This document shows positions 1 through 59,750 of a stretch of DNA of 59,750 bases, in pieces; positions within the stretch are counted from its first letter, which is position 1, and each line of letters begins with the position of its first letter. The notes under the pieces were generated by a model, which saw only the letters and a program-made list of their open reading frames with translations, was not told where the DNA came from and did no database searches. This DNA is from Minisyncoccota bacterium. GTDB taxonomy: Bacteria; Patescibacteriota; Minisyncoccia; Phycocordibacterales; Phycocordibacteraceae. The DNA lies in contig JALHQL010000007.1 of assembly GCA_022841985.1 (NCBI GenBank), positions 1-59,750 on the forward strand, written 5' to 3'. Made by a program: the position numbers and the translations under genes.

Positions 1-171
1 GGGGTGGGGGGGTGGGGGGGGGGGGCGCCCCGCTAACACACAACACGAAGGCAACACTTGAGCCATCACCTTTTCAGGAGTTGTTAGTCCCATCGTAACA
101 GCAATAAACATGCCCACCATGATGGTAACAAGTATGGTAAACAGACCGATAATTATCGGTCTGTTTTTCAT
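1..171 (-). CDS. possible small membrane protein, partial (runs off window start); doubtful
   Basis: Not in ORF track. ATG (minus) at 169-171 reads MKNRPIIIGLFTILVTIMVGMFIAVTMGLTTPEK..., giving one hydrophobic helix. No clear Shine-Dalgarno. The distal part is poly-Pro translated from the G-run at 1-30, so the 3' end is unreliable. Confidence 0.2.
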   Translation of the reverse strand, partial: MKNRPIIIGLFTILVTIMVGMFIAVTMGLTTPEKVMAQVLPSCCVLAGRPPPPPPHP

Positions 172-252
172 ATATAGAATGATCGATTTAATTTTTTGCA
201 TGCATTGTGAAATACGCACCTGCCGCCTGCGCGGCGTATAAAAAAGGAGCCG

Positions 253-284
253 GCGTGACAATGCTGCTTGCAGCATTGTCACGC
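253..284 (-). terminator. rho-independent terminator downstream of 304..1392
   Basis: 15-bp inverted repeat gcgtgacaatgctgc / gcagcattgtcacgc. On the minus strand it is followed by ggctcctttttt. Confidence 0.6.
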
Positions 285-303
285 TTCTCCAGAAATCAAC
301 TAA

Positions 304-1392
304 CTAATTCGACCAGACACCCCACGGCCAATATAACTCAGGTTCACCAGAAGGAATCTCTTCTCTTGCATACCACACTATAGCGGTTTTAATACCGGAT
401 TCTCTTCTCCGATAATCAAACCACTGAACGCCAATTCCATCGGAATGACTGGAGATCCATGTACTCCGCCATTCGTTATACTTCTCGAGATATGCCATAT
501 ATTTTCTATAGGTTATCCCGTACGTAGTAGGATCCATGTCTGGAGAAGGCCGTACTTCCGCATAGGGAGGAAGCCCGGGATTCCCACGTTCAAGACAAAG
601 CACTACCCTGAATGGTGATTCTTTTTCGGTCACCAGTACCGGTAGACGAAGAATGTGTTCACCGGGCTCGGGTATATAGCTGCCCATCATCTGGACCGGC
701 TGACCCACCACTCTTACATCTTCGGAAAAGTCACATCCTCTGACTTCACATTCATCTTCCCACCAACGTTCGAATTCATCCTCTTCACCCGCACGTTTTA
801 ATCCGACACAGTCATTACTGATTGTTTTTGGACCAAGTAGCGCGAATCGTACTATCGTATCCCCCGGCCGCGTAAAGTAATGGATCTCCACACAATCCGG
901 TGGGACTTCTTTTTCTACTGGATTTGTGCAGTCCGAGGCAAGGACGATCCTCTTCGTCTTAGGATCAACCCATACTTTTTCACCTTTCTTGAATTTCCGG
1001 GAGACGCAGTGCAGCACCGGTTTATAGCTTTTCCCGTGAGGTTTGAGGCAAGCGAGCCAGTATTCACCGGAAGGTGCATTCTCGATTTTGAGAGACCTCA
1101 AGAAAGCGGGAACTTGAGCGACAGTCGTGAGACCCGCCTTTGGATCCGATATCTGAAACATTTCCAGATAATCCTTGGGACTGGCACATGATCCGCTTTT
1201 TTTACAAAAGTCTGGATCAAGTAGCATCACCCCTTCCGGATCCCTGACAAGCGCGACCTCTATTCTATTGGCAAGATCCGAAGAGTTCACGACTCCTTTC
1301 ATGAATGGCTTCCCAACGGGCGCGGCCCAAACAACTGATGCGGATACCGCTCCCAATACAAGTGCGGCAATCATGCTAATGATATGCATCAC
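304..1392 (-). CDS. secreted Cys-rich hypothetical protein
   Basis: 362-aa ORF. N-terminal signal-like segment MMHIISMIAALVLGAVSASVVWAAP. AAGGAG-type RBS (ggaaaggagc) about 6 nt upstream on the minus strand. About 14 Cys. No family recognised. Confidence 0.7.
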   Translation of the reverse strand: MMHIISMIAALVLGAVSASVVWAAPVGKPFMKGVVNSSDLANRIEVALVRDPEGVMLLDPDFCKKSGSCASPKDYLEMFQISDPKAGLTTVAQVPAFLRSLKIENAPSGEYWLACLKPHGKSYKPVLHCVSRKFKKGEKVWVDPKTKRIVLASDCTNPVEKEVPPDCVEIHYFTRPGDTIVRFALLGPKTISNDCVGLKRAGEEDEFERWWEDECEVRGCDFSEDVRVVGQPVQMMGSYIPEPGEHILRLPVLVTEKESPFRVVLCLERGNPGLPPYAEVRPSPDMDPTTYGITYRKYMAYLEKYNEWRSTWISSHSDGIGVQWFDYRRRESGIKTAIVWYAREEIPSGEPELYWPWGVWSN

Positions 1393-1451
1393 AAGCTCCT
1401 TTCCATGACGCTAGGTGTGACCTTAGTTAGTTGATCTATTCAAAGAACATT

Positions 1452-1504
1452 CTCTCCCGTTGCGGAGAGCCATTCAGTTTCTAACTAGTTAGAAACTGAA
1501 TGGC
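1452..1504 (-). terminator. tandem hairpins (perfect 36-bp palindrome plus 6-bp hairpin) at the sortase 3' end
   Basis: gccattcagtttctaact|agttagaaactgaatggc (1469-1504) is a perfect palindrome centred on the sortase TAG stop. It is followed on the minus strand by ctctcc-gcaacg-ggagag (1452-1469). No T-run. Confidence 0.4.
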
Positions 1505-2159
1505 TTTCAACAAAGTCTGCAACGACAACAAAACGATCTGTTTTCGCACCGAATGAATCGCAAGTCACGAGCGTAAGTATCTTTTCGACGGTTACCAACG
1601 GAATCGCTGAATTGTCGTCCGCATTTTCTTTTGCAACGCTTCTCACGCGATACGTATACGATGTGCCCGAAGAAGATACAACAATGGTATCTCCTGCCAC
1701 AAGTTTCTGAATACCATTGAAAGTCTTGTACGCCTGATTTTTTACAATCGGCAAATAGCTCGAATGGCCGAAAAGGACAACATTGCCCGTTTCGCCGAGT
1801 TTTGCCGAAGTCGGATATCGCACGACCCCCTTGAGGAGCAAGCTGTCGAGCGCCGCGATATCTGTCGTGTTCGGATTTTCGATCGACGTCGCAAGTTTGA
1901 GTGTGGGAATCGCTACATTTATCGGAAGTTCTACACGCAGTGGCGTACGCGCGCTCGTCGCGATATGCGGACTCGCAGAAAGAACGGCCTGCGAAGTACC
2001 CGACACTGATTTGATCTCTGGCAAGAGATCAAACTGCGCAAGAACAAACACCATAGCAAAGAACAGGACGCAAAAAAGACCTAGGAAGCCCCACTTCCTT
2101 GCGTAGATTTGGACACCGGCTCTGGCGAGCCAGGCAATAAGGCTGATAAGTCCCTGCAT
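1485..2159 (-). CDS. sortase family transpeptidase (membrane anchored)
   Basis: N-terminal TM (FLGLFCVLFFAMVFVLAQF). Catalytic His context VVLFGHSSY. Signature LTLVTCDSFG (TLxTC Cys motif). Downstream Arg (TDRFVVV). Confidence 0.8.
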   Translation of the reverse strand: MQGLISLIAWLARAGVQIYARKWGFLGLFCVLFFAMVFVLAQFDLLPEIKSVSGTSQAVLSASPHIATSARTPLRVELPINVAIPTLKLATSIENPNTTDIAALDSLLLKGVVRYPTSAKLGETGNVVLFGHSSYLPIVKNQAYKTFNGIQKLVAGDTIVVSSSGTSYTYRVRSVAKENADDNSAIPLVTVEKILTLVTCDSFGAKTDRFVVVADFVESHSVSN

Positions 2160-2229
2160 ATCGTCTTATGTACTAATACACCATTGTACTGCATATGTCA
2201 AGTCATTAACTTGACATTAAAACCACGCT

Positions 2230-3021
2230 ATGTTATATATGTCTTGTCCTATGGATACCCATACACCCAGCAATTCGACTCGGCAGACCGCTATATACGG
2301 CCTTGCTGTAGTGGGTTGTATCACTCTTGTGGCTCTCGGCATATGGCTCGCCGTCTATTCGGTGCGCTATATTCCTACTCTCACCAGCACGATTGACCGC
2401 CTCGGTGCGGCGGCCGTTTCGCTCACGCAAGTTTTCACCCCTTTTTCAAAATCTACTCTTTCGGTCATCCCCGTCGGTTCAACGACTATTCCATTTGGCA
2501 CGGGAACCTCAACACTTTCAACTACTTCTACAACGCCGAATACTTCTACAGCTTCTACAAAAATAAACTGGACTCCGGGAACACCAATTGCTATTACGAA
2601 TAATGAAACAACTTCTCCATCGGTACCTGTAACACCACACTATTCCGGTTTACCAAACCTTGCGGTCAAAATAACAACTGTCGGATACAAAGCAGCTGAT
2701 GGCAACATAATTGCGACTACCACAATTCCTGCCAACACACAGATTGCAGTGAAATTTAAAGTGACCAATATTGGCACGAATGTGTCAGGACTATGGGCGA
2801 TGAATATCGCTATCCCCTCAGACGGAATGCTCGGGCAACAGTCGTTTACTATAGAATCACTTGCACCTACTCAGCCACGTGAATTTATAGCGTCTTTTGG
2901 AAATATCACCCCCGGATCTAATCGTACGATTGTGATTACCGTTGATCCGAACCATCAACTTATCGAATCGAGTATTGCAAACAACGTCGCAACGACAAGC
3001 GTAACTGTTCTTGGCTCATAA
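2230..3021 (+). CDS. membrane-anchored surface protein with S/T-rich linker and C-terminal CARDB-like domain
   Basis: TM AIYGLAVVGCITLVALGIWLAVY and a T/S-rich linker. C-terminal LAVKITTVGY...KFKVTNIGTNVSG...ITVDPNHQLIESSIANN matches the CARDB pattern (VxNxG ... VDxxNxxxExxExNN). Start could be a downstream ATG (2239 or 2251). Confidence 0.7.
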   Translation: MLYMSCPMDTHTPSNSTRQTAIYGLAVVGCITLVALGIWLAVYSVRYIPTLTSTIDRLGAAAVSLTQVFTPFSKSTLSVIPVGSTTIPFGTGTSTLSTTSTTPNTSTASTKINWTPGTPIAITNNETTSPSVPVTPHYSGLPNLAVKITTVGYKAADGNIIATTTIPANTQIAVKFKVTNIGTNVSGLWAMNIAIPSDGMLGQQSFTIESLAPTQPREFIASFGNITPGSNRTIVITVDPNHQLIESSIANNVATTSVTVLGS

Positions 3022-3119
3022 CCCACTCATTGGAAAATGAGCGAGCGAGTTCCGGTAGATGTGAACGTCTGGAACACGACGGCGTAAGGTAGAGTACATT
3101 TTCACCGGAACTTGTGAAC

Positions 3120-5183
3120 TTACACGTCCAAGTTTGCGTATTTGGCGTTTGATTGGATAAACGATTTGCGTGCGGAGACGTCAGTTCCCATAAGGATATC
3201 AAAGATGCGATCGGCTGCCTCAGCATCCTCGACACTCACCTTCTTCAAGACACGTCGTCCCGGATCCATCGTGGTCTCCCACAGCTCAGATGCATTCATT
3301 TCGCCAAGGCCTTTGTAACGCTGGATGTTTGCCTTTGCTGGTTTCTTTGATACTGCGGCTTCTTCTTCGAGCGTCGTATCATCGCCTTCATCGAGGATTG
3401 CTACTTCTGTCGGTGCAACGCCCATCTCCTTGAGCGCTTCTTCTTTTTCAGCATCGGAATACGCATAGGCGACCGCCTTTCCTTTGGTTATTTTATACAG
3501 CGGTGGTTGTGCGATATAAATAAAGCCCCCGTCAATAATCGCGCGGAAGTGACGGAAAAAGAGCGTGAGGATAAGCGTACGGATGTGCGCACCATCAACG
3601 TCGGCATCAGTTGCGATGATGATTTTGTGATAGCGAAGTTTAGAAAGATCAAAGACATCGCCGACGGCAGTGCCGAGCGCCACCACGAGATTTCTTACCT
3701 GCTCTGAAGCGAGCATCTTGTCGAGGCGTGCGCGCTCCACATTCAAAATTTTCCCTCGAAGCGGAAGAATAGCTTGTACGCGACGATCGCGACCCATCTT
3801 TGCGGTGCCGCCGGCAGAATCTCCCTCGACGATAAATAACTCCCCTTCTTCAGCACTCTTAGTCTGACAGTCGGCAAGCTTGCCCGGAAGCGTCATACCC
3901 TCAAGCGCACCCTTACGCAGTACTGAATCCTTTGCTGCCTTCGCCGCTTTGCGTGCTTTCAACGCAAGAAGTACTTTATTGATGATGGCTCGAGCATCAT
4001 CTGGATTTTCTTCGAGATATGCCCCGAGTGATTCGCCAAATACGGCCGCGACCGCACCCTGCGCCTCAACCGAACCAAGTTTCGCTTTTGTTTGTCCTTC
4101 GAACTGAATTTCGGGAAGCTTCACTGAAACAACCGCCGTAATACCTTCAAGTACATCATCGCCTGTGAAGTTCTCATCCTTTTCTTTCAAGATGTTCGCA
4201 TTCCTACCGTACGTATTCAGGCTGCGGGTGAGCGCCGTTTTAAAGCCGGTGATGTGCGTGCCGCCCTCGCTATTGTAGGTATTGTTCGCAAAGGCGGTGA
4301 TACGCGGCGTGATATCGTCGACGTATTGGAATGCGACCTCGACAGCGACATTGTCCTGTTCGCGATCGATATAAAAAATATTTTTATGCGCTGGCTCCTG
4401 GTGCCGATTATAAAATGCGACAAGCGACTTCAAACCGCCTTCAAAATAGAAGGTTAGCGACGGCGCTTCAAAACCCTTCAGATCGCGCAGATAGAAACAG
4501 CCTTCATCATTGACCTCCGGAAGAGTGTGGGCGTCTATGATACTAATGCGCACTCCTTTTATCAGGTATGCCTGCTGGCGCAAGTGCGCAACGATCTTAT
4601 CCCAGTTCCATTCGATACCTTCCTTAAAAATTTCCACATCCGGCTTGAACTTCACGATTGTGCCATTAAGCTTCGTCGTACCGATCTTCTTGACCTTTCC
4701 GAGCGGTTTGCCGATTTTATATTCCTGTACATGAATGCTCCCCTCTTTGTGCACCATAACCGCAGTGTGCACCGATAAAGCATTCACCACAGATGCTCCG
4801 ACACCATGGAGGCCGCCCGAAACTTTGTAGCCAGAATCTTCGCCGCCGAATTTACCTCCGGCATGAAGCGTAGTCATGATGGTCTCAAGTGCAGAAACTT
4901 TTGTCTTTGGATGGATACCGACCGGAATACCGCGACCATTGTCCGCGACGCGCACATAGCCGTCCGGAAGAAGCGCGACTTCGATGTCACTTGCATAGCC
5001 GCCCATTGCTTCATCGCGAGAGTTATCAAAGATTTCCCAGATGAGGTGGTGTAAACCATCGGGACCAGTCGTACCGATGTACATACCCGGACGCTTTCGT
5101 ACCGGCTCAAGACCTTCAAGGACGGTAATGGACGAAGCGTCGTACGCTTTATTTTTCGATGCTTTTTCGATGCTTTTAGCCAT
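3120..5183 (-). CDS. gyrB: DNA gyrase subunit B
   Basis: YDASSITVLEGLEPVRKRPGMYIG, GGLHGVGASVVNALS, the Toprim motif ELFIVEGDSAGG, and PLRGKILNVE. Start moved to MAKSIEKAS (ATG 5183); the ORF-track start at 5219 adds 12 unlikely residues. Confidence 0.97.
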   Translation of the reverse strand: MAKSIEKASKNKAYDASSITVLEGLEPVRKRPGMYIGTTGPDGLHHLIWEIFDNSRDEAMGGYASDIEVALLPDGYVRVADNGRGIPVGIHPKTKVSALETIMTTLHAGGKFGGEDSGYKVSGGLHGVGASVVNALSVHTAVMVHKEGSIHVQEYKIGKPLGKVKKIGTTKLNGTIVKFKPDVEIFKEGIEWNWDKIVAHLRQQAYLIKGVRISIIDAHTLPEVNDEGCFYLRDLKGFEAPSLTFYFEGGLKSLVAFYNRHQEPAHKNIFYIDREQDNVAVEVAFQYVDDITPRITAFANNTYNSEGGTHITGFKTALTRSLNTYGRNANILKEKDENFTGDDVLEGITAVVSVKLPEIQFEGQTKAKLGSVEAQGAVAAVFGESLGAYLEENPDDARAIINKVLLALKARKAAKAAKDSVLRKGALEGMTLPGKLADCQTKSAEEGELFIVEGDSAGGTAKMGRDRRVQAILPLRGKILNVERARLDKMLASEQVRNLVVALGTAVGDVFDLSKLRYHKIIIATDADVDGAHIRTLILTLFFRHFRAIIDGGFIYIAQPPLYKITKGKAVAYAYSDAEKEEALKEMGVAPTEVAILDEGDDTTLEEEAAVSKKPAKANIQRYKGLGEMNASELWETTMDPGRRVLKKVSVEDAEAADRIFDILMGTDVSARKSFIQSNAKYANLDV

Positions 5184-5331
5184 AAAAATAGCCGATTCTC
5201 GGTACTCTAAGTATAGCACAAATAAATGGTTATTTCCTCATGGTTGTAGACATTCGGTATTCACAAAACACTACTGGAATCAGCCGGAATATCCCGCCTA
5301 CTTTGCGGCGAGAATGCCGAAATAGACTGTT

Positions 5332-6093
5332 TTAGTCTTCTTTTCCCCTACCTCTTGTATGATCCTTGTCACCATGATCTTCCCTCTCATCCATATGATC
5401 ATCAGTAAGGTCGAGCTTTTCAAGAATACGCTCATGCTTCTGTAACACCGTTTTCAGGGCGCGCTCGTTTTTATTTCTAATCTCTTTCTTATCGTCGCGA
5501 GAACTTTCACGGCGCTTATTTTCTTCTGAGGTTTTCTTGGAAAGGATTTCAGGAGAGCTGGTTGCAACAGTAGCGGTAGAGGTCGCGACAGACAGCGCTA
5601 CAGACGCCACATCATCGTCCTCAACATCTTTAATCTTCTTCTTCGCTTTAATGCTCTGCTCGCGTATGACCTTGCGTACCTCCTGTTTGAGCATTGAATC
5701 AAGTTTTTTGTCGGTCTCGAGAGACTCCGCCTCTTCAAGGCGTTTCTCAAGCAACCGCGTCTCGAACTTTGCCTCTGCCGCAGGCGAGGTTGCCGTTATC
5801 AGTCGCGCTACCGGCTCAGTCACTCGCGTCTTCACGGGGTACAGAATGTCCCCTGGGAGCGCGCCCTCTGCTGCCAATGATACAGAACCGCCATAGCCGA
5901 TAACAATGACAATCGAGAGAAATGCAGCCTGTGAGCGCTTCGAAAAGAAGAATTGCGACCAGGGTGATAGCATCGGACGCTGCGCGACATTCTCGCGCAT
6001 TTTTATGAGAAGTGATGAGCGCAGCGCTACTCGCTCTGCATCGGAGAGTGTTATCGCGCGAAGCTGTTCAGTGAATTTTGTTAGTGGGTCCAT
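5332..6093 (-). CDS. anti-sigma-factor-like membrane protein (DUF5667-like ectodomain, charged C-terminal tail)
   Basis: Lies 5 nt downstream of the ECF sigma gene. One TM (AAFLSIVIVIGYGGSVSLAA). LPGDILYPVK motif typical of DUF5667 partners of ECF sigmas. K/E/D-rich tail. Confidence 0.55.
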   Translation of the reverse strand: MDPLTKFTEQLRAITLSDAERVALRSSLLIKMRENVAQRPMLSPWSQFFFSKRSQAAFLSIVIVIGYGGSVSLAAEGALPGDILYPVKTRVTEPVARLITATSPAAEAKFETRLLEKRLEEAESLETDKKLDSMLKQEVRKVIREQSIKAKKKIKDVEDDDVASVALSVATSTATVATSSPEILSKKTSEENKRRESSRDDKKEIRNKNERALKTVLQKHERILEKLDLTDDHMDEREDHGDKDHTRGRGKED

Positions 6094-6098
6094 ATAGA

Positions 6099-6593
6099 TT
6101 ATTGCAACAAAGCCCGAAGTCGCTTCACGGCTCGATGCAAGCGCACTGAGACCGTGTTTTCGCTCTCGTTGAGGATCTCGGCAATCTCGCCCGGCGAGAG
6201 ATCTTCAACGAAACGCCATGTGATGAGCTTCTGATCGTCCTCTCCGAGCTCGCGAAGCTTTGCGAGCACGAGCGAGACTTCAGTCTGCTCTTCGACCCTA
6301 CTATCCGCCCCTACAGGTTCAAAACCCGCATCGAGCAGAACGTCAAGCGATGGGGATTTACGTTTTCGATACCAATCGATGACGAGATTGTCGGCAAGGC
6401 GATAGAGAAAAGCGCGCATGTTAAGTATCGAGTCTTGCCGCTGCATATAGGACCACGCCTTGAGAAACACATCTTGCGTCAGATCCTGCGCAAGCTCGCG
6501 TTCGCCTGTCTTGAAATAGCAATGACGAAAGATGGCGTCAGCGTGAGCATCGTAGGCTGATAGCAGTTTCATTTCCAAAGAGGTGTCCTTCAT
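6099..6593 (-). CDS. ECF-type RNA polymerase sigma-70 family factor
   Basis: Region 2 (DLTQDVFLKAWSY...FLYRLADNLVIDWYRKR) and region 4 HTH (LSPGEIAEILNESENTVSVRLHRAVKRLR). Start set to MKDTSLEM (6593) because the longer ORF start (6653) lies inside the hairpin at 6650-6686. Confidence 0.85.
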   Translation of the reverse strand: MKDTSLEMKLLSAYDAHADAIFRHCYFKTGERELAQDLTQDVFLKAWSYMQRQDSILNMRAFLYRLADNLVIDWYRKRKSPSLDVLLDAGFEPVGADSRVEEQTEVSLVLAKLRELGEDDQKLITWRFVEDLSPGEIAEILNESENTVSVRLHRAVKRLRALLQ

Positions 6594-6649
6594 AGAGTGT
6601 GACGTGGCGGCAGCGATTTTCTTACCGTGCGGCAATGGTAGCAGGTATA

Positions 6650-6686
6650 GCACGAAACCGCCCTTCGCACAGGGGCGGTTTCGTGC
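6650..6686 (-). terminator. hairpin downstream of 6702..8255
   Basis: gcacgaaaccgccc-ttcgcaca-ggggcggtttcgtgc gives a 14-bp stem. No clear T-run. Confidence 0.45.
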
Positions 6687-6701
6687 AAACTTGAGCTATG
6701 T

Positions 6702-8255
6702 TTAGTTTGTGGTGACAAAGCTCTGAGTCGAAGTGGTAGCAGTATTTGTGGCTGCATCAACCGACTCAAGCACGTAGTAGTAAGTCGTCGAGGAGGCCAA
6801 TCCTGAAAAGCCCAGGGAGTGACTTGCGACGAGCGAGTTGTTACTAATGGTGAGCGCCGTACCGAGGTTTACCGGCGACGTAGTGCCGTAGTAGATCTTA
6901 CTTGTGGCAGGTTCATTTGTCTGCCACGAGATCATGGCAGTCGTCGAACTGACATTTGATGTGCTGATCGCAGAGATTACCGGAGCAACCGTGTCAGCAA
7001 TCGGAGGCGCGGCAGTGACAAAACTCTGGGTCGAAGTGGTCGACGTATTCAGAGCAGCATCCTTCGACTCAATGACGTAATAATACGTCGTCGACGACGC
7101 AAGACCGGTGAGCGTAAGAGTACGGCCTCCGACGAGCGAATTATTACTTACCGTGAGGGCAGTACCGAGGTTTACCGGCGACGTAGTGCCGTAGTAGATC
7201 TTGCTTGTAGCAGACTCATTTGTCTGCCACGAGATCGAAGCCGATGAAACAGAGATGCCTGATACACTCACTGTCGAAATTACTGGCGCAACCGTGTCCG
7301 CGACAGGAGATGCGGCAGTAATGAAGCTCTGGGTTGAAGTGGTCGACGTATTCAGGGCAGCGTCCTTTGATTCAATGACGTAGTAATACGTTGTTGATGG
7401 CGCAAGACCGGTGAGATTCAGTGTACGGCTTTTGACAAATGAACTGTCACCTACCGTGAGTGCGGTTCCGAGATTTACCGGCGTCGCAGTGCTGAAGTAG
7501 ACCTTGCCCGTAGCACGTTCGTTCGTAGACCATGAGATTGAAGCCGATGCTGTAGAGATGTTTGACACGCTAACGGTAGAAATTATCGGGGCAACAGTGT
7601 CATAGGCAGGCGGTTTCGGAGTATTGTGATCATCATCGTCATCGCGATCTAGAAGATCTTTTATACCCTTCGGAAGCTTCTGGCACTCAGGCACAATCGG
7701 CTTGTCTTCGCCTTTATGCTTCTTGAGCCATCCTGGGGCAATGAGGTGACCTGGCGGGACGATTGCGCAAGGACGTCTATCTTCATTCTTTTTCTCGCGC
7801 TTTTCTCCATCCCGCACTTCTTTAGTCGAGGTGGCGTTATCAAAAGCGAGAGGACGTTCTTTCAGACGCTCTTGGAGTTTCTTGAGAGTTTTTGGACCAA
7901 CGAAGCCAACCTGCTCGATGCCATTATTCTTTTGGAAGCGCTTTACAGCCTCGGAGGTCAAGCGGCCAAAGTATCCGGAAACGATGCCCTCCGGATAAAT
8001 GGAAGGATCAGCGGCAAGAAGGGCCTGCAGCACCGCAACTTGCTCGCCAGCTGAGCCCTGCTTGAGGGTCATCTGGAGTGTCGCGAGGTACTGCTGCTGT
8101 TGCTGCTGTAGCGAATTAATTTGCGTTTGGAGCGTCTGAATTTGCCCGACGAGCGTTGTTGCACTCGTGGTAGAAGTTGTCTGGGCAAAAGCAAGTGCCG
8201 GCGCGAAAACGCCGAGCGCGAGCATGGTTGCCATTACTTTTTTAAATGCTGACAT
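6702..8255 (-). CDS. secreted protein: coiled-coil/Gln-rich segment, PG_binding_1-like domain, three FN3-like repeats
   Basis: Signal peptide MSAFKKVMATMLALGVFAPALAFAQ. The segment LQALLAADPSIYPEGIVSGYFGRLTSEAVKRFQKNNGIEQVGFVGPKTLKKL matches the peptidoglycan-binding repeat. Three ~100-aa DTVAP...ISWxTNExATxKxYY...TTYYYVxES repeats follow. Confidence 0.8.
   Translation of the reverse strand: MSAFKKVMATMLALGVFAPALAFAQTTSTTSATTLVGQIQTLQTQINSLQQQQQQYLATLQMTLKQGSAGEQVAVLQALLAADPSIYPEGIVSGYFGRLTSEAVKRFQKNNGIEQVGFVGPKTLKKLQERLKERPLAFDNATSTKEVRDGEKREKKNEDRRPCAIVPPGHLIAPGWLKKHKGEDKPIVPECQKLPKGIKDLLDRDDDDDHNTPKPPAYDTVAPIISTVSVSNISTASASISWSTNERATGKVYFSTATPVNLGTALTVGDSSFVKSRTLNLTGLAPSTTYYYVIESKDAALNTSTTSTQSFITAASPVADTVAPVISTVSVSGISVSSASISWQTNESATSKIYYGTTSPVNLGTALTVSNNSLVGGRTLTLTGLASSTTYYYVIESKDAALNTSTTSTQSFVTAAPPIADTVAPVISAISTSNVSSTTAMISWQTNEPATSKIYYGTTSPVNLGTALTISNNSLVASHSLGFSGLASSTTYYYVLESVDAATNTATTSTQSFVTTN
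6705..7601 (-). repeat. three tandem ~303-bp (101-codon) coding repeats
   Basis: Units are 7601-7299, 7298-6996 and 6995-6705 on the minus strand. Long identical DNA stretches occur, e.g. accgaggtttaccggcgacgtagtgccgtagtagatctt in units 2 and 3. Confidence 0.85.
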
Positions 8256-8364
8256 AGGAATTAAAGATGAAGTTAATGTGTAATACACTCGAGCACTACC
8301 TACTGAGACGTTGCAGCAGGCATCGTCTTACAACCTCCAGTATACCAGTAGATATGGTGTTCAT

Positions 8365-8391
8365 ATGGCATAGACACGCTGTCTATGCCAT
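8365..8391 (-). terminator. hairpin downstream of gpmA
   Basis: atggcatagac-acgct-gtctatgccat gives an 11-bp stem, 6 nt after the gpmA stop. No T-run. Confidence 0.4.
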
Positions 8392-8396
8392 CGACA

Positions 8397-9035
8397 TTAG
8401 GCATTCACTTTTGACTCCACTATGCGCACTTCTTTGTGAACTGACTTACCCTCTTCATCCACCTGATAGAGAACCACGGATCCGAACATCATTTCAACAT
8501 TCTTCGCGTTTTCCTTTGGAATCGATTCCATGTAGATCATGAGTGCACGCAGAGCATTCCCATGCGATACCACAAGCACCCTGTGACCCTCCTGAAGAAG
8601 CGGCACGATCGTGCTGAGATAAAACGGCACGACACGCTCATACACCATCTTAAGCGTTTCACCTCCGGGAATGGGATAGTCCCAGTCGCGGCGCATATGA
8701 TCAAATACATCTTCTCCGAGAAGCTGCTTCATCTCCCACTTATTTTTCCCCGTGTACTCGCCGTAATCACGCTCACCGAGTACTTGAATGTGTTGCGTTG
8801 GGACGTTGTAGAGCTCCCGATTATTCAACATGCATGAAAGCGTCTCTATCGAACGCACCTGCATAGAGGCGAACGCTCTGTCGATTTTTATGTCTTTGAG
8901 TAACTTACCCATCTCGTCTGACTTCAAGAATCCGTACTCAGTGAGATGCACATCACGGGTGCCGGTCCACATGCCCTTCTTGTTCCACAATGACTCGTGA
9001 TGCCGCGCAATGATAAGAGTTCCGGGGAGTGTCAT
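8397..9035 (-). CDS. gpmA: 2,3-bisphosphoglycerate-dependent phosphoglycerate mutase (histidine phosphatase family)
   Basis: RHHESLWNKKGMWTG (RHGE-type catalytic His motif), LGERDYGEYTGKNK, VVSHGNALRAL. Confidence 0.85.
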   Translation of the reverse strand: MTLPGTLIIARHHESLWNKKGMWTGTRDVHLTEYGFLKSDEMGKLLKDIKIDRAFASMQVRSIETLSCMLNNRELYNVPTQHIQVLGERDYGEYTGKNKWEMKQLLGEDVFDHMRRDWDYPIPGGETLKMVYERVVPFYLSTIVPLLQEGHRVLVVSHGNALRALMIYMESIPKENAKNVEMMFGSVVLYQVDEEGKSVHKEVRIVESKVNA

Positions 9036-10270
9036 ATGGTGTGGAGTTGTTCCTCAATCTCGATCAGTCGATCATACTTAACCATTCGCTCTTTTTTCGT
9101 TGGTGCTCCGGCCTTGATGTAATCGCACGAAAGACCGACGGCGAAATCTGAAATAAAGGTATCCATTGTTTCTCCGGAGCGATGCGACGCAAAGAGTTTC
9201 CATCCAGCATTTCGCGCTGCACGCACCGCATTAATACTTTCGGTTACCGTGCCAATCTGATTTGGCTTGATAATACAGGCATTTACGGCCTTTTTCTCTA
9301 TGGCCATGCCAATGCGCGATACATTGGTCACGGTAAGATCGTCGCCCACAATGGATAGAGTTCCACCCAGAGTCTTTTGCAACCTTATAAATCCATCCCA
9401 GTCATCTTCCGCGAGTCCATCCTCGATCGAGATCAGCGGATATTTCTCTGCCAGTGCGGCATACCACTCGATCATATGCGCACTGTCGAGCAAACGTTCT
9501 CCGCCAGACTTCAGTACATACTGCCCTCCTTCATAGAAACTACTTGAAGCGACATCAAGAGCAATGGTGACTTGGTCGGTCGAATATCCTGCATTTTGTA
9601 TAGATGCGACAAGCAAATCAAGCGCTTCGTCGTTACTCGTAAGAGCAGGTGCAAATCCCCCTTCGTCCCCCATCTCGGTACTACAGCCCTTTTGTTCTAA
9701 GAATGATTTCAATAGCGCCATGCACTTTTCCGCAGCGACGACGCGTTCACGCATACTCTTAAAACCAATCGGCGCGAGCATGCACTCCTGAATATCGATG
9801 CCCTCACGTGCGTGCTTCCCGCCATTAATAATATTGAAGAGCGGCACTGGTGATGAAAAGTTTTTCCTGTTATCCAACGAACCCAGATAGGCAAAGAGCT
9901 CCACGCCGTTCTCCTTAGCGTGCGCTCGCGCAAAAGCTACCGAGACTGCGAGAATCGCGTTTGCCCCGAGCCGGCCTTTATTCGGAGTACCATCAAGATT
10001 GCACAGAAAAGCATCGAGTCCTTTCTGGTCGAATTCTTTTCCGACTGTGGCAGCCGCAATCGTTTCATTTACATGGACAATCGCTTCCGATACTCCGCGG
10101 GACGCCCCGCCATTATCGCGCAACTCGTGCGCCTCATGGGCTCCGACACTCGCACCCGATGGTACCGATGCAAGCCCTTTCCCTTTCTGAGTCTCGAGCT
10201 CAACTTCGACCGTCGGATTACCCCGCGAATCTAAAATTTCCCGAGCCTTGATTGTCTGTATCGTTGCCAT
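9032..10270 (-). CDS. eno: enolase
   Basis: IKAREILDSRGNPTVEVE, SVPSGASVGAHEA, GDDLTVTN, IKPNQIGT, SHRSGET. There is a 4-nt overlap with gpmA. Confidence 0.97.
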   Translation of the reverse strand: MATIQTIKAREILDSRGNPTVEVELETQKGKGLASVPSGASVGAHEAHELRDNGGASRGVSEAIVHVNETIAAATVGKEFDQKGLDAFLCNLDGTPNKGRLGANAILAVSVAFARAHAKENGVELFAYLGSLDNRKNFSSPVPLFNIINGGKHAREGIDIQECMLAPIGFKSMRERVVAAEKCMALLKSFLEQKGCSTEMGDEGGFAPALTSNDEALDLLVASIQNAGYSTDQVTIALDVASSSFYEGGQYVLKSGGERLLDSAHMIEWYAALAEKYPLISIEDGLAEDDWDGFIRLQKTLGGTLSIVGDDLTVTNVSRIGMAIEKKAVNACIIKPNQIGTVTESINAVRAARNAGWKLFASHRSGETMDTFISDFAVGLSCDYIKAGAPTKKERMVKYDRLIEIEEQLHTI

Positions 10271-10359
10271 GCAATTTATATATTATTTCGCTTTTCAAGA
10301 TACCATGCGGTTTTATTTTTCTATACAAAATTGGATTGAACATCATATCTGGCAAAACA

Positions 10360-10384
10360 AAAACCGCCCTTGCGGGCGGTTTTT
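10360..10384 (-). terminator. rho-independent terminator after rpmG
   Basis: aaaaccgccc-ttgc-gggcggtttt, flanked by A/T runs. Confidence 0.6.
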
Positions 10385-10393
10385 GTAGAGGAA

Positions 10394-10549
10394 TTATCTC
10401 TTTACCTCCTTGAACGTGACGCGCTTGCGCAGTGTCGGATCGAACTTTTGGAGTTCAATTTTGCGCTCGGTGGTCTTTCTATTCTTACGAGTCCAAATAA
10501 CGTGATTGGATTTCGTGGATTTGAGCCTAAGCAGGCGATCTTGTGACAT
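10394..10549 (-). CDS. rpmG: 50S ribosomal protein L33
   Basis: Not in ORF track (51 aa). MSQDRLLRLKSTKSNHVIWTRKNRKTTERKIELQKFDPTLRKRVTFKEVKR has the L33 pattern (...KNxRxTxxKLELxKYxPxxRKHxxxKExK). Confidence 0.85.
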   Translation of the reverse strand: MSQDRLLRLKSTKSNHVIWTRKNRKTTERKIELQKFDPTLRKRVTFKEVKR

Positions 10550-10576
10550 GACTAAAATGTAACAGAAAGAGTGCCG

Positions 10577-13252
10577 TTAAGCAACAGGCTCGGTGGCACG
10601 AATACGCTTTGGGGCGCGTTTCTTTACTTCAAAATGTGGCTCATCATTCTTGATGGAGATAGTTACCGTACCGCCTTCCATGACCCCTTGATCGACCATG
10701 AGAGACGCGAGCGGGGTAAGTATCCTGTCCTGGATAGTACGGCGCAGTGGACGTGCACCATATTGAGGATTGTAGCCCTTCTCCGCGAGCCAGCCATGTA
10801 CCGACGGGTCTATCGAAAGCGCGATACGTTTCTGTGCGAGCCGCTTCATCACCTCTTCAACCTGCGTATCGACAATTTTGGCAAGAGCCTCCTTCGCAAG
10901 TACGTCAAAGATAACAATGTCATCGAGACGATTGAGGAACTCTGGGCGGAAGTGCTCCTTGAGCGCACCCATCACCCTTTCTTTTGTCTCTTCGTAGCGA
11001 GTAGCGTCGGTCGCTCCTGCGGTGCCAAAGCCGATATGTGCAAGTCGATTGATAAACTCTCCACCTATATTGCTAGTCAGCACAATAATCGTATTTTTGA
11101 AATTGACTTTGCGCCCCTTGCTGTCGGTAAGGTGCCCCGAGTCGAGCACTTGGAGCAGAATGTTGAACACTTCAGGATGTGCCTTCTCAATTTCGTCAAA
11201 AAGCACCACTGCATAGGGACGATGCCGAATGCGCTCGGTGAGCGAACCGGCTTCTTCGTATCCGACATAGCCTGGCGGCGCGCCAATGAGCTTCGCGACC
11301 GAGTGCTTCTCCATAAATTCGCTCATATCAACCCGGACGAGAGCCTCCGTGTCATTGAACATGAACTCTGCGAGTTTCTTTGAAAGTTCAGTTTTCCCGA
11401 CGCCAGTCGGACCAAGGAAAAGGAAGGAACCTATCGGGCGATTCGGATCGCTAATCCCGACACGCGAGCGCTTTACCGCATCGGTAATCTTCTTCACGGC
11501 GATATCCTGGCCGATGATGCTTTGCTTGAGCGCCGCTTCCATGCGCGAGAGTTTTACAGCCTCTTCTTCAAGCATGCGAGAAACCGGAATGCCAGTCCAG
11601 CGAGCGACGACACCAGCAATGTCTTGTTCCGCTACCTCTTCGTTCAGCACACGTCGCGACTTTTGTAATGTCTTCAAACGTTTCAATTTCATCTCGAGAT
11701 CTTTCTGAATATGCGGAATGCGCCCATACCGAATCTCTGCGACGGTGCCAAGATCGGCGGAAGCTTCGGCATTGTCCGCCTGTATCTTCAATGCCTCAAG
11801 CTCGGTCTTCGCGGCGCGAATACCGATGAGAACCTCTTTCTCATTCTTCCACTTGAGCTCAAGCTCACTGGTCTTCTCTTTCAGATCGGCAACTTCTTTT
11901 TCGATGACTTTGATGCGTTCTTTAATTTCTTTGGCGTGTTCGCCCTCCAGATCTTTTTGAAGCGCCTGCCGTTCAATCTCAAGACGACGAATCTTGCGGT
12001 CAGTCTCTTCGAGAAGGGGCGGCTTGTTTTCAAGCGCAATGCGCAGCCCTGACGCCGCTTCATCAATGAGGTCGATGGCTTTGTCTGGAAGGAAACGGTC
12101 GCTGATATAGCGCGACGAGAGTTCGACCGCCGCAACAACGGCACCGTCGGTGATGCGCACCCCGTGGAAAAGTTCGTATTTGTCGCGAAGTCCGCGCAAG
12201 ATGGCGATGCCATCTTCAACCGAAGGCTCCTGTACAAACACCGACTGGAAGCGGCGTGTGAGCGCGGCATCCTTCTCGATATATTTCTGGTATTCCTTCA
12301 AGGTCGTTGCACCTACAACACGAATTTCGCCGCGTGAGAGTGCAGGTTTGAGCATATTTGAAGCATCGAGAGAGCCTTCGGCGCCGCCCGCACCCACGAG
12401 CGTATGAAGCTCGTCGACGAAGAGAATGATCTTCCCTTCCGCGCGCTCCACTTCTTTCATCACATTTTTCATCCGTTCTTCGAACTCGCCACGGTATTTT
12501 GTACCGGCGATCATGAGACCGAGATCAAGAGAGAGCAGATCTTTGCCCTTGAGCGATTCGGGAACGTCTCCCGCCGCCATGCGCGCGGCAAGTCCTTCAG
12601 CTATAGCTGTCTTTCCAACACCTGCTTCACCGATAAGAACCGGATTATTTTTGGTACGTCGCGAGAGAATCTGGATGACTCGATTAATCTCGATGTCACG
12701 GCCGATGACCGGATCAAGCTTATTTTCAGCGGCAAGCTTGTTGAGATTGCGTGCATACTTAGCGAGTGCACGGAAACGCTTGGGCTCTACGGTCTGACCA
12801 TCCTTTGAACTCTTGAGTTCTTTGAGGACAGCGAGCGCCGCATTCTGAGTTATCGAAAAGCGTGTAAAAATATCAGCAGCCGCACCTGGATGTTCCATGA
12901 TCGCAAGGAAGAGGTGTTCGGTGCCAACGAACGTATCGTTCATACGCGCAGCGATCTTTCCCGATGCTTCAAGCGCCTGAGCGAGATCTGGAGTGAGATA
13001 AATCTGATAAGAAGGTGAAAGCACCGAGGCGTTCTCAGGCGTCTCAAGATGTTCATGCACCGTATCTGCGAGCAGATTGGTATCGATTTCCATCCGATCA
13101 AGCATCGAGAAGACAAGCGACTCCTCTTGAAGCACGAGCGCAGCGAGCAAATGGAGTGGCGAGACGTGATTTTGTCCACGCTCTATCGCAAGTTCATGTG
13201 CGCGACGTACGGCTTCTTTTGCTTTAGTAGTAAAATTGTGAAAAGGAGGCAT
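10577..13252 (-). CDS. clpB: ATP-dependent chaperone ClpB
   Basis: Clp-N repeats, two AAA+ modules ([10 protein letters not shown] and [10 protein letters not shown] Walker A), a long coiled-coil middle domain between them, and RPEFLNRLD. Confidence 0.95.
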
Positions 13253-13264
13253 ACGTATAGAATA

Positions 13265-14038
13265 TTAACTCGCTGCGACGGTAGAAGTTGCAGTGGTTGA
13301 AGTCGCCGTAAGAAGCGCGGTTATTGTGCTTGCCGAAATGAGAAGTCCTGGTATTTCTCCGGCACTGATACCGATAAGATTTCCTGAGAGATCGACTGTA
13401 GCGCTCCCAACGCCTATGTCCGGCAGAGTGGTATGAACGCCTTTGTCACTGACGCGAGCAATAATGCCGGTGGTGGCGGAACCATCGGTGCTTATAGCAA
13501 GAGCGGTCTGACCAAGTTTCAAATGATCTGCATGTATCAGGATTGGTGAAGACATTTTTGGCAGTACCGCATCGTCAGCAAAACCATAGATAGCGATGCC
13601 GCGGCCTGTTTGGGCGAGCGAGGCAAGAACGTATGAGCCGTCCGAAAACTCAATAAGCGCCTCTTTTGGTAAAACACTCTGTTCTGCAGTCGCGATGGTA
13701 CGTGATTTGGAGAGATACGTGCCGATAGAAACCGCCGGCGTCGACGTACCGGTCTTCGCCGCATAAATAGCGACCTCGCGAGATGCGCTCATCCCGAGAG
13801 CCGCCGTTACAAGATCCTGATTTGAAGGTGCCGGCGTGAAAGCTATTGCCGCAGGCGCAACCTGTTGAGTCACTCTCTCAATAGTGTGTTCGACGACACG
13901 ATTCACTGTTTGAGTGACGGTAGCCGGCGCCTCATCAAGCAATGAGACCGTTAAAATACCAGTTGCGACAGCCGTCACAAAGTTCACAAGAATCGTGAGC
14001 AATATAAGCTGCGATTTAGAAAGTTCCTCAATATTCAT
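13265..14038 (-). CDS. membrane-anchored protein with distant trypsin/HtrA-like fold; canonical catalytic residues not evident
   Basis: N-terminal TM LILLTILVNFVTAVATGILTV. The C-terminal half loosely follows the HtrA layout (IATAEQSV where HtrA has TNxHVV; GVGSATVDLSGNLIGISAG where HtrA has GNSGGPLxxxxGxxIGIN). Confidence 0.55.
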   Translation of the reverse strand: MNIEELSKSQLILLTILVNFVTAVATGILTVSLLDEAPATVTQTVNRVVEHTIERVTQQVAPAAIAFTPAPSNQDLVTAALGMSASREVAIYAAKTGTSTPAVSIGTYLSKSRTIATAEQSVLPKEALIEFSDGSYVLASLAQTGRGIAIYGFADDAVLPKMSSPILIHADHLKLGQTALAISTDGSATTGIIARVSDKGVHTTLPDIGVGSATVDLSGNLIGISAGEIPGLLISASTITALLTATSTTATSTVAAS

Positions 14039-14050
14039 ATTAGTATAATG

Positions 14051-15184
14051 CTACCCTGGAGTATTGTTGTCAATAAACGAGACTGCCTGTACAAGAGCCC
14101 TTCCAAAACGGACCAGCTCACGAGACCGAATGTGTGGACCCCATGAGATTCGAAGCGTTGCACGAGCGCGAGCGGGATCGCCCGTAAGAACTAGAACTGC
14201 TCGAGAACCCTCTTCGGAGTCCGTTTCGCACGCACTCCGGGAGGACACGGCGAAACCCGCCTCATCAAGAATTGCGACCAAGTAGTCGGTGTCCCGACCG
14301 GGCAGCGATATATTGAGAATATGCGGAACTTGAAGACGGCCTTCTTGTATATGTATATTCGGAATAATTTTAAGAGCTGACTTAAGAACTTCACGATCTT
14401 TCTCTGCCAAAGCGCGAAATGCCTCACGGGTGCGAGTAGCAGTTGTGAGTGCATGAGCAAAGCTCTGCGCGAGCTCGGGAGCTTCGCTTCCGGAGCGCAA
14501 TCCGCGCTCCTGTCCCCCTCCTGCATATAAAGGAATGAGTGGAATGGTGCGATGTGCTATGAGTGCACCAATACCGCGAACGTTACCAACTTTTGACGCA
14601 TCGAAAGTAAGCATGTCTGCATCGAAGTGTGCTCGAGAAATTTTCTCAGTAATCGGAGCTTGACTTGCGTCGACATGAAGCACGATGCGCGCGGCGACTC
14701 CGTCGCCGCGCGCCTTTCTCAATGTCTCACCCACCTCGCGCGTATTCCACACCACTCCCGTCTCGCCGCAGACTGCGTCCATCGAGACGAGGACTGTTCC
14801 ATCTCGCAACATCCTTGATAACACTTCCGTATCAACACGGTACTCTTTGATTGGTAACGCCTCAACAGCGACTCCCTCCGCTTGCAGTAATTTTACATTT
14901 TCTACGATCGACGCATGTGCACTCGGCAGATATAAGATATGTATGTCTTTTCTGCCGCCCACCTTAAGCGCTCTCGTATGCCCGAGAATAGCGAGCGCGT
15001 TACTCTCCGTCGCGCCGCTCGTGAAGACAACATCGTCCGACTGTACCTCCGTCAATCGCGCAATAACCGTTCGCGCGTCTTCAAGTGCCTTATTCGCTTG
15101 TCTTCCCTCCTCGTGCGGCGACGAAGCATTGCCGCTCACCCCTGCGGCATAATCAAGATAGGTTCTTTTCTTTCTCCAAAGCAT
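14051..15184 (-). CDS. class-V aminotransferase / cysteine desulfurase family protein
   Basis: YLDYAAG...SSPHEEG, FTSGATESN, HVDASQA, FDASKVGNVRGIGAL (PLP-Lys context), and SSRSAC near the C-terminus (active-site Cys loop). Confidence 0.85.
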   Translation of the reverse strand: MLWRKKRTYLDYAAGVSGNASSPHEEGRQANKALEDARTVIARLTEVQSDDVVFTSGATESNALAILGHTRALKVGGRKDIHILYLPSAHASIVENVKLLQAEGVAVEALPIKEYRVDTEVLSRMLRDGTVLVSMDAVCGETGVVWNTREVGETLRKARGDGVAARIVLHVDASQAPITEKISRAHFDADMLTFDASKVGNVRGIGALIAHRTIPLIPLYAGGGQERGLRSGSEAPELAQSFAHALTTATRTREAFRALAEKDREVLKSALKIIPNIHIQEGRLQVPHILNISLPGRDTDYLVAILDEAGFAVSSRSACETDSEEGSRAVLVLTGDPARARATLRISWGPHIRSRELVRFGRALVQAVSFIDNNTPG

Positions 15185-15241
15185 GATTCAATTTTAACAG
15201 AAATTGCAATTAAGTCATTTTTGTGATGAAATAGAGCCATC

Positions 15242-16711
15242 ATGGCGCGGACCCCGAGACCGCCCGTCATCGCGGTGATGGGCCACATAGACCACGGAAA
15301 ATCTTCACTTCTGGATTACATTCGGAAGGCGAACATTGTCGCGGGCGAGGCAGGCGGTATCACCCAGCACGTTGCCGCGTACATCGCGCTTCACAATGAC
15401 CGACCAATCACCTTTCTCGACACTCCCGGGCACGAGGCATTTAAGGCGCTACGCACACGCGGCGCGGCTGCCGCGGATATCGCTATCCTCGTTGTCGCAG
15501 CAGATGAAGGAGTGATGCCCCAGACACTTGACGCTCTTGCCGCAATCACCGAAGCAGGTATTCCGTACATTATTGCCATTACAAAGATTGATAAGAATAA
15601 TGCCGATGTCGGACATACGAAAAACTCACTTACCGAACACGGTATATATATCGAAGGAATGGGAGGAGATATTGCTTTCGCTCTCGTTTCATCTAAGACA
15701 GGAGAAGGTATCCCTGAACTGCTTGATCTCGTTCTCCTCTCAGCAGATCTCGCGGAAATCACCGCGAACTCGGAAACGAGCGCAAGCGGCTTCATACTTG
15801 AAGCGACTCAAGACGCGAAACGAGGAGTCTCGGCGACCCTCATCATCAAAGACGGCACGCTCACGCTCGACGGATGTGTTGTCGCAGGCGACGCATATGC
15901 CCCGATTCGATTCATCGAAAATTTCCTCGGCACACGCGTTCAACAGGCTGGACCCTCGGAGCCAGTACGGATTTCTGGATTCAACAAACTGCCTGCAGCC
16001 GGTTCACTTTTCAGTATTGTAAAGAATAAAAAAGAGGCGGAGGCTCTCGCAAAAGAAAACGCAAAATCAAATGTGACGACATCCGAGCGCAGTGCGGCAA
16101 TCGAAGGTATCGTTGAGCTCCCGCTTATTATAAAAACAGATGTCGCCGGCTCGATAGACGCCATCGCGCATGAGATTAAGAAAATAACTCATGATCAGGC
16201 TTCCATCCGTGTCGTCTCTTCAGGTGTCGGCAGCGTCTCGGAGACCGACGTCAAGACCGCGCGCGGAGCTGGCGGAACCATCATCGCGTTTAGTGTCCCG
16301 ACCGACACCGTCGCTAGTGACCTTGCGCAGCGCGACAACGTTACTATCCTCTCCTTTTCAATCATCTATGAGCTTTCGGCGAAGATTCGAGAACTGCTCG
16401 ACGCACGCGTACCTGTCGTCGCTTCTGAGAAAGAACTCGGGCGTGCGATGGTATTGAAAACTTTTTCTTCGGGTGCAAAGAAACAGGTTCTTGGTGCTCG
16501 CTACATATCAGGCGTCCTCACAGTCGGGAATCGCATGAAGATACTACGGAAAGATGTTGAAATCGCACGCGGCAGTATTTCGAACCTCCAGCAAGCTCGC
16601 GCTGACGTGAAAGAAATCAAAACTGAGGGCGATTTCGGCACCGAAATCGAGGCGCGCGAAAATGCAGCGTACGGCGATGAGATTGTCGCTTTCGTTGTCA
16701 CTGATATATGA
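15242..16711 (+). CDS. infB: translation initiation factor IF-2 (short form, starts at the G domain)
   Basis: PRPPVIAVMGHIDHGKSSLLDYIR, GGITQH, FLDTPGHEAF, ITKIDK. The C-terminal domains are present. Confidence 0.95.
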   Translation: MARTPRPPVIAVMGHIDHGKSSLLDYIRKANIVAGEAGGITQHVAAYIALHNDRPITFLDTPGHEAFKALRTRGAAAADIAILVVAADEGVMPQTLDALAAITEAGIPYIIAITKIDKNNADVGHTKNSLTEHGIYIEGMGGDIAFALVSSKTGEGIPELLDLVLLSADLAEITANSETSASGFILEATQDAKRGVSATLIIKDGTLTLDGCVVAGDAYAPIRFIENFLGTRVQQAGPSEPVRISGFNKLPAAGSLFSIVKNKKEAEALAKENAKSNVTTSERSAAIEGIVELPLIIKTDVAGSIDAIAHEIKKITHDQASIRVVSSGVGSVSETDVKTARGAGGTIIAFSVPTDTVASDLAQRDNVTILSFSIIYELSAKIRELLDARVPVVASEKELGRAMVLKTFSSGAKKQVLGARYISGVLTVGNRMKILRKDVEIARGSISNLQQARADVKEIKTEGDFGTEIEARENAAYGDEIVAFVVTDI

Positions 16712-17040
16712 ATCCCGACGCACGCACGCGCTCTCCCCGAAAGCAATCAAGTCGCGCGACTGAAATCGTCGCGCGCGAAGCCGCATTATTTATCGCGCGC
16801 GAAGCCGGCCGAGAATCACTCATCACCGTTACCCACGCACGAAGCATCGCGCATGGCGATCGCATCCTCGTATTTGTGAGCGTCTTCCCTGTCGAGAAAG
16901 CGCGTGCTGCCATGACTTTCCTTGAACGGCAGCGCGAAGCGTTTTCAGATCACTTAAAAAGTCATGCGCGCTTACGCCTCCCCCGCATTGATTTTATGCT
17001 TGATAACGGCGAACTATCAGGAGGCCCGAGCGGGAATTGA
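16708..17040 (+). CDS. rbfA: ribosome-binding factor A
   Basis: ATGA overlap with infB, the conserved infB-rbfA order, and a KH-like core ...LITVTHARSIAHGDRILVFVSVFP.... The last ~19 nt overlap tRNA-Cys on the other strand. Confidence 0.75.
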   Translation: MNPDARTRSPRKQSSRATEIVAREAALFIAREAGRESLITVTHARSIAHGDRILVFVSVFPVEKARAAMTFLERQREAFSDHLKSHARLRLPRIDFMLDNGELSGGPSGN

Positions 17041-17093
17041 ACCCGCGCATAACAGTTTTGCAGACTGTCGTGTTACCACTTCACCATCGGGCC
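17022..17093 (-). tRNA. tRNA-Cys (GCA)
   Basis: Hand fold: acceptor ggcccga/tcgggcc, anticodon arm acagt-ctGCAaa-actgt, T arm gcggg-ttcaatt-cccgc. No encoded CCA. Confidence 0.9.
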
Positions 17094-17143
17094 ACTCTAC
17101 GAGAATAGCAGAGATGGTAGTATCCTCAAAAGAGGTCATGTTT

Positions 17144-17236
17144 GCCGAGGTGGCGGAATTGGTAGACGCACAGGACTTAAAATCCTGAGAAAGCCTAAAA
17201 ACCTTCATGTGGGTTCGATTCCCACCCTCGGCACCA
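17144..17236 (+). tRNA. tRNA-Leu (TAA), class II, unusually long (93 nt with CCA)
   Basis: Acceptor gccgagg/cctcggc, discriminator A, encoded CCA. D arm gcg-gaattggtaga-cgc, anticodon arm cagga-ctTAAaa-tcctg, ~21-nt variable region, T arm gtggg-ttcgatt-cccac. Confidence 0.85.
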
Positions 17237-17273
17237 GAAATGAAAAGTCAAAAAACTAATTAAGAATTTTAAT

Positions 17274-18014
17274 ATGCATAATCAAAAAGGAGTTGCGAAC
17301 ATTGTTTTAATTGTAATTATTGTTGTCATTGTCGCTGTTGGTGGATATTTTGTTTCTTCCCCAAAAAAAGAAAGTACCCCAATAACTACTAATACTCCGA
17401 GTTCAAGTACTGTTGAAAATACTCAACCTACCAACGCCTCGGTGTCTGATACTCCTTCTCTTTCGGCAGATAAGAAAAGTGTCAGTGTCGATGGAAAAGT
17501 CTTGCTGTCCGTTAATAACGACACGATTTCCAATTGGTTCAAAACTGAAAGCCAGTTGTGCGATGGGTATAATCTAACCAGTACTCCGGATCGAAAGATG
17601 TTTTGTGAAAACAAAACATCTTTCGAAAACCAAACTAAATTTGCTTCAATTGTTGTTTCTCCCGATAAAATGAAAATTGGTTTTACCATAGAAAGCGATA
17701 CATTGTCTCCCGATAAAGTTGTTGGAATTTTTTCACGCTCTACCAATAAAGTTACCTTGCTTACTAACTATTACCTCGGAAACCAATTCATCAGCTTTTC
17801 TCCTAACGGCGTGAACTTTGTTTATCAAGGGGGATGCTTTGAAGGGATGTGCGGACTCTTTATCAATAACTCTGAAACCCTCGCCAGCAAAGCTAGCTTA
17901 AATAATCCCGAGTTTGCGGATAGTAGAAGTCAGAACTCGACTTTTGTCCGATGGATTTCGGACAACCAAGTCGAATACAAACTTGGTACTAAATTAAAAC
18001 GAGAATCGTTTTAA
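17274..18014 (+). CDS. membrane-anchored hypothetical protein
   Basis: 246-aa ORF with N-terminal TM VANIVLIVIIVVIVAVGGYFV and an S/T-rich linker. No family recognised. Confidence 0.65.
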   Translation: MHNQKGVANIVLIVIIVVIVAVGGYFVSSPKKESTPITTNTPSSSTVENTQPTNASVSDTPSLSADKKSVSVDGKVLLSVNNDTISNWFKTESQLCDGYNLTSTPDRKMFCENKTSFENQTKFASIVVSPDKMKIGFTIESDTLSPDKVVGIFSRSTNKVTLLTNYYLGNQFISFSPNGVNFVYQGGCFEGMCGLFINNSETLASKASLNNPEFADSRSQNSTFVRWISDNQVEYKLGTKLKRESF

Positions 18015-18157
18015 TTTAGTACCGAATGCCAAAAAACTTAAAATCGTTATCCGTGCGGTTTCGCCGTCTTTTCGAATTTTCGCGGGAGGGGTCCTTGCCG
18101 CCTGCGGCGGCGAAATTCGCTCGGACTAATTCGAGAATGCTGTACCATACATAACTA

Positions 18158-18988
18158 ATGCTGAAGAAGAAACGACGCCTGCGGATAGGGGTTTTCGATT
18201 CCGGATTTGGTGGATTGGACATCCTTCGTTTTGTTGTACGTGCACTTCCCACATATGAGTATGTCTACCTCGGCGATACTGCCCGTGCCCCGTACGGACA
18301 TCGGTCGCAAAAAACAATATATACATTCACAAAACAGGCGGTACGATTTCTTTTCCAACAGGAGTGTGGAATTGTCATTATTGCGTGCAATACCGCTTCG
18401 AGCGAAGCTCTTCGAAAAATACAAACGCACTATCTGAAACGCTTCGACGAGAAGAAGAAAATACTCGGCGTACTTATTCCCGCAGCGGAAGAAGCGACAC
18501 AAAAGACCTCGAACCGAAGAATCGGTGTTATCGCGACGACTGCGACTGTTGCATCAAACGCATTTATCCGCGAACTTACGAAGCTTGATCCTGGTGTGCA
18601 AGTATTCCAAAAAGCATGCCCACTTCTCGTTCCACTCGTGGAGGAAGGAAAACAGAACGATCAAGAAACGCACATAGTACTCGAAAAGTATCTGAGACCG
18701 TTACTTCGTAAAAATATCGACACGCTTATCCTCGGCTGCACGCACTACGGAATTTTGGAACAAAACGTCCGCAAAATAATTGGACCGGATATCAAGATTA
18801 TATCCGAGGCAAAAGTGGTACCGGAAAAATTAAAAAAGTATTTAAAAAAACACAGCGACCTCGAAAGAACGCTCAGCAAACGACCAGGTATTCGCTTCTA
18901 TTCGACTGGTCATCCTGCAAAGTTCAATCTCTTGGGAAGCAAACTTTGGGGGAAAACAATGCGAGTCGAAAAAGCGGTTCTTCGTTAA
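18158..18988 (+). CDS. murI: glutamate racemase
   Basis: RIGVFDSGFGGLDILR, IACNTASS (first catalytic Cys), LILGCTHYG (second catalytic Cys). Confidence 0.93.
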   Translation: MLKKKRRLRIGVFDSGFGGLDILRFVVRALPTYEYVYLGDTARAPYGHRSQKTIYTFTKQAVRFLFQQECGIVIIACNTASSEALRKIQTHYLKRFDEKKKILGVLIPAAEEATQKTSNRRIGVIATTATVASNAFIRELTKLDPGVQVFQKACPLLVPLVEEGKQNDQETHIVLEKYLRPLLRKNIDTLILGCTHYGILEQNVRKIIGPDIKIISEAKVVPEKLKKYLKKHSDLERTLSKRPGIRFYSTGHPAKFNLLGSKLWGKTMRVEKAVLR

Positions 18989-18992
18989 TCTG

Positions 18993-19074
18993 TGCTGGAG
19001 AGAGGACTCGAACCTCCATGGGTTGCCCCGCGAGCTCCTAAGGCTCGTGCGTCTACCAATTTCGCCACCCCAGC
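18993..19074 (-). tRNA. tRNA-Leu (TAG)
   Basis: Hand fold: acceptor gctgggg/ctccagc, discriminator A. D arm gcg-aaattggtaga-cgc, anticodon arm cgagc-ctTAGga-gctcg, long variable arm, T arm ggagg-ttcgagt-cctct. Confidence 0.88.
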
Positions 19075-19115
19075 GCCTTCCAAAGCATACTATGTTCTGC
19101 TATATTTTCCTCATC

Positions 19116-19188
19116 GCGCCTATAGCTCAGTTGGTAGAGCAGCTCCCTCTTAAGGAGACGGTCCCTGGTTCGAATCCAGGTAGGCGCA
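19116..19188 (+). tRNA. tRNA-Lys (CTT)
   Basis: Acceptor gcgccta/taggcgc, D arm gctc-agttggta-gagc, anticodon loop ctCTTaa, T arm cctgg-ttcgaat-ccagg. Confidence 0.9.
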
Positions 19189-19279
19189 CAAACGAGCGAG
19201 GCGAAGTTTGTGCGAGCCGGAGCACGACGGTGCGAGGCAGGGTCGCGGAAATTTTTAGCAGAAAATTATCCGTGACCAC

Positions 19280-19307
19280 TTGACTTTCCCATAGTTTTCT
19301 GTATTAT
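19280..19307 (+). promoter_or_regulatory. sigma-70-like promoter for the SPFH operon
   Basis: TTGACT (19280-85), 16-nt spacer, TATTAT (19302-07), about 55 nt upstream of the ATG at 19361. Confidence 0.45.
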
Positions 19308-19360
19308 AAGCGTTGGGAAACGGTTTATTGTCATCAATCTATAGTGAAAGGAGGCATCTT

Positions 19361-20626
19361 ATGTGGATCTTAAAGATGTTGCTTTCCCCTTTGTTTTTCT
19401 TCATGAAGTGGCTCGCGGAAGAGAATGTTCTCTTTACCGCGTGTAAAGAGGGTACGGTAAAAGCCGTAATGGCAAGCGACTCGTTCGATCACTTCATTAT
19501 GAGTTCCGCTGGATACCACTTAAATGATCCAAGGAAAAAAGGCGGGAAAGCCAAGCTCTACATAGAAAATATTACGGTTAAAAGTACCGGTGGCGACGGG
19601 AAAGAAACACAGACAGTGATAGAAATCCCAGACTGGGAGGTTCTCTACCATGGGAAAGGTAACACTCTAGGGTTTACCGAATTTGAGGATAGCTATTATG
19701 ACGAACGTGGCTGGATTCTCAAACATCTCGGCCTCTACTGGATCGGATGGCCATGGTCACATAATGTCTATGTGTATCAGTTCGAGTGGAACGAAACCAT
19801 TACTAACGAAACATCTGGAGAGGAGGAAATCCTCCCGCTGAGTAACCCGTCCGACTTTATCTTTGTGAAAGATTTTGTCTATGCTATCAAAACCGTTGGA
19901 GCAGAGACCAGAGACCGTCTCACAACTGATGAGCTCACGTTCGTCACAATCGCGATACGAAATCCGTATCGCGCTTTGTTCTCAGGTGAGGACTGGTTAC
20001 TGCGTACCACTGCTGATATCAACCGGCATGTACGAAACTTTATCGGGAGCAGAAACTACGCGGAATTAATTTCTCCCGTCGAAGATGACGACGATAGTTC
20101 CTCGGGGGGGAAATCCAATGGGAGCGAACTGGGAACTACTGAGTCAAGGGAAAAAAGTGCCAAGTTACAAAGATACTGGGCACAATTCTCTGATCCCATT
20201 ATTGAGCTTAATGAACATTTACCTGACGATAAGCCCGGGAGAAAACCTTTTGGTCTGCAAGGCCGATATGGGGTAGAGATACGTGGTGCCGCATTACAGA
20301 CAATAGATCTCTCCGGCGAAAGGAAAGAAGAGCTTGAAAAAGCCGCAACGAAAATATATGTTGCTCGACAAGAAGCAAAAGCGATCAGACTTACCGCTGA
20401 CGCAACTGGATACTCCATCCAAGTAACAGGTACGAGAGAAGCGGAAGCTCTTGCTTCACGACTCGCAATTATCAAAGCGAACGGCGACGCAGGAATGCTA
20501 CTTGCTCAACTCGATGCGATCCAAGCCGCAAAAGGTGCAGGAAGTCAGGTTATTTGGGCGAACAATCCATTTGCCCCAATTACAGGACTACTAAAACCTG
20601 AAGTGAAAGGGGGCGAGACGTCATGA
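19361..20626 (+). CDS. SPFH/band-7 domain protein with large insertions
   Basis: Start moved to ATG 19361, 7 nt after AAAGGAGG. N-terminal hydrophobic segment. SPFH-like core (...ETRDRLTTDELTFVTIAIRNPYRALF...VRNFIGSRNYAELIS...GVEIRGAALQTIDL). C-terminal Ala/Glu-rich helices (ARQEAKAIRLTADATG...REAEALASRLAIIKANGDAG). Confidence 0.7.
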   Translation: MWILKMLLSPLFFFMKWLAEENVLFTACKEGTVKAVMASDSFDHFIMSSAGYHLNDPRKKGGKAKLYIENITVKSTGGDGKETQTVIEIPDWEVLYHGKGNTLGFTEFEDSYYDERGWILKHLGLYWIGWPWSHNVYVYQFEWNETITNETSGEEEILPLSNPSDFIFVKDFVYAIKTVGAETRDRLTTDELTFVTIAIRNPYRALFSGEDWLLRTTADINRHVRNFIGSRNYAELISPVEDDDDSSSGGKSNGSELGTTESREKSAKLQRYWAQFSDPIIELNEHLPDDKPGRKPFGLQGRYGVEIRGAALQTIDLSGERKEELEKAATKIYVARQEAKAIRLTADATGYSIQVTGTREAEALASRLAIIKANGDAGMLLAQLDAIQAAKGAGSQVIWANNPFAPITGLLKPEVKGGETS

Positions 20627-21414
20627 GTATGATTGCAGAGATAAGTTTATTCTCGTGGATTATATTCGGGATTGCTTTCCTTCTCATAATTGGTCTAGGT
20701 CTGCTCATTGCTCTTCGAATGAAAAATCCGCACTCAAAGAGAAAAGAACATGAGCAGGCGCGACTTGACAAGAAAAGAGGGATTGCTTCACCTCTTACTA
20801 CTTCCGATGTGGAAAGTAAGACACGTTTTGAGCGGTATACAGAAAGACTCAAAACTTGGAAGAAAGTGTTCTTGAATCTGGGAATCGTCATCGTCGGGAT
20901 ATTCCTCTGGTACATGGTGCCTACTACTGGAATACACCCCGCTGACGTAAGCTCTTGGAGTAAAGAACATTGGCTCCAAGTCCTCATCGTCTATGGTATC
21001 GTCGCCAGCCTCATCTGGCTTAATGCGGATGAGAAATCAGCAAAAGTGCTTCAGAAAGTTCTAGTCGGAGGGGTATTCATACTCCTCTTCGTCCTCCCAA
21101 GCTGGTTTTGGATTTCGAGTCCGTCGAGCACGGCACAAAGCAACAGCTCGCGCTTCGAGACTCCTCTCACGAGCTTGCCGAAGTCGGACTGGCCCAAAAT
21201 GGCTATACCAGCGGGCAGAAGTGCACACATTTCAGTTCCTCCGTACATGCATGCGGACGTAATTGGAGACGGTGTTACGCTCGAAAACGTGTATCAGAAC
21301 GGACAAGTGTGTGCGTTCGGGAAGCCATGCGCCGATGGCCCGCTTAAGTTTATACGCGCAACAAACGGAACAGGAAGAGAGATTGTTATCTCTTACGCCT
21401 TCGTTCCGATTTGA
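20623..21414 (+). CDS. polytopic membrane protein (4 predicted TM) with C-terminal soluble domain; partner of the SPFH gene
   Basis: ATGA overlap with the SPFH gene. Hydrophobic helices at residues ~8-32, ~83-100, ~118-135 and ~147-165. ~90-aa C-terminal domain. No family recognised. Confidence 0.7.
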   Translation: MSMIAEISLFSWIIFGIAFLLIIGLGLLIALRMKNPHSKRKEHEQARLDKKRGIASPLTTSDVESKTRFERYTERLKTWKKVFLNLGIVIVGIFLWYMVPTTGIHPADVSSWSKEHWLQVLIVYGIVASLIWLNADEKSAKVLQKVLVGGVFILLFVLPSWFWISSPSSTAQSNSSRFETPLTSLPKSDWPKMAIPAGRSAHISVPPYMHADVIGDGVTLENVYQNGQVCAFGKPCADGPLKFIRATNGTGREIVISYAFVPI

Positions 21415-21433
21415 AGTTCTTTGTTCTTTTAAC

Positions 21434-21475
21434 AAAAGGGCTACACGACAATGTCGTGTAGCCCTTTTTCTTTTT
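21434..21475. terminator. bidirectional rho-independent terminator between convergent operons
   Basis: aaaa-gggctacacgac-aat-gtcgtgtagccc-tttttcttttt. Confidence 0.75.
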
Positions 21476-21493
21476 ATCATCCCTTTATTTATG

Positions 21494-21772
21494 TTATCTA
21501 GTTCCTTGTATTGTGTTTTGAATGTCTGGCTGATTAAAAGTCCCGAGCGCGACATTGATAATCCCGTAAGCGCCAAAGATAACTACGAGTCCGATAAGAC
21601 CCCAGAGGATAGCCTGCTTCCCTTCCGCGCGACTACCTTCGTCTCCTGCATCTTTGATGAATACAAATACCCCCCAAAGGAAAACGACAAACGCGCCCGC
21701 CGAGAGAAGCAGAATTATCGGATTGATAATCTCTGCAACGACATTTGAGAGAAACTCGTTAAGAACGGACAT
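21494..21772 (-). CDS. VirB2/TrbC-like two-TM mini-protein, paralog 6 of 6 (last in operon)
   Basis: 92 aa. Layout is TM1 - acidic/basic loop - TM2: FLWGVFVFIKDAGDEGSRAEGKQAILWGLIGLVVIFGAYGIINV. Confidence 0.75.
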   Translation of the reverse strand: MSVLNEFLSNVVAEIINPIILLLSAGAFVVFLWGVFVFIKDAGDEGSRAEGKQAILWGLIGLVVIFGAYGIINVALGTFNQPDIQNTIQGTR

Positions 21773-21774
21773 TA

Positions 21775-22140
21775 TTATCTAAGACCGCTTGCGCCAGGTA
21801 GATTCGTCTGAGTTTGATTGAGGCTGACGGAACCCGTAAGAATATTCACAAGACCCCACACTGAAACCATCACGAAAAAACCTATAAGACCCCAGAGCAT
21901 GAGGTTCTTTCCCTTTTCTTTAACCTCCTCTGAGTTAGCACCAAGAATAAACGCCTCGAACGCACCCCAGACGAAGACGATAAATGCGACAGCAAAAATT
22001 ACCGGAACAAGAACGTTGTTGATGGTATTGATAACGAAATTGCCGACGCCAGTGATGTTGGTGATTGTCTGTGCGGAAGAAACAAATGGTACTGCAAATG
22101 AAGCGAGAATTCCTGAAGTGAGGGCAAGAGCTTTTTTCAT
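21775..22140 (-). CDS. VirB2/TrbC-like two-TM mini-protein with signal peptide, paralog 5
   Basis: Start moved to MKKALALTSGILASFAVPFVSSAQ (ATG 22140). Core FVWGAFEAFILGANSEEVKEKGKNLMLWGLIGFFVMVSVWGLVNIL. Confidence 0.75.
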   Translation of the reverse strand: MKKALALTSGILASFAVPFVSSAQTITNITGVGNFVINTINNVLVPVIFAVAFIVFVWGAFEAFILGANSEEVKEKGKNLMLWGLIGFFVMVSVWGLVNILTGSVSLNQTQTNLPGASGLR

Positions 22141-22225
22141 AATGTGGATAAGTGAATAATGCAATGGTAATTGTAACGTCCTTACTGGCAGAGTCAATTA
22201 TATTCTTTCCCCTCGTGGGGACATC

Positions 22226-22531
22226 CTAAATTGAGACTTGCGGCGAAGGCGGAGCCAAATTCCCCGGACTCCCTGGGCCAACGCCGAGAGTAACACCGAC
22301 CATAAACACAAGCCCCCAGACCGAGACAATGACGACAAAACCGATGATGCTCCAGAGAACGAATTGCCGGCCTTCAGCACGCTTGTCGTCGCTATCGGCT
22401 CCAAGAATAAAATAAGTATAGACGCCCCAAAGGAATGTGAGGAGCGCTATCGCCATCAAGACTGGCACAAAAATGAAATTGATAATGCCCATAATATCGT
22501 AGGCATACCTTTGTAGAATGGTCAGATTCAT
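22226..22531 (-). CDS. VirB2/TrbC-like two-TM mini-protein, paralog 4
   Basis: Core FLWGVYTYFILGADSDDKRAEGRQFVLWSIIGFVVIVSVWGLVFMV. Confidence 0.75.
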   Translation of the reverse strand: MNLTILQRYAYDIMGIINFIFVPVLMAIALLTFLWGVYTYFILGADSDDKRAEGRQFVLWSIIGFVVIVSVWGLVFMVGVTLGVGPGSPGNLAPPSPQVSI

Positions 22532-22540
22532 ATGCTATGA

Positions 22541-23053
22541 CTATCTCGGCGGGAGTCCCCCAAACGGCGAGAATGACGTCGGAGGACGCGGCATGAACCC
22601 CGTGAGACCAAACGTATTTACAACGACATTCACAAGTCCCCATACCGATATCATGACCGCAAATCCTATGAGACCCCAGAGGATAATCTTATGGCCACTC
22701 TTGACAGCCTCTTCATCACCGCTAGATAAAATATAAGCCTTAGCAACGCCGTAGAGGAATACTATGAAGGAAATAGCGAAAAGAAGCGGGACTAATACAC
22801 TGTTGATAATGCTGATGATCCTAACTCCGAGGCCGCCAATACCGAACGATCCTCCACCAAATCCAAACATACCTCCAGGCACGACCGAGACGCCGCCTGA
22901 GTAAAATTGAGATGTCTGTGAACTAACGCCTGGTATTGTCTGCGTGAAAGTTTGTTGTTGCGCCGGTTGAGCAAACACCAGTGTAGGCGCAAGGAGCACT
23001 CCAAACCCTACAACAATACGTGCTATTAATTTCATATGCCGTAAGTATCGCAT
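22541..23053 (-). CDS. VirB2/TrbC-like two-TM mini-protein with signal peptide and Gly-rich N-domain, paralog 3
   Basis: Signal MKLIARIVVGFGVLLAPTLVFAQ. Core FLYGVAKAYILSSGDEEAVKSGHKIILWGLIGFAVMISVWGLVNVV. Confidence 0.75.
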   Translation of the reverse strand: MRYLRHMKLIARIVVGFGVLLAPTLVFAQPAQQQTFTQTIPGVSSQTSQFYSGGVSVVPGGMFGFGGGSFGIGGLGVRIISIINSVLVPLLFAISFIVFLYGVAKAYILSSGDEEAVKSGHKIILWGLIGFAVMISVWGLVNVVVNTFGLTGFMPRPPTSFSPFGGLPPR

Positions 23054-23054
23054 A

Positions 23055-23339
23055 TTATCTTGCAGTAGGCGTGATACCGAGAGTGAACAACAAGATATTC
23101 ACAAAACCCCAGACCGAAAAGAGCACCACCATACCGAGAATTCCCCAAAAAATAAATTGCCGGCCTTCAGCGCGCTTGTCTTCGTTGTCTTGATTAAGGA
23201 AGAAATAGCTTATAACACCCCAAATGAAAACGCCGAAAGCAAGCGTGGTGATGACTGGTATAGCGATAGTATTAAGAGCTCCGATGATGCCCGTAGAACC
23301 ACTGCCAATGAATTGTGCAAATGTCATATCAGTTGCCAA
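23055..23339 (-). CDS. VirB2/TrbC-like two-TM mini-protein, paralog 2
   Basis: Core FIWGVISYFFLNQDNEDKRAEGRQFIFWGILGMVVLFSVWGFVNIL. Confidence 0.75.
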   Translation of the reverse strand: MATDMTFAQFIGSGSTGIIGALNTIAIPVITTLAFGVFIWGVISYFFLNQDNEDKRAEGRQFIFWGILGMVVLFSVWGFVNILLFTLGITPTAR

Positions 23340-23874
23340 CAGAAATCGCCTGTACGGTCGCCTGAATTCCTAGAGATATCGCTTGTGAACCAAGGAGAAT
23401 TAACGCGCCGATGACAGTCCAGAGAAGTGCCTTCTTCGCCTCGGTAATCTTCGTTTCGCTTCCTTGCGCTACAACGAACAGGTAACCGACATACACCAGC
23501 ATTAAGATAACGGCTATGGCACCGATTTGAATCACAAACTCCAAGATTCTATTGAGAAACTGCATCAAGCAAGTACCATTTGGGGTGCAGTCGCCAGTAT
23601 TGAGCGGATTGATGAGGGTTATATTCGCGCCAGGGATGTTATTTGCACTTGATTGAACTGGAGAGACATTGTTGACCGATGACTGTGTATTTCCCGACGG
23701 CGTAAGCACTGAGGTGCAGTTTCCGCTTATATTAAAGTTGGACATGCTGCACCTGGAGCCGATGGGACAATCAGCATCGGACCTGCACGATGATGACAAT
23801 GCTTGTGCCTGCGCAGAGGGTGCTGCGCCCACCGCGAGTATCACAAATAGCAACGTGGCGAAAAAGAAACGCAT
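23329..23874 (-). CDS. VirB2/TrbC-like protein with signal peptide and Cys-rich N-domain, divergent paralog 1
   Basis: Signal MRFFFATLLFVILAVGAAPSAQA and a Cys-rich ~90-aa segment. Then IGAIAVILMLVYVGYLFVVAQGSETKITEAKKALLWTVIGALILLGSQAI, with the same TM-loop-TM layout. Confidence 0.7.
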   Translation of the reverse strand: MRFFFATLLFVILAVGAAPSAQAQALSSSCRSDADCPIGSRCSMSNFNISGNCTSVLTPSGNTQSSVNNVSPVQSSANNIPGANITLINPLNTGDCTPNGTCLMQFLNRILEFVIQIGAIAVILMLVYVGYLFVVAQGSETKITEAKKALLWTVIGALILLGSQAISLGIQATVQAISVGN

Positions 23875-23876
23875 GG

Positions 23877-25187
23877 TTATTGCTCGAGAAGCGCGTTCAA
23901 AGAACGCTTGGCGTCGGTGAGTGCCGTATCAGGCTTTGAGCGACCGCTTATCACATTGCCAATCATACCCGAGAAGACACGGTCGACATCGATAGATGTT
24001 GGGGACAGCCAGCCCCTGCTGTAAAGCGCAGCGGGGTATGAGACTGCGGCAATAGGATCAGAAGGAGGCACCTTCGCGAGCTCATTTAAGGTCGCTGGCG
24101 CGAGTCCGGTTGCTGCGGCTGCGGCAACTTGCGCGCTCGAATTAGCAAACAGCAAAGCGGTTTGGTATGCACCATTTGTATTCTTTGCTCCATGCGGAAT
24201 CATAAACGCATACACGAGACCATAGACGCTCTTTGCTTGTGCAAGCGCACTCTGCGGCACCGGCGTCACATTAAAATTGAGATTTGGATTTGCCGCTTGC
24301 AGATAACGTGCTTCAGAAACATACCCGAGATAGAGCGCGAGATCACCCGCAAGAAACATTTGTGTAGAGTTCGAGAGCGAAGTATTCCACGTGTACGAGA
24401 CCTTCGAGGGGTCAGCAAATTGAGTATAGAAGCCGAGCACTGCCGATCCGGACGATGAATTTTTTGATGATCCTTCGCCAAGATCGGCAACCAGGTTGCC
24501 ATTTGTCGAATACAAAGACATCGGAATTCCCTGCTGCAGAAATAGCGTGGAGAGGATTCCTCGCGCATTATTGACATTATCGTAGGTCCCAAGAGCTATG
24601 AGACCACGCGTAATCTGCTGTGCTGGGGTAAGAACGGCTATATTTGGTACAAGACCGATCAGCGCCTCCCATGTGGTGGGCGGTCGCGCGATGCCATTAC
24701 TTGAAAGAATGGAGGTATTTGAAAAGAGTACAAGCGGATCAACAAGAAACGGTATGCCATAATGGCCGACTCCACCCGACGCGGAAAAAAGTTTTCCCTC
24801 ATCAAGAAATGTGTTTCTAAAGAGATTTATAGAGAGCGTTTCAAGCGGTATCGATATGATGAATTTCTTAAGCGAATGAAGCTCCTCCTGAGAGGCGAGG
24901 ATAAGGTCCGGAGAGGCACCGGTCGCTATCGCGATAGCAATATCAGAAGACAGCGTTGCTGGATTTTTCTGTACATACGAAACCTCCTTGAACTCCTCAC
25001 TGGACTGTGCAAGCGCGGTGATGGCTGACTGCATTCCTTCTTTCGGCAGCGTACCCCATATAACGACCGGACCGATTGTATCAGCGCCTCCTCCTGTGCT
25101 TGAATATGTTGCGAAGACAAACAGGCCGGCAAGCGCCGAGAATCCGAATACCCCAAGGAGAATCGTTTGGAAAAGAGATAATTTCAT
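23877..25187 (-). CDS. membrane-anchored extracellular solute-binding-protein-like protein
   Basis: N-terminal TM ILLGVFGFSALAGLFVFA. Then VVIWGTLPKEG...ATGASPDLILASQEEL..., the pattern of family-1 SBPs. No ABC permease or ATPase genes are adjacent. Confidence 0.6.
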   Translation of the reverse strand: MKLSLFQTILLGVFGFSALAGLFVFATYSSTGGGADTIGPVVIWGTLPKEGMQSAITALAQSSEEFKEVSYVQKNPATLSSDIAIAIATGASPDLILASQEELHSLKKFIISIPLETLSINLFRNTFLDEGKLFSASGGVGHYGIPFLVDPLVLFSNTSILSSNGIARPPTTWEALIGLVPNIAVLTPAQQITRGLIALGTYDNVNNARGILSTLFLQQGIPMSLYSTNGNLVADLGEGSSKNSSSGSAVLGFYTQFADPSKVSYTWNTSLSNSTQMFLAGDLALYLGYVSEARYLQAANPNLNFNVTPVPQSALAQAKSVYGLVYAFMIPHGAKNTNGAYQTALLFANSSAQVAAAAATGLAPATLNELAKVPPSDPIAAVSYPAALYSRGWLSPTSIDVDRVFSGMIGNVISGRSKPDTALTDAKRSLNALLEQ

Positions 25188-25720
25188 GGTGAGGTAAAGA
25201 CGATCCCGTAATGATGCGGCCCCGCGCGGAATGATTTCATTTTATGGAAACCGGCATTGATAAAAAAGTCTTCGGCATCATGCTCAGACACGACTTGTTT
25301 GAGTTCCGGGCCCATGCCGCCGTAGCTACCCGCCCAGTCGACTACCAGAAGTTTACCACCTGATTTTAGCACGCGCTTGATCTCTCCCAGAAGTCCGAAA
25401 CGATTTTCGACCTGGAAGAGTGTATTGGCGAGTATGATGACATCGAGCGACGCGTCGCGCAGGTGCGTACCGCCCGGTTTCTCAATATCGCCCCAGACAG
25501 TATCGATAATGCCCTGATGATGAGCGTGCGTGTTGAGCTTCAAGTGCTTGAGCACATTTTCCTGCACATCAATCGCATAAACTCTGCCGCTATGGCCCAC
25601 CATCGCCGCTGCCGCGCGCGAATAGTGACCGGAACCTGCACCGAAGTCCGCAACTTTCATTCCTTCACGCAAGCCTAACTGCAACACATTTTCACGCGGA
25701 GTACTGAATGAAGCGCTCAT
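25184..25720 (-). CDS. class I SAM-dependent methyltransferase
   Basis: Motif I VADFGAGSGHYS, motif II-like VYAIDVQ, LKSGGKLLVVDW. 4-nt overlap with the downstream gene. Confidence 0.8.
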   Translation of the reverse strand: MSASFSTPRENVLQLGLREGMKVADFGAGSGHYSRAAAAMVGHSGRVYAIDVQENVLKHLKLNTHAHHQGIIDTVWGDIEKPGGTHLRDASLDVIILANTLFQVENRFGLLGEIKRVLKSGGKLLVVDWAGSYGGMGPELKQVVSEHDAEDFFINAGFHKMKSFRAGPHHYGIVFTSP

Positions 25721-25980
25721 GCCTATAACCTACCACACACGGCCCGTTGCGGGCCGTGCAATCAACACTGTACGCACCCCATGTCTTTATCGAGAAATGT
25801 CCTTTACTCAATAAATTAAATGGAGCGTCCTATTTCTCTCCTCTATGAGGACATAAAGACTGTTGAAAAATTTTCCGATCGTTTCAGAGTAACGCTGTCC
25901 ACAGGGTGTTTTTATACTAAAGGGGTAAACTTGTTGACAGGAACACGAAAGACAGGTCTTTTGCACGGAACAAGAATTAA

Positions 25981-26068
25981 GGAGGGGTGGCAGAGAGGTA
26001 ATGCATCCGGCTTAAAACCGGACGATGTCGGCAAGACTGCGCGGGTTCGAATCCCGCTCCCTCCGCCA
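25981..26068 (+). tRNA. class II tRNA with anticodon TAA (Leu by anticodon) but Ser-like acceptor and discriminator features
   Basis: Acceptor ggagggg/tccctcc, discriminator G, encoded CCA. D arm gca-gagaggtaa-tgc, anticodon arm tccgg-ctTAAaa-ccgga, 18-nt variable region, T arm gcggg-ttcgaat-cccgc. Confidence 0.8.
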
Positions 26069-26317
26069 ACCCAAATCTTGTTCCGTACAAAGGAACCGTC
26101 TTATTGGCCCTCGGCCCGCCATTCACTCGTTTCCGTATGCACTAACCTTAGCATACTACTAGCGCAAGTACGTGCAGTTTGTGAATAACGTTAAGAGCGC
26201 CTCAAAAAGCTTCCAGATGCAAGGCGCGAGCGAGAAGCGAATCGAGCCGCACTAAAACGTGCGGTGAGTGAGCATCGCAGTGAGCAACGAAGCAGATGAA
26301 ACTTTTGGTGCGCTCTA

Positions 26318-28798
26318 CTATAGGGCAACCATCGAGGCGATCGAGTCCCCTTCGCGCATTTTCATGATGCGAACGCCCTGGGTGGCACGAGAAAGCAGAG
26401 AAATTTCTGCGACTGAGGTGCGTATCACCTGCCCCTTCTTCGAGACAACAACGAGTTCTTCGTCTTCGAGATTGCCGGAGACGACTCGCGCTCCGATTAT
26501 CTCGCCGGTCTTCGGCGTGACTTCTGCAGTCTTGATGCCCGAGCCGCCACGGCCCTGCACTTTGTATTCAGACATCTTCGTGCGCTTGCCGTAGCCCTTG
26601 CTCATGATGACGAGGAGCGATGCGTCTTTCGATTCAAGAGCGGAAATGACTTCTGCCGAGACGACGCGGTCGCCTTTTCGGACGCTCATGCCGCGCACGC
26701 CGCCCGCCGTGCGACCCATTTCGCGCACATCTTCGGCTTCAAAACGAATACTCTGACCTTTTGAGGTCACGATAGACACTGTGTCACCATCCGCAGCGAG
26801 ATTAGCAGAGACGAGCGTATCGCCCTTCTTCAGATTGATAGCGATGATGCCGGAGCGGCGCACATCTGCAAAACTTTTAGCGGCGACACGCTTCACCACA
26901 CCTTCGTTTGTCACAAAAACGATAGACGAGGCATCGAGCGCTGCCCCCTTCGGTACTGCAAGCACGCTCGTCACCGACTCGTCGCCTGCAAGCGGAAGGA
27001 AATTCATGATGCTCTTACCTTTAGTTGCACGCTTCCCTTCTGGAATCTCATACATCTTGATCTGGTATGCTTTGCCGAAATTCGTAAAGAAAAGTAGATC
27101 ACTGTGTGCCGAAGTCACGAGGAAATGAGTCACGATGTCTTCCTCTTTCGTCGCGATATCGACGACGCCGACGCCGCCGCGCTTCTGCTTGCGGTATTCG
27201 CTCGGATTTGTCCGCTTCACATAGCCGCCCTCAGTGAGCACGAGCATTGATTCTTCGTCCGGCACAAGATCTTCAACGGAAATGTTCTGTACGCCGCCAC
27301 GCATCACTTTCGTACGTCGGTCGTCGCCGTATTTTTCTGCGAGCTCCACGAGCTCCGACTTCACTACCGCGAGGATCTTTTTTATGGAGGAAAGTATCTC
27401 TTTCAATTTCTTGATTAAAGCCTGCACTTCGGTGAGTTCATCCTCAATCTTTTTCCGCTCAAGTCCTGCGAGTTTTGACAGGCGCATCTCGAGAATAGCA
27501 GCGGCCTGAAGCACTGAGAAGCCAAATTTCTTCTGGAGCGCCGCACTGGCTGTCGGCACATCTGCAGCTTTCTTGATAATCGCAATGACCTCGTCGATAT
27601 GATCAAGCGCCTTCGATAGACCCAGAAGAATGTGTTCGCGTGCTTCTGCCTGTCGCAGATCGAATTCGGTGCGGCGCTTCACTACCTCCTGACGATGCTT
27701 AACGAAATGTCCGAGCATACCCGAGAGCGAGAGCATCTCTGGCACGCCATCGACGAGCGCGAGCATATTGTAGTGAAAGGTACTCTCGAGATCAGTGTGT
27801 TTATACAGAGCGTTCAAAACCGCCTGTGGATGCGCAGTACCCTTAAGCTCAACGACGACGCGAATATCCGACGTGGACTCATCGCGCAAATCGCGGATAC
27901 CTTCGAGCTTCTTCTCTTGCACCAAGTCGGCGATGCGCGTAATGAGCTCGCTCTTATTTACACGATACGGGATGGAAGTGATGATGATGCGCATGTCCTT
28001 TTTCCCATCGTCGATAATTTCCGCTTCGCCACGTACGACGACCGGACCTTTGCCCGTACTATACGCATGTCGAATATCCGTTTGATTGAATGCAACTCCG
28101 CCGAGCGGGAAATCAGGACCTTTCACAAATTGAAGCAAGTCCTCGGTCGTCGCCTCCGGATTCTCAATAAGATGAACAGTCGCAGCGACAACTTCGCGGA
28201 GATTGTGCGGCGGAATATTGGTTGCCATACCCACAGCAATGCCAAGTGTGCCGTTCAAAAGAAGATTCGGCAGAGCAGCAGGAAGCACATTCGGTTCATC
28301 GCGTGTCGCGTCGTAGTTCGGGACCCAAGAGACAGTCTCTTTATCAAGATCCGTAAGAAGCGCGTCGGCGACGCGCGACATCTTCGCCTCGGTGTAGCGC
28401 ATGGCAGCCGGCGAATCACCGTCGATGGACCCGAAGTTTCCTTGTCCCAAAACAAGCGGGTAACGATATGAAAATTCCTGAGCCATTTTTGCCATCGAGT
28501 CATAGACGGCGACATCACCATGCGGATGGTACTTGCCGAGCACTTCTCCAACTACCGTGGCGCTCTTGCGGAACTTCGAACCTGGCACAAGCCCCATGTC
28601 CTTCATCGCGTAGAGAATGCGACGATGCACAGGCTTCAAACCATCGCGCACATCCGGCAGAGCGCGCGCAGTGATCACCGACATTGCGTAGTCGAGATAC
28701 GACGTGCGCATCTCAGCTACAATCGGCTGGTCGATGACATTTGCAGCGACGGAAGTCGCTGCAGCATCCTTCTTTGTATCTTCTTTCCCACGAGCCAT
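26318..28798 (-). CDS. gyrA: DNA gyrase subunit A
   Basis: [36 protein letters not shown] (catalytic Tyr), and C-terminal beta-pinwheel repeats. Confidence 0.97.
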
Positions 28799-28816
28799 AC
28801 TGATTCAATTATGTAT

Positions 28817-29167
28817 TTAAAAAGGCAGAATCGTCTGCTCGACCTGTTTCGTTTTCTGTGTCGAAGAGGCCACATCAACAATTTCAATACGCGCCGGCGC
28901 TGACGAATCTCGAATCGCTGCTGCGGCACCTGCAACATTCTGGTTTCCGCGATCGGCGGCAGCCATCACCACTGACTCTTCTTTTGTACTATCTGCAAAT
29001 GAAGTGTTCTTGAGGGCAAACGCGTTTGAGCTTACCGACTGCACAAACCATACGAGAGCGATAAGCGTAGCACCGCTCGCCGCCGCCCCAAAGGCGACTC
29101 GCTTGCGCACATGATGCGGCTTCCCTTTCACCTGTTCAATATGATCGAAAATGCTTTTCATAGACAA
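28817..29167 (-). CDS. small membrane-anchored hypothetical protein
   Basis: 116 aa, one TM (AFGAAASGATLIALVWFV), tightly packed between the MBL-fold gene and gyrA. Confidence 0.55.
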   Translation of the reverse strand: MSMKSIFDHIEQVKGKPHHVRKRVAFGAAASGATLIALVWFVQSVSSNAFALKNTSFADSTKEESVVMAAADRGNQNVAGAAAAIRDSSAPARIEIVDVASSTQKTKQVEQTILPF

Positions 29168-29809
29168 TTATGGGGTTATCACTAGTATACTCCCATCTTT
29201 ACCGACCAGATCTTTCTTTTTCAATGTGAGCTTATCCACTTTCTCGCCATTGTTCCCCGACGCCTTCAAAAAGGCTTCCAGTGATTTCGGCTCTCCGATA
29301 CCGTTCCAATGCATCGGAACAACAATTTTCGGTTCGAGCGATACGACCAATTCGTGTGCCGCTGCTGGGGTCAATACACCTTCACCGCCAATCGGCACAA
29401 AGAGAACATCTATTTCGTCAATGCTCTCGCGAGCTTCTTTCGAAAGTTCTTTGTCGGCAAGTGCACCGAGATGCACGAGCGTCATGTCTTCGAGCTCAAC
29501 CATATAGATAGTATTGACCGCCTCAGTCTGACCCTTTGCAAGTCCATACGCGCTACGAGATAAAAATCCCTGAATGATAACACCTTGGCGTTCGTACTCT
29601 CCCGGACCGGCGATAACAAAAGGAGTCTTTTCTCCGTACATAACTTCTTCGGCGCCGTTCATGTCCGGATGATTGCGCGAAATGAGCGCGATATCAGCAC
29701 CAAAGCGAACCGGGGACAATGTTCCGCCCTTAGCAATAGGATCGAAAACAACAGTCAAATCACCGAGAGTTACTTTGAAACACTGCCCGCCGTGATGTGT
29801 GATAACCAT
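29168..29809 (-). CDS. MBL-fold metal-dependent hydrolase family protein (UPF0173-like)
   Basis: MVITHHGGQCFKV...VVFDP...ALISRNHPDMNG...VVPMHW follows the layout of short beta-lactamase-fold hydrolases. Confidence 0.7.
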   Translation of the reverse strand: MVITHHGGQCFKVTLGDLTVVFDPIAKGGTLSPVRFGADIALISRNHPDMNGAEEVMYGEKTPFVIAGPGEYERQGVIIQGFLSRSAYGLAKGQTEAVNTIYMVELEDMTLVHLGALADKELSKEARESIDEIDVLFVPIGGEGVLTPAAAHELVVSLEPKIVVPMHWNGIGEPKSLEAFLKASGNNGEKVDKLTLKKKDLVGKDGSILVITP

Positions 29810-29950
29810 ACGATACGCCTATTCTAGCATTTTCTTGCTTCATTTGCTATAGTAATTCCGTTGTGTGCTGGAGAAGTTAGGGAGGCGTTAACCCTGAGTT
29901 CCGAAAGGAACCAGTACCCTTCTCGAAAATCCGCACCGCTTTATATAATT

Positions 29951-31069
29951 ATGTCTGAAGAAAAGAAGGCTGCCGTGCCGGTTGCGACCATCCATGTACC
30001 GGAAGGTCACCCAATGAAGGACCTGGTGGATGCTATTCCGATGCCGCCCGGTGTAGGCGATCTCGTCGAAGGCACGATTATCGCGATCAATCGCGGTCGC
30101 GTTTACATTGACCTTGCCCCCTTCGGCACTGGTCTCATCTACGGCCGCGAATACTTAAACGCCGCAGACGTACTGCGCAAGGCGAATCAGGGCGACATCA
30201 TCAGCGCGAAAGTCGTCGATCCTGCTGGTCGCGAAGGCTACATTGAGCTCTCTCTCAAGGAAGCGCGACAAGCGGCCATCTGGGGCGAGGCTGAGACAGC
30301 GATCCTCTCGCAGACGCCGTACTCGCTCATTGTTGAGGAGGCGAACAAAGGCGGCCTTATTCTTTCTTGGCAAGGTATTCCCGGATTTCTCCCTGCTTCG
30401 CAACTCTCCAAAGAGCACTATCCGCGCGTACCGGAAGGCGATAAAGAGAAAATTCTTGGCGAGCTCATGCGACTCATTGGACACTCGCTTTCGGTGCGTA
30501 TCATTACCGCCGATGCAAAGGAGGGCAAACTCATTTTCTCAGAACGCACGACAAACGAAGCTGAAGAGAAGGCATCGCTTATCGATAAGTACCAGGTTGG
30601 CGATACCGCCTCTGGCGAAGTGACGGGCATCGTCGATTTCGGTGTCTTTGTGAAGATTGAACCAGGACTCGAAGGCCTCGTGCACATCAGCGAGCTCGAC
30701 TGGGGCCTTGTCGAGAACCCACACACTCTCTTCAATGTCGGCGACCGCGTCACGGTCAAGATTATCGAAATAAAGGATGGGAAAGTCTCGTTCTCTATTA
30801 AGGCACTTAAAGAAAATCCATGGCACACTGCCGCCGAACGCTATTCCAAAGGAATGGAAGTTCCCGGTGTTGTTATCAAATACAACAAGCATGGTGCGCT
30901 CGCATCTATCGAGGAGGGCGTTGCGGGTCTTGTGCATGTCGGCGAATTTAAGACTCCCGCAGAGTTGCGCGAGACGCTCGAACTTGGCAAGACATATCCG
31001 TTCACCATCTCTCTCTTTGAACCAAAAGATCAGCGCATGACGCTCACCTACGCAGGAAAGAAAAAATAG
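29951..31069 (+). CDS. rpsA: 30S ribosomal protein S1 (four S1 domains)
   Basis: Start moved to MSEEKKAAV (ATG 29951). Repeated S1/OB motifs are present (GDLVEGTIIAI.., GDIISAKVV.., GDTASGEVTGIVDFGVFVKI..GLVHISEL, MEVPGVVIKYNKHGALASI..GLVHVGEF). Confidence 0.9.
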   Translation: MSEEKKAAVPVATIHVPEGHPMKDLVDAIPMPPGVGDLVEGTIIAINRGRVYIDLAPFGTGLIYGREYLNAADVLRKANQGDIISAKVVDPAGREGYIELSLKEARQAAIWGEAETAILSQTPYSLIVEEANKGGLILSWQGIPGFLPASQLSKEHYPRVPEGDKEKILGELMRLIGHSLSVRIITADAKEGKLIFSERTTNEAEEKASLIDKYQVGDTASGEVTGIVDFGVFVKIEPGLEGLVHISELDWGLVENPHTLFNVGDRVTVKIIEIKDGKVSFSIKALKENPWHTAAERYSKGMEVPGVVIKYNKHGALASIEEGVAGLVHVGEFKTPAELRETLELGKTYPFTISLFEPKDQRMTLTYAGKKK

Positions 31070-31085
31070 CTTCGCAAGAGGGAGC

Positions 31086-31126
31086 AAAAAATACGTGGCG
31101 ACCTTATAGGTCGCCACGTATTTTTA
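31086..31126. terminator. bidirectional rho-independent terminator (rpsA / pth)
   Basis: aaaaa-atacgtggcgacct-tat-aggtcgccacgtat-ttttt. Confidence 0.8.
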
Positions 31127-31135
31127 ATGTGTACT

Positions 31136-31732
31136 TTACCGAGTATTCGCAAACATTGTCGCCGATTCGATGCCTTCAGTTGCAAAGAGGCGCACCGCTT
31201 CGGTAACTTTCTTCAACACTTTTTTAACAGTCGCCTCTTCGGCCGGTTTCCATTTACCAATCACAAGCTTGATAACTTTTTCTTCGCCCGAAACTTTTTT
31301 CGCTTGATTCTGCTTCCCTACTCCTGAAATACCGATGCGAATGCGAGCAAAATCTTTTGTCTTCACCGCGCGCATGATGCTCTCGACGCCTTTGTGTCCG
31401 CCGCTACCGCGCCCGAAGACCATTTTTATAGTACCGAGCGGTAGATCGAGATCATCATGTACAACAAGAAGGTTCTTCGCCGCTTTCGGGCTCTTCACAA
31501 ATGCGCTTACTGCCTTCCCCGAGAGATTCATCATCGTCTCTGGCAGCACGAGCGTCGCATTTTCACTACCGATCGCACCTTTGCCGACGAGCGCATTCGT
31601 CGTCTTATTGAAAACGAACTCCGCAAAGCCTTCTTGCTTCGCGACAAGCTCCACAGCACTCCTCCCGGCATTGTGCCGCGTCTTTTCGTACTCCTTTCCC
31701 GGATTCCCAAGGCCAACAATGACAATTGACAT
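31136..31732 (-). CDS. pth: peptidyl-tRNA hydrolase
   Basis: Start moved to MSIVIVGLGNPGKEYEKTRHNAG (ATG 31732). Also LVVHDDLDLPLG and GGHKG. Confidence 0.93.
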   Translation of the reverse strand: MSIVIVGLGNPGKEYEKTRHNAGRSAVELVAKQEGFAEFVFNKTTNALVGKGAIGSENATLVLPETMMNLSGKAVSAFVKSPKAAKNLLVVHDDLDLPLGTIKMVFGRGSGGHKGVESIMRAVKTKDFARIRIGISGVGKQNQAKKVSGEEKVIKLVIGKWKPAEEATVKKVLKKVTEAVRLFATEGIESATMFANTR

Positions 31733-31796
31733 ACTGGAATCGTAGCATATTCGGGAAAAAACTTGCGCGCGGAAAAGCGAAGCGTACAATGCATGC

Positions 31797-32387
31797 ATGA
31801 AAGATACTGGAAAGGGTCTTCTGAAGGATCTTTTCACGCTTGCGTTCCTTATCATCGTCGTGGTCATTCCAATTCGCGTCTTCATAGTCTCACCTTTCGT
31901 TGTTGACGGCGCATCAATGCATCCGACCTTTAAGCATCTTGACTATCTCATCATCGATGAGTTTCTCTACTACTTCAAGACACCCGAACGGGGTGACGTC
32001 ATTGTGTTCCGTTATCCAAGCAATCCTTCCATCTTCTACGTCAAACGCATTATCGGACTCCCGGGCGAAACAGTCTCTATCAATCGCGGCGTAGTCACCA
32101 TCACCACCACCTCTGGGGAAAAAATCGGGCTTAGCGAGCCCTATATCGTGAATGAAGATGCTACCTATACGAAAAATACATCTCTCAATTCAGAAGAGTA
32201 TTTCGTCATGGGTGATAATCGGCCCAATAGCTCTGATTCGCGCATCTGGGGCCCCCTCCCGAGAAAGAACATCATCGGCCGAGTCGATCTGCGAATTCTA
32301 CCCATTAAGCAAAGTGGCTTCTTCCCAGGAAAAGCAACCTACGAAACCTCCTCGAGGGTAAGTACTACAACCCTCAAAGCGTCATGA
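31797..32387 (+). CDS. lepB: signal peptidase I
   Basis: VDGASMHPTF (Ser box), GDVIVF, YVKRIIGLPGE (Lys box), VMGDNRPNSSDSR. Confidence 0.93.
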   Translation: MKDTGKGLLKDLFTLAFLIIVVVIPIRVFIVSPFVVDGASMHPTFKHLDYLIIDEFLYYFKTPERGDVIVFRYPSNPSIFYVKRIIGLPGETVSINRGVVTITTTSGEKIGLSEPYIVNEDATYTKNTSLNSEEYFVMGDNRPNSSDSRIWGPLPRKNIIGRVDLRILPIKQSGFFPGKATYETSSRVSTTTLKAS

Positions 32388-33526
32388 TGCGTAACACCAT
32401 TCCAGCGGAAGAAATTTTGAACAAGGCTCACGCGGTCGGACAATACTATGGATTCACACCACTTTCAGCTCTCACGGCTCTTTCCCGCGGAAACGCCCAA
32501 AAAAATATAGAACACCCGGAAGCTCTCTCTCGTCTTGGAGATGATACGGTCGCCGAGATAGTTTCGAGCTTTCTGAAGCGATGCCAGCGCGTACAGTTCT
32601 CACCCTCATCGCGACAGCCATTATTCGTTTGGCATACGAACATCGCTCCTGGACGCCCAGCACCGAAAAAAGTGGTCGTGCAACTCCACGCACTCGGTAC
32701 GGACCATGCGCTCGCAGACGCCGTCATCATTCGCGCACTCCTTGCGCTCTCTCGCGACCTTTTTCACGAAGAACCTGTCGTGCGTATCAATTCTATGGGC
32801 GATAAGGAAACCCGCGCGCGCTATGCGCGAGAACTTGGAAACTTCTTCAAGAAACGCGGGAGTACCCTCCCTGAAGAATGCATCGCTTGCTCAAAACAGG
32901 ATATCTTTCTTGCTGCCGAGCTTGCTATAGCACGCGAATGTGCGGAATATTTGCCAGCGCCGACCGAACATCTTTCAGACGCCAGCCGCAAACGCTTTGA
33001 AGATCTGCTTGAATACCTAGAAATGACCGAAACGCCGTATGAGCTTGCGCGCAATCTCATCAGCCGAGGCAATGTCTGGAACGACACTTGTTTTGAGCTA
33101 GTTCTTGGTGGACAACGCGTAGCATGGGGTTCGCACTATGGTGATTTTACTCGCCACTTCTTTCCTGCACCGTTCAGTGCGACCGGAGCGGTTCTTCAGA
33201 TACCAGGTACCGGTTCGGTGGTAAAGAAGACTGCGCCCACCAACATGCGATTCTCCTTTGTGCATATCGGGGATGAAGCGAAACGGCTCTCGTTCCGTCT
33301 CGCTGAAGACTTCCGCAAAGCGCGTATTTCATTGACCCAAAATATCGGCATTGAGTCCCTGACCGAACAGCTCCATCTCGCTGAGCGTCGCGAGAGTCCC
33401 TATCTCCTCATCATGGGACGCAAGGAAGCTCTTGAAGGCTCCGCGATCCTGCGCAATCGACAAACTCAGGAAGAAACCGTCCTCCCTCTCTCCGGCATCA
33501 TCGAACGTCTGAAGGCGGTGACATAA
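32384..33526 (+). CDS. histidyl-tRNA-synthetase-like protein with degenerate class II motifs
   Basis: The overall HisRS/HisZ layout is present: N-terminal YYGFTPLS, and a C-terminal anticodon-binding-like YLLIMGRKEALEGSAILRNRQTQEE. Motif 2 (expected fRYERPQxGRxRqF) reads WHTNIAPGRPAPKKVVVQLHALG. GGRYD reads GSHYGDF. Confidence 0.65.
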   Translation: MMRNTIPAEEILNKAHAVGQYYGFTPLSALTALSRGNAQKNIEHPEALSRLGDDTVAEIVSSFLKRCQRVQFSPSSRQPLFVWHTNIAPGRPAPKKVVVQLHALGTDHALADAVIIRALLALSRDLFHEEPVVRINSMGDKETRARYARELGNFFKKRGSTLPEECIACSKQDIFLAAELAIARECAEYLPAPTEHLSDASRKRFEDLLEYLEMTETPYELARNLISRGNVWNDTCFELVLGGQRVAWGSHYGDFTRHFFPAPFSATGAVLQIPGTGSVVKKTAPTNMRFSFVHIGDEAKRLSFRLAEDFRKARISLTQNIGIESLTEQLHLAERRESPYLLIMGRKEALEGSAILRNRQTQEETVLPLSGIIERLKAVT

Positions 33527-33578
33527 TAACGGTACGCAGTAGACAATGGTAGTCTCAGTGTGCTAAAGTCCTTCCATC

Positions 33579-33851
33579 ATGACAGCAGGCACACGAGTTG
33601 AGGTCCGTCGCGGAAAGAACGAAAGTTCGACCGCGCTTATTCGCCGCTTTACCCGCAGAGCGCAGGGTCTTGGCATCGTGCGCGAAGTACGCAATGGTCG
33701 CTACTTTGAGCGCATAAAATCAAAGAACGTCGGCCACAAGCGCGCGCTCATCTCCAAAGTACGCCGCGAGACATACAACGAGCTCGTAAAACTCGGTAAA
33801 ATTGACCCCGCAGCGAAAAAGAGTGCGCACGGAAAGGGCGGCAAGCGCTAG
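33579..33851 (+). CDS. rpsU: 30S ribosomal protein S21
   Basis: VEVRRGKNESSTALIRRFTRRAQGLGIVREVRNGRYFERIKSKN matches the S21 pattern, with a basic tail. Confidence 0.85.
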   Translation: MTAGTRVEVRRGKNESSTALIRRFTRRAQGLGIVREVRNGRYFERIKSKNVGHKRALISKVRRETYNELVKLGKIDPAAKKSAHGKGGKR

Positions 33852-33855
33852 ACGA

Positions 33856-34305
33856 ATGCCGGGCGTTTCAATTAAGAACCTCACACGGCGCAAAAGCATA
33901 CCGCGTTTTGCGTATACCGCGATTGCGGCAAACGCACTCCCGGGCTGGGATATTTCGCTCGTCTTTGTCACTCCCGCAAAAGCTCGTGCCCTAAACGAAC
34001 AAATGCGCGGAAAGACCTATGTGCCAAACGTGCTTTCCTACGCTCTCGGCAGAAAAAGCGGCGAAATTATCATTTGCTTGAACGAGGCAGAAAAACAGGC
34101 TCTTTCATATGGCATGAGCGCACGAACATTTACCCTCTATCTGTTTATCCACGGCGTACTGCATATAAAAGGATGGGTACATGGTGCTAGGATGGAACAA
34201 TGCGAACGAAATCTTTTAGCGCGTTATGAAACGACGCATAGCCACCGGCATCGACATCGGCACGTACCAAGTAAAGATAGTAGTGACCGAGGAACTCATC
34301 GATAA
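33856..34305 (+). CDS. ybeY: rRNA maturation endoribonuclease YbeY
   Basis: Start moved to MPGVSIKN (ATG 33856). HGVLHIKGWVHG corresponds to the HGxLHLxGYDH zinc motif. The 3' 80 nt overlap ftsA (His/Arg-rich tail). Confidence 0.8.
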   Translation: MPGVSIKNLTRRKSIPRFAYTAIAANALPGWDISLVFVTPAKARALNEQMRGKTYVPNVLSYALGRKSGEIIICLNEAEKQALSYGMSARTFTLYLFIHGVLHIKGWVHGARMEQCERNLLARYETTHSHRHRHRHVPSKDSSDRGTHR

Positions 34306-35386
34306 GCGCTCCGGCGCGCGGCAGGTACACATCCTCGGTACCGGTCTCGCCGAATCAAAAGGGCTTCGTCATGGCTATATCGTCAATACTGAGGAAGTTA
34401 CTGCGAGCATCCTTGAGGCAAAACGGCAAGCGGAGGCTGCCGCCCGCATCCCATTGCACACCGGATTTCTTGCGGTCGGCGGTATCTCGCTCGACGAGGC
34501 TCGTGCGACTGGTTTTGCCATCATCTCCCGTGCCGACCAAGAGATAACGGTTCTTGATCTTGAAAAAGCCGGGAAAGCAGCGCGCGAAGCTGCTGCTCCC
34601 GGATTCTTAAACCGACACGTCCTCCACAGTATCCCGATTGAATATCGCATTGATAGCGCCAAGGTGCTTGGTGATCCTCTTGGCATGAAAGGCGTTCGAC
34701 TTGAAGTCGACTATCTTTTCATCACCTGCCTTACGCAACACCAAGAAGCACTCGCCAAAGCAGTCGAAGACGCTGATATAGAAATTGTCGATCAGATGGC
34801 TTCCCCGCTTGCGGGCTCCTACGTACTTCTCGAAGGTGACCAGAAGATGAAAGGCTGCGTGCTTGCGAATATCGGAGCGGAAACGGTTTCAATCGTTGTC
34901 TACGATGAAGGCATCCCCATTTCAGTAAAAGTATTTCCTATAGGCTCGAGCCATATCACTGACGACATCGCGCTCGGATTCCGCATCTCGCTCGAGGAGG
35001 CTGAACGCGTCAAAGTCGGTAGACTCTCGGGACAAATGTATCCACGCAAAAAAATCGATGATCTCATTTCAAGCCGCCTGAACACAATGTTCATGCTTAT
35101 CGACAAGCATCTTAAATCACTCGGACGCCGCGGCCCTCTGCCCGCCGGCATCATTATTTCCGGTGGCGGTGCGGGCGCCGGCTCTATCAGTGATATTGCA
35201 AAAGGATCTCTCAAGCTTCCTGCGCGCCTCGCAGAATTTCGTCTCTCTGCCGATACAAAGATTCGCGATGCGACATGGGCAGTCGCCTATGGTCTCGCGC
35301 TCTGGGGGCTCACGGGCGACACCAATGCGCCAAAGAAAAATTTCAGTACTACGGTCACAAAGTTTTTGCAACAATTCCTACCCTGA
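34226..35386 (+). CDS. ftsA: cell division protein FtsA
   Basis: IATGIDIGTYQVKIVV, actin-fold phosphate motifs (VLANIGAETVSIVVY, IIISGGGAG), located directly upstream of ftsZ. Confidence 0.92.
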   Translation: MKRRIATGIDIGTYQVKIVVTEELIDKRSGARQVHILGTGLAESKGLRHGYIVNTEEVTASILEAKRQAEAAARIPLHTGFLAVGGISLDEARATGFAIISRADQEITVLDLEKAGKAAREAAAPGFLNRHVLHSIPIEYRIDSAKVLGDPLGMKGVRLEVDYLFITCLTQHQEALAKAVEDADIEIVDQMASPLAGSYVLLEGDQKMKGCVLANIGAETVSIVVYDEGIPISVKVFPIGSSHITDDIALGFRISLEEAERVKVGRLSGQMYPRKKIDDLISSRLNTMFMLIDKHLKSLGRRGPLPAGIIISGGGAGAGSISDIAKGSLKLPARLAEFRLSADTKIRDATWAVAYGLALWGLTGDTNAPKKNFSTTVTKFLQQFLP

Positions 35387-35464
35387 ACGATGGATTGCAT
35401 CCATGGATTGTCAATATTTGCATACTGTCAGATTCTGGTATCATAGCGAAATCGCACCCTAAGT

Positions 35465-36724
35465 ATGTCAAAACGCGTTGAACCAGAAGTTGAGACGTTT
35501 GCACGGATCCGCGTGGTCGGTGTAGGCGGTTCTGGCAAGAACGCACTTAACCACATGATCGAGTCGAAAGTCCGCGGGGTCGAGTTTGTCGCTGTCAATT
35601 CCGACGCCCAGGACCTCCACCGTTCCCTTGCTAAGCGCAAAATTCATATTGGCAAGAATTTAACACGAGGACTCGGCACTGGCATGAACCCTGAGCTTGG
35701 CAAACGCGCGGCCGAAGAGACACGCCAAGAGATCCAAGAAGCGCTCTCGGGAAGCGATATGGTCTTCATCACCTGCGGCATGGGTGGTGGCACTGGCACC
35801 GGTGCATCTGCCATCGTCGCGAAGATTGCTAAAGAAGTCGGAGCGCTCGTTATCGCGGTCGTCACAAAACCTTTCTCTTTTGAAGGAGTACAACGTAAAG
35901 ATATTGCCGAACGCGGACTTGCCGAGCTTAAAAAGGAAGTTGATGCGTTTATCGTTATCCCAAACGACAAGCTGCTTGCTATCGTCGACAAAGAAACATC
36001 TGCGAAGAGTGCCTTTGCCATGTGCGATGAGATACTCCGCCAGGCGGTCGAGGGAGTGTCCGATATCATCACTATGCCAGGCGAGATAAATACCGACTTC
36101 AACGATATCAAAGCGATTATGGAAGGCGCTGGTCCCGCATTGATGGGTATCGGCATCGCTGAAGGCGATGATCGCGCCCGGGAAGCTGCATCACGCGCGG
36201 TCAATTCCCCTCTTCTTGATGTCTCCATTTCGGGCGCCAAAGGTATTCTCTTTGTCGTCGCCGGTTCTGAGGATCTTGGCATCATGGAAGTGCAGGAGGC
36301 TGCAAAAGTCATCAATGAGTCCGTCGATAGAAATGCAAAGGTCATTTTCGGTATTATGCGGGATGAAAAACTCAAGAAAGGCCAAATTCGCATTATTGTT
36401 ATCGCAACCGGTTTTCCGGAAAGCGCAGCGCACGCAACAGGTACCAGTACCAGCACGGAGCGTTCTCTTTTTGCAGTACCTACCGAACGTCGAGAGGAAG
36501 AACATGGTCGGATTTATCATGAAATCTTGAAGCGCGAGATTCCTGAAAATAAGATCGAAAAGAAAGAATTCGTGCAAAGTGATTTCAATAAAGGAAAAGA
36601 AACAGCAAAAGAAGAGCCCATCGTGACGGCAACACCTCAAAAACGAGAAGAGGTAGCACCTGCACTCGAAGACGATACGACGTGGGGTGCGATTCCAGAA
36701 TTCCTGCGCAGACACAAAAAATAG
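35465..36724 (+). CDS. ftsZ: cell division protein FtsZ
   Basis: IRVVGVGGSGKNALNHM, GKNLTRGLGTGMNPELG, ITCGMGGGTGTGAS, NTDFNDI. The C-terminal tail ends ...WGAIPEFLRRHKK. Confidence 0.97.
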   Translation: MSKRVEPEVETFARIRVVGVGGSGKNALNHMIESKVRGVEFVAVNSDAQDLHRSLAKRKIHIGKNLTRGLGTGMNPELGKRAAEETRQEIQEALSGSDMVFITCGMGGGTGTGASAIVAKIAKEVGALVIAVVTKPFSFEGVQRKDIAERGLAELKKEVDAFIVIPNDKLLAIVDKETSAKSAFAMCDEILRQAVEGVSDIITMPGEINTDFNDIKAIMEGAGPALMGIGIAEGDDRAREAASRAVNSPLLDVSISGAKGILFVVAGSEDLGIMEVQEAAKVINESVDRNAKVIFGIMRDEKLKKGQIRIIVIATGFPESAAHATGTSTSTERSLFAVPTERREEEHGRIYHEILKREIPENKIEKKEFVQSDFNKGKETAKEEPIVTATPQKREEVAPALEDDTTWGAIPEFLRRHKK

Positions 36725-36730
36725 AGTCCA

Positions 36731-36902
36731 CTCGCTTGGTATGTAATCTTTGCAGACAAAGATTGCTCCCAGCGCTCGCTCAGAAGAATGAAATCGGAAT
36801 TTCTTCTTCATTCGCTCGCTTGGTAGTAAAGAAGCTTTTCTCCCGGCGTTCGCCTCGAACAAATGAATGAAGACATTCATTTGTTACTCAGCTCGCTTGG
36901 TA
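36731..36902 (+). repeat. three copies of CTCGCTTGGTA(GTA) motif interleaved with three stem-loops
   Basis: Motif at 36731-41, 36815-25 and 36892-902. Hairpins at 36745-64 (8 bp), 36783-809 (11 bp with bulge) and 36858-85 (12 bp perfect). Confidence 0.7.
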
Positions 36903-36915
36903 GTAGAATGCACTG

Positions 36916-37842
36916 ATGTACGATGTACTCATTATCGGCGGCGGACCCTCTGGTATTGCCGCAGGTGTCTATGCCGCTCGTAAACAGTTACGAGCTGTTC
37001 TTGTCGCGGAAGAAATCGGTGGTCAATCAAGCGTATCGGAAGGTATCGAGAATTGGATCGGTACAACTAAGATAAGCGGAGCAGACCTTGCGAAAGCATT
37101 TAAGACGCACCTTGATGCCGTCAAAAACGATATTGTAACGCTCGCCACAGGAGAGCGCATCGTATCACTTGCGAAAACCGACGGAGGGACATTCCTCGCA
37201 AAAACAAAAACCGGTAAGGAATTCAGCGCAAAGGCGGTACTTCTCGCGTCAGGTGCTGGACGCCGGAAACTGGATGTTCCAGGCGCACAAAAGTTTGAAA
37301 ACAAAGGCGTTACCTACTGTGCTTCCTGCGATGGTCCCCTCTTTGGCGGAATGGATGTCGCAGTGATCGGCGGCGGCAACGCGGGATTTGAAACGGCGCT
37401 CCAACTCCTTGCCTATGCGAAGTCTGTTACGCTTATTCATCGCCACCAAGAATTTAAGGCTGATCCTGTAACAATCGAGAAAGCGAGTGCGCATCCGAAC
37501 ATGCGGATTATTCGACATGCAGAAACAGTCGCGGTTATGGGCGAACAATTTGTCACCGGATTGAAATACGTGGATAAAAACTCTAACGAGACAAAAGAGC
37601 TCGCCGTCTCTGGACTCTTCGTTGAAGCGGGTGTCATCCCGAACACAGAGTTTGTTGAAGGCCTTGTGGAGCTTGATGCCGTAAAGCGCGTAAAGACCGA
37701 CCCCCGCAATCAGCGCACGAGCGTTGAGGGCGTCTGGGCCGCAGGAGACTGCACCGACGAGCTCTATCATCAGAACAACATTGCTGCTGGCGACGGCGTC
37801 AAAGCGCTAGAGGACATTTACCTCTGGATTAAGAAGCAGTAG
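36916..37842 (+). CDS. trxB: thioredoxin-disulfide reductase
   Basis: YDVLIIGGGPSGIAAG (FAD), CASCDG (redox CxxC), VAVIGGGNAGFE (NADPH), GVWAAGDC. Confidence 0.93.
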   Translation: MYDVLIIGGGPSGIAAGVYAARKQLRAVLVAEEIGGQSSVSEGIENWIGTTKISGADLAKAFKTHLDAVKNDIVTLATGERIVSLAKTDGGTFLAKTKTGKEFSAKAVLLASGAGRRKLDVPGAQKFENKGVTYCASCDGPLFGGMDVAVIGGGNAGFETALQLLAYAKSVTLIHRHQEFKADPVTIEKASAHPNMRIIRHAETVAVMGEQFVTGLKYVDKNSNETKELAVSGLFVEAGVIPNTEFVEGLVELDAVKRVKTDPRNQRTSVEGVWAAGDCTDELYHQNNIAAGDGVKALEDIYLWIKKQ

Positions 37843-37863
37843 ATGCAGAAAATTAGTATAGAA

Positions 37864-37897
37864 AAGCCCCCTTTCCAGATTTCTGGAAAGGGGGCTT
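37864..37897. terminator. bidirectional terminator (trxB / 37905..38699)
   Basis: aagccccctttccaga-tt-tctggaaagggggctt gives a 16-bp stem. Confidence 0.7.
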
Positions 37898-37904
37898 GGT
37901 CTTA

Positions 37905-38699
37905 TTACATCTGCTCCGATAACGGAAGACGCAATTGAGGGGGAACCTTCGGGCCCCAGCATTTTTTGCTGGAATTCCACGGCTTTGTTCCCTCTTTGAT
38001 GTACAGCTTTATGGCAAAACCTATATTCCCATAGATTGAATATGGATTAAAGCCATCCCGCATCGCATCTTCTGCATGAACCAACGTGTTTATTTGAGAA
38101 AAACCAACATCTCCAGGAGTTATCTCCCCCTGAAGAACGTATCCCGTCTTTTCGTTGTAATGTTTCCTCCCTGACTCACAAGCTACGATTTCTTGAATAG
38201 CCAGTGGTGCTTTCTGTAGAAGTCTCCTGGCGAGTTCATTTGCCGCAACTGGATCTGCTACACGATGAACTCGTGCAGGCATTGCGGAGTTTCCAGTCGG
38301 CCTGAATGCCGTTTGATACGCCTTCCAAGCATGAGGGTCTCGCCGGGTATGCTGTGTATACCAATGCCCCACATTCGCTTTTAAAGAAGCAAATATTTCT
38401 CTTTTGGTGGGACGCGGCTGTTGGGGAGGGTTTGGAACGGGAGCAGGAGGAAGGACAGGTTTTATCTCAGCAATACGCTCCGCAGTGATTACAGCTACCC
38501 GATACTTCTCCGACATCTTGCAGAGAGCACGAGCACTCTCTCCAAAACCGTCCCCAGAATTGCAGGGACCGTCGTAGTATGACGGCAGTTTCTTCATGCT
38601 TAGATCATCCTTCGCGTAAGCAAAGGATGGAAATACTTGCCCACCGACGCATGTCAGTGAGATGAATCCCGCGAGAATCATTCTGATGACGGTTGCCAT
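37905..38699 (-). CDS. secreted lysozyme-like / lytic-transglycosylase-like protein
   Basis: Signal MATVIRMILAGFISLTCVGGQVFPSFAYA and a Pro-rich linker. C-terminal IVACESGRKHY...GDVGFSQINTLVH...YGNIGFAIKLY...PW has a catalytic Glu-Ser context resembling SLT/Rpf-type transglycosylases. Confidence 0.55.
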   Translation of the reverse strand: MATVIRMILAGFISLTCVGGQVFPSFAYAKDDLSMKKLPSYYDGPCNSGDGFGESARALCKMSEKYRVAVITAERIAEIKPVLPPAPVPNPPQQPRPTKREIFASLKANVGHWYTQHTRRDPHAWKAYQTAFRPTGNSAMPARVHRVADPVAANELARRLLQKAPLAIQEIVACESGRKHYNEKTGYVLQGEITPGDVGFSQINTLVHAEDAMRDGFNPYSIYGNIGFAIKLYIKEGTKPWNSSKKCWGPKVPPQLRLPLSEQM

Positions 38700-38816
38700 T
38701 ACGTCCTCCGTGGTTTTAATTCAATGCTATGTCTTTGGTGTAAAGACCTTTTTACTGTTATATATAGTATACCATTGAATACAAAATGTCAATACCCCCC
38801 AAACCTGCCAAAAAAC

Positions 38817-38854
38817 GGGGCATATGAGGAAACGATTGTTTCCTCATATGCCCC
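38817..38854 (-). terminator. rho-independent terminator after 38877..39218
   Basis: ggggcatatgaggaaac-gatt-gtttcctcatatgcccc gives a 17-bp perfect stem. It is followed on the minus strand by gtttttt. Confidence 0.75.
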
Positions 38855-38876
38855 GTTCTGTTCAAATCAACGATAC

Positions 38877-39218
38877 TTACACAAACACCGGAGACTTCCT
38901 CCGCGAACGAGAACCGTACCGGGGCTTCGGGATTTCATAATCCTCGGTGTCGTCTACTATCCTTTCTGATATGGGTGTCGCGCGCACCCCCTTCAGATGA
39001 CTTCCCCCGTTTTCCTGAATAATTTTTGCACACTGCCGGCACTGGAATATCTTTGAACCACGATGCTCAAGATCATATACTTGAGTCATCCCGAGTATTT
39101 GCGCTTTGCATTTCGGACAATCTCCGTTTCGCTTGAAATATTCCCACTCCGCATTAAGACGTTGAATGGTCATCCTCAACGCCAACGCAGTTGGACCTAT
39201 TTTTTGAGATTTTGGCAT
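38877..39218 (-). CDS. small zinc-ribbon hypothetical protein
   Basis: 113 aa with CPKC...CRQC. GGAGG RBS (ccaggggaggattatcg ATG). Basic tail. Confidence 0.55.
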   Translation of the reverse strand: MPKSQKIGPTALALRMTIQRLNAEWEYFKRNGDCPKCKAQILGMTQVYDLEHRGSKIFQCRQCAKIIQENGGSHLKGVRATPISERIVDDTEDYEIPKPRYGSRSRRKSPVFV

Positions 39219-39345
39219 CGATAATCCTCCCCTGGTTTGTGAATTAGTGAAAAAATCTATCTGCTTCCATTATACCACATACTGAGCTGGAAGACAACTC
39301 CCCCGATTGCTGGGGATTATATTGTTTTTTTGTTACGATGAGTGC

Positions 39346-39747
39346 GTGAAAACACGTCACAAAACCATCAGCGCCTACAATGCCGGGCAGGCTGCGGCGG
39401 ACAGAGAGATATGCACACTGCTCGCCGCCGAAATCGGATGCACGTTGAAAAACGGAGAAAGCAAGATATGGCACGGCGCATCAGTGTGGTTTTTGGATGG
39501 CAATCCGATTGTAGGTTATAGTAAACAGAAGAAGGGCGTACGCCTCATGTTCTGGAGCGGTGCGGATTTTGGGGAGAACTCTTTAGAGCCAGGAACCGGT
39601 AAATTCAAAGACGCTTCCATTTTCTACAATTTTCCGGAAGAAATACGGGTATCCGCCCTGCGCCGCTGGCTTACAAAAGCGAAAGCAATCCAGTGGGATT
39701 ATAAAAATATCGTTAAGAGAAAAGGTACACTTGTGCGGCTAGGATAG
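39346..39747 (+). CDS. DUF1801 (YdhG-like) domain protein
   Basis: ISAYNAGQAAADREICTLLAAEI...KIWHGASVWFLDGNPIVGYSKQKKGVRLMFWSG. The start is uncertain (GTG 39346 proposed; the ORF track uses TTG 39307). Confidence 0.65.
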   Translation: MKTRHKTISAYNAGQAAADREICTLLAAEIGCTLKNGESKIWHGASVWFLDGNPIVGYSKQKKGVRLMFWSGADFGENSLEPGTGKFKDASIFYNFPEEIRVSALRRWLTKAKAIQWDYKNIVKRKGTLVRLG

Positions 39748-39766
39748 CGTAAACATTAAAATAATT

Positions 39767-40222
39767 ATGCAGAAAATAACACCTTGTTTATGGTTTGAAA
39801 AAGATTTACCTCTCGTCATTGAGTATTACAAAGGTATTTTCAAGGACAATCTAAAAGTTGAGTATCTTGGCAATGTAGAAAATGGTCCTGGTGGAGAATA
39901 CCAATTCGGGACTATTGAACTGTTTGGAACAAAGTATGATCTCTTGGCAGCGGGGCCGACATTTAAATTTACCGAGGCAATTTCTCTTACCATACGCTGT
40001 GAGGATCAAAAAGAGACGGACTACTATTGGAACGCGCTCACGCGAAATGGCGGCGAAGAAAGTGTCTGCGGGTGGTGCAAAGATACCTATGGTTTGAGTT
40101 GGCAAGTTGAACCAAAGCGACTCCGAGAGCTTTCGACAAGTACCGATAAAGAAAAGAGAGACTACGCAATGCAGCAGATGTTTCAAATGAAGAAAATCAT
40201 AATTAAAGATTTAGAGAAGTAG
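39767..40222 (+). CDS. VOC-superfamily protein, PhnB / 3-demethylubiquinone-9 3-methyltransferase-domain type
   Basis: MQKITPCLWFEKD...YYKGIF...FKFTEAISLTIRCEDQKETDYYWNAL..GGEESVCGWCKDTYGLSWQV matches this family end to end. Confidence 0.85.
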   Translation: MQKITPCLWFEKDLPLVIEYYKGIFKDNLKVEYLGNVENGPGGEYQFGTIELFGTKYDLLAAGPTFKFTEAISLTIRCEDQKETDYYWNALTRNGGEESVCGWCKDTYGLSWQVEPKRLRELSTSTDKEKRDYAMQQMFQMKKIIIKDLEK

Positions 40223-40243
40223 TAAATGTAGTATGTTAAGTAC

Positions 40244-40609
40244 ATGCAAATAACTCAAAAAAGTATAGACAGAGTGCGTGCGATGTCTTTTGCCAGAGTG
40301 TATGTATGTTATATACAGAAAGCAGAGAAAAAAGGGCGCACGAAAACAGAGGTTGATGAAATAATTTTTTGGTTAACAGGCTATACTAAAAGAAGTCTGC
40401 AAAAACAAATTGATACTGGAATAGATTTTGAAACTTTTTTTGACGAAGCCCCTAAAATAAATCCCAATGCTTCAAAAATAACAGGGGTCATTTGTGGGGT
40501 TCGTGTTGAAGATATTGAAAATAACATTATGAAAAAAGTCCGCTACCTCGACAAGCTTATTGATGAACTAGCGAAAGGTAAAGCAATGGAAAAAATTTTG
40601 CGGAAGTAA
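40244..40609 (+). CDS. DUF2200 family protein
   Basis: [34 protein letters not shown] is the hallmark DUF2200 segment. Confidence 0.8.
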
Positions 40610-40809
40610 ACGGGTTAACTCCGATAATAAATCGTCTTGACAGTGGCGATGCCTGAAAGTTTAAACCGAAATCATGGCTCAAATTCAAGGATATTGATAA
40701 AAGTATACAGAAACTGCGGGCTATCTACAAAGCTCACCCTGAGTGGTTTGAAGTGCCAAAACCAAAATCAGTTAAAAGCAAGAACGAGGTAGATTATTCA
40801 CTCTCCTAA

Positions 40810-41721
40810 CTACTTTGTAACCGCAGCCTGTAGGATTACAGCTGAACCCTTGTGATTTTCAACAATCTTGGAAGCGAAGGTGCCTCCAAGTGTGTGCATC
40901 ATTGCATGATGCACGGATAGTATGTTCTCTTGAAGGGCCTGGTCGTCTTCGAGTCGTTCAACAATTAGACCAATCTCGACGCACTTTGCATACGACAGAT
41001 GGCGACCGTGCGATAAGTTCACAGAATGATCCCCGAGCTCTTTAATGATTTTGTCGATTTTTGCTTTTTTCTTATCAGCATTTACAATCCCAGCAAACAT
41101 TCTGACACCCAGCTTATCCCGAGCAATATCTTCAGCCCACTTTAGTGCTTGCTGACACTCGCCAACAAGAGTTGGTGTATATTTCGCAATGATTGGCTGC
41201 CAGACAAATACTTTTGTTTGATCAGCCTTAATCTCTTCGTGTGCCTTTTTAAATTCTTCCAAAATGCCATGGGCTGCAACCATTCCATAAGAAGTGTTGA
41301 ACTGAGGGTCGATAGGGCCTAGGCTCGAATGCTTGCCCATGAGAATTTTGTTCGATGAACAAGCAATCATCGTGCCTCCAGACATAGCAAGTTGAGGCAC
41401 AACAACGCGTATATCATCGAACATGGTCATTAAGTAGTCGATGATGGATTCCGTAGCAGCAATGTCGCCTCCTGGGGTATGTAGAATGAGATCGAGACCT
41501 TTTGTTCGATCTAAACCTTTAATGGTTGCCATGAAGGCATTCTTGTCCAAATCATTAATACCCAAGTTTGGCGCGCCTTGTTTTTGAAGCCACCCACTGT
41601 AATAGGCGATGACATTTCTTTTTGTGTATGTATGGAGGCGCTTTAAGTACTTGCGACGAATACCGTCAAAATCACCACGACTACTCTGTAACTCATTTAA
41701 GATACCTGTCCAGTCTGCCAT
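40810..41721 (-). CDS. SDH-family (serine dehydrogenase proteinase-type) ClpP/crotonase-fold serine protease
   Basis: LDLILHTPGGDIAATESIIDYL, VVPQLAMSGGTMIACSSNKILMGKHSSLGPIDPQ (nucleophile Ser in the MSGG context). Length ~300 aa. Confidence 0.8.
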   Translation of the reverse strand: MADWTGILNELQSSRGDFDGIRRKYLKRLHTYTKRNVIAYYSGWLQKQGAPNLGINDLDKNAFMATIKGLDRTKGLDLILHTPGGDIAATESIIDYLMTMFDDIRVVVPQLAMSGGTMIACSSNKILMGKHSSLGPIDPQFNTSYGMVAAHGILEEFKKAHEEIKADQTKVFVWQPIIAKYTPTLVGECQQALKWAEDIARDKLGVRMFAGIVNADKKKAKIDKIIKELGDHSVNLSHGRHLSYAKCVEIGLIVERLEDDQALQENILSVHHAMMHTLGGTFASKIVENHKGSAVILQAAVTK

Positions 41722-41915
41722 GTTGATACCTCAATAAGTTTATTATTCGGTTTCGACGATCCTCCAGTAACAATCCATCTATCAGAAACATTCCCTGTTT
41801 CTGGCGCAGGTAAAGGAGTGAAGACTTTCTCGGCAGGCCTAATCTCTTTAAAAATAGTTTCTATTTCCTCCTTAGAAAGCTCCTTTTTAGTTGTTTTTTG
41901 AGGGGTACTTTTCAT
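41697..41915 (-). CDS. small hypothetical protein between nuclease and protease genes
   Basis: 72 aa, hydrophilic. Starts 18 nt after the upstream stop, and its 3' end overlaps the protease start by 25 nt. No family recognised. Confidence 0.45.
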   Translation of the reverse strand: MKSTPQKTTKKELSKEEIETIFKEIRPAEKVFTPLPAPETGNVSDRWIVTGGSSKPNNKLIEVSTWQTGQVS

Positions 41916-41932
41916 AACTAAATTATATCACT

Positions 41933-42661
41933 TTAGACGATTTTCCTCCATCGCTTGAACGCTTTTAAGTCGGCAGAATTTAAGTCAAACCATTCGCCAT
42001 TCATTCGTTTTGCTTCAAAGCGTCTATGCCAATATGCCTCAATCCCGCTAGGATCATCAGTCTTAATTTCGTGGATTAAATCCAAATTTTCAGGCAATTG
42101 AATTTTAAGTTCATTTCCTCTCCGAACCGTATCATTCGTTTTTCCAATCTTGTAATACTTTCCATGCTTGAAAAGATAGACTGCACCAATCGATTTATTG
42201 ATATTTGAGTCATCAAAATTTTCCTTCACGCTTAACTCTTCAAGAATGGGTTCGCATAATTTAACAACATCTTCATAGCCAGTTTTGTCCTTACAGTATT
42301 CAACTATTTTTTCGACGAGCTCCAGTTTTGATCCAAGGTTTGTAAAAACATTTCTAGTCGGAAATTCAGCATCAACATTCTTTTCAAGCGCAAGTTCATC
42401 GTAAGTTGGAAATTTACCTAACTTACGCATAACAATAATTACTTTTTCAAGTATAAATTCTTCTGTGTAAGCACCTTGAAGTTCGTTTGGCATAAATCCA
42501 GCTTCTTTTTGTGCGTCTCCAATTCTTGCCCAATACTTTTTCCATTCGTAAGTTTTTATTCCCGTTTCTTTTGTAAATCTTTCTATACCCAAGGGCTTAC
42601 CACCATTTTCTTTAGCGGTTTTTTGAATTGCATTGATAATGTCTTGTTTGCTAATACTCAT
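41933..42661 (-). CDS. T5orf172/MUG113-type (GIY-YIG superfamily) domain protein with two N-terminal helical repeats
   Basis: C-terminal GAVYLFKHGKYYKIGKTNDTVRRGNELKIQLPENLDLIHEIKTDDPSGIEAYWHRRFEAKRMNGEWFDL is the T5orf172 signature. The N-terminus has repeated GKPLGIERF../GKFPTYDEL.. units. Confidence 0.8.
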   Translation of the reverse strand: MSISKQDIINAIQKTAKENGGKPLGIERFTKETGIKTYEWKKYWARIGDAQKEAGFMPNELQGAYTEEFILEKVIIVMRKLGKFPTYDELALEKNVDAEFPTRNVFTNLGSKLELVEKIVEYCKDKTGYEDVVKLCEPILEELSVKENFDDSNINKSIGAVYLFKHGKYYKIGKTNDTVRRGNELKIQLPENLDLIHEIKTDDPSGIEAYWHRRFEAKRMNGEWFDLNSADLKAFKRWRKIV

Positions 42662-42711
42662 ATCTTTATTTTAACAAAAAACCCTTATTTTACTTCGGTT
42701 CGAACTTGGAC

Positions 42712-42948
42712 ATCTGGCGGTGAGATATTAGACTTTGCTCGAACCCACTTCGCACGCGCGGAGCGCGTGGTGGCTTGAACCCGCCAAGTACGCTCCGATT
42801 GCGCTGGAACGCGCCTCGACCGCGCTCGCGGACTCGCGCGGGCAAACCAAAAAATTTCCTTGCATTTTTCTCGCGTCTCCTCCCCCCACCCCTCCGCCGC
42901 GAAGCGGAAAAAGAAATGGAAAGGAATTTTTTGGTTTTGCTTCGCCGT
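42712..42948 (-). repeat. repeat B, left copy (reverse complement of 46573..46808)
   Basis: Identical by eye except for one extra G at ~42716. GC-rich and contains the long hairpin gcaaaaccaaaaaattcctt...aaggaaattttttggtttgc. Confidence 0.9.
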
Positions 42949-43009
42949 TTCAGTCTCCGAAAAGAGCAATCTTATTTTAACATTTTTGTTTGCTCTTTTC
43001 TCCACCCTC

Positions 43010-43208
43010 ACGGCGACCGAGGCGCTCTGCTATCCGAGTTTTGTGGTAGCTTGAAACTCTGTGCCTTCGACCGCGTTAATGGGTGAATCCTTAAAGTGGA
43101 TTGTGCTAGGCACAAACAAATCTGTATGTGCTTGACCACCCTCCCATTCGCGCACAACAACCCATGCCGTTTTAGGAAAAATTATAAAACGGCATGGGTT
43201 GCTCCCTT
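43010..43208 (+). repeat. element X copy 1 (tRNA-Ser-like pseudo-element plus conserved hairpin module)
   Basis: Starts ACGGCGACCGAGGCGCTCT.... Contains gtgccttcgacc (compare tRNA-Ser gtgctttcgacc, plus-strand view). Ends with the hairpin cccatgccgtttta-ggaaaaatta-taaaacggcatggg (43161-98) followed by ttgctccct. Confidence 0.75.
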
Positions 43209-43263
43209 GCGTGAACTCGTAGACGCTATTGGAACCTGGATTTAACAAAGATATAATGAGTGC

Positions 43264-43830
43264 ATGGACGCAATCTCGTTCATATCTGAGAATAAACATA
43301 TTTTTGTTATTGGTCATGTACTTTTTGTGGTGCTTGGAATGGGTTCTGCTCTTGTGACCGACATTCTTTGCTTGCGCTTTGGATTCAACAAAAAACTATC
43401 CCATTCTGAAGTAAGCACTATTCGCTTTCTCTCACAAGTGGTCACCATCAGCCTTGTGGGTATTGTCGCGAGTGGTGCAACAGTATTTCTCTCTGACCCT
43501 GAACGTTATATGGACTCGGTAAAGTTCCTTACAAAAATGACAATTGTCTTTGTCCTTTGTATAAATGGCTACCTGCTCCACCGCTTTGTGTTTACGCATA
43601 TTGGAGACAAAAATATACTCACGAGCCCACGCACCCGTACGCTTCGAAAAGTTGGTTTTGCGCTAGGTGCCGTTTCTCTTGTGTCATGGGTTTCGGCACT
43701 GAGTCTTGGTGTGTTACTCCACATCTCCGTTTCTTACGATACAGCCATACTGTTTTATCTAGGTATTTTGTTAATTGCGATACTTGTGTCACAGGTAGTC
43801 GAATCGAGTCTGCTCGAACAGAGAAAATAA
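43264..43830 (+). CDS. polytopic membrane protein (5 TM), function unknown
   Basis: 188 aa with five hydrophobic helices. Any CopD-like role is only suggested by the metal-related neighbours. Confidence 0.6.
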   Translation: MDAISFISENKHIFVIGHVLFVVLGMGSALVTDILCLRFGFNKKLSHSEVSTIRFLSQVVTISLVGIVASGATVFLSDPERYMDSVKFLTKMTIVFVLCINGYLLHRFVFTHIGDKNILTSPRTRTLRKVGFALGAVSLVSWVSALSLGVLLHISVSYDTAILFYLGILLIAILVSQVVESSLLEQRK

Positions 43831-43896
43831 GATCTCCATGGTGCTCCTATTTGGAGTTTGTTATAATCAACATTATTATCCTTTTACTAAATTCGT

Positions 43897-44175
43897 ATGA
43901 ACTGCCCAACCTGTAGTATTCCCCTGTCCATTAGCGAGCGTCAGGGAATTGAAATCGATTACTGCCAAAAATGCCGTGGCGTCTGGCTTGATCGCGGAGA
44001 GCTCGACAAGCTTATCGAGCGTGCCGGTTCAACTGGTGTTCCACAACAAGATTCTGGGTACGATGACGATGATGATAAAAAGGGATACGGTCAATCCTCA
44101 AAACCTGGCGGTTTTGGTATGGGGAAAAAACGAGAGCGCGAGAACCCTATCGGAGAGCTTTTTGATTTCTTCTAG
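43897..44175 (+). CDS. zf-TFIIB-type zinc-ribbon protein
   Basis: MNCPTCSIPL...IEIDYCQKCRGVWLDRGELDKLIE is the classic TFIIB-type Zn-ribbon family. Acidic/Gly-rich tail. Confidence 0.75.
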   Translation: MNCPTCSIPLSISERQGIEIDYCQKCRGVWLDRGELDKLIERAGSTGVPQQDSGYDDDDDKKGYGQSSKPGGFGMGKKRERENPIGELFDFF

Positions 44176-44208
44176 GCATTCCCTGTTACTTCCGTTTGAA
44201 CCAGAAAT

Positions 44209-44240
44209 ACCGCCTCGTTGGGCGGTCTTTCTGTATTTCT
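44209..44240 (+). terminator. terminator after the zinc-ribbon gene
   Basis: accgcc-tcgttg-ggcggt followed by ctttctgtatttctt. Confidence 0.5.
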
Positions 44241-44275
44241 TAACTTTCCGCCCTCGGAAGGACTTGGGGCCGCAA

Positions 44276-44367
44276 CCTTGCCACCAGAAACAACTTGCCC
44301 CGTCCTGCGCACACAAGTCCCCGCCGTCTTTAGGAGATATTATAAAATGGCGCAGGTTGTCTCCCTT
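44276..44367 (+). repeat. element X copy 2 (3' half only, degenerate hairpin)
   Basis: ccttgccacc...ctgcgcacacaagtccccgccgtctttaggagatattataaaatggcgcaggttgtctccctt is colinear with the 3' halves of X1 and X3. Confidence 0.65.
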
Positions 44368-44390
44368 CCATATTAAGAAATAGTTACATT

Positions 44391-45254
44391 TTATGGATTG
44401 CAATACCCACAATATTTTGGATCAGCATTCTTACCATATTTCGTGACTTTCTTTTTGTCTGAATGATTACACACATTACATCGATATATGTCATAGAGGG
44501 GCAGGTCGGTTGGTATTTTACAAAGCGAGCATTCAAGTCCTTTTTCAAAATCAATTACCACAAAGCCGGGTGCCTGACATTGAGTACAGAGTGACTCAAT
44601 ATTTTTTATTAAATCCTCCGTTGCCTTTTTAATCGCTTTCATACGCATGGGGTTTTTATGTGCTCGCATGTCGGTTTCAATAAAAATGGACTTGGTAAAA
44701 GGCCATGAAAGCATCTCGGTCACTTTTTCGATGAGTGCATCTTTGGTGTGAATATCCTTATGAATTCCCAGGCGTCCTTTTTCGTTCCTTCTTACAATTA
44801 CACCGTGTTCTGGAAAACCAGTCTTTTGTGCAAAATCTAATGCTTCCCCAACAGTCGCAACACACTGCCCATCCATATTTGTTTCTGAAGTTCTGTGATG
44901 TCCTCGAATTTCATAGCCATTTTTTCTGTCAACAAATAACAACAACTCGAGATTGGACTGGATAAAGGGCATAGATGGATGTGCGCCAAAACTACCCTCA
45001 CTCGATACACCTAAATCGACATTTTCGCTCAACATAACAGCCTCCACTTTTTTTCGTGCCGCTTCTAATTGATTACCAGCTCTTTTAATGTCTCTTGTGA
45101 ATGTCCCAAATTGATCGGAATTAAAGTGTTTTGGGACAATAACTTCTACGCCGAGGTGCTTTTCAAGCAGAGGAGCAATTACAAGCTCTTTTCCGTGCAT
45201 TGTTGCAATGACCAATTTTCGTCCCTTGAATAAATTTTGATTCGGCATGCTCAT
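44391..45254 (-). CDS. conserved hypothetical protein with C-terminal four-CxxC zinc-ribbon pair
   Basis: 287 aa. C-terminus CTQC...CSLC...CNVC...CGYC. Its start lies 2 nt downstream of the XRE gene's stop codon. Family not confidently recognised. Confidence 0.7.
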   Translation of the reverse strand: MSMPNQNLFKGRKLVIATMHGKELVIAPLLEKHLGVEVIVPKHFNSDQFGTFTRDIKRAGNQLEAARKKVEAVMLSENVDLGVSSEGSFGAHPSMPFIQSNLELLLFVDRKNGYEIRGHHRTSETNMDGQCVATVGEALDFAQKTGFPEHGVIVRRNEKGRLGIHKDIHTKDALIEKVTEMLSWPFTKSIFIETDMRAHKNPMRMKAIKKATEDLIKNIESLCTQCQAPGFVVIDFEKGLECSLCKIPTDLPLYDIYRCNVCNHSDKKKVTKYGKNADPKYCGYCNP

Positions 45255-45256
45255 AG

Positions 45257-45469
45257 TTATTTCAAAAGTTCATCGCTCGCAACTCCTAATGCTTGAGCAA
45301 TTTTTTCAATGGTTGCAAGTGTCGGGTTTCCTTTTCCACCCTCAATATTACTCATTTGAGCACGATCAAAACCGAGAGCACGACAAATGTCACCTTGCGA
45401 CATTTTCTTACGCTCTCGTATGTGCTTTATGTTCTTTCCCAGTTTTATTGACGAAGTTTTCATATCCAC
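45257..45469 (-). CDS. XRE-family helix-turn-helix regulator
   Basis: LGKNIKHIRERKKMSQGDICRALGFDRAQMSNIEGGKGNPTLATIEKIAQALGV is the canonical HTH_3 pattern. Confidence 0.85.
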   Translation of the reverse strand: MDMKTSSIKLGKNIKHIRERKKMSQGDICRALGFDRAQMSNIEGGKGNPTLATIEKIAQALGVASDELLK

Positions 45470-45538
45470 AGTTCATAGTATAACAGTTTGTTGTGCTGTA
45501 TATCAATAATGTGATATATTACAATAGGTGTGATGTTG

Positions 45539-45757
45539 ACGGCGACCGAGGCGCTCTCGTATCCGCGTTTGGTGGTGGCTCTAAACTCTGTGCCTTCGAC
45601 GGCGGAAGTGCCAACTTATAAAGTGGAGCCTCGCCATACAAAATTCTTTAAGGAATGGCGAGGCACAAAATCTATATGTGTTTGCCCCACCCACCCCGTG
45701 CGCACACATCACCCCCGCCGTTTTGAGGAAAATTATAAAACGGCGGGGTTACTCCCT
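45539..45757 (+). repeat. element X copy 3 (full length)
   Basis: Starts ACGGCGACCGAGGCGCTCT.... Has an extra internal hairpin gcctcgccat...atggcgaggc. Ends with ccccgccgtttt-gaggaaaattat-aaaacggcgggg (45713-48) followed by ttactccct. Confidence 0.75.
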
Positions 45758-45765
45758 GCAAAAGA

Positions 45766-45795
45766 AAACACCCCTTGCGGGGCGTTTTCTTTTTG
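45766..45795 (-). terminator. terminator after the DUF305 gene (bidirectional shape)
   Basis: aaaaca-cccc-ttgc-gggg-cgttttctttttggg. On the minus strand there is a T-run after the hairpin, 9 nt past the stop. Confidence 0.55.
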
Positions 45796-45803
45796 GGCTT
45801 TTT

Positions 45804-46304
45804 CTATCGTCCGAACCAGTTCTCACGCCACTGCTTCATCATCTCTATTTCGCCCGTTTGAGCGGTGATGATGTCGTTGCCAAGTTTGATGAGTTCGGGA
45901 CGCTTCGTGCCTTGTAGGAGCATCTGCGCCATTTCTATTGCGCCCTGATGATGGACTATCATCTCGTCAAGAAACACCTCGTCAAGCGCATCTCCTGTTT
46001 TTCCCTCAAGCCCCATCATCATTCCGCTCATAGCTGTTCCCATGTCTGTCCCTTTCATCATTGAGCCGTCAGGCATCTGGTGTGAAGCGACAGGCGCTTT
46101 ACTCGTGTCATTCGTGCCAGCACCCGCAAAGTAGCCGATACCGAGTCCAAGAATGAGCGCGACTAAACCAATAACGAGACCGCGTTCGTCGTGCATCGGG
46201 GTAGATTTTTTTGTTTCGCTTTTCAGCACAAGTTGCATACCACATTTCGGGCATCGTCCCGACTCTGCTCGCTCTATTTCTGGATGCATTGGACAAGTGT
46301 ACAT
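45804..46304 (-). CDS. heavy-metal-binding-domain (HMBD) plus DUF305 protein, membrane anchored
   Basis: N-terminal YTCPMHPEIERAESGRCPKCGMQL (HMBD pattern seen on Cu/Ag efflux proteins), one TM, and DUF305 core FLDEMIVHHQGAIEMAQMLL...ITAQTGEIEMMKQW. Confidence 0.8.
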   Translation of the reverse strand: MYTCPMHPEIERAESGRCPKCGMQLVLKSETKKSTPMHDERGLVIGLVALILGLGIGYFAGAGTNDTSKAPVASHQMPDGSMMKGTDMGTAMSGMMMGLEGKTGDALDEVFLDEMIVHHQGAIEMAQMLLQGTKRPELIKLGNDIITAQTGEIEMMKQWRENWFGR

Positions 46305-46309
46305 AGTTT

Positions 46310-46513
46310 CTATTTTAGCAATTTATCTACAGACACGCCAAGCGCTTGCGCCAGGCGTTCCAACTGTTGAATGGTAATATTTTTCTTCCCATTCTCAATA
46401 GCACTCATATACCCCCTATCCATATCGAGCGCTCGGCAAATGTCGCCTTGCGACATTCCCTTGCGAGTCCTTATTTTCTTGATGTTTTCCCCTAGTTTCT
46501 GGCTTATCAACAT
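46310..46513 (-). CDS. XRE-family helix-turn-helix regulator (paralog of 45257..45469)
   Basis: LGENIKKIRTRKGMSQGDICRALDMDRGYMSAIENGKKNITIQQLERLAQALGV. It shares MSQGDICRAL and AQALGV with the other copy. Confidence 0.85.
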   Translation of the reverse strand: MLISQKLGENIKKIRTRKGMSQGDICRALDMDRGYMSAIENGKKNITIQQLERLAQALGVSVDKLLK

Positions 46514-46572
46514 AATTATAGCATACGCGCTCTTGCATTTCCAAACAATCTTGAACTATAATTCAAGTGGTG

Positions 46573-46808
46573 ACGGCGAAGCAAAACCAAAAAATTCCTT
46601 TCCATTTCTTTTTCCGCTTCGCGGCGGAGGGGTGGGGGGAGGAGACGCGAGAAAAATGCAAGGAAATTTTTTGGTTTGCCCGCGCGAGTCCGCGAGCGCG
46701 GTCGAGGCGCGTTCCAGCGCAATCGGAGCGTACTTGGCGGGTTCAAGCCACCACGCGCTCCGCGCGTGCGAAGTGGGTTCGAGCAAAGTCTAATATCTCA
46801 CCGCAGAT
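46573..46808 (+). repeat. repeat B, right copy
   Basis: Reverse complement of 42712..42948. Its last ~30 nt (gtgggttcgagcaaagtctaatatctcaccgc) resemble the T-arm and acceptor 3' end of tRNA-Ser (gtgggttcaaatcccaccctctccgc). Confidence 0.9.
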
Positions 46809-46931
46809 AGAAACTTCGCGTTCGGAGAGAGCCGCGCCGCCCTGCGGCGCGGCGGAAGGGGCGGGCAGAAAATGCCGCCGCGAAGCGGCGAATTGGCTCG
46901 GCGGGGGGAATCCGAAATGCGGGGATTTGGC
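46801..46931 (+). repeat. repeat A, left copy (131 bp)
   Basis: Exact reverse complement of 48348..48478. Contains the hairpins gccgcgccgc-cct-gcggcgcggc and cgccgc-gaa-gcggcg. Confidence 0.92.
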
Positions 46932-46955
46932 TCTTGTTTCAAATCCAAAAACTAT

Positions 46956-48494
46956 ATGAATATCAAACCAAAATATTTTCTATACGCTCGCAAATCGACC
47001 GAGGACGATGACAGGCAAGTTATGTCCATCGAGGCGCAACTTTTTGAACTGCGAGAGATTGCGCGTAAAGAAAATCTTGAAATTCTTGAGGAATTTCAAG
47101 AGTCGAAAAGCGCAAAGACACCAGGGCGCGAAATATTTGGAGAGATGATGGCCCGCATTGAACGAAGTGAGGGTGTCGGCATACTTGCGTGGCATCCCGA
47201 TAGGTTGGCTCGCAATAGTATTGACGGCGGACGCATCATCTACTCTGTCGATACGCGCAAGGTCGTGTCTTTGCGCTTCCCGACATTTTGGTTTGAACCG
47301 ACCCCGCAGGGGCTCTTTATGTTGCAAGTGGCGTTCGGGCAATCTAAATATTATTCGGACAATTTGAGCGACAACATCAAGCGCGGCGTCCGCCAAAAAT
47401 TGCGTCGGGGCGAGTGGCTCAACCGCGCACCCTTTGGCTATCAGAACAACCCTCGTATTCGCAATATCGAGCCACACCCGACAAATGCGCGTATTGTGAA
47501 ATTGGCGTACGAAGAATACGCCAAAGGGTCGCATACGCTGGTTTCGCTGTCGCAATTTTTGGCGGACTTGAATGTGGTGTCATCGAACGGAACTCCACTT
47601 GCAAAAGTTTCCATCAAACGACTTCTCACACATCGGGTATATCTCGGTTTCGTCAAACATGGCGACGAATGGTTTGATGGAAACTTTGAGCCGATTCTAA
47701 CTCCCGCATTGTTTGAAGCAGTGCAGAAGGTTGTGGCGGGCAAGGAGCGGCCGCGCTCGCGCAAGGTGAAGCACTATTTCCCGCTTGTCGGCCTCTTTCG
47801 CTGTGGTGAGTGCAACGGCATGATTTCCGCGCAATGGGCTACTAATCGTTGGGGTACAAAATATCGCTACTATCGGTGTTCCAAAAAACGCGGCCGTTGC
47901 TCGCAACCCTATGTGCGCGAGGCCGACCTTGCCGACAAGATACGGGCACGGCTTCAAACAATCTCGCTTTGCGATCGCTACACCGATTGGATGCTAAACA
48001 AAGTGAAAATATGGGAGCGCGAGGAAGTTGGAGCGTCGCAAAGCGAGGTTCAAAATCTTTCTGTCAAAATCAAAGCGGACGAGGAGCGCATGGAAAAGTT
48101 GGTATCCGCGTATCTCGACGGCGATGTACCAAAACACATTTATTTGACCAAAAAAGATACGCTCATGCGCTCTCTCGCCGCTTTGCGGGAAAAATTGAAA
48201 GATTTTGAACGCGGGAGAAAGAATCGGGTCGAACCCCTGCGGGAATGGATTTTGGATATGAAACAAGCCGATTTTTTGTACACGTCGGACGATTTGTACC
48301 AAATCAAGCAGTTTGTACAAAAAATCGGAACGAACCCTATGGTTCGTGCCAAATCCCCGCATTTCGGATTCCCCCCGCCGAGCCAATTCGCCGCTTCGCG
48401 GCGGCATTTTCTGCCCGCCCCTTCCGCCGCGCCGCAGGGCGGCGCGGCTCTCTCCGAACGCGAAGTTTCTATCTGCGGAGAGGGTGGGATTTGA
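46956..48494 (+). CDS. large serine recombinase (resolvase/invertase N-domain, recombinase domain, zinc ribbon, coiled coil)
   Basis: Start moved to MNIKPKYFLYARKSTEDDDRQVMSIEAQ (catalytic Ser context YARxST). Also AWHPDRLARN, RGEWLNRAPFGY, CGECNGMISA...YYRCSKKRGRC, then coiled coil. The last 48 codons lie in repeat A and the stop lies inside tRNA-Ser. Confidence 0.9.
   Translation: MNIKPKYFLYARKSTEDDDRQVMSIEAQLFELREIARKENLEILEEFQESKSAKTPGREIFGEMMARIERSEGVGILAWHPDRLARNSIDGGRIIYSVDTRKVVSLRFPTFWFEPTPQGLFMLQVAFGQSKYYSDNLSDNIKRGVRQKLRRGEWLNRAPFGYQNNPRIRNIEPHPTNARIVKLAYEEYAKGSHTLVSLSQFLADLNVVSSNGTPLAKVSIKRLLTHRVYLGFVKHGDEWFDGNFEPILTPALFEAVQKVVAGKERPRSRKVKHYFPLVGLFRCGECNGMISAQWATNRWGTKYRYYRCSKKRGRCSQPYVREADLADKIRARLQTISLCDRYTDWMLNKVKIWEREEVGASQSEVQNLSVKIKADEERMEKLVSAYLDGDVPKHIYLTKKDTLMRSLAALREKLKDFERGRKNRVEPLREWILDMKQADFLYTSDDLYQIKQFVQKIGTNPMVRAKSPHFGFPPPSQFAASRRHFLPAPSAAPQGGAALSEREVSICGEGGI
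48348..48478 (-). repeat. repeat A, right copy (131 bp), abutting tRNA-Ser
   Basis: Exact reverse complement of 46801..46931. Its last 3 nt overlap the tRNA discriminator and acceptor end. Confidence 0.92.
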
Positions 48495-48562
48495 ACCCAC
48501 GAAGAGCTTTCGCCCTTGCTGGTTTTCGAAACCAGTGCTTTCGACCACTCAGCCACCTCTCC
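48476..48562 (-). tRNA. tRNA-Ser (CGA)
   Basis: Acceptor ggagagg/cctctcc, discriminator G. D arm gct-gagtggtcgaa-agc, anticodon arm ctggt-ttCGAaa-accag, 18-nt variable arm with a 6-bp stem, T arm gtggg-ttcaaat-cccac. Confidence 0.9.
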
Positions 48563-48638
48563 TTCGAGCACTACTCAATATCGCTCGTATGAGATTCTAG
48601 CATTTGAGCACGAAAATGCTAGGATGCTAGGTACACAC

Positions 48639-48713
48639 GGCCCTATCGTCTAACGGTTAGGACAGCGCCCTTTCACGGCGTAAATCGGGGTTCGATTCCC
48701 CGTGGGGTCACCA
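48639..48713 (+). tRNA. tRNA-Glu (TTC)
   Basis: ggcccta...gcgcc-ctTTCac-ggcgt...cgggg-ttcgatt-ccccg-tggggtc-a-cca, with encoded CCA. Confidence 0.92.
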
Positions 48714-48720
48714 TCCATAG

Positions 48721-49210
48721 AATTCCGCCATTCCGAGAACTCCTGAAACGGAGATTTCAGCGTAATTGCTGGTTCTTTTCCGTTTCCAATGAAGTTCGAT
48801 ATCGTCTCGGCGATCAACGCCCGTTTTTCTGACGGCAGTCCGCTTTGGTAGCATACATACGCGCTATTTGCGAGTTCGAGGAGTTCCATAACGCGGTCCT
48901 CCTTTGAGCTACCTGAACCTACCTGCTCAAGTTGGTCAAGCAACTCCCGCCGTCTTAATAGCACCGCGGATTTTCGGCTTTCAAACAGCTCCTTCTCGAT
49001 CAATCCGTCGATCATCGCGTCGGCCAAGCGGGCTAGACGGGTTTCGCACCCCGCCAACTGAAGATTGAGTGACGCGGTACGCTCTGCCAGATCATCGGCT
49101 TTGGATACTCTCGTTTCTTCCACCATATCCCTCAAGTCCTTCATTTCCTGAGGATCCAGACGAATCGTTGCGTAGGTTCGATTGACCAGGTCCTCACAAA
49201 AGTGCGTGAG
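48721..49210 (-). pseudogene. C-terminal fragment of a second large serine recombinase (decayed integrated element)
   Basis: The translation ...LARLADAMIDGLIEKELFESRKSAVLLRRRELLDQL...ITLKSPFQEFSEW is colinear with the coiled-coil C-terminus of 46956..48494 (...MEKLVSAYLDGDVPKHIYLTKKDTLMRSLAALREKL...). No catalytic N-domain is present. Bounded by tRNA-Glu 3'-end repeats. Confidence 0.6.
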
Positions 49211-49351
49211 CAACTTTTGTGTACCCAAGCAAAGCCTGGGAGGCTTTGCGGCGGGGAATCGAAGACCTTGCGAGCATACTTTGCGATTTCCTGAAGCAAA
49301 GTATCCGCAAGGTGTACTGAAGCTGTAAGCTTCGATACGCGTACTCGCGGT

Positions 49352-49378
49352 CCCCGTGGGGTCACCAATCATCCATAG
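49352..49378 (+). repeat. direct repeat of the tRNA-Glu 3' end (att remnant)
   Basis: ccccgtggggtcacca(atca)tccatag versus 48698-48720 ccccgtggggtcaccatccatag. Confidence 0.85.
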
Positions 49379-49420
49379 ACACTCAAAGTTTTTCTGCTAC
49401 TGTGGACCCGGAGGTGAATC

Positions 49421-49801
49421 ATGCTCATTATAGAGGTTGTTTTGCCTGTAATCGCGGCAATGGCGTACAGCATTTGGCTCTTTAAAGAAATTAAGGAGGG
49501 CAAAAAACAGCTTGCGACCACTAACGCAATGTGTGACGCAGGCAAAGCATTCTGGGATTGGCGATATCGTAATCAGGGAGTCTACATCGGTCTCTCCCCA
49601 GAGGGGCAGAAACTCCTGCTTCGGTACATACGCGCGTACGACGAGTGGCTTATTTCCCACAAAAAAACTGACCGAAGTCACTACGACTTACTCGTCAATC
49701 TCCTCAACGACTTCCCGCCCAACGAACCGAATGATATGCCGCCCGGCATTCCCAAGAAGCCCCCTGATGCCATCAAGGGGCTTCTTTCTTTATTCCCTTG
49801 A
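49421..49801 (+). CDS. membrane-anchored hypothetical protein
   Basis: GGAGGTG RBS 5 nt upstream. N-terminal TM IIEVVLPVIAAMAYSIWLF. 126 aa. Confidence 0.6.
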   Translation: MLIIEVVLPVIAAMAYSIWLFKEIKEGKKQLATTNAMCDAGKAFWDWRYRNQGVYIGLSPEGQKLLLRYIRAYDEWLISHKKTDRSHYDLLVNLLNDFPPNEPNDMPPGIPKKPPDAIKGLLSLFP

Positions 49802-49834
49802 TTTCCCCATCGTCATGGATCACAATACTTAGAC

Positions 49835-49867
49835 AAAAGAGACCAGTGGTGGTCTCTTTTGTATTTT
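49835..49867 (+). terminator. rho-independent terminator
   Basis: aaaagagacca-gtgg-tggtctctttt followed by gtatttt. Confidence 0.65.
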
Positions 49868-49928
49868 CCAATATCGCTACCTTATCATATTTCCGAGGGA
49901 TGATGAGGCCGTGGTATAGTGCTCGCAC

Positions 49929-50001
49929 GCGCGCATAGCTCAATTGGTAGAGCGTCACATTGACGTTGTGAATGTTCCAGGTTCGAGTCCTGGTGCGCGC
50001 A
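49929..50001 (+). tRNA. tRNA-Val (GAC)
   Basis: Acceptor gcgcgca/tgcgcgc, D arm gctc-aattggta-gagc, anticodon arm tcaca-ttGACgt-tgtga, T arm ccagg-ttcgagt-cctgg. Confidence 0.92.
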
Positions 50002-50040
50002 CCCTCCCAAAACCTTGATTTCGTGCTATAGTGTTCTCTA

Positions 50041-50847
50041 ATGCGACCAAAGCGCCACACTCCGCACTCAGTCCGGCGAATGCCGGAACGCGGTGCATCA
50101 GTTCCCTCGGGGAAAATTTACGTATACGGTAAGCACGCGCTTATGGAGGCGCTCCAGAATACCCCGCACATCATCCGCAAAGTATTTCTCGCGCCAAATC
50201 TGAATGATACCGAGCTGCATACGCTCCTCCTAACCCGCAAAATCCCGACCGCGGCCCTCGCACCAGGATCGGGTAAAGAGCTCGTCGGAAAAGAGGCATC
50301 GCACCAAGGCGTCATATTTACCATAGACCCTGCTACCCTTCTTATCTCACTCGACGCATTTTTAGAGAGAATTGATATGAAAAAAAATCCCTCTATCGCC
50401 ATTCTTGGCGAAGTGCAGGACCCCCACAATGTAGGTGCCATCATCCGCTCAGCCGCGGCATTTGGCCTCTCAGGAGTTCTCATCCCAGAGCACAATCAGG
50501 CGGGAGTAACCGGTGCAGTCGTAAAGAGTTCTGCCGGCATGACCTTTCGCATTCCGCTCGTATCGATAGGCAATGTAAACAACACAATTAAAGTACTCAA
50601 AGAAAAAGGATTTTGGATCTATGGACTCGCGATGGACGGTACGATGAAACTCGGCACAGACACTTTTGACGCGCCCGCTGCATTTGTCGTTGGAAATGAA
50701 GGAGGTGGCATACGAGAAAAAACTCTCGAAGCGTGCGATGTCACTCTCTCGATTCCTATACATGCGCGCACTGAATCTCTGAACGCAGCAGTTTCCGCTG
50801 CAGTCGTCTTCTATGAATGGTCAAAGAAACACCCGGAAGCACTATGA
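50041..50847 (+). CDS. TrmH/SpoU-family RNA 2'-O-methyltransferase (RlmB-like)
   Basis: VYGKHALMEAL, HQGVIF, LGEVQDPHNVGAIIRSAAAFG, VVGNEGGGI, SLNAAVSAAVVFYE. The start may be the internal ATG at 50080. Confidence 0.85.
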   Translation: MRPKRHTPHSVRRMPERGASVPSGKIYVYGKHALMEALQNTPHIIRKVFLAPNLNDTELHTLLLTRKIPTAALAPGSGKELVGKEASHQGVIFTIDPATLLISLDAFLERIDMKKNPSIAILGEVQDPHNVGAIIRSAAAFGLSGVLIPEHNQAGVTGAVVKSSAGMTFRIPLVSIGNVNNTIKVLKEKGFWIYGLAMDGTMKLGTDTFDAPAAFVVGNEGGGIREKTLEACDVTLSIPIHARTESLNAAVSAAVVFYEWSKKHPEAL

Positions 50848-51734
50848 AAAAAATACACAGCGAACATCACCTCTCCTCCCTTCCCTGGGACGACTATGCA
50901 CTCATCGATTCTGGCGACTCGATGAAGCTTGAACGGTTCGGCGACATTGTCGTCGCACGACCTGAGACACAAGCATTATGGAAAAAGATGCGACCGGAAC
51001 TATGGGACGCAGCACATGCTGAATTCAGCTTTCATGAAAAGAAAGGCCTCTGGAATATGAAGAAGTCGGTACCGGAATCATGGGAAATTTCGTGGAACGC
51101 TTTGCGATTTCTTATACGACTCACCGGATTCAAACATACGGGTGTCTTCCCTGAACAAGCACCTAATTGGGAGTGGATTTCTGAAAAAGTTTCAAAACTT
51201 GAAAAACCAAACATACTCAATCTCTTCGGCTACACAGGAGTAGCTTCCCTTGCGGCTGCACAGGCAGGCGCGTTTGTGACCCACGTCGATGCGTCGAAAC
51301 AATCACTTGAATGGGCCCACGAGAATGCACGCCTTTCTCACATTGAAGAAGACCGCATCCGCTGGGTACTGGACGATGCGCTCGCGTTCGCAAAACGTGA
51401 AGTGCGTCGTGGTGCGAAGTATGACGGCGTCATCCTCGATCCTCCGGCGTTCGGCCGCGGTGCGAAGGGTGAAGTTTGGAAGATTGAAGAGGGTTTCCCC
51501 ATCCTACTCGAAACACTTAAAAAACTCTTGTCTGAGAAGCCGGGATCTTTCTTCCTAGTGAACGGATATGCGGCTGGCTATGCCCCGAGCTCTTTCGTAC
51601 AAGCTATTGAGAGCACGTTTGGATCATCTGCCGAAACGAGTGAATACGGTGAGCTTTATATACAAGAGTCTGCTTCGGAGCGGGTCGTCCCTGCCGGTAT
51701 CTACGTGCGCTTTGTCGTGGAGGCGGTACACTAG
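50844..51734 (+). CDS. class I SAM-dependent RNA methyltransferase (RlmI/YccW-like catalytic domain)
   Basis: Start ATG 50844 overlaps the upstream stop (ATGA). Also GFKHTGVFPEQ, LNLFGYTGVASLAAA, DGVILDPPAFGRG. Confidence 0.8.
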   Translation: MKKIHSEHHLSSLPWDDYALIDSGDSMKLERFGDIVVARPETQALWKKMRPELWDAAHAEFSFHEKKGLWNMKKSVPESWEISWNALRFLIRLTGFKHTGVFPEQAPNWEWISEKVSKLEKPNILNLFGYTGVASLAAAQAGAFVTHVDASKQSLEWAHENARLSHIEEDRIRWVLDDALAFAKREVRRGAKYDGVILDPPAFGRGAKGEVWKIEEGFPILLETLKKLLSEKPGSFFLVNGYAAGYAPSSFVQAIESTFGSSAETSEYGELYIQESASERVVPAGIYVRFVVEAVH

Positions 51735-51740
51735 AGCGCA

Positions 51741-52634
51741 ATGCACGACTATCACAAGGAAATAGCGATTCTATACCACGGCGGCTGTCCCGACGGTTTT
51801 GGCGGTGCCTACGCCGCGTGGAGAAAATTCGGCGAAACCGCAGACTATATACCCGTCAAACACGGGAGGCCAGCGCCACCTGGTCTCACGGGCAAGAAAC
51901 TGTATTTCGTGGATTTTTGTTATCCAAAAAACATCATGGACGCTCTTATTCGCGATGCTGCGTCCGTAACCGTACTCGACCATCACCTCGGCAATAGAGA
52001 TGTCGTCGAAAGTATGCCGGAATATGTGTTTGACGAGAAGCACTCCGGAGCGACTATCGCCTGGGCTTATTTTCATCCTGAGATCCCTGTCCCAACACTT
52101 CTCAAATATGTCGAAGAGGGTGATCTGTATCGTTTCGGCCTACCGAACTCTCGGGAAATACTTGCCTATGTATATACGCTTACGGATTCTTTTGCTTCGT
52201 TTGATGCAAAAAATGTAGAGAAATGGAATACCTTTATTACCGAAATAGAAAACCCGACCGAATTCGCGCGCATGGTTGAAACGGGGAAATTATTTTCCCA
52301 ATATCATGAGCATGTGGTCGTCCATGGCGTCAATCACGCTGAACTCGTTCATTTTGAAGGATACGAGTGCTATCTCACAGGCGCTTCCGGCGAATTTGTG
52401 AGTGACATCGGGAATAGGCTCGCGCGCCTAAAACCTCCAATTGCGATTATCGTATCGGCAGATGCAGAGAGATTGCGCGTCTCATTGCGAAGCGACAAAA
52501 GCGTCGACGTTGCCGCGCTTGCGCGGAAATATGGTGGCAATGGACATCCTGCCGCCGCTGGATTTGAAATCCCGTTTGGCGTCCCTGTTCCTTGGACACT
52601 GGCTATACCGAAGCATGAAAATCCTCGCAATTGA
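51741..52634 (+). CDS. DHH/DHHA1-family phosphoesterase
   Basis: ILYHGGCPDGFGGAYAAW, VTVLDHHLGN (DHH), GGNGHPAAAGF (DHHA1 GGGH). Confidence 0.8.
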   Translation: MHDYHKEIAILYHGGCPDGFGGAYAAWRKFGETADYIPVKHGRPAPPGLTGKKLYFVDFCYPKNIMDALIRDAASVTVLDHHLGNRDVVESMPEYVFDEKHSGATIAWAYFHPEIPVPTLLKYVEEGDLYRFGLPNSREILAYVYTLTDSFASFDAKNVEKWNTFITEIENPTEFARMVETGKLFSQYHEHVVVHGVNHAELVHFEGYECYLTGASGEFVSDIGNRLARLKPPIAIIVSADAERLRVSLRSDKSVDVAALARKYGGNGHPAAAGFEIPFGVPVPWTLAIPKHENPRN

Positions 52635-53808
52635 GACGTCGTGTGACGAGACCGCGATAGCGATACTCGAATGTGAAGGCGGCGAGCAAGACGCGCGATT
52701 CAGCGTGCTCGGAAATGCGCTCCTCTCGCAAATTGAGATACATAAAGAGTACGGCGGAGTCTTCCCTGCTCTCGCGAAGCGCGAACATGCAAAGAATCTG
52801 GTGCCGATTCTGGAAGCGGCACTCGAAGAGGCAGAACTTTTGCACGAAGATGCACAAGTGATTTCTGAGGAGACCCGCGTCAAAATTTCTGAAATTTTGA
52901 CGCGTGAACCCGGTCTTACCGAAGCGTTTTTTGAATTTATTTCGCAGTGCGAACCGCCCGAGATAGACGCGATTGCCGTTACCGCGGGCCCCGGACTTGA
53001 ACCAGCACTCTGGGTTGGTATTAATTTCGCCAAAGCGCTCGCGCTCATTTGGAATAAACCCCTTATCGCAGTGAACCATATGGAAGGACATATCGTTGCA
53101 GCCCTCGCAAAAGAGCCGGCACCTGCAGCACTGTCTGGAACAGGACGTAACCTTGTTATAGAACACATTGAGATGCCTGTGCTTGCACTCCTTATCTCCG
53201 GCGGACATACCGAACTTGTGCTCATGAAAAAATGGTTTCAATATGAACTCATTGGTGCCACGCGCGATGACGCAGTAGGTGAAGCTTTTGACAAGGTCGC
53301 GCGTATGCTCAACCTGCCTTACCCAGGAGGCCCAGAGATCTCACGTCTTGCGGAAAAATCTCGCAACGAAACTTCCGATACTCTCTTCAAACTCCCGCGG
53401 CCGATGCTGCATGATGCGACGTGCGATTTTTCGTTTGCAGGGCTCAAGACGGCAGTACTGTATCTTTTGAAGGAGAAAGTGGATTTGAGCGAGCGCGAGA
53501 AACAACACATCGCGCATGAATTTGAAAATGCCGTTACCGACGTGCTCTGGAAAAAGACTTCACGCGCGCTCGAAGATACGGGAGCACAGACACTTGTCAT
53601 CGGTGGTGGTGTTTCGGCAAATACTCATATTCGTCGTACCTTCACTGAAAAAATAAAGAGTGACCACCCGGGAGTATCCCTACGTATCCCCTCCGCAGTA
53701 CTTACTACCGACAATGCCATCATGATTGCAATTGCTGGTTTCTACCGGGCACAGCGCAAAGAGTTCAAAACCGAAATTCTCGCACAAGGGAATCTCTCCC
53801 TCGCATAA
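52615..53808 (+). CDS. tsaD: tRNA N6-adenosine threonylcarbamoyltransferase
   Basis: Start moved to MKILAIETSCDETAIAI (ATG 52615). Also GGVFPALAKREH, NHMEGH, LLISGGHTEL, GEAFDKVARML, GGGVSAN. Confidence 0.93.
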   Translation: MKILAIETSCDETAIAILECEGGEQDARFSVLGNALLSQIEIHKEYGGVFPALAKREHAKNLVPILEAALEEAELLHEDAQVISEETRVKISEILTREPGLTEAFFEFISQCEPPEIDAIAVTAGPGLEPALWVGINFAKALALIWNKPLIAVNHMEGHIVAALAKEPAPAALSGTGRNLVIEHIEMPVLALLISGGHTELVLMKKWFQYELIGATRDDAVGEAFDKVARMLNLPYPGGPEISRLAEKSRNETSDTLFKLPRPMLHDATCDFSFAGLKTAVLYLLKEKVDLSEREKQHIAHEFENAVTDVLWKKTSRALEDTGAQTLVIGGGVSANTHIRRTFTEKIKSDHPGVSLRIPSAVLTTDNAIMIAIAGFYRAQRKEFKTEILAQGNLSLA

Positions 53809-53837
53809 AACCCTTATTTTGCTATATTTTGTAGACG

Positions 53838-55985
53838 ATGCCCGAGAAATTCTTACAGCCGTACGACCCAACCACGACTGAGTCGCGTATCTATACTGAG
53901 TGGGAAAAGAGCGGCCTTTTCAATCCAGATGAGTGTGTGAAGCAAGGCGTGACACAAGCAGATGCACCAACCTACTCCATCATGCTCCCGCCACCAAACG
54001 TCACTGGACGACTTCATATGGGTCACGCACTCATGCTCGCCATCGAGGATATTTTCATCCGGTATAAACGTATGCGCGGTTTCCGCACACTCTGGGTGCC
54101 CGGCACCGACCATGCGGCCATTGCGACACAATCAGTGATTGAAAAGCAAATCAAAAAAGAGGAGGGGAAGAATCGTCATGACCTCGGGCGTGAAGAGTTG
54201 TTAAAACGCATCGGGACATTTGCTACCGAGAGTCATGACACTATCGTGAACCAACTGAAGACAATGGGTGCATCTCTCGACTGGTCACGCGAAGCGTTCA
54301 CGCTTGACGACAAGCGCAGCCACGCGGTGCGTACTGTCTTTAAACAAATGTTTGATGCGGGCCTCATTTACCGCGGACTCCGCATCGTCAATTGGGACCC
54401 AAAAGGCCAAACTACCATTTCTGACGACGAGATTGTCTATGAGGAACGTGTCGCAAAGCTCTATACCTTTCGCTACAGCAAAGACTTCCCTATCCCTGTC
54501 GCAACAACACGTCCCGAAACCAAAGTAGGCGATGTGGGCGTCGCGGTACATCCGGATGACGCACGTTACAAAGAATTCATCGGGAAAGAGTACGACGCTG
54601 TCTTCTGTGATGTGCCGATTCACCTCACGGTCGTTGCCGATAAAGAAGTCGATCCGGCATTCGGCACCGGTGCGGTCGGCCTCACACCTGCACACAGCAA
54701 GATTGACTGGGATATCGCCGATCGCCACGAACTCTCCCATGAAGTTATCGTGATTAATGAGTATGCGAAGATGACGGTTGCAGGGCGACTCGAGGGAAAG
54801 AAAACAACCGAGGCGCGAGACATGGTCGTAGAGTGGCTGAAAAGTGAAGGGCTTCTCGAAAAAGAAGAGGACACGAAGCAAAATATCGCCACTGCAGAAC
54901 GTACCGGCGGCATCGTCGAACCTCTGCCGAAGATGCAGTGGTTCGTCGAAGTAAACAAGGAAGTTCCCGGTCGAGGAAAGACCCTCAAAGAGCTCATGCT
55001 TGATCCTGTGCGCTCAGGAACTATCAACATAGTGCCTGAACATTTCGAAAAGACCTATGTGCATTGGATAGAAAACTTGCGTGACTGGTGCATCAGCCGG
55101 CAGATCTGGTATGGCCACCGTGTCCCCGTCTGGTATAAGGGCGAAGAGATCGCTGTCGGCGAGGAACCTTCTGGAGAAGGATGGACACAAGATGAAGACA
55201 CCCTCGACACCTGGTTCTCTTCCGGCCTCTGGACTTTTTCAACTTTGGGCTGGCCCGAGCAAACAGAAGATCTTGCACGGTATCATCCGACTGACCTGCT
55301 CGAGACTGGGTATGACATTCTATTTTTCTGGATTGCACGAATGATATTGATGACTGAATTCACTCTCGGCACGATCCCTTTCAAGACCGTCTACTTGCAC
55401 GGCCTCGTGCGCGATGCGCAAGGACGCAAGATGAGCAAGTCGCTCGGGAACAATCTTGACCCGCTCGACGTCGCAGCAAAATTTGGCGCAGACGCCGCGC
55501 GGATGGCGCTCGTCGTCGGGAATACACCCGGGACCGATATGCGCATCAGCGAAGAAAAGATAAGAGGCTACAGTCGGTTTGCAAACAAGCTCTGGAACAT
55601 CTCACGATTCATACTAGAAAGCACACAGAACGCCGATCTGGACACACCCCTATCTGCAGAAGATACTGAACTTCTTGCCGCGATTGAAACTCTGACAAAA
55701 GAGATGACGACCGACATCGAGGAATTCCGAATTTATATGGCAGCGGAAAAAATGTATCACTACACGTGGCACGAACTTGCCGATAAGATTATCGAGGAAT
55801 CGAAGCCCATACTTGCCGGTTCTGACGCTATCGCGCGCGCGTCGCGCGCACGTCTCCTCGTAACTCTTCTCGATCGGACACTCCGACTTCTCCATCCTTT
55901 TATGCCGTTTATAACTGAAGAGATTTATCAATCAATGCCCACAAAAGACTCAAAACTTCTGATAGTCGCGAAATGGCCCAAATAA
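53838..55985 (+). CDS. valS: valine--tRNA ligase (short form without C-terminal coiled coil)
   Basis: PPPNVTGRLHMGHAL (HIGH), TRPETKVGDVGVAVHP, WCISRQIWYGHRVPVWY, KMSKSLGN. Confidence 0.95.
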   Translation: MPEKFLQPYDPTTTESRIYTEWEKSGLFNPDECVKQGVTQADAPTYSIMLPPPNVTGRLHMGHALMLAIEDIFIRYKRMRGFRTLWVPGTDHAAIATQSVIEKQIKKEEGKNRHDLGREELLKRIGTFATESHDTIVNQLKTMGASLDWSREAFTLDDKRSHAVRTVFKQMFDAGLIYRGLRIVNWDPKGQTTISDDEIVYEERVAKLYTFRYSKDFPIPVATTRPETKVGDVGVAVHPDDARYKEFIGKEYDAVFCDVPIHLTVVADKEVDPAFGTGAVGLTPAHSKIDWDIADRHELSHEVIVINEYAKMTVAGRLEGKKTTEARDMVVEWLKSEGLLEKEEDTKQNIATAERTGGIVEPLPKMQWFVEVNKEVPGRGKTLKELMLDPVRSGTINIVPEHFEKTYVHWIENLRDWCISRQIWYGHRVPVWYKGEEIAVGEEPSGEGWTQDEDTLDTWFSSGLWTFSTLGWPEQTEDLARYHPTDLLETGYDILFFWIARMILMTEFTLGTIPFKTVYLHGLVRDAQGRKMSKSLGNNLDPLDVAAKFGADAARMALVVGNTPGTDMRISEEKIRGYSRFANKLWNISRFILESTQNADLDTPLSAEDTELLAAIETLTKEMTTDIEEFRIYMAAEKMYHYTWHELADKIIEESKPILAGSDAIARASRARLLVTLLDRTLRLLHPFMPFITEEIYQSMPTKDSKLLIVAKWPK

Positions 55986-56003
55986 GTGCGGTAGAATAGA
56001 CAG

Positions 56004-56708
56004 GTGGCTTCTACAACACTCGGCTACGCATTCCTCGGCGGACTTTTGCCTTCTTTCATTTGGCTTTATTTCCTCCTCAAAGAGGATGCCCGCTGTCCTG
56101 AGCCGCGCAAGCTTATTATCCTAGCTTTTATTGCGGGCATGCTGGCAGTTCCTATCGCACTTCCCCTCGAACGTTACGCCCAAGACTATCTTGTCGGCGT
56201 ATTACCACTCCTGACTGCCTGGGCGCTCATCGAGGAACTGGTCAAATACATCATGGCGGCAACGTTCATCCTCTGGCGCCATGCGGTCGACGAAGCACCC
56301 GATTATGTAATCTACATGATCACGGTGGCGCTTGGCTTTGCTGCGGCAGAGAATATGCTTTTCCTCTTTACACCGCTTTCAGACGGGAATGCCGCCGCCA
56401 GCTTCTTTACTGGTAATGTACGCTTCCTCGGCTCCACACTGCTCCACATAATCGCTTCAGCAGCAATCGGTTTTGCACTCGCTTTCTCAAGAGGATATCG
56501 ACCGTCGTCGCGCGTTATTGCGTCGGCCGGCGGACTTATCCTCGCCATCGCATTGCATACTGCCTTCAACATGCTTATCATGAGACAAGGCTCTTCAATC
56601 GAGCTTGCTGCATTCTTCCTTGTCTGGATGGTTGCTGTCATATTTTTCGCTGCGTTCGAAGTACTCAAATACTTTCAGTATCGTAATCTCCCTAAAAATA
56701 CTTGCTAA
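56004..56708 (+). CDS. PrsW-family intramembrane glutamic/metallo-protease-like protein
   Basis: GTG start, 7-8 TM. ALIEELVKY (EExxK), AAAENMLF and LHTAFN motifs fit the PrsW layout. Confidence 0.7.
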   Translation: MASTTLGYAFLGGLLPSFIWLYFLLKEDARCPEPRKLIILAFIAGMLAVPIALPLERYAQDYLVGVLPLLTAWALIEELVKYIMAATFILWRHAVDEAPDYVIYMITVALGFAAAENMLFLFTPLSDGNAAASFFTGNVRFLGSTLLHIIASAAIGFALAFSRGYRPSSRVIASAGGLILAIALHTAFNMLIMRQGSSIELAAFFLVWMVAVIFFAAFEVLKYFQYRNLPKNTC

Positions 56709-56710
56709 CT

Positions 56711-57220
56711 ATGAATATGAAACGCTCGTTCTTTGAACGCCTTTCCGGCAGCGCATCTGCTGATGGTGCTTTTGATTCTTTTGATGAGGAATTGCCGATT
56801 GCGACGACATCCATGCGCAAGGATTCTCGTGATCGTGCAAACACATCGGCTTCAAACCCTTCGCAACTCCATGATGACTCGCCTGCAAGCGAAGGACAGC
56901 TCCCTGTCGATGTGCATCAGACGGCAAGTGACATCGTCATCCGCGCTTTTGTCGCAGGAGTACGCCCCGATGAGCTCAATATTTCTATACGCCGCGATAT
57001 GGTTGAAATTGAGGGTTCGCGCACTGAACGTGAGCAGATTGCCGGCCCCGACTACTTCACCCGAGAGCTTTTCTGGGGTTCGTTCTCGCGTACCATCCTC
57101 CTTCCGCAAGAAATTGATGTCGAAACTTCTTCGGCAAGCGCAAAAGACGGCCTTTTAACTATCACTCTCCCCCGCCTGAACAAAACAAAGCAAACTAAAT
57201 TGCGTGTAAAAGTAGGTTAA
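56711..57220 (+). CDS. Hsp20/alpha-crystallin small heat-shock protein
   Basis: ATG 56711 preferred over the TTG at 56702. LPVDVHQTASDIVIRAFVAGVRPDELNISI...GSFSRTILLPQEIDVETSSASAKDGLLTITLPR is the alpha-crystallin domain. Confidence 0.85.
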   Translation: MNMKRSFFERLSGSASADGAFDSFDEELPIATTSMRKDSRDRANTSASNPSQLHDDSPASEGQLPVDVHQTASDIVIRAFVAGVRPDELNISIRRDMVEIEGSRTEREQIAGPDYFTRELFWGSFSRTILLPQEIDVETSSASAKDGLLTITLPRLNKTKQTKLRVKVG

Positions 57221-57237
57221 ACGAGCGATAAGCTTAT

Positions 57238-58350
57238 TTATTTGAGGATAATCGTCTCTTGAAACGAAGCGGATGTGGCTGCCCCAACGATAAAAGGGAC
57301 TTGTGCGATACGACGACCGTCTTCTGCCTCAATATTCACTCGCCATTCTCCAGTATTATTCATGAGCACTGTCGAATAACCACGATACCCGCCATCACGA
57401 CCCCCAACAATCGGATAATCAACAACTGCTTTCGTTACCCATGCTTTCTGTTCCGGATCATACCACTGCCACCGATGCACAATAGTCGTCGTCAGCTTTG
57501 TCGGCGCAAAAACGGAACTGTAGGCAGACAGCGATTCGCCAAGGACCACATGCAGGGTTGGTGAAAAACCGAGATATCGCACTTGCCACGGCTGTATCTC
57601 GGTTTTCGCCATGTACGCACCCGGAACACGCCATACCGAATGATAGACTCCTGACGTCTCGGTTGAGAGCGGTAACGGTGGCAATATATTCGTGAAATAA
57701 AAAACATTCATAAGAACAAGAACTGCACATGCCCCAATCCAGATATGCCGGATATACGCAAGAAAACGTTCGTGCGCGAGTACGCGCAAAAGAATCGTAA
57801 ATAGTGTAAAGATACCGACCGCAACAATGCCGCTCAAAAGGAATGTCCCTGTATTGATAGCGCCGGTATATACAGGCACCGCAAATATCGCATATGAATA
57901 GAGTACGAAAAAGAAGAGCGTGCTCGTAAAGACGAGTCGGGAATGATATTGGTAAAAATACTCATTGCCGAGAAATAGAAAAAACAAGAGTACAAGGAAC
58001 GGCCACGAAGCACCGAGACTCGCTGAATTTCCATAGAAAATAACGAAGCCGCTCAAAAATCCACCAAGCGCAAACTGTGTCACAAGAGGAAGAATCAGCC
58101 GTGACCGAGAAAAAGGCTGATTCTGCAGCGCTTCATCAGATATCGTGATGCGCGAAGCGCGCGCTTCGAGTAAGTGAAGCAGCGGGATGGTTATAAAACA
58201 AATGGCGGTATAAGCAACAAATATAATATGTGTCTCCCAGAGATCAATGCGCCCAAAGAAAAAAGTATCAGCAATAAAGCCGAAAATCATCGCCCCAGCA
58301 GAAAGATGCCGATTATACGTCTGTACTCGAGGAAAGATCTTCTGCAACAT
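57238..58350 (-). CDS. polytopic membrane protein with C-terminal beta-rich ectodomain (DUF2914-like)
   Basis: Start moved to MLQKIF (ATG 58350) because the ORF-track N-terminus is translated from tRNA-Phe. ~8 TM. The C-terminus is ...HRWQWYDPEQKAWV...GEWRVNIEAEDGRRIAQVPFIV. Confidence 0.7.
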   Translation of the reverse strand: MLQKIFPRVQTYNRHLSAGAMIFGFIADTFFFGRIDLWETHIIFVAYTAICFITIPLLHLLEARASRITISDEALQNQPFSRSRLILPLVTQFALGGFLSGFVIFYGNSASLGASWPFLVLLFFLFLGNEYFYQYHSRLVFTSTLFFFVLYSYAIFAVPVYTGAINTGTFLLSGIVAVGIFTLFTILLRVLAHERFLAYIRHIWIGACAVLVLMNVFYFTNILPPLPLSTETSGVYHSVWRVPGAYMAKTEIQPWQVRYLGFSPTLHVVLGESLSAYSSVFAPTKLTTTIVHRWQWYDPEQKAWVTKAVVDYPIVGGRDGGYRGYSTVLMNNTGEWRVNIEAEDGRRIAQVPFIVGAATSASFQETIILK

Positions 58351-58355
58351 GTCAG

Positions 58356-58428
58356 TGCTTGGACCCGGGCTCGAACCGGGGACCCCCGCCTCTTCAGGGC
58401 GATGCTCTACCAACTGAGCTATCCAAGC
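58356..58428 (-). tRNA. tRNA-Phe (GAA)
   Basis: Acceptor gcttgga/tccaagc, D arm gctc-agttggta-gagc, anticodon arm tcgcc-ctGAAga-ggcgg, T arm cccgg-ttcgagc-ccggg. Confidence 0.92.
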
Positions 58429-58441
58429 CTATCGCGTGACC

Positions 58442-58732
58442 CTACTGTCGCGCTTTGTACGAGTTTATCAGGTTTTGGAAATCAGCGGTAGTCGGTAGAC
58501 CGAAGACATTAGGATTTGCTGTCGCACTGCTTGACTGCGGAGAGAACGCGGCAATAATCGGTCCCACGTATTGCTGATAGAGATAGAACGGCAAGACGAG
58601 CACGACAATCCAGATGATAATTTTGCTAAAAAAACCAATCAACTGATCTCTCCGAATAGCACGAAGCATCCGATGATTATCCTTCGCGAGCGCGTGCGTC
58701 TCGTCAAGCACTCGCTTTAATTCGGAATCCAT
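58442..58732 (-). CDS. small membrane hypothetical protein
   Basis: 96 aa with one TM (FFSKIIIWIVVLVLPFYLY). Confidence 0.5.
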   Translation of the reverse strand: MDSELKRVLDETHALAKDNHRMLRAIRRDQLIGFFSKIIIWIVVLVLPFYLYQQYVGPIIAAFSPQSSSATANPNVFGLPTTADFQNLINSYKARQ

Positions 58733-58769
58733 GCCTTGTATTCTAGCACCTTCTCGTTACGCTGATATT

Positions 58770-59459
58770 TTAGTTCCCGTATAGCGCGTTCAATTTTGCG
58801 CGTGTTTGAGGACCGACAATACCGAGAACTTCGATAGCATACTTTGTCTGGAACAATTTAACGGCCTCAAGCGTTTTGCCGTAGAAGCCACCGGTAATTT
58901 CTCCAGTATACACACCCTCAAACGTGAGGGCCATTTGTAGAGCAGAAACGTCATCAGCGTATGGCGATCCCCTCTGTAGAGTACGATTCCAATTATATTT
59001 GAAACCTTTTGCTACATTAGCATCGACCGTATTCGTCGATTGCTCATTAGTCGTTATTTGATTATACGCACCGAGCACGCTCGCGGATTGCGAGTTTGTA
59101 ATGCCCGATGGCGTCACGGACAATGTAACGCTCTTTATAACCGAGCCACCAACACCCGTACAGGTCATGATGTATACGGTCGTTACTGATGGATTAATTT
59201 TCTGATTGCCAGAGAGAGGAACCGTACCGCCCCACCCAGTGCCGAACGCCTGACATGAAGTTGCATTCGTAGATGTCCAAGAAATGGATGGCAAATCGTT
59301 GTACGACGGGTTGGCGTTAGCCACTATGCTTGCCTTGTTTATAGACAAGGTCAACGTAGGAGCCGCTGTAGTTTGCGCACTAGCAAATACCGGAGAAAAC
59401 AAAATCACAGAAGCACCTATAGTACTAATCGCGAAAGATGCCTTGGTTTTTGACGACAT
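58770..59459 (-). CDS. secreted protein with Ig-like N-domain and C-terminal PG_binding_1-like domain
   Basis: Signal MSSKTKASFAISTIGASVILFSPVFASA. C-terminal VSALQMALTFEGVYTGEITGGFYGKTLEAVKLFQTKYAIEVLGIVGPQTRAKL. Confidence 0.7.
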   Translation of the reverse strand: MSSKTKASFAISTIGASVILFSPVFASAQTTAAPTLTLSINKASIVANANPSYNDLPSISWTSTNATSCQAFGTGWGGTVPLSGNQKINPSVTTVYIMTCTGVGGSVIKSVTLSVTPSGITNSQSASVLGAYNQITTNEQSTNTVDANVAKGFKYNWNRTLQRGSPYADDVSALQMALTFEGVYTGEITGGFYGKTLEAVKLFQTKYAIEVLGIVGPQTRAKLNALYGN

Positions 59460-59633
59460 ATTTTTTAATTATCTAGTAATAACAGCTATTCCCATAGTAT
59501 CCGCCTCTTTATACAAAATGTCAAGTTATTGTGTAATTCTCCCTTGCTATACGTTATGTAACGTACTCATATCCTACCATCCCCACTATGTCCATACTGA
59601 GCAATGCACAGTCACTCGATTGTCGCCTCTACC

Positions 59634-59750
59634 TCACCTCCCCAAACTCCTCCTCACCTGCTCAACGATAGATTGCTCTGCTCCGAAGGATGCAAGGACA
59701 GAGAGGATGGCATCCACTTGCGCAGGGGTGAGGTTGGTGGTGAAGGTAGT
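59634..59750 (-). CDS. 3' end of a gene continuing beyond the window (partial)
   Basis: The minus-strand frame reads ...TTFTTNLTPAQVDAILSVLASFGAEQSIVEQVRRSLGR, with its stop at 59634-36. Too short to classify. Confidence 0.3.
   Translation of the reverse strand, partial: TTFTTNLTPAQVDAILSVLASFGAEQSIVEQVRRSLGR

Follow-up and report, generated by a model that had tools for sequence, protein, structure and literature searches.

Canonical TrbC/VirB2 pilins polymerize together with phospholipid into the conjugative pilus and are often cyclized. These proteins (PF04956; for instance, VirB2 of A. tumefaciens or TrbC of RP4) are small, possess a leader in some cases, and are composed of two helices connected by a short charged loop. 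When seven true virB2 genes were compared, virB3 was the next gene in all seven cases, and a virB1-type gene flanked six of them. Several divergent VirB2-like genes with surface-exposed variable parts occur in tandem in Bartonella and Anaplasma, diderm pathogens whose copies presumably vary as a means of immune evasion. In Mycoplasma, a “pilin-like” conjugal transfer protein (NCBIfam NF045849, Mbov_0395/MMCAP2_0565) is located on a mobile element, an ICE, with conjugation genes.

The closest counterparts of the locus described here are the VirB2-like arrays of the Patescibacteria, which consist of tandem divergent paralogues of the PF18895 hairpin family, some with Sec signal peptides (Wang et al., 2023, PMC10633639; PMC12102498). 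Quinonero-Coronel et al. (2025) reported 441 pilin arrays of 2 to 11 genes in 383 Patescibacteria assemblies, with a mean identity of 25% and a maximum of 54% (PMC12102498). Pilin genes were located away from virB4 in 813 of 1,948 assemblies, about 40% (PMC12102498). In other Patescibacteria classes, genes of the same family are part of virB4 clusters and are essential along with the cluster (PMC12102498; PMC10633639). Southlakia epibionticum contains a six-member VirB2-like array inside its T4SS cluster that was essential for growth in Tn-seq (PMC10633639; PMC12857230), and the claim of a reading of the present DNA made from the sequence only that such an array is experimentally undescribed in function is thus outdated. 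The T4SS of the Patescibacteria is related to the MPF-FATA class, Tenericutes included (PMC12102498). It is essential for epibiotic life in the one species tested, and one publication calls its role completely unknown (PMC11665869). There would be no precedent for a pilus in a monoderm (PMC12857230), and the literature consulted contained no report of a pilus observed on any Patescibacterium, a point against reading the present array as T4SS pilins.

In the window, i.e., the complete 59.7-kb stretch of DNA analyzed, six adjacent minus-strand ORFs encode paralogous two-helix hairpin proteins, indicated as W1 to W6. Together with the two genes upstream and the terminator downstream, the features are as follows.

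25184..25720, minus strand: SAM-dependent methyltransferase (Methyltransf_11, E 2.8e-16), 178 aa, first gene of the putative operon
23877..25187, minus strand: SBP-like gene (SBP_bac_8/SBP_bac_1, Pfam E 1.4e-18), 436 aa, N-terminal TM anchor at residues 3-29
23329..23874, minus strand: W1, position-1 pilin-like protein, 181 aa, signal peptide, Cys-rich plus Asn/Ser/Thr-rich ectodomain, two-helix core
23055..23327, minus strand: W2, position-2 pilin-like protein, 90 aa from ATG, short N-tail, without signal peptide
22541..23053, minus strand: W3, position-3 pilin-like protein, 170 aa, signal peptide, Gly-rich N-domain, core, Pro-rich C-tail
22226..22531, minus strand: W4, position-4 pilin-like protein, 101 aa, without signal peptide here, Pro-rich C-tail
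21775..22140, minus strand: W5, position-5 pilin-like protein, 121 aa from ATG, signal peptide, best-conserved member
21494..21772, minus strand: W6, position-6 pilin-like protein, 92 aa, without signal peptide
21434..21468, no strand assigned: bidirectional intrinsic terminator, 16-bp stem, U/A tracts on both sides (terminator scan and sequence)

The sequence-only reading had described six tandem minus-strand paralogs at 21494-23874, and the ORF list confirmed them, with intergenic gaps from W1 to W6 of −11, +1, +9, +28, and +2 nt (as in this list). The three peptides it had quoted were found in W4, W2, and W5. Two of the listed start codons probably need correction, as judged from the sequence. 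W2 starts more probably at the ATG at 23327 (90 aa, 1 nt past the W1 stop) than at the listed TTG at 23339 (94 aa), and W5 more probably at the ATG at 22140 (121 aa, MKKALALT...) than at the listed TTG at 22197 (140 aa). The 121-aa form of W5 is identical to the protein database entry P0004.

Hydropathy indicated two hydrophobic segments in every core and an extra N-terminal one in W1, W3, and W5, followed there by the AxA-like sites SAQA/QA, VFA/QP, and SSA/QT, respectively, in agreement with the signal peptides assigned before to three of the six proteins. The AlphaFold2 model of W5 was a hairpin (H29-68/H71-105) with a pLDDT of 84 to 93, which upheld, together with hydropathy, the suggested VirB2/TrbC-like two-helix topology. 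Of the proposed common core with its WG motifs, the two hydrophobic segments were recovered but not the universality of the motifs: the alignment of the six cores has a single invariant W and a single invariant G, both WG motifs are missing from W1, and FLYG and GAYG are present in W3 and W6, respectively. Pairwise core identity among the six was 22 to 51%, comparable to the published arrays, and 22 to 25% between W1 and the other five.

All six proteins matched PF18895 (T4SS_pilin; Pfam HMM) with E values between 2.5e-5 and 4e-10. At a gathering cutoff of 26.6 bits, five were above it, W1 with 34.5, W2 with 33.6, W4 with 37.3, W5 with 40.1, and W6 with 36.5 bits, and W3 was below it with 24.7 bits (E 2.5e-5). 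Because each protein matched one Pfam family at these E values, the array is not a product of chance. The core of this family, two hydrophobic helices with a short charged loop in about 70 residues, was seen by hydropathy, AlphaFold2, and alignment, and a tandem array, which requires at least two mutually divergent genes of the pilin family, is formed here by six. A search with the family profile yielded 25,865 cluster representatives at an E value of ≤1e-3. The named database matches were Paceibacterota, Kaiserbacteria, or Minisyncoccia, as expected for the candidate-phyla host assumed before, and PF18895 was found in all database relatives. The array is real: six small membrane proteins with two helices each, all from the Patescibacteria-specific family PF18895, are encoded in tandem.

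The pilin family of candidate-phyla bacteria mentioned in the sequence-only reading was therefore recovered, but the TrbC/VirB2 family named beside it was not: none of the six reached the PF04956 cutoff of 27.9 bits. W1 came closest with 21.7 bits (E 2.4e-4), and W2 to W6 scored 15.3 bits at most or did not match. The position-1 orthologue of a related locus (L014) passed this cutoff with 28.3 bits. An hhalign comparison of the position-1 group with true VirB2, the alignment of which contained seven sequences only, gave an E value of 2.5e-4 and a probability of 43% over 64 columns and both helices, versus an E value of 0.077 for the reversed control. As far as these profiles indicate, W1 is the most divergent and most VirB2/TrbC-like member. 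With the same seven-sequence alignment, hhalign returned no profile-profile similarity to canonical VirB2 for position groups 2 to 6. A sequence search of the PDB with the family profile and W1 yielded no pilin match, only noise such as TRPC6, MsbA, and P2X. These two results speak against an assignment as T4SS pilins. Foldseek of the W5 model versus the PDB gave only generic helical hairpins, none of them below E = 1, and this hairpin is too generic for a fold search.

The Mycoplasma family NF045849 was matched by all six, W3 included, with a best E value of 5.9e-10 and 6.7e-9 for W6. The scores of 18.6 to 35.3 bits were below the equivalog cutoff of 40, and the displayed alignments covered positions 1 to 79 or 10 to 79 of 80. 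By this profile comparison, the six proteins are homologous to the NF045849 family but not equivalogs. Each of the two families is known from wall-less or monoderm lineages. The Mycoplasma protein belongs to a mobile element, the array here to a housekeeping chromosome stretch.

A Pfam search of 56 ORFs that span the entire window revealed no VirB4, TrsD, VirB3, VirB6, coupling protein, relaxase, or components of a type IV pilus. T4SS genes were likewise not found in the 10 kb on either side of the array in about 80 related loci, where the large ORFs encode only SPFH-like proteins, ATP synthase, PPDK, and proteins of unknown identity. Eighty gyrB-anchored metagenome loci contained neither a Walker-A ORF of at least 400 aa nor a pilin, so that VirB4 of a close relative was not found in this way. 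In the window and in these approximately 80 loci, the array is not within about 20 genes of virB4, which also argues against T4SS pilins. Four of the five Kaiserbacteria assemblies with the same array are VirB4 positive in Table S1 of PMC12102498; the negative one is an incomplete MAG. Since four of these five are positive and 813 of 1,948 assemblies separate the pilins from virB4, the missing machinery is not an anomaly. The earlier statement that no T4SS was in sight thus holds for the 60 kb as an absence, not as an exception.

The window plus 70 related Kaiserbacteria-like loci, searched from W5 orthologues, provided 71 arrays for analysis. All 71 contained exactly six members, conserved in number, order, and identity, with a core identity of 59 to 82% within a position (82% for position 5 and 75% for position 6) versus 18 to 50% between positions. 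Compared with loci L002 and L003, orthologues were one to one by position, for instance, with 59 to 72% identity for W2 and 56 to 60% for W3, and the pilin proteins diverged faster than GyrA. The variability postulated in the sequence-only reading concerned the extracellular extensions and not gene number or order, which are fixed in six orthologue groups. The C-terminal tail at position 4 had at least 60 aa in 12 of the 71 arrays, up to about 310 aa, and at least four Cys residues in 13 of 71; no Pfam domain was present in the position-4 tails.

The genes from the methyltransferase to W6 display an operon-like layout: their start and stop codons abut or overlap, a tRNA precedes them, and a terminator follows. 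The methyltransferase gene overlaps the start of the SBP-like gene by 4 nt, and the latter stops 2 nt before the start of W1. A tRNA-Leu (25981-26068) is positioned between the methyltransferase gene and gyrA, and the terminator at 21434-21468 ends the array as well as the convergent gene at 20623-21414. The neighborhood, with gyrA, the methyltransferase, SBP, a racemase, and IF-2, is a conserved housekeeping context. The methyltransferase was found in 74 related loci with a median identity of 79%.

Based on these sequence data, the six hairpins are probably heteromeric pilin-like subunits of a Patescibacteria T4SS with VirB4 encoded elsewhere. The host belongs to the Paceibacteria, probably Ca. 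Kaiserbacteria, and the array is chromosomal. Methyltransferase, SBP-like protein, and the six pilins would be transcribed as a single unit, from a promoter after the tRNA-Leu to the strong terminator. Each protein should form a helical hairpin in the cytoplasmic membrane with both ends outward and the short acidic-then-basic loop in the cytoplasm, and three members would use cleavable Sec signal peptides. The six hairpins may act jointly and not as interchangeable copies, as pilin-like or conduit subunits of a Patescibacteria-type T4SS, a system related to monoderm (single-membrane) ones. In favor of such joint action, neighboring hairpins are fused in frame at the same syntenic locus in sister lineages, where polypeptides of 2, 4, and 6 hairpins were confirmed on DNA, and these fusions indicate which subunits sit side by side. 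A link to the T4SS is supported by the published arrays within or near virB4 clusters, by the essential array of S. epibionticum, by the four VirB4-positive Kaiserbacteria assemblies, and by a related multi-hairpin gene on a Peribacteraceae contig, where a VirD4-like coupling protein is encoded at a distance of 4 kb. The Cys-, Gly-, and Pro-rich variable extracellular tails, chiefly at positions 1, 3, and 4, might be displayed to the host cell, and the array may thereby be connected to episymbiotic attachment. In contrast to other arrays in the Patescibacteria, this one is located away from a virB4 cluster in a unit of methyltransferase, SBP-like, and six pilin genes next to gyrA and forms fixed one-to-one orthologues across many species. 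It differs from TrbC/VirB2 by its monoderm host and the lack of adjacent virB1 and virB3 genes.

Another possibility, albeit an unlikely one, is that the proteins are T4SS components that assemble into a heteromeric ring or channel within the membrane, a translocon lining nearer to VirB6 or VirB3, instead of an extracellular pilus. Distinct subunits fixed in number and order agree with such a ring, as does the scarcity or absence of VirB6 homologues in some classes (PMC12102498). Monoderm T4SSs are, moreover, generally without a pilus. Natural polypeptides carry 2 to 8 tandem hairpins behind one signal peptide, or 4 to 16 TM helices, resembling polytopic membrane proteins. Polypeptides with six hairpins are awkward for a classical extruded pilus. 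The similarity is, however, to VirB2/TrbC and the “pilin-like” ICE protein and not to VirB6, and extracellular tails of this length and variability point to exposure at the surface. An AlphaFold2 model of a natural six-hairpin polypeptide, calculated without an alignment, had a pLDDT of 56 and was too poor to reveal a ring, with the secondary structure alone usable.

The SBP-like protein and the six hairpins could, alternatively, constitute a T4SS-independent envelope module, a surface binding or uptake complex or other envelope structure, for which the name “pilin” would reflect distant ancestry only; this is considered doubtful. The SBP-like gene abuts the array directly upstream in 72 of 77 evaluable loci and likewise in L006, L175, and L177, even where GyrA is only 55 to 64% identical, with coupled start and stop codons, and no locus had a T4SS gene within 10 kb. 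This conserved neighbor is unexpected for a T4SS pilin array, and we know of no described T4SS that uses an SBP-like protein. The protein weakly resembles sugar-binding SBPs of the PDB, and no ABC permease or ATPase to pair with it is encoded in the window. Because the order of the genes for GyrA, S1, and a metallo-beta-lactamase-fold protein is conserved as well, synteny alone does not prove functional coupling in these genomes. Moreover, other classes keep the same family inside essential virB4 clusters, and to our knowledge, no transporter family is made of two-helix hairpins plus a family-1 SBP.

A bolder and rather improbable interpretation is that methyltransferase, membrane-anchored SBP-like protein, and pilin array form a distinct module conserved deep in Paceibacteria-like lineages. 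A fixed VirB2-derived hairpin heteromer, fused in some lineages, would serve as an envelope conduit or filament that captures or imports host-derived molecules together with the SBP, with or without a T4SS ATPase. The homology to the Mycoplasma ICE protein would then mean that monoderm MPF-FATA systems ancestrally possessed such a subunit, and not that Patescibacteria borrowed VirB2 from diderms.

That all six genes are exchangeable versions of a single major pilin, retained for antigenic or host range variation, is quite unlikely; such a role has been proposed for the VirB2 paralogues of Bartonella and Anaplasma and suggested for Patescibacteria (PMC12102498). Low identity between the members and tails that differ between species agree with this reading. 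Each position has, however, its own orthologue group with number, order, and identity kept in the 71 arrays, divergence is faster than that of GyrA but one to one, and signs of recent duplication or conversion are absent from the Kaiserbacteria array. In Bartonella and Anaplasma the copies presumably vary, whereas here each is conserved separately. Since the six-member set is strictly conserved away from virB4 in a large uncultivated lineage, a heteromeric assembly is favored over antigenic variation. Holin-like proteins or other small membrane proteins connected with phages or toxins, suggested by size and two-TM topology only and mentioned as an alternative in the sequence-only reading, are effectively ruled out by the lack of PHROG matches (0/6), the conserved housekeeping neighborhood with no phage genes nearby, and the signal peptides and long ectodomains of three members.

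Such arrays are already in the literature (PMC12102498, PMC10633639), and the locus adds details of context to an overall picture that is unchanged. New are the constant set of six genes, orthologous one to one, in about 70 Kaiserbacteria-like loci, the usual methyltransferase and SBP-like context, the VirB2 likeness of position 1, the fusions of neighboring hairpins, and the match to the Mycoplasma ICE family. The available part of PMC12102498 does not mention solute-binding, Kaiserbacteria, or Mycoplasma, and its sole fusion passage concerns VirB3-VirB4. The conserved SBP-like partner and the Mycoplasma ICE homologue are two leads, concerning function and origin, and the features of the array could guide multimer modeling and genetics in tractable Saccharibacteria.

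S. epibionticum has six members as well, but six as a universal number in Patescibacteria is ruled out by loci L177 and L178, with 9 and 11 hairpins, respectively, and by the arrays of 1, 2, 6, and 7 genes in the available part of Table S3 of PMC12102498. A tblastn search with W6 of 72,556 plasmids gave no real match. Among sequencing runs, no RNA run matched, and one drinking-water DNA run contained 7% of the words. A multi-hairpin relative (P0272) carries the NCBI name of the Mbov_0395/MMCAP2_0565 family.

The six pilin-like genes W1 to W6, numbered in transcription order, agree with the ORF list as six successive minus-strand genes at 21494-23874, encoding proteins of 92-181 aa and separated by gaps of -11 to +28 nt. 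Inspection of the DNA indicated that gene 2 probably starts with the ATG at 23327, 1 nt past the stop of gene 1, and not with the overlapping TTG, and that the probable start of gene 5 is the ATG at 22140, yielding a 121-aa protein beginning with MKKALALT, the same form as the database protein P0004. An alignment of W1 to W6 revealed a common core of a helix, a short acidic-then-basic loop and a second helix, with two hydrophobic segments per core in the hydropathy profiles. The WG and SVWG motifs, assigned to the whole array by the sequence-only reading, were present in W2, W4 and W5, partially in W3 and W6, and missing from W1. Core identities among the six were 22-51%, those of W1 to the others 22-25%. 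Hydropathy also bore out the signal peptides proposed for three of the six, with W1, W3 and W5 possessing an extra N-terminal signal-peptide-like segment with AxA-type sites. AlphaFold2 modelled W5 confidently as a hairpin of the helices H29-68 and H71-105 (core pLDDT 84-93). Among sigma-70-like matches in the region, the best one (TTGACT-16-TACAAT, 10/12) lies at 22170-22197 on the minus strand, in the 85-nt gap 5' of W5, and might act as a promoter within the array for W5-W6; the total of such matches was no higher than in shuffles.

All six proteins matched the Pfam family PF18895 (T4SS_pilin), five with 33.6-40.1 bits and W3 with 24.7 bits, below the cut-off of 26.6, while canonical TrbC/VirB2 (PF04956) gave sub-threshold matches only, the best with W1 (21.7 bits, E 2.4e-4). 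The array is real, and its earlier classification as VirB2/TrbC-like and related to the CPR T4SS-pilin family was correct. A profile of the six found 2,406 relatives among 8,000 candidates scored; among the matches listed, 120 of 120 relatives carried PF18895, and the hosts, where named, were Paceibacterota, Kaiserbacteria, Minisyncoccia or Patescibacteria. Of 1.84 billion cluster representatives scanned exhaustively with HMMER, 25,865 matched at E <= 0.001. For comparison with real VirB2, seven annotated virB2/TrbC-family genes from MPF-T plasmids were used, with virB3 as the next gene in all seven and a virB1-type gene before virB2 in six. When each positional group of array orthologues was compared by hhalign with this seven-sequence alignment, position 1 aligned over 64 columns and both helices (probability 43%, E 2.5e-4; reversed control, E 0.077), and positions 2-6 did not align. 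The position-1 orthologue of a related locus, L014, exceeded the Pfam TrbC cut-off (28.3 versus 27.9 bits). Unexpectedly, all six also matched NCBIfam NF045849, the "Mbov_0395 family pilin-like conjugal transfer protein" from Mycoplasma ICEs, with scores below the equivalog cut-off (best E 5.9e-10), covering profile positions 1-79 or 10-79 of 80 in the alignments shown. This suggests that monoderm MPF-FATA-type elements have a homologue of the PF18895 family. NCBI gives the NF045849 family name to P0272, a multi-hairpin relative; a literature search found no paper on this family. PDB sequence searches and Foldseek returned nothing specific for the array proteins.

When 56 ORFs from the whole window were scanned against Pfam, the picture was that of an ordinary chromosome, with gyrB, enolase, ClpB, IF-2, RbfA, a glutamate-racemase-like gene, gyrA, S1, Pth, signal peptidase, FtsA, FtsZ, thioredoxin reductase, TsaD, a class-I tRNA synthetase, sortase and peptidoglycan-binding proteins. 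The scans upheld the statement that VirB4, VirB6, VirD4, relaxase and pilus ATPase are missing from the window, which yielded no ABC permease or ATPase either. The features flanking the array are:

25981-26068, tRNA-Leu, between gyrA and the methyltransferase-SBP-array unit
25184-25720, minus strand, SAM methyltransferase (178 aa), 5' of the array
23877-25187, minus strand, solute-binding-like protein (SBP; 436 aa) with N-terminal membrane anchor, 5' of the array
21434-21468, bidirectional terminator with a 16-bp stem, ending the unit

The end of the methyltransferase gene and the start of the SBP gene share 4 nt, a gap of 2 nt separates the SBP stop from the W1 start, and methyltransferase, anchored SBP-like gene and array are a probable operon. 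On the plus strand 3' of the array (19313-21414) are two convergent genes for a 437-aa protein without Pfam match and a 263-aa multi-TM protein. SPFH/Band_7-like proteins occupy this position in some relatives (L007, L018), and this downstream flank is variable among genomes.

Relatives were collected by homologue look-ups and by scanning 185,579 species-representative genomes, which together gave 138 genomes with a W5 orthologue; 80 loci, mostly labelled Kaiserbacteria or Paceibacterota, were kept. In 88 sequences, the window and 87 fetched loci, a core HMM counted six array members, no more and no fewer, in 76; the rest were cut at contig ends, had five or seven members, or were under-called by the HMM. 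After five duplicate loci had been dropped, 71 arrays including the window remained, in which each position was its own orthologue group with mean core identities of 59-82% within and 18-50% between groups, and position 1 was the outlier. The six-member set is conserved, ordered and non-redundant. W1 to W6 shared 45-80% identity with their orthologues in the related loci L002 and L003, compared to 86-90% for GyrA and 78-82% for IF-2, indicating that the pilin-like proteins evolve faster, but one to one. The 71 arrays also confirmed the variability of the extracellular parts: position 1 had Cys-rich N-domains in 37 of them, the C-terminal tail of position 4 comprised at least 60 aa in 12 and up to about 310 aa, and 13 position-4 tails contained at least four Cys. 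No Pfam domain was found in the tails. Many MAGs with the Kaiserbacteria-type locus (L008, L013, L021, L024, L029 and others) are titled "uncultured Candidatus Saccharibacteria bacterium"; these labels look wrong because gene content and GyrA identity place the MAGs with Kaiserbacteria/Paceibacteria.

Six is the fixed number within Kaiserbacteria-like genomes and not beyond them. Among the top family members are many with 2-8 hairpin domains in a single polypeptide, and in other lineages the syntenic locus encodes in-frame fusions of 2, 4 and 6 hairpins, which were checked on the DNA (coordinates are those of the fused genes):

L175 10001-10867 and L006 10001-10795 (sister clade, GyrA 63-64% identical to the window): five genes with six hairpins, gene 3 being two-domain
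L177 9102-9698 and 10001-11128 (GyrA 55% identical to the window): 1+2+1+4+1 hairpins
L178 599-1246 and 1777-3435: 1+2+1+6+1 hairpins

The order in L177 is still S1, lactamase-B fold, GyrA, methyltransferase, SBP and array, with its SBP only 27% and its methyltransferase 30% identical to those of the window. The protein collection included 5-, 7- and 8-hairpin members (P0129, P0159 and P0144), and the nearly identical repeat units of P0179 suggest a recent internal duplication. The natural fusions indicate that neighbouring hairpins tolerate covalent linkage, and such fused neighbours provide a Rosetta-stone type argument that the hairpins may sit side by side. If every hairpin is N-out and C-out, the inter-hairpin linkers would be outside the cell. 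A Peribacteraceae locus (L179, 3437-13296) encodes a pilin-family protein of 406 aa with multiple hairpins and, next after it, a PKD-domain protein of 691 aa; an RlpA-like DPBB protein and a PG-binding protein are nearby, and a VirD4-like coupling protein is 4 kb from the multi-hairpin member.

The array is of a kind already published in 2020-2025. A search of 3,035 Patescibacteria genomes with PF18895 and PF04956 found VirB2-like pilins in 1,948 VirB4-positive assemblies, near virB4 in 1,135 of these; arrays of 2-11 genes numbered 441, spread over 383 assemblies (mean identity 25%, maximum 54%), and host-range versatility was suggested as their role (PMC12102498). Southlakia epibionticum possesses a T4SS cluster including six sequence-divergent, essential VirB2-like pilins (PMC10633639, PMC12857230); a pilus-like conduit has been proposed without demonstration (PMC12857230), and the role of the Patescibacteria T4SS has been termed completely unknown (PMC11665869). 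What is new is modest: a strict set of six orthologues in Kaiserbacteria, its conserved partners (methyltransferase and SBP), the resemblance of the position-1 member to VirB2, relatives with several hairpins fused, and a homologue in Mycoplasma ICEs. The excerpted text of PMC12102498 does not contain "solute-binding", "Kaiserbacteria" or "Mycoplasma", and its sole "fused/fusion" passage concerns VirB3-VirB4 fusions.

We infer, with a fair degree of confidence, that the six are heteromeric pilin-like or conduit subunits of a Patescibacteria T4SS with VirB4 encoded elsewhere; their product may be either a filament or a membrane ring, and the variable tails would face the host. No VirB4-like ORF was present within ±10 kb of any array examined. 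Paceibacteria virB4 tends to be near dnaA and dnaN (PMC12102498), and Table S1 of that study lists VirB4 for four of five Kaiserbacteria assemblies with an orthologous array (L022, L025, L071 and L086, not L039), the other Kaiserbacteria entries in the excerpted table being mostly "yes". The main rival, a module that is coupled to the SBP-like protein and independent of the T4SS, appears rather unlikely. An SBP-like gene was immediately 5' of the array in 72 of 77 evaluable loci; this synteny alone is weak evidence of functional coupling since the order of the housekeeping neighbours is conserved too, and a better argument comes from the overlap of the gene boundaries. Antigenic variation as an explanation of the six copies agrees poorly with their one-to-one orthology. 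The holin alternative, named by the sequence-only reading, was excluded, as none of W1 to W6 matched PHROG.

Elsewhere in the window, a low-GC stretch at 38000-48562 (41-46% versus about 50%) has a large serine recombinase gene (46872-48494) at its boundary, the end of which abuts or overlaps tRNA-Ser (48475-48562). It carries genes for a T5orf172/MUG113 protein, an SDH-type ClpP-like protease, DUF6671 and a DUF305/HMBD metal-related protein, and is probably a mobile element integrated at tRNA-Ser. An envelope and surface gene cluster at 304-8288 encodes a sortase (1485-2159), a CARDB-domain protein (2230-3021), an ECF-type sigma factor with a DUF5667 protein, and a PG-binding/fn3 protein (6702-8288), a gene set consistent with a Gram-positive-like envelope. 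The contig starts with a G-rich run (1-60), which on the minus strand encodes a poly-proline stretch ending a short open frame and is probably an assembly break point.

Follow-up and report, generated by a model that had tools for sequence, protein, structure and literature searches.

Positions 42717-48474 of the window (the whole 59,750-nucleotide stretch of Minisyncoccota DNA that was analysed) make up one copy of a small integrative element (3.5-9 kb) in its integrated state, lying against a tRNA-Ser(cga) gene. Its parts stand in the order a/B'-cargo-B/A-recombinase-A'/tRNA-Ser, where A and B are perfect inverted repeats and a slash marks a junction:

42690-42716, minus strand: flank a, the displaced native 3' trailer of tRNA-Ser (sequence and three-way alignment)
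42717-42948, minus strand: B' arm, the half of attR that the element contributes, with its GCGG core at 42717-42720 (repeat I1)
42949-46572: cargo arc, 3.6 kb (open reading frames, Pfam, repeats D1-D4), with the next six genes (open reading frames and Pfam)
43264-43830, plus strand: membrane protein
43897-44175, plus strand: Zn-ribbon protein
44391-45254, minus strand: DUF6671 protein
45257-45469, minus strand: HTH protein
45804-46304, minus strand: DUF305 and heavy-metal-binding domain
46310-46513, minus strand: conserved XRE-type HTH (Pfam HTH_3, E = 3e-14)
46573-46804, plus strand: internal B arm, core CCGC at 46801-46804 (repeats I1, I5)
46805-46931, plus strand: internal A arm (repeat I2), an untranslated inverted copy of the recombinase coding end
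46933-46955, plus strand: u23 motif, directly 5' of the recombinase ATG (repeat I6)
46956-48494, plus strand: large serine recombinase gene, integrated form, 512 aa (Pfam Resolvase, Recombinase, Zn_ribbon_recom)
48348-48474, plus strand: A' arm, element side of attL (repeat I2; coding)
48475/6-48562, minus strand: tRNA-Ser(cga), intact (ARAGORN; Rfam tRNA, 63.4 bits)

The cargo arc also holds three copies of a GC-rich repeat of about 200 nt. Pfam searches and cargo comparison found no conjugation, replication or phage genes in the element, and no relatives of it were found on viral contigs. The closest solved structure to the recombinase is that of SPbeta SprA/YokA (E = 5e-12 over recombinase residues 9-424), and NCBIfam places the protein as CcrB/XisF-like, with every large serine recombinase model far below its cut-off.

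The repeat search recovered two inverted pairs, I1 (42717-42948 and 46573-46804; 232 nt, 100% complementary) and I2 (46797-46931 and 48348-48482; 135 nt, 99%), which is the layout that the first-pass annotation had described. I2 has a single mismatch, located beyond the core in the tRNA/B direction, so the two copies of A proper do not differ; repeats that match perfectly over 131 and 232 nt far exceed what chance would produce. A three-way alignment likewise bore out the three junctions proposed there (tRNA to A, B to A and B to flank a). Its B copy at 42712-42948 contains 232 perfectly matching nucleotides, but the AGAT and 1-nt indel at 42712-42716 belong to flank a, and the likeness it saw between 42690-42711 and the start of A is not above chance level. 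Flanks at about 25 other loci have nothing in common with A save for an A-rich start, and they often resemble tRNA trailers with terminators. Read in tRNA orientation, the flank at our locus begins C-AGATG, such that an encoded CCA would arise in the empty site.

The core CCGC at 46801-46804 recurs as GCGG at 48475-48478 and 42717-42720, and in the tRNA gene (48475-48478) it comprises the discriminator and the final bases of the acceptor stem. The tRNA/A and B/A junctions of more than 60 loci have a short core in common, and its sequence depends on the tRNA (Ser, CCGC; Arg, Leu and Gly, GCAC; Glu and Pro, TCAC; Lys, GGAC; Ala, CCAC), and in about 25 loci the B/a junction retains the same core and then runs into unrelated flank. 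The 4-nt core, common to all three junctions, thus varies along with the targeted tRNA and supports the earlier assignment of tRNA/A as attL, B/a as attR and B/A as attP, which holds up in this comparison. The possibility raised alongside it, that A is the native flank of the tRNA gene and B a dispersed repeat, does not, because both follow the recombinase to 23 tRNA anticodon classes; each occurs twice per element. The resemblance of the B end to a tRNA T-arm is real, but is largely that of a coding or binding motif and not of a copied tRNA end: the family-wide motif GGTTCG(A/C)GCAAAG at the B end is 8 nt more distant from the core than the T-loop of the tRNA, and its opposite strand forms the F-A-R-T codons of the recombinase tail. 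A conservation profile of 83 non-redundant loci also contains a conserved imperfect palindrome in internal B (46584-46677).

The recombinase reading frame passes through A', which encodes approximately residues 465-508, and the last residues (E-G-G-I) and stop codon of the integrated form fall within the tRNA gene. We observed that A' is in frame and stop-free in more than 70 loci, whereas the stop position within the tRNA varies. When A' and B' are joined in a virtual reading frame, the protein gains a conserved tail, ..EVSxCGEILTFARTHFE..stop, whose length is constant (57-62 aa past residue 464) and which arises only on this joining. Its variation is codon-like: entropy at third positions is roughly double that at positions 1 and 2, and synonymous changes (GCG/GCT, CAC/CAT, ACC/ACT) are found; in A' the codon periodicity is 0.97/0.80/1.20. 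At our locus the native tail G-E-I-L-D-F-A-R-T-H-F-A-R-A-E-R-V-V-A-stop is encoded by 42717-42778 on the plus strand, and upon excision these codons in B' would join A'. It is thus strongly supported that the gene crosses its own integration site, its last 60 or so codons consisting of A' and the first 55 nt or so of B'. Because the reading frame spans A' and the conserved tail needs B', integration swaps the last 15-20 residues, which are conserved, for arbitrary tRNA-derived ones. An AlphaFold2 model (shallow, with 8 sequences and a mean pLDDT of 65) depicts the last 24 residues as a single helix with pLDDT of about 70 and the core at its middle. The body of the protein (residues 1-464) is intact even where the arms differ by 3-23%, and the integrated form may therefore be functional and under selection. 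No plus-strand promoter for the recombinase was found in 46300-47000.

The internal B/A unit stands between the divergent genes for the conserved HTH protein (46310-46513) and the recombinase. Internal A is an inverted, untranslated copy of the final 131 nt (core included) of the coding region before the crossover, and the minus strand of 46743-46804 carries the recombinase tail codons a second time, as a spare. The u23 motif is the reverse complement of the W-I-L-D-M-K-Q codons at 48245-48267 (I6, 23 nt, 87%); in the conservation profile its region is conserved as CTTGTTTC..ATC.AAAA, which in reverse complement gives the codons of W-I-L-D-x-K-Q, and two further loci (L164, L168) bear on it. 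From u23 it follows that the internal copy is a partial inverted duplicate of the gene end that has lost about 81 nt, and its identity as such a duplicate of the recombinase gene 3' end plus attP is strongly supported. An internal inverted attP is the rule throughout the family; four loci (L016, L050, L093, L094) have lost or rearranged it with the recombinase intact. Since internal and terminal B are identical, selection on the spare tail is inseparable from selection on the attR copy. Across loci the cargo varies, the exception being the XRE-family HTH protein, a candidate regulator, whose homologue adjoins internal B in 53 loci; a sigma-70-like promoter for it lies just beyond B at 46544-46515.

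At least 1,100 relatives were found, nearly all in metagenome-assembled genomes of Patescibacteria (CPR), with at least 583 in genome contigs and at least 588 in metagenome contigs. Of the 161 loci examined, 114 carry a convergent tRNA that begins exactly where A' ends, about 128 nt past recombinase residue 464, and these tRNAs cover the 23 anticodon classes. An A repeat pair could be detected in 126 loci; about 40 show the B pair, long-read and closed genomes among them. Tandem arrays also occur, with one unit inserted at another's junction (L003, L162).

Between elements the median identity of A is 60%; within elements it is 100% in 44 of 96 loci and at least 97% in 33 more, and where arms are imperfect the differences are patchy or mosaic. 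Concerted evolution of the arms is therefore strongly supported, as is the view that the internal B/A, together with attL and attR, forms two pairs of inverted repeats that recombine. The recombinase arc is flipped, making tRNA/A and the recombinase gene co-directional, in six contigs (L107, L159, L165-L168), which are few and mostly come from assemblies of short reads, in which a repeat of 131 nt may be resolved wrongly; in one of them, a k141 contig, k exceeds the arm length. None of the flipped contigs reaches through the 3' end of the recombinase gene, where a restored reading frame would be seen. Among the 63 loci with the HTH marker, 10 have an inverted cargo arc. About 98% of copies share the usual recombinase orientation.

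The recombinase has the domain order (Resolvase, Recombinase, Zn-ribbon with coiled coil) of the large serine integrases (SPbeta SprA/YokA, phiC31, Bxb1, A118, CcrAB of SCCmec, XisF), and like them uses short sites with a small common core flanked by arms that form an imperfect palindrome. It differs in that the gene runs across its own attP, that the integrated element retains an intact inverted attP inside, and that one clade of recombinases (61-95% identity) serves at least 23 tRNA anticodon classes with a covarying core; no recombination directionality factor was identified. The archaeal SSV-type 'suicidal' integrases resemble it in having an att site within the integrase gene, so that integration alters the product; when complete they catalyse both directions, integration splits them, and excision after integration would require an intact gene (PMC8371274). 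They are, however, tyrosine recombinases reported from archaea only, with a gene split into two large parts, whereas here a bacterial serine recombinase exchanges only its last 15-20 residues and carries a spare inverted 3' end. In the mycobacteriophages BPs, Brujita and Charlie, attP likewise lies inside a reading frame and the C-termini of the free and integrated forms differ, which acts as a switch (PMC3694055); there the gene is that of the repressor, a tyrosine recombinase serves as integrase, a degradation tag is lost on integration, and no internal duplicate site is present. The serine invertases (Hin/hix, Gin/gix, Cin, Pin) also link a recombinase to an inverted-site segment that can take both orientations. 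Those serine recombinases are small, act on 26-bp sites and use a Fis-dependent enhancer, in contrast to the arms of 131-330 nt and large serine recombinase of our element, in which either the enzyme or host recombination could drive the flip. The yeast 2-micron plasmid carries its Flp/FRT system, with a tyrosine recombinase, inside 599-bp inverted repeats and exists as equimolar isomers. By analogy with it and with plastid inverted repeats, the circle predicted here would carry a pair of long identical inverted repeats and two unique arcs, each repeat containing a recombinase site, evolving in concert and allowing flip isomers; unlike in the 2-micron plasmid, one orientation dominates.

It is strongly supported that the recombinase inserts the element at the tRNA 3' end by exchange within the 4-nt core between a B/A-type site and the tRNA/trailer site, leaving tRNA/A (attL) and B/a (attR). 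What the second B/A unit is for is less certain, and we hypothesize, at slightly under even odds (about 0.45), that it is a spare end for an integration that truncates its own enzyme, to which the gene is rejoined by inversion. Repeats do confuse assemblers, since short-read contigs very often end k-1 nt into B or A; even so, it is highly improbable that the layout is an assembly chimera, or a native flank beside a dispersed repeat. The same layout is found in Flye/Nanopore genomes, closed chromosomes and assemblies from dozens of studies (for example L001, L032 = OY970382.1, L035, and L046/L051 = CP060229.1), which counts against a chimera, and A and B accompany the recombinase, each exactly twice per element, to all 23 tRNA classes. 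A use in single-stranded DNA is improbable, though less so: after uptake by natural transformation, B'/B and A'/A might anneal as a splint, flap trimming and ligation would circularise the element without recombinase, and mismatch repair of both stems would keep the arms identical. Such a splint would fit arms that far exceed the length of a recombinase site and abut exactly at the core, their concerted evolution, and the spread to many CPR lineages of an element with neither transfer genes of its own nor viral relatives. The argument is a geometric one, however; it leaves the orientation bias unexplained, and a naive recipient must still express the recombinase after second-strand synthesis.

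Two other explanations are each unlikely but deserve consideration. In one, the circle has two inverted attP sites of identical sequence, of which only that at the recombinase 3' end integrates; the internal copy is an operator/promoter between the HTH and recombinase genes, where the recombinase, the HTH protein or both bind and autoregulate, much as the Tn3 resolvase autoregulates at res between tnpA and tnpR, and inversion is incidental. The divergent HTH-B/A-recombinase module is the most conserved part of the element (53 loci, other cargo being variable), B has conserved non-coding blocks and the palindrome, the HTH gene has its promoter-like site just outside B, and the recombinase arc is near-constant in orientation. 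Yet about 50 bp would suffice for an operator, against perfect copies of 131 and 236 nt; the internal A arm duplicates coding sequence, the missing plus-strand promoter tells against this role, and the model gives no reason why two sequence-identical sites in the circle should behave differently, nor does it account for the concerted evolution. The other explanation takes the internal unit for a functionless ancestral head-to-head duplication, homogenised by gene conversion, with inversions as a by-product. Decay beyond the arms (the u23 remnant with its 81-nt deletion and frame shift), the mosaic arm differences and the four loci in which the internal site is lost or rearranged are consistent with this. 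Against it, the duplicate is kept at the same boundary codon across recombinases that have diverged to 61% identity and in hundreds of very small elements whose host genomes are streamlined, where deletion bias would be expected to remove a useless 370-nt palindrome arm, and 80% of arms are at least 97% identical, compared with the 60% median between elements.

The self-truncation model has difficulties of its own. Recombination between attL and attP is not a reaction that canonical large serine integrases are known to carry out; the model does not need a B repeat of 160-330 nt; and the full-length and tRNA-tailed enzymes differ by only 15-20 residues. The search for an unoccupied tRNA site recovered no empty site and sequence searches recovered no circular junction, so that excision and the two-attP circle are inferred.

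Under this self-truncation model, integration through a site at the 3' end of its gene would disable or alter the integrase and lock the element in, which we propose as the reason why about 98% of copies share one orientation. On rare occasions the recombinase arc would invert over the 131-nt arms, driven by host homologous recombination or by the recombinase acting on attL and the internal attP, and the gene would thereby be fused to its intact spare 3' end (A' into B'), with the inverted gene now downstream of the tRNA. We found no description of such an element in the literature, and this large family of elements in ultra-small (CPR) bacteria is apparently undescribed; for its members, restoring the full-length enzyme would permit excision as a circle with two inverted attP copies, and hence renewed movement.

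The element occupies 42717-48474 of the window and is built from two pairs of inverted repeats, each of which bounds one arc only. A repeat search over 41000-50500 found one pair at 42717-42948 and 46573-46804 (232 nt, 100% complementary), the outer arm B' and internal arm B, and another at 46797-46931 and 48348-48482 (135 nt, 99%), which takes in the internal arm A (46805-46931) and the tRNA-side arm A' (48348-48474). On the plus strand the order is flank (a'), B', 3.6 kb of cargo, B, A, recombinase, A' and tRNA', with the outer ends, B' and A', not being repeats of each other. A three-way alignment displays the junctions tRNA.A, B.A and B.a as the first-pass annotation had described them (a is the flank outside B', 42690-42716), and CCGC is common to all three (48478-48475, 46801-46804 and 42720-42717). 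There is no direct duplication beyond this 4-nt core, and the structure differs from that of an insertion sequence or transposon, with its terminal inverted repeats and target-site duplication. The element and its surroundings contain the following features.

40810-41721, minus strand: SDH-type ClpP-like serine protease gene, on the a side
41933-42661, minus strand: T5orf172/MUG113-domain gene, immediately beyond the a-side end of the element
42844-42867 and 42914-42937: palindrome of B, second copy
43010-43193, 44306-44352 and 45539-45745: GC-rich cargo elements of ~200 nt
46584-46607 and 46654-46677: palindrome of B
48475-48562, minus strand: tRNA-Ser(cga), from tRNA prediction and Rfam
48639-48713, plus strand: tRNA-Glu(ttc)
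48697-48721 and 49351-49379: tRNA-Glu direct repeat, TCCCCGTGGGGTCACCA(ATC)ATCCATAGA

In 42600-48600 only the tRNA reaches threshold in Rfam, at gathering cut-offs and at E<=1; the GC-rich A and B have no match, and sX4, considered as an RNA family, is below threshold and merely overlaps the tRNA. Inside B we observed a conserved imperfect palindrome, AAACCAAAAA.TTCC...GGAA.TTTTTGGTTT, which flanks a 46-nt GC-rich loop, shows moderate conservation over 83 non-redundant loci and is a candidate operator, terminator or single-strand origin.

The ORF at 46956-48494 carries three domains of large serine recombinases (LSRs), all above the Pfam cut-off (PF00239, residues 8-154; PF07508, 175-261; PF13408, 276-329), and a Y-A-R-K-S motif can be read at residues 10-14. 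Its nearest solved relative is SPbeta SprA, aligned over residues 9-424; by exact-sequence look-up the protein is not on record with either its 512-aa or its 540-aa start. Judged from sequence, by both domain content and the logic of its sites, the window enzyme is a large serine recombinase. In this class excision requires a recombination directionality factor, for which the only candidate noted is a putative one, the conserved 67-aa HTH protein.

The sites point the same way. With the junctions of every locus written out in the orientation of its tRNA, we observed in more than 60 loci that tRNA.A and B.A have a common short core, which changes with the target tRNA.

Core sequence by target tRNA
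Ser: CCGC
Arg, Leu, Gly: GCAC
Glu, Pro: TCAC
Lys: GGAC
Ala: CCAC

In B.a this core is also present, and the sequence beyond it is unrelated, often resembling a tRNA trailer with terminator. Around the core, arms B and A make an imperfect palindrome, as the arms of serine-integrase attP sites likewise do. The covarying core lends comparative support to the site assignments proposed from the window alone, in which B.A would be attP, tRNA.a attB, tRNA.A attL and B.a attR; a short attP and attB sharing a small core and giving hybrid attL and attR is what the comparison suggests, as expected of an LSR. An exact-pattern scan of genome_contigs gave no match to an empty site tRNA-Ser.a, and no circle of the element was recovered; such a site would have indirect support in the trailer-like a flanks and in the occupation of four tRNA-Ser isoacceptors by this element type. 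At one locus (L093, 4600-6630) the internal B.A combines an L013-type A arm with the core of Ser targets, CCGC; beside tRNA-Ile(tat), the outer A' has the core GGAC, and its A sequence is unrelated. These heterologous sites presumably reflect a recombinant between two elements. At five others (L032 (OY970382.1), 11401-11600; L113; L119; L134; L141) the sequence that A' adjoins gets no tRNA call from ARAGORN and still ends in the expected core; it may be a degenerate or unusual target.

The attachment site lies inside the 3' end of the LSR gene. In more than 70 loci the ORF stays in frame through the whole of A', with the conserved peptide pattern D-K-S-a-x-F..P-S-Q-F-V-A-x-R-R..L-S-x-x-E-V-S-x-C, and in integrated copies the stop codon falls inside the tRNA, 2-229 residues further on. 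With A' and B' joined instead, the arrangement expected of an excised circle and also found on the minus strand of the internal B.A, the ORF has a conserved end, (G/A/E/D)-(E/D)-I-L-T-F-A-R-T-(H/Y/F)-F-E-x-x-stop, and its length past residue 464 is constant at 57-62 residues. Across 96 distinct tail sequences variability is 1.02 at third codon positions versus 0.65 and 0.49 at first and second positions, a roughly twofold difference, the changes are synonymous (GCG/GCT, CAC/CAT, ACC/ACT), and A' itself has a codon periodicity of 0.97/0.80/1.20; this pattern is evidence that the tail is coding. The T-arm-like motif in B, GGTTCG(A/C)GCAAAG, thus encodes F-A-R-T on the other strand, and it may also be a recombinase half-site. 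We rejected B as a degenerate tRNA, the GGTTCG motif being 8 nt off register as well as coding on the other strand.

Integration therefore exchanges the C-terminal 15-20 residues of the LSR. The window enzyme is predicted to be 526 aa at full length, ending ..EVSICGEILDFARTHFARAERVVA, and the integrated gene encodes 512 aa, ending ..EVSICGEGGI. For a database fragment that carries the native tail, AlphaFold2 predicts the last 24 residues to be one helix with the crossover at its middle; confidence is low (pLDDT ~70 for the terminal helix, mean 65 for the whole C-terminal-half model), and we used the terminal helix alone. Searching a protein database with the virtual C-terminus gave fragments only, and such native-tailed fragments are no proof of circles, since tandem arrays can also yield them.

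The element also retains a spare inverted copy of the LSR 3' end together with its site. A conserved stretch of 23 nt (46933-46955) separates A from the LSR start codon and is the reverse complement of the W-I-L-D-M-K-Q codons at 48245-48267. The internal B.A is therefore an incomplete, inverted duplicate that comprises the LSR gene 3' end, attP and the downstream B sequence; it has lost ~81 nt, and outside A its frame is broken. It sits between the LSR and a divergently pointing XRE-type HTH gene, and this module, HTH<-[B.A]->LSR, is conserved in 53 loci, the remaining cargo being unrelated between loci. Two loci are deletion derivatives: L164 (5765-7020) mimics the internal copy, having lost exactly the 81 nt (27 codons) that separate A' from the W-I-L-D-x-K-Q codons, and in L094 (6250-6550) the first ~45 nt of B' are fused to mid-A, with loss of cargo and internal site.

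The window cargo has two paralogous HTH genes, 45257-45469 and 46310-46513 (113 nt at 71%), and its three GC-rich elements each carry a terminal hairpin, ACCC.GCCGTTTT..AAAACGGC.GGGT; a similar element adjoins B' in L030. The repeats, considered as integron-like attC sites, look like cassette-end hairpins, and it appears that the cargo accreted as two or three cassettes, every one having an HTH and an end element of its own. In L162 (1-1016) an rve-family (DDE) transposase gene adjoins the HTH of one unit, an IS inserted into the cargo. Beyond the element, GC is lower (33-36%) over 40810-42661, which may be another mobile or defence-related insertion. On the other side, within 48639-49380, a 650-nt segment comes after tRNA-Glu(ttc) and has the direct repeat of the tRNA 3' end and trailer at its borders; the segment may be what is left of another tRNA-integrated element. 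Within the segment, an ORF at 48650-49372 (minus strand) has a coiled-coil-like region and a weak colinear match to the LSR C-terminus (E = 0.2); given that weak match, and a 'tRNA-Glu tail' that is trivial tRNA antisense, we do not regard it as a second recombinase relic.

An exact pattern spanning the B.A junction matched one other genome, a Flye/Nanopore MAG that is ~90% identical and has HTH, B, A, LSR and A' beside a different tRNA-Ser; its A copies are identical to each other and differ from the window's A. Protein-guided scans found at least 583 relatives in species-representative genomes and at least 588 in metagenomes, with identities of 61-95% among those listed and labels of Patescibacteria (CPR) nearly throughout; the few odd labels look like mis-binning. 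Viral contigs had no relatives, and thus give no sign of a phage. We retained 80 loci per scan. A scripted census of 161 loci found a convergent tRNA in 114, starting ~128 nt past LSR residue 464. The targets fall into 23 anticodon classes (five each for Ser and Arg, two each for Glu, Ala and Leu, and one each for Gly, Val, Lys, Pro, Ile, Tyr and Met). An A-type repeat pair is present in 126 of the 161, and a B-type pair (122-330 nt) bounds 1-7 kb of cargo in ~40 loci, those with enough upstream DNA. Short-read contigs usually end k-1 nt into B or A. The first-pass annotation had raised an assembly chimera as a scenario; the complete layout also occurs in Nanopore MAGs and closed chromosomes (L032, OY970382.1; L035; L046/L051, CP060229.1), so a chimera is excluded for practical purposes, and we put the chance that the layout is an artefact close to nil. 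Full-text searches found no description of the element family or its layout.

The repeat pairs of the element recombine. Between elements, A has a median identity of 60% (5th-95th percentile, 44-93%); within an element the arms are far closer, and the B arms behave as the A arms do.

Identity of the two A arms within an element (96 loci)
100%: 44 loci
99-99.9%: 19 loci
97-99%: 14 loci
lower: 19 loci

Differences, where present, are clustered or mosaic and not even, a sign of gene conversion and of recombination between elements and not of clock-like decay; a uniform, LTR-like decay after insertion was rejected on this patchiness. Orientation is strongly, not absolutely, fixed. Six contigs (L107, L159, L165-L168) have tRNA.A followed by a co-directional LSR, one of which (L167) is a k141 contig, in which k is greater than the length of the arm. 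Of 63 marked loci, 10 have a flipped cargo arc that puts the HTH beside the outer B', and in two loci LSR, A', B' and HTH follow one another. All flipped arcs come from assemblies, and repeat mis-resolution is possible in most cases. Tandem two-unit arrays, in which the distal A' abuts the tRNA-proximal B', occur in L003 (7567-17889), L028, L040, L101-L103 and L162, with about ten besides L003 and L162; an occupied site is thus still a target, and the distal unit retains a full-length, native-tailed LSR ORF.

The element is thus a tRNA-targeting LSR element with its integration site inside the LSR gene. We hypothesize, with a probability of about 0.45, that integration self-alters the LSR and that inversion of the LSR arc restores it. 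Integration through the 3'-end site would alter the C-terminal helix, the altered helix would disable or redirect the enzyme, and a disabled enzyme would leave the element trapped in the observed orientation; we propose this trapping because integrants with a full-length enzyme would stay active. Were the LSR arc to invert over its 131-nt arms, the gene would be reconnected with the spare A'-to-B' end and would come to lie downstream of the tRNA, so that full-length enzyme for excision would again be made. The weak points of this model are that LSR bodies are intact even in loci with differing arms, that flipped contigs are few, with none reaching the restored 3' end, and that the length of B is not accounted for.

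A purely regulatory internal site, lying as it does between two divergent genes, is conceivable and we consider it unlikely. We are similarly doubtful that the internal copy, with its frame broken outside A, is a functionless relic maintained by gene conversion, a process to which the mosaic arms point. Much less probable still is that the two repeat pairs, which meet at the internal B.A, serve as a built-in splint for precise, recombinase-free circularisation from a single strand of chromosomal DNA acquired through natural transformation, the arms being reset to identity through mismatch repair; were it true, the mobile element would be one whose spread is adapted to transformation and nothing else. 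In a less radical version, also improbable, the helix swap at the crossover would itself be the directionality switch of a serine integrase, in place of a separate factor, with arc inversion as its reset.

Our preferred model, self-alteration with restoration by inversion, has an analogue in the SSV-type suicidal integrases, where the att site also lies inside the integrase ORF and integration alters the protein, as here with the ORF running through A' and core. Those are tyrosine integrases of archaeal viruses and plasmids, whereas this is a serine enzyme of Patescibacteria, and it is not a member of that group. According to a review, in the archaeal systems complete enzymes work in both directions and splitting the gene blocks excision (PMC8371274). 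A second analogue is found in integration-dependent switches, which are built on an attP inside an ORF (PMC3694055). The invertases Hin and Gin are small serine recombinases with a C-terminal HTH, ~26-bp sites and an enhancer, in contrast to an LSR of 512-526 aa with arms of 131-330 nt, and the likeness to an invertase switch or the 2-micron plasmid is one of geometry only.

Here, then, is a serine integrase gene that crosses its own attachment site, an arrangement that to our knowledge was previously reported only for archaeal tyrosine integrases, and a conserved internal inverted attP that would render both halves of the element invertible. Closely related enzymes with 23 tRNA target classes and a simple covarying 4-nt core are of practical interest as retargetable large serine integrases. 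CPR bacteria account for a large part of the diversity of bacteria, and we know of almost nothing on gene movement between them. The present family, with at least 1,000 copies, brings variable cargo (metal-binding, membrane and regulatory genes, without conjugation or phage functions) into tRNA genes across many CPR lineages.

Follow-up and report, generated by a model that had tools for sequence, protein, structure and literature searches.

We put a probability of roughly 70% on the reading that the repeats X1, X2 and X3 and both copies of repeat B in the window (the whole 59,750-nt stretch of Minisyncoccota DNA analysed here) belong to a small integrative element, of whose conserved non-coding backbone they form pieces, and that this element is mobilised by a large serine recombinase (LSR). 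The element (42717-48482, ~5.8 kb) would belong to a family that targets the 3' ends of tRNA genes and is mobilised by such recombinases. Read on the minus strand, it runs from tRNA-Ser through one arm of an inverted repeat c, the LSR gene and the other c arm with B' (the right-hand copy of B) to XRE regulators and cargo genes, the X-spacer-B unit and the flank. The canonical element has the same order, with the LSR gene convergent with the tRNA and a promoter ahead of the XRE gene and its cargo. Repeats B and c are each present in two copies, inverted with respect to each other and near-identical within one genome.

The LSR gene (46956-48494, plus strand) encodes 512 aa with Resolvase (PF00239), Recombinase (PF07508) and Zn_ribbon_recom (PF13408) domains in Pfam, all above the cut-offs, so that the resolvase catalytic, recombinase and zinc-ribbon/coiled-coil parts of the LSR class are all present. 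Its closest solved structure is that of the SPbeta integrase (9dxh; E = 5e-12; residues 9-424 aligned). No recombination directionality factor was recognisable. The integration target, an intact tRNA-Ser(CGA) gene (48475-48562, minus strand), is convergent with the recombinase gene; the last ~45 codons of the latter fall within the c' arm, and its stop codon is in the 3' end of tRNA-Ser. Among relatives, a convergent tRNA was found within 250 nt of the 3' end of 18 LSR genes, with Ser, Ala, Arg, Leu, Asn, Ile, Met and Thr as targets, a list in which a few calls of neighbouring tRNA-Glu may be mis-assignments. Inverted repeats of 84-158 nt flank 19 of the 20 complete related LSR genes. Here, c (46797-46931, plus strand) lies between B' and the recombinase start codon and c' (48348-48482, minus strand) adjoins the tRNA-Ser 3' end, where it would form attL; the two arms are 135 nt long and 99% identical. 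This second inverted repeat around the recombinase gene had been overlooked in the preliminary description.

Repeat B is a 232-nt inverted repeat with 100% identity between its left copy (42717-42948, minus strand) and B' (46573-46804, plus strand). The left copy is the 3' domain of the X-spacer-B unit, is conserved in CPR loci and has covarying helices; its last ~25 nt (42717-42745) appear to be the P arm of an attachment site, joined here to the host flank as a putative attR. B' is located between the divergent XRE1 promoter region and c, in the same orientation as the recombinase gene, of which it is presumed to be the 5' leader. The core CTC(A/T)CCGC is common to three junctions (tRNA/c, B'/c and B/flank), and dyads are legible at 46775-46825 and in the reconstructed tRNA/flank site. 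The former, an intact attP-like dyad read from the sequence of the B'/c junction (~46775-46825), leads us to infer that B/c is attP, with the imperfect dyad GCAAAGTCTAATATCT-caccgc-AGATAGAAACTTCGC. By junction comparison alone, tRNA/c seems to behave as attL and B/flank as attR. The host-side half-site of the original attB would then be 42690-42716 (minus-strand reading CCAGATGTCCAAGTTCGAACC), which forms a dyad with the T-arm and acceptor sequence of tRNA-Ser; L216 has a related attR. Integration into tRNA-Ser would split one B/c copy into attL (tRNA/c) and attR (B/flank), and the second, inverted B/c copy would remain intact upstream of the LSR gene. Equivalence of both B/c copies as attP predicts that some LSR genes should be co-oriented with the tRNA, but 0 of 18 were, which counts against our explanation. 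Neither a circular form nor an empty attB site nor inversion within a population was seen in public runs at contig level.

Two other readings of this region were rejected. B is not an independent pseudo-tRNA cassette boundary, but the arm with the putative recombinase attachment site, of which almost all relatives have two copies, inverted with respect to each other. The open reading frame 46567-46959, which crosses B' and c, was discarded as a protein-coding gene: of 12 loci, only ~5 keep the frame open as far as the recombinase start, homologous bases fall into different frames, and indel lengths are not multiples of three.

All features listed in the preliminary description were recovered at the same positions, and the repeated modules are real, homologous and placed at the ends of gene modules. 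X1 (43010-43208, minus strand) is the complete 5' domain of the X-spacer-B unit and includes hairpin H1 (43158-43201), GTGCGC, a tract rich in G, a variable insert and TCGCCGT (43010-43016), one strand of helix H4. X3 (45539-45757, minus strand), also a complete X domain, has its hairpin at 45713-45748 and ends in an orphan H4 strand (45539-45545); it directly abuts the promoter of the regulator gene XRE2 in place of spacer and B. Described earlier as direct repeats of about 70% similarity, X1 and X3 aligned at 71.3% over 230 columns, with 88.7% in one block of 62 nt and an exact match of 16 nt within the hairpin. X2 (44276-44367, minus strand) proved to be partial, as proposed: it is truncated to sequence from the 5' part of X, namely H1, GTGTGCGC and the beginning of the G-rich tract, and matches X3 only in the C-rich tract, GCGCACA and the hairpin (59/80 columns). 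No further copies of X or B were found elsewhere in the window. The 7-mer ACGGCGA is indeed present at 42942-42948 (minus strand), 43010, 45539 and 46573. The word itself is not rare (19 copies in the window, 10.9 expected), and the four copies matter by location. The 8-9-mer of the preliminary description consists of both strands of H4, the covarying helix that closes the spacer hairpin. The left B copy, the 61-nt spacer hairpin (42949-43009) and X1 form one contiguous module (42717-43208, minus strand), a continuity that had likewise escaped notice. X would close the XRE-cargo operon. Its hairpin H1 is not an intrinsic terminator: the sequence after it reads ATTTGTGCGC on the minus and TTGCTCCCT on the plus strand, with no T-run, and a scan for intrinsic terminators did not list it.

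X-spacer-B consists of successive hairpins in which base changes are compensatory. Across 81 unique sequences, the H4 pairs comprised 555 Watson-Crick, 9 G-U and 2 A-C combinations, with one position swapping T-A for C-G (43:31). The spacer hairpin H5 (42949-43009, minus strand), whose loop contains an extended -10 element, TGTTAAAAT, pointing into B, covaries in its stem (GAGC/GCTC, GAAC/GTTC, GGGC/GCCC). In alignment A3, 98.1% of the cells were paired, compared to 94.4% in shuffles and ~50% with slid partners, and 48 cells were changed on both sides, compared to 16 in shuffles. The H1 pairs were 1522 Watson-Crick, 52 G-U and 24 A-C, a G-U excess that is partly due to the G-rich composition of the minus strand, and folding was better on that strand in 18 of 20 sequences. 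The loops of H6 and H8, and once that of H1, were found in both orientations among lineages, which argues against a rigid tertiary RNA fold. Alternatively, the compensatory changes in the promoter-flanking stems could reflect palindromic operators that co-evolve with a repressor. The earlier suggestion of a structured RNA or recombination-site family pointed in the right direction; no described RNA family corresponds to X or B, since with Rfam 15 only tRNAs reached the gathering threshold in the window and nothing credible was found in 42500-48700 at E values up to 10.

The hairpin pattern matched at least 119 genome contigs, nearly all of them CPR, and a B-derived 17-mer matched at least 120 metagenome contigs. 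These contigs, almost all from Patescibacteria, carry the X-spacer-B module, often in near-identical form, and nearly all matching loci have X, the spacer and B directly next to one another; no match was found in Rfam or in phage or plasmid collections. The hairpin module is a widely conserved family and not confined to this genome. The recombinases that accompany the conserved module are only 35-80% identical and have different tRNA targets. Both inverted-repeat pairs (c and B) recur in L037, L029, L036 and L107, and the c pair was found in L040 and L045 at a 30-nt threshold.

The preliminary description had taken X to be derived from tRNA-Ser, and the colinearity that it saw rises above shuffled background weakly for X1, X3 and B (5, 25 and 9 of 500 dinucleotide shuffles reached the local score against tRNA-Ser) and not at all for X2 (460 of 500). 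These values for X1, which scores above most shuffles, and for B, in which two stretches resemble the 3' half of tRNA-Ser with 24 of 31 positions identical, together with the location of the element at a tRNA gene, would fit a history in which X1, X3 and B are decayed partial copies of tRNA-Ser left as former att sites by successive integrations, as in the tandem islands of tyrosine integrases. We consider this unlikely. The tRNA-like block of X lies in the variable insert, which many homologs do not have (alignment A2), the Rfam tRNA covariance model (RF00005) reported nothing in X1-X3 or B at E values up to 10, ARAGORN found no tRNA in them and the window holds no second tRNA-Ser 3' end. B resembles the 3' part of a tRNA in its last ~60 nt only, as expected of an attP half-site whose attB partner is in a tRNA gene. 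Moreover, the conservation of X and B extends over elements with at least eight tRNA species as targets, so that neither can be a copy of the local tRNA. Decay from tRNA is largely refuted for X, and the repeats are most likely copies of a hairpin-rich backbone, non-coding and strongly conserved, that belongs to a small mobile element.

The cargo on this backbone consists of modules. Module 1 (43264-44175), on the opposite (plus) strand, holds the genes of a 188-aa membrane protein (43264-43830, plus) and a 92-aa TFIIB-type zinc-ribbon protein (43897-44175, plus) behind a promoter at 43229-43257. Module 2 (44391-45506, minus strand) comprises the gene of a DUF6671 protein (44391-45254), the XRE-family regulator 2 (XRE2; 45257-45469) and the XRE2 promoter (45477-45506), all on the minus strand. 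The third is a polymorphic cassette (45537-46571, minus strand) with the 9-mer TGACGGCGA at both boundaries; next to X3 it contains what reads as a bidirectional terminator-like hairpin (45758-45795; Rfam matches at most weak and below threshold, not listed by the terminator scan), an HMBD/DUF305 gene (45804-46304) and XRE1 (46310-46513), both assigned with Pfam, and the XRE1 promoter (46515-46544), the last three on the minus strand. In contigs of the metagenome runs X5 and X9, which are without X3, the HMBD/DUF305 gene and XRE1, 45536 is joined directly to 46571 with 9 shared bases. This bears out the 9-mer as a cassette joint and means that the element in the window gained a module relative to its relatives. 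Of the stepwise accretion put forward earlier, the accretion itself is real, as the cassette is missing in other metagenomes, while an array of three X copies is exceptional and most relatives have one. Partial extra X copies were found in ~6 of 120 metagenome loci and a few genome loci. The cargo arc 42977-45545 was 99.9% identical in four other metagenome runs, in which the LSR gene and the flank were unmatched at 95% and from two of which the X3 cassette was absent. Both orientations of the cargo arc exist among genomes (13 type I, 3 type II); the opposite-orientation joint was not found in the contigs of the four runs, and contigs drop rare variants.

The long conserved X and B would provide shared homology between elements, by which cargo arcs could invert or be exchanged, and extra X copies would be scars of accretion. 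The X3 cassette would most likely have been added when a second element joined via the shared backbone, the duplicated spacer-B-c-LSR-c'-B' palindrome then being lost by slippage between the two basal TCGCCGT repeats. This route to the X3 junction is a proposal and was not observed. An X3-type joint to an XRE promoter was found at 0 of ~115 other X 3' ends, which also counts against our explanation.

An alternative explanation is an integron-like platform, in which the palindrome X-H4/H5-B, folded as single-stranded DNA, serves as an attC-like recombination site, the joint of B' and the XRE promoter by the recombinase gene takes the part of attI, and cassettes of XRE, cargo and X are inserted and excised by site-specific recombination at TCGCCGT/CA (candidate LSR site TCGCCGTCA). 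As in integrons (IntI, attI, attC), gene modules end in a conserved imperfect palindrome, and the polymorphic module lies by the recombinase gene with its boundary at a short conserved core of the palindrome base. The 9-mer marks the exact limits of the cassette that is present or absent, this cassette is the closest to the recombinase gene, the joint is at the base of a covarying palindrome, and both the hairpin loops flipped in some lineages (a DNA-level behaviour) and the partial extra X copies would agree with it. We nevertheless regard such a platform as distinctly improbable. X does end in one strand of the covarying palindrome, as an attC would, but a cassette indel lies exactly there in only one of ~115 X 3' ends. 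The sites used by large serine recombinases are double-stranded, ~50 bp long and have a 2-bp crossover; no dyad of this kind can be seen at the joint. Unlike integron cassettes, those seen here have their own promoter and regulator; arrays are rare, most elements having a single cargo arc, and the palindrome is far longer, holds a promoter and has no attC R/L boxes. Membership among the integrons themselves was rejected because the sole recombinase is of the serine type, whereas IntI is of the tyrosine type, and because each module has its own XRE promoter and there is no common cassette promoter.

Under the preferred reading of an LSR-mobilised element, part of the backbone may also be expressed. 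The spacer loop carries an extended -10 element, fixed in position and specific to one strand, that is aimed at B: TGnTAnnnT is present in 64 of 78 unique spacers on the B-directed strand, compared to 6 of 78 on the other, and lies 25-26 nt before B in 57 of 65 occurrences. A TATAAT element (46557-46562) precedes B', as do similar elements in most loci. These promoter elements ahead of B suggest that it is probably transcribed, in both copies. One transcript would form the LSR mRNA's structured 5' leader, and the other would read outward across attR and, in the excised circle, antisense into the LSR gene. Metatranscriptome assemblies contain related sequences, with word depth highest over B, although these matches are strandless and may include DNA carry-over. 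Such matches, a -10-like hexamer upstream of X3 and a terminator-like hairpin with a T-run downstream could also suggest that each X repeat is a small-RNA gene of its own, read from the plus strand in the orientation used in the preliminary description, X3 giving a structured RNA of ~220 nt between TACAAT (45519-45524) and a hairpin with T-rich terminator (45760-45795). This is very unlikely, as TACAAT is the divergent partner of the XRE2 promoter and in canonical loci drives B' and not X, on this side canonical X copies have cargo genes and not promoters, both the surplus of G-U over A-C pairs and the folding energies favour the minus strand, and word depth in RNA assemblies is lower over X than over B. 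That the perfect inverted repeats and repeated modules stem from a chimeric or mis-joined metagenome contig is scarcely credible, for although 100% identical inverted repeats are a known cause of mis-assembly and many related contigs terminate within B, the two-repeat architecture recurs in dozens of independent assemblies, including the complete genome CP064994 (L029), and 42919/42977-45545 is colinear in contigs of four other runs.

Similar to known LSR elements and prophages (phiC31, Bxb1, A118, SPbeta; SCCmec; Tn4451/Tn5397), the element combines the same recombinase domain set with site-specific insertion, and its junctions would fit attL/attR hybrids of an imperfect-dyad attP and attB with a short common core. 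It differs from them in that the attP region lies within a ~360-bp segment (B and c) of which inverted copies stand on either side of the recombinase gene, the reading frame of that gene continues across the crossover into the tRNA, and a conserved structured non-coding module of ~450-500 nt is present. Islander-type tRNA islands and Prochlorococcus tycheposons (bioRxiv 10.1101/2020.12.28.424599) are likewise small cargo elements at tRNA 3' ends in streamlined genomes, with variable cargo and modules that can stack, but they mostly use tyrosine integrases and leave the tRNA 3' end as direct repeats; the present element has a serine recombinase, long inverted repeats and a conserved part that is non-coding. 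The yeast 2-micron plasmid also has two long inverted repeats that separate a recombinase arc from a cargo arc (as predicted here for the circular form), with both relative orientations in nature, as here. In the plasmid, the tyrosine-type FLP works on the repeats and flips the arcs for copy-number amplification; arc flipping by the LSR and autonomous replication would be hypothetical for the present element. With GOLLD, ROOL, HEARO/omega RNA and the IS110 bridge RNA it shares a long, conserved, multi-hairpin non-coding part that is linked to a mobile element, covaries and is probably transcribed. In contrast to these, there is no Rfam family match, inversion is tolerated in the loops of several hairpins, nothing like a guide segment that varies to match the target was found, and promoter elements explain part of the conservation.

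Tentatively, and with less confidence than we place in the element itself, X-spacer-B may represent a new class of large (~450-500 nt) structured RNA/DNA module that is a working part of a Patescibacteria-specific family of serine-recombinase elements. It might time recombinase production by means of B transcripts, sense and antisense, that are not the same in the integrated element as in the circle, and might also be a platform for the capture and exchange of XRE-cargo modules, a serine-recombinase analogue of the integron. For the Patescibacteria (CPR), the finding would mean that cargo genes are swappable on a conserved backbone located at tRNA genes in hundreds of genomes.

We put at roughly 0.7 the probability that X1-X3, the repeated hairpin-bearing modules, and B belong to the conserved backbone of a family of mobile elements, spread across Patescibacteria, that a large serine recombinase (LSR) integrates at tRNA genes. 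The repeats X1, X2, X3 and B of the preliminary description were confirmed with the identities and coordinates claimed. X1 (43010-43208) and X3 (45539-45757) are 71.3% identical over 230 aligned columns, including a 62-nt block at 88.7%, and the similarity of X2 (44276-44367) is confined to the hairpin end of X. B forms a perfect 232-nt inverted repeat (42717-42948 vs 46573-46804; B-left and B-right, the latter also B'), while a second inverted repeat, c/c' (135 nt, 99%; 46797-46931 vs 48348-48482), brackets the LSR gene (512 aa; 46956-48494), whose 3' end overlaps that of tRNA-Ser(CGA) (48475-48562, minus strand). The B and c repeats overlap by 8 nt, CTCACCGC, which mimic the tRNA acceptor end CTCTCCGC. 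Since c is inverted at both ends of the LSR gene, the 5' leader of the LSR mRNA would be able to base-pair over about 130 nt with the 3' end of the coding region of the same mRNA (46797-46931, 48348-48482), a potential long double-stranded RNA clamp.

The distribution of the module was assessed with a search pattern taken from the hairpin (GCGCACA...ATTATAAAA...CTCCCT) and run on GTDB species genomes. At least 119 contigs matched, nearly all of them, among the matches listed, from Patescibacteria (Parcubacteria groups, Saccharibacteria, Gracilibacteria, Uhrbacteria and others). Upstream of the match in these loci lie X, then a stretch of about 61 nt equivalent to the spacer at 42949-43009, and then B; because the three adjoin in relatives, B-left, the spacer and X1 (42717-43208) are to be regarded as a single conserved unit some 450-500 nt long. 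A 17-mer from B, used independently, matched at least 120 metagenome contigs, and in this set, which was not selected on X, X was still strongly conserved: of the 47 unique copies, 42 have TATAAT in the loop of hairpin H1 and 44 have GTGCGC. The most conserved part of X comprises GGGAGC, the H1 hairpin with TATAAT in its loop, GTGCGC and a G-rich tract. Assemblers commonly break contigs at long inverted repeats, and many of the metagenome contigs start and stop inside the B repeat. Extra X copies, mostly partial, were found in a minority of loci. Conservation of the non-coding backbone exceeds that of the recombinase itself, so the backbone must serve some function that is independent of the targeted tRNA.

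In relatives, read with X-spacer-B forward (the minus strand of the window), the order is tRNA(+), c, LSR gene(-), c' and B'(-), an XRE gene with one to three cargo genes(+), X-spacer-B(+) and flank. Of 20 complete LSR genes, 19 lie between inverted repeats that measure 84-158 nt and whose copies in one genome are mostly 97-100% identical; the B pair within one genome is usually 100% identical. The target tRNAs are Ser, Ala, Arg, Leu, Asn, Ile, Met and Thr, although a few calls of a neighbouring tRNA-Glu may be mis-assigned. Among genomes the cargo arc (0.8-5.1 kb in 80 arcs) points either way with respect to the LSR gene (13 vs 3). Pfam matches in a sample of ten cargo proteins were cyclodipeptide-synthase-like, methyltransferases, a class-III aminotransferase, Tad4-like (an anti-defence protein), a short-chain dehydrogenase and a PPDK-like enzyme. 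Another tRNA gene begins at or a few nt past the end of B at the related loci L007 (5903-5974), L012 (1904-1977) and L068 (6576-6652; all coordinates of re-oriented copies of the loci), and in several relatives, these among them, the element would lie between two tRNA genes. The layout of the family, a double inverted repeat combined with a long structured promoter-containing non-coding module, is unusual, and no description of the element or module was found in the literature searched, whose coverage is incomplete.

Three junctions show the pattern expected of attP, attB, attL and attR: the tRNA/c junction reads CTCTCCG followed by CAGATAG, the B'/c junction CTCACCG followed by CAGATAG, and the B/flank junction CTCACCG followed by CCAGATGTCC. 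From this pattern we infer that B joined to c would be attP, tRNA joined to flank the former attB, tRNA joined to c attL and B joined to flank attR. The attP-like site was placed at 46775-46825 and the putative empty site at tRNA-Ser joined to CCAGATGTCCAAGTTCGAACC; the two reconstructed sites are imperfect dyads, GCAAAGTCTAATATCT-caccgc-AGATAGAAACTTCGC and GGTTCAAATCCCACCCTCT-ccgc-CAGATGTCCAAGTTCGAACC. Neither the circle joint nor an empty attB was present in the contigs of four other metagenome runs or in the fetched loci. The two copies of B joined to c, if equivalent attP-like sites, should also give LSR genes co-oriented with the tRNA; of the 18 LSR genes whose 3' end has a tRNA no more than 250 nt away, none is co-oriented and all converge on the target. 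B differs among recombinase clades past helix H8 and is conserved in the remainder, which argues that the conserved B core is not simply a recombinase binding site.

The modules had been read as tRNA-Ser-like pseudo-elements. For X this was not supported: similarity was marginal and the tRNA covariance model gave no match, and on these two results derivation from tRNA was rejected. What is left for B is trivial half-site similarity: its last ~60 nt resemble the 3' half of a tRNA, a likeness that fits an attP half-site matching an attB half-site within a tRNA. Rfam at the gathering threshold and up to E = 10 returned tRNAs and noise and no X/B family, and a group II intron, RNase P, tmRNA, 6S or SRP identity was rejected on inspection of the sequence and the absence of Rfam and ARAGORN matches. 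Phage and plasmid collections gave no match to X or B, nor did two X patterns in IMG/VR viral contigs; five IMG/VR loci matched by the B 17-mer were dismissed as chance matches, since profile searches find neither X nor B there.

The recurrent 8-9-mer takes part in helix H4, which closes the spacer hairpin by pairing the TCGCCGT that ends X (3') with the ACGGCGA that opens B (5'). Over 81 unique sequences H4 holds 555 Watson-Crick, 9 G-U, 2 A-C and 1 other pair, with one position alternating between T-A and C-G (43:31). A3 aligns 20 sequences over the stretch between the end of X and helix H8; under a nine-helix model 98.1% of its cells are paired, compared to 94.4% in shuffles and about 50% with slid partners, and 48 cells are altered on both sides (16 in shuffles). 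Read on the minus strand, H1 contains 1522 Watson-Crick, 52 G-U and 24 A-C pairs; this strand also gives the better fold for 18 of 20 full-length copies and for the alignment (-40.3 vs -30.7), an effect to which its G-rich composition adds. Pairing counts and folding favour function as a single strand, read from the minus strand in X1-X3 and B-left and from the plus strand in B-right. RNAalifold also predicts long-range pairing of GUGCGC in X with GCGUAC in B, for which covariation is uninformative because both sides are near-invariant. A pseudoknot is conceivable between GGGAG, immediately 5' of H1, and the pyrimidine-rich segment on the 3' side of the H1 loop (CTCCT, TTCCT or CTCCC; 43158-43201 and relatives). 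Some hairpin loops are inverted among lineages: that of H6 in 8 of 20 sequences (C-rich rather than G-rich as in the other 12; A3 columns 128-187), that of H1 once, in the metagenome set, and the H8 loop reads GCTCCGC in 43 copies and ACGCGGA in 15 (columns 292-308). Such flips are the small-inversion behaviour of DNA palindromes and count against a rigid RNA architecture.

The extended -10 motif TGnTAnnnT was found in the spacer loop on the X-to-B strand of 64 of 78 unique spacers, compared to 6 of 78 on the other strand, and 57 of 65 motif occurrences lie 25-26 nt before B. Elements resembling a -10 box also precede B', back to back with the XRE promoter (in the window, TATAAT at 46557-46562). 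These motifs indicate that B is very probably transcribed in the forward sense from both copies. Transcription from B' would supply the leader of the recombinase mRNA, that from B at attR would point outward, and in the excised circle the latter would continue into the recombinase gene as antisense RNA. Unstranded, contig-level metatranscriptome assemblies contain related sequence with word depth highest over B; they also cover the 5' part of the recombinase gene, so DNA carry-over is possible. A 130-aa reading frame (46567-46959), which begins at the first base of B' and overlaps the recombinase start by ATGA, was rejected as a protein-coding gene because neither frame nor openness is conserved: some relatives keep it open, but different frames are used. 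It is probably a compositional artefact; a less likely alternative is a translated leader of irrelevant sequence.

Every module carries an XRE gene with a promoter of its own. The cassette of X3, an HMBD/DUF305 gene and XRE1 adjoins B'-c-LSR and is bounded exactly by the 9-mer. Four other metagenome runs (X4, X5, X1 and X9, from three other studies; run X1 is distinct from module X1) contain a 2.6-kb contig that reproduces 42919/42977-45545 with three mismatches, the cargo arc 42977-45545 being 99.9% identical. None of the four matches the recombinase gene or host flank at 95%; the cargo arc is thus common to different backbones, which suggests recent exchange between different backbones or hosts. 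In two of these runs 45536 is joined straight to 46571, with 9 bases common to the joint (TGACGGCGA), and the cassette is therefore an addition. By the simplest route, two elements would join through their shared backbone, and slippage between the basal TCGCCGT repeats would then delete the duplicated spacer-B-c-LSR-c'-B' palindrome, much as transposons with inverted-repeat ends are precisely excised. An integron-like site-specific mechanism acting at joint sites containing TCGCCGTCA would also account for this cassette, but it is improbable, as the case is the sole one: no further X-to-XRE-promoter joint was found among ~115 X 3' ends, that of X3 being unique. It was partly right to read the modules as cassette boundaries, as structured elements or as a family of recombination sites.

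Two neighbouring regions were also inspected. Next to the element, 22 nt of the 3' end of tRNA-Glu recur as direct repeats (48697-48718 and 49351-49372, 91% identical; region 48639-49372) on both sides of a minus-strand ORF of 240 aa that looks like a recombinase coiled-coil region (RLADAMIDGLIEKELFESRK). The ORF has no Pfam match, and its identity as a recombinase remnant was rejected, its similarity to the LSR being not significant (E = 0.1-0.2); a decayed second element at tRNA-Glu is possible. Directly past attR, 39000-42700 has a low GC content (0.40-0.44 vs ~0.51) and has genes of accessory type, for DUF1801, VOC-like (3-dmu-9_3-mt), DUF2200 and T5orf172/MUG113 proteins and an SDH-type ClpP-like protease. 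Possibly the stretch is an older island that occupies the same site; the tRNA-Ser 3' end has no second copy bounding it.

In Patescibacteria, genomes are tiny, recognised mobile elements are few and genetic tools are almost lacking. Present in hundreds of their genomes over many lineages, the family uses defined tRNA sites for insertion and brings along diverse accessory genes, and it could explain the movement of accessory genes between Patescibacteria. Its pairs of recombinase and att sites are natural candidates for integration vectors.
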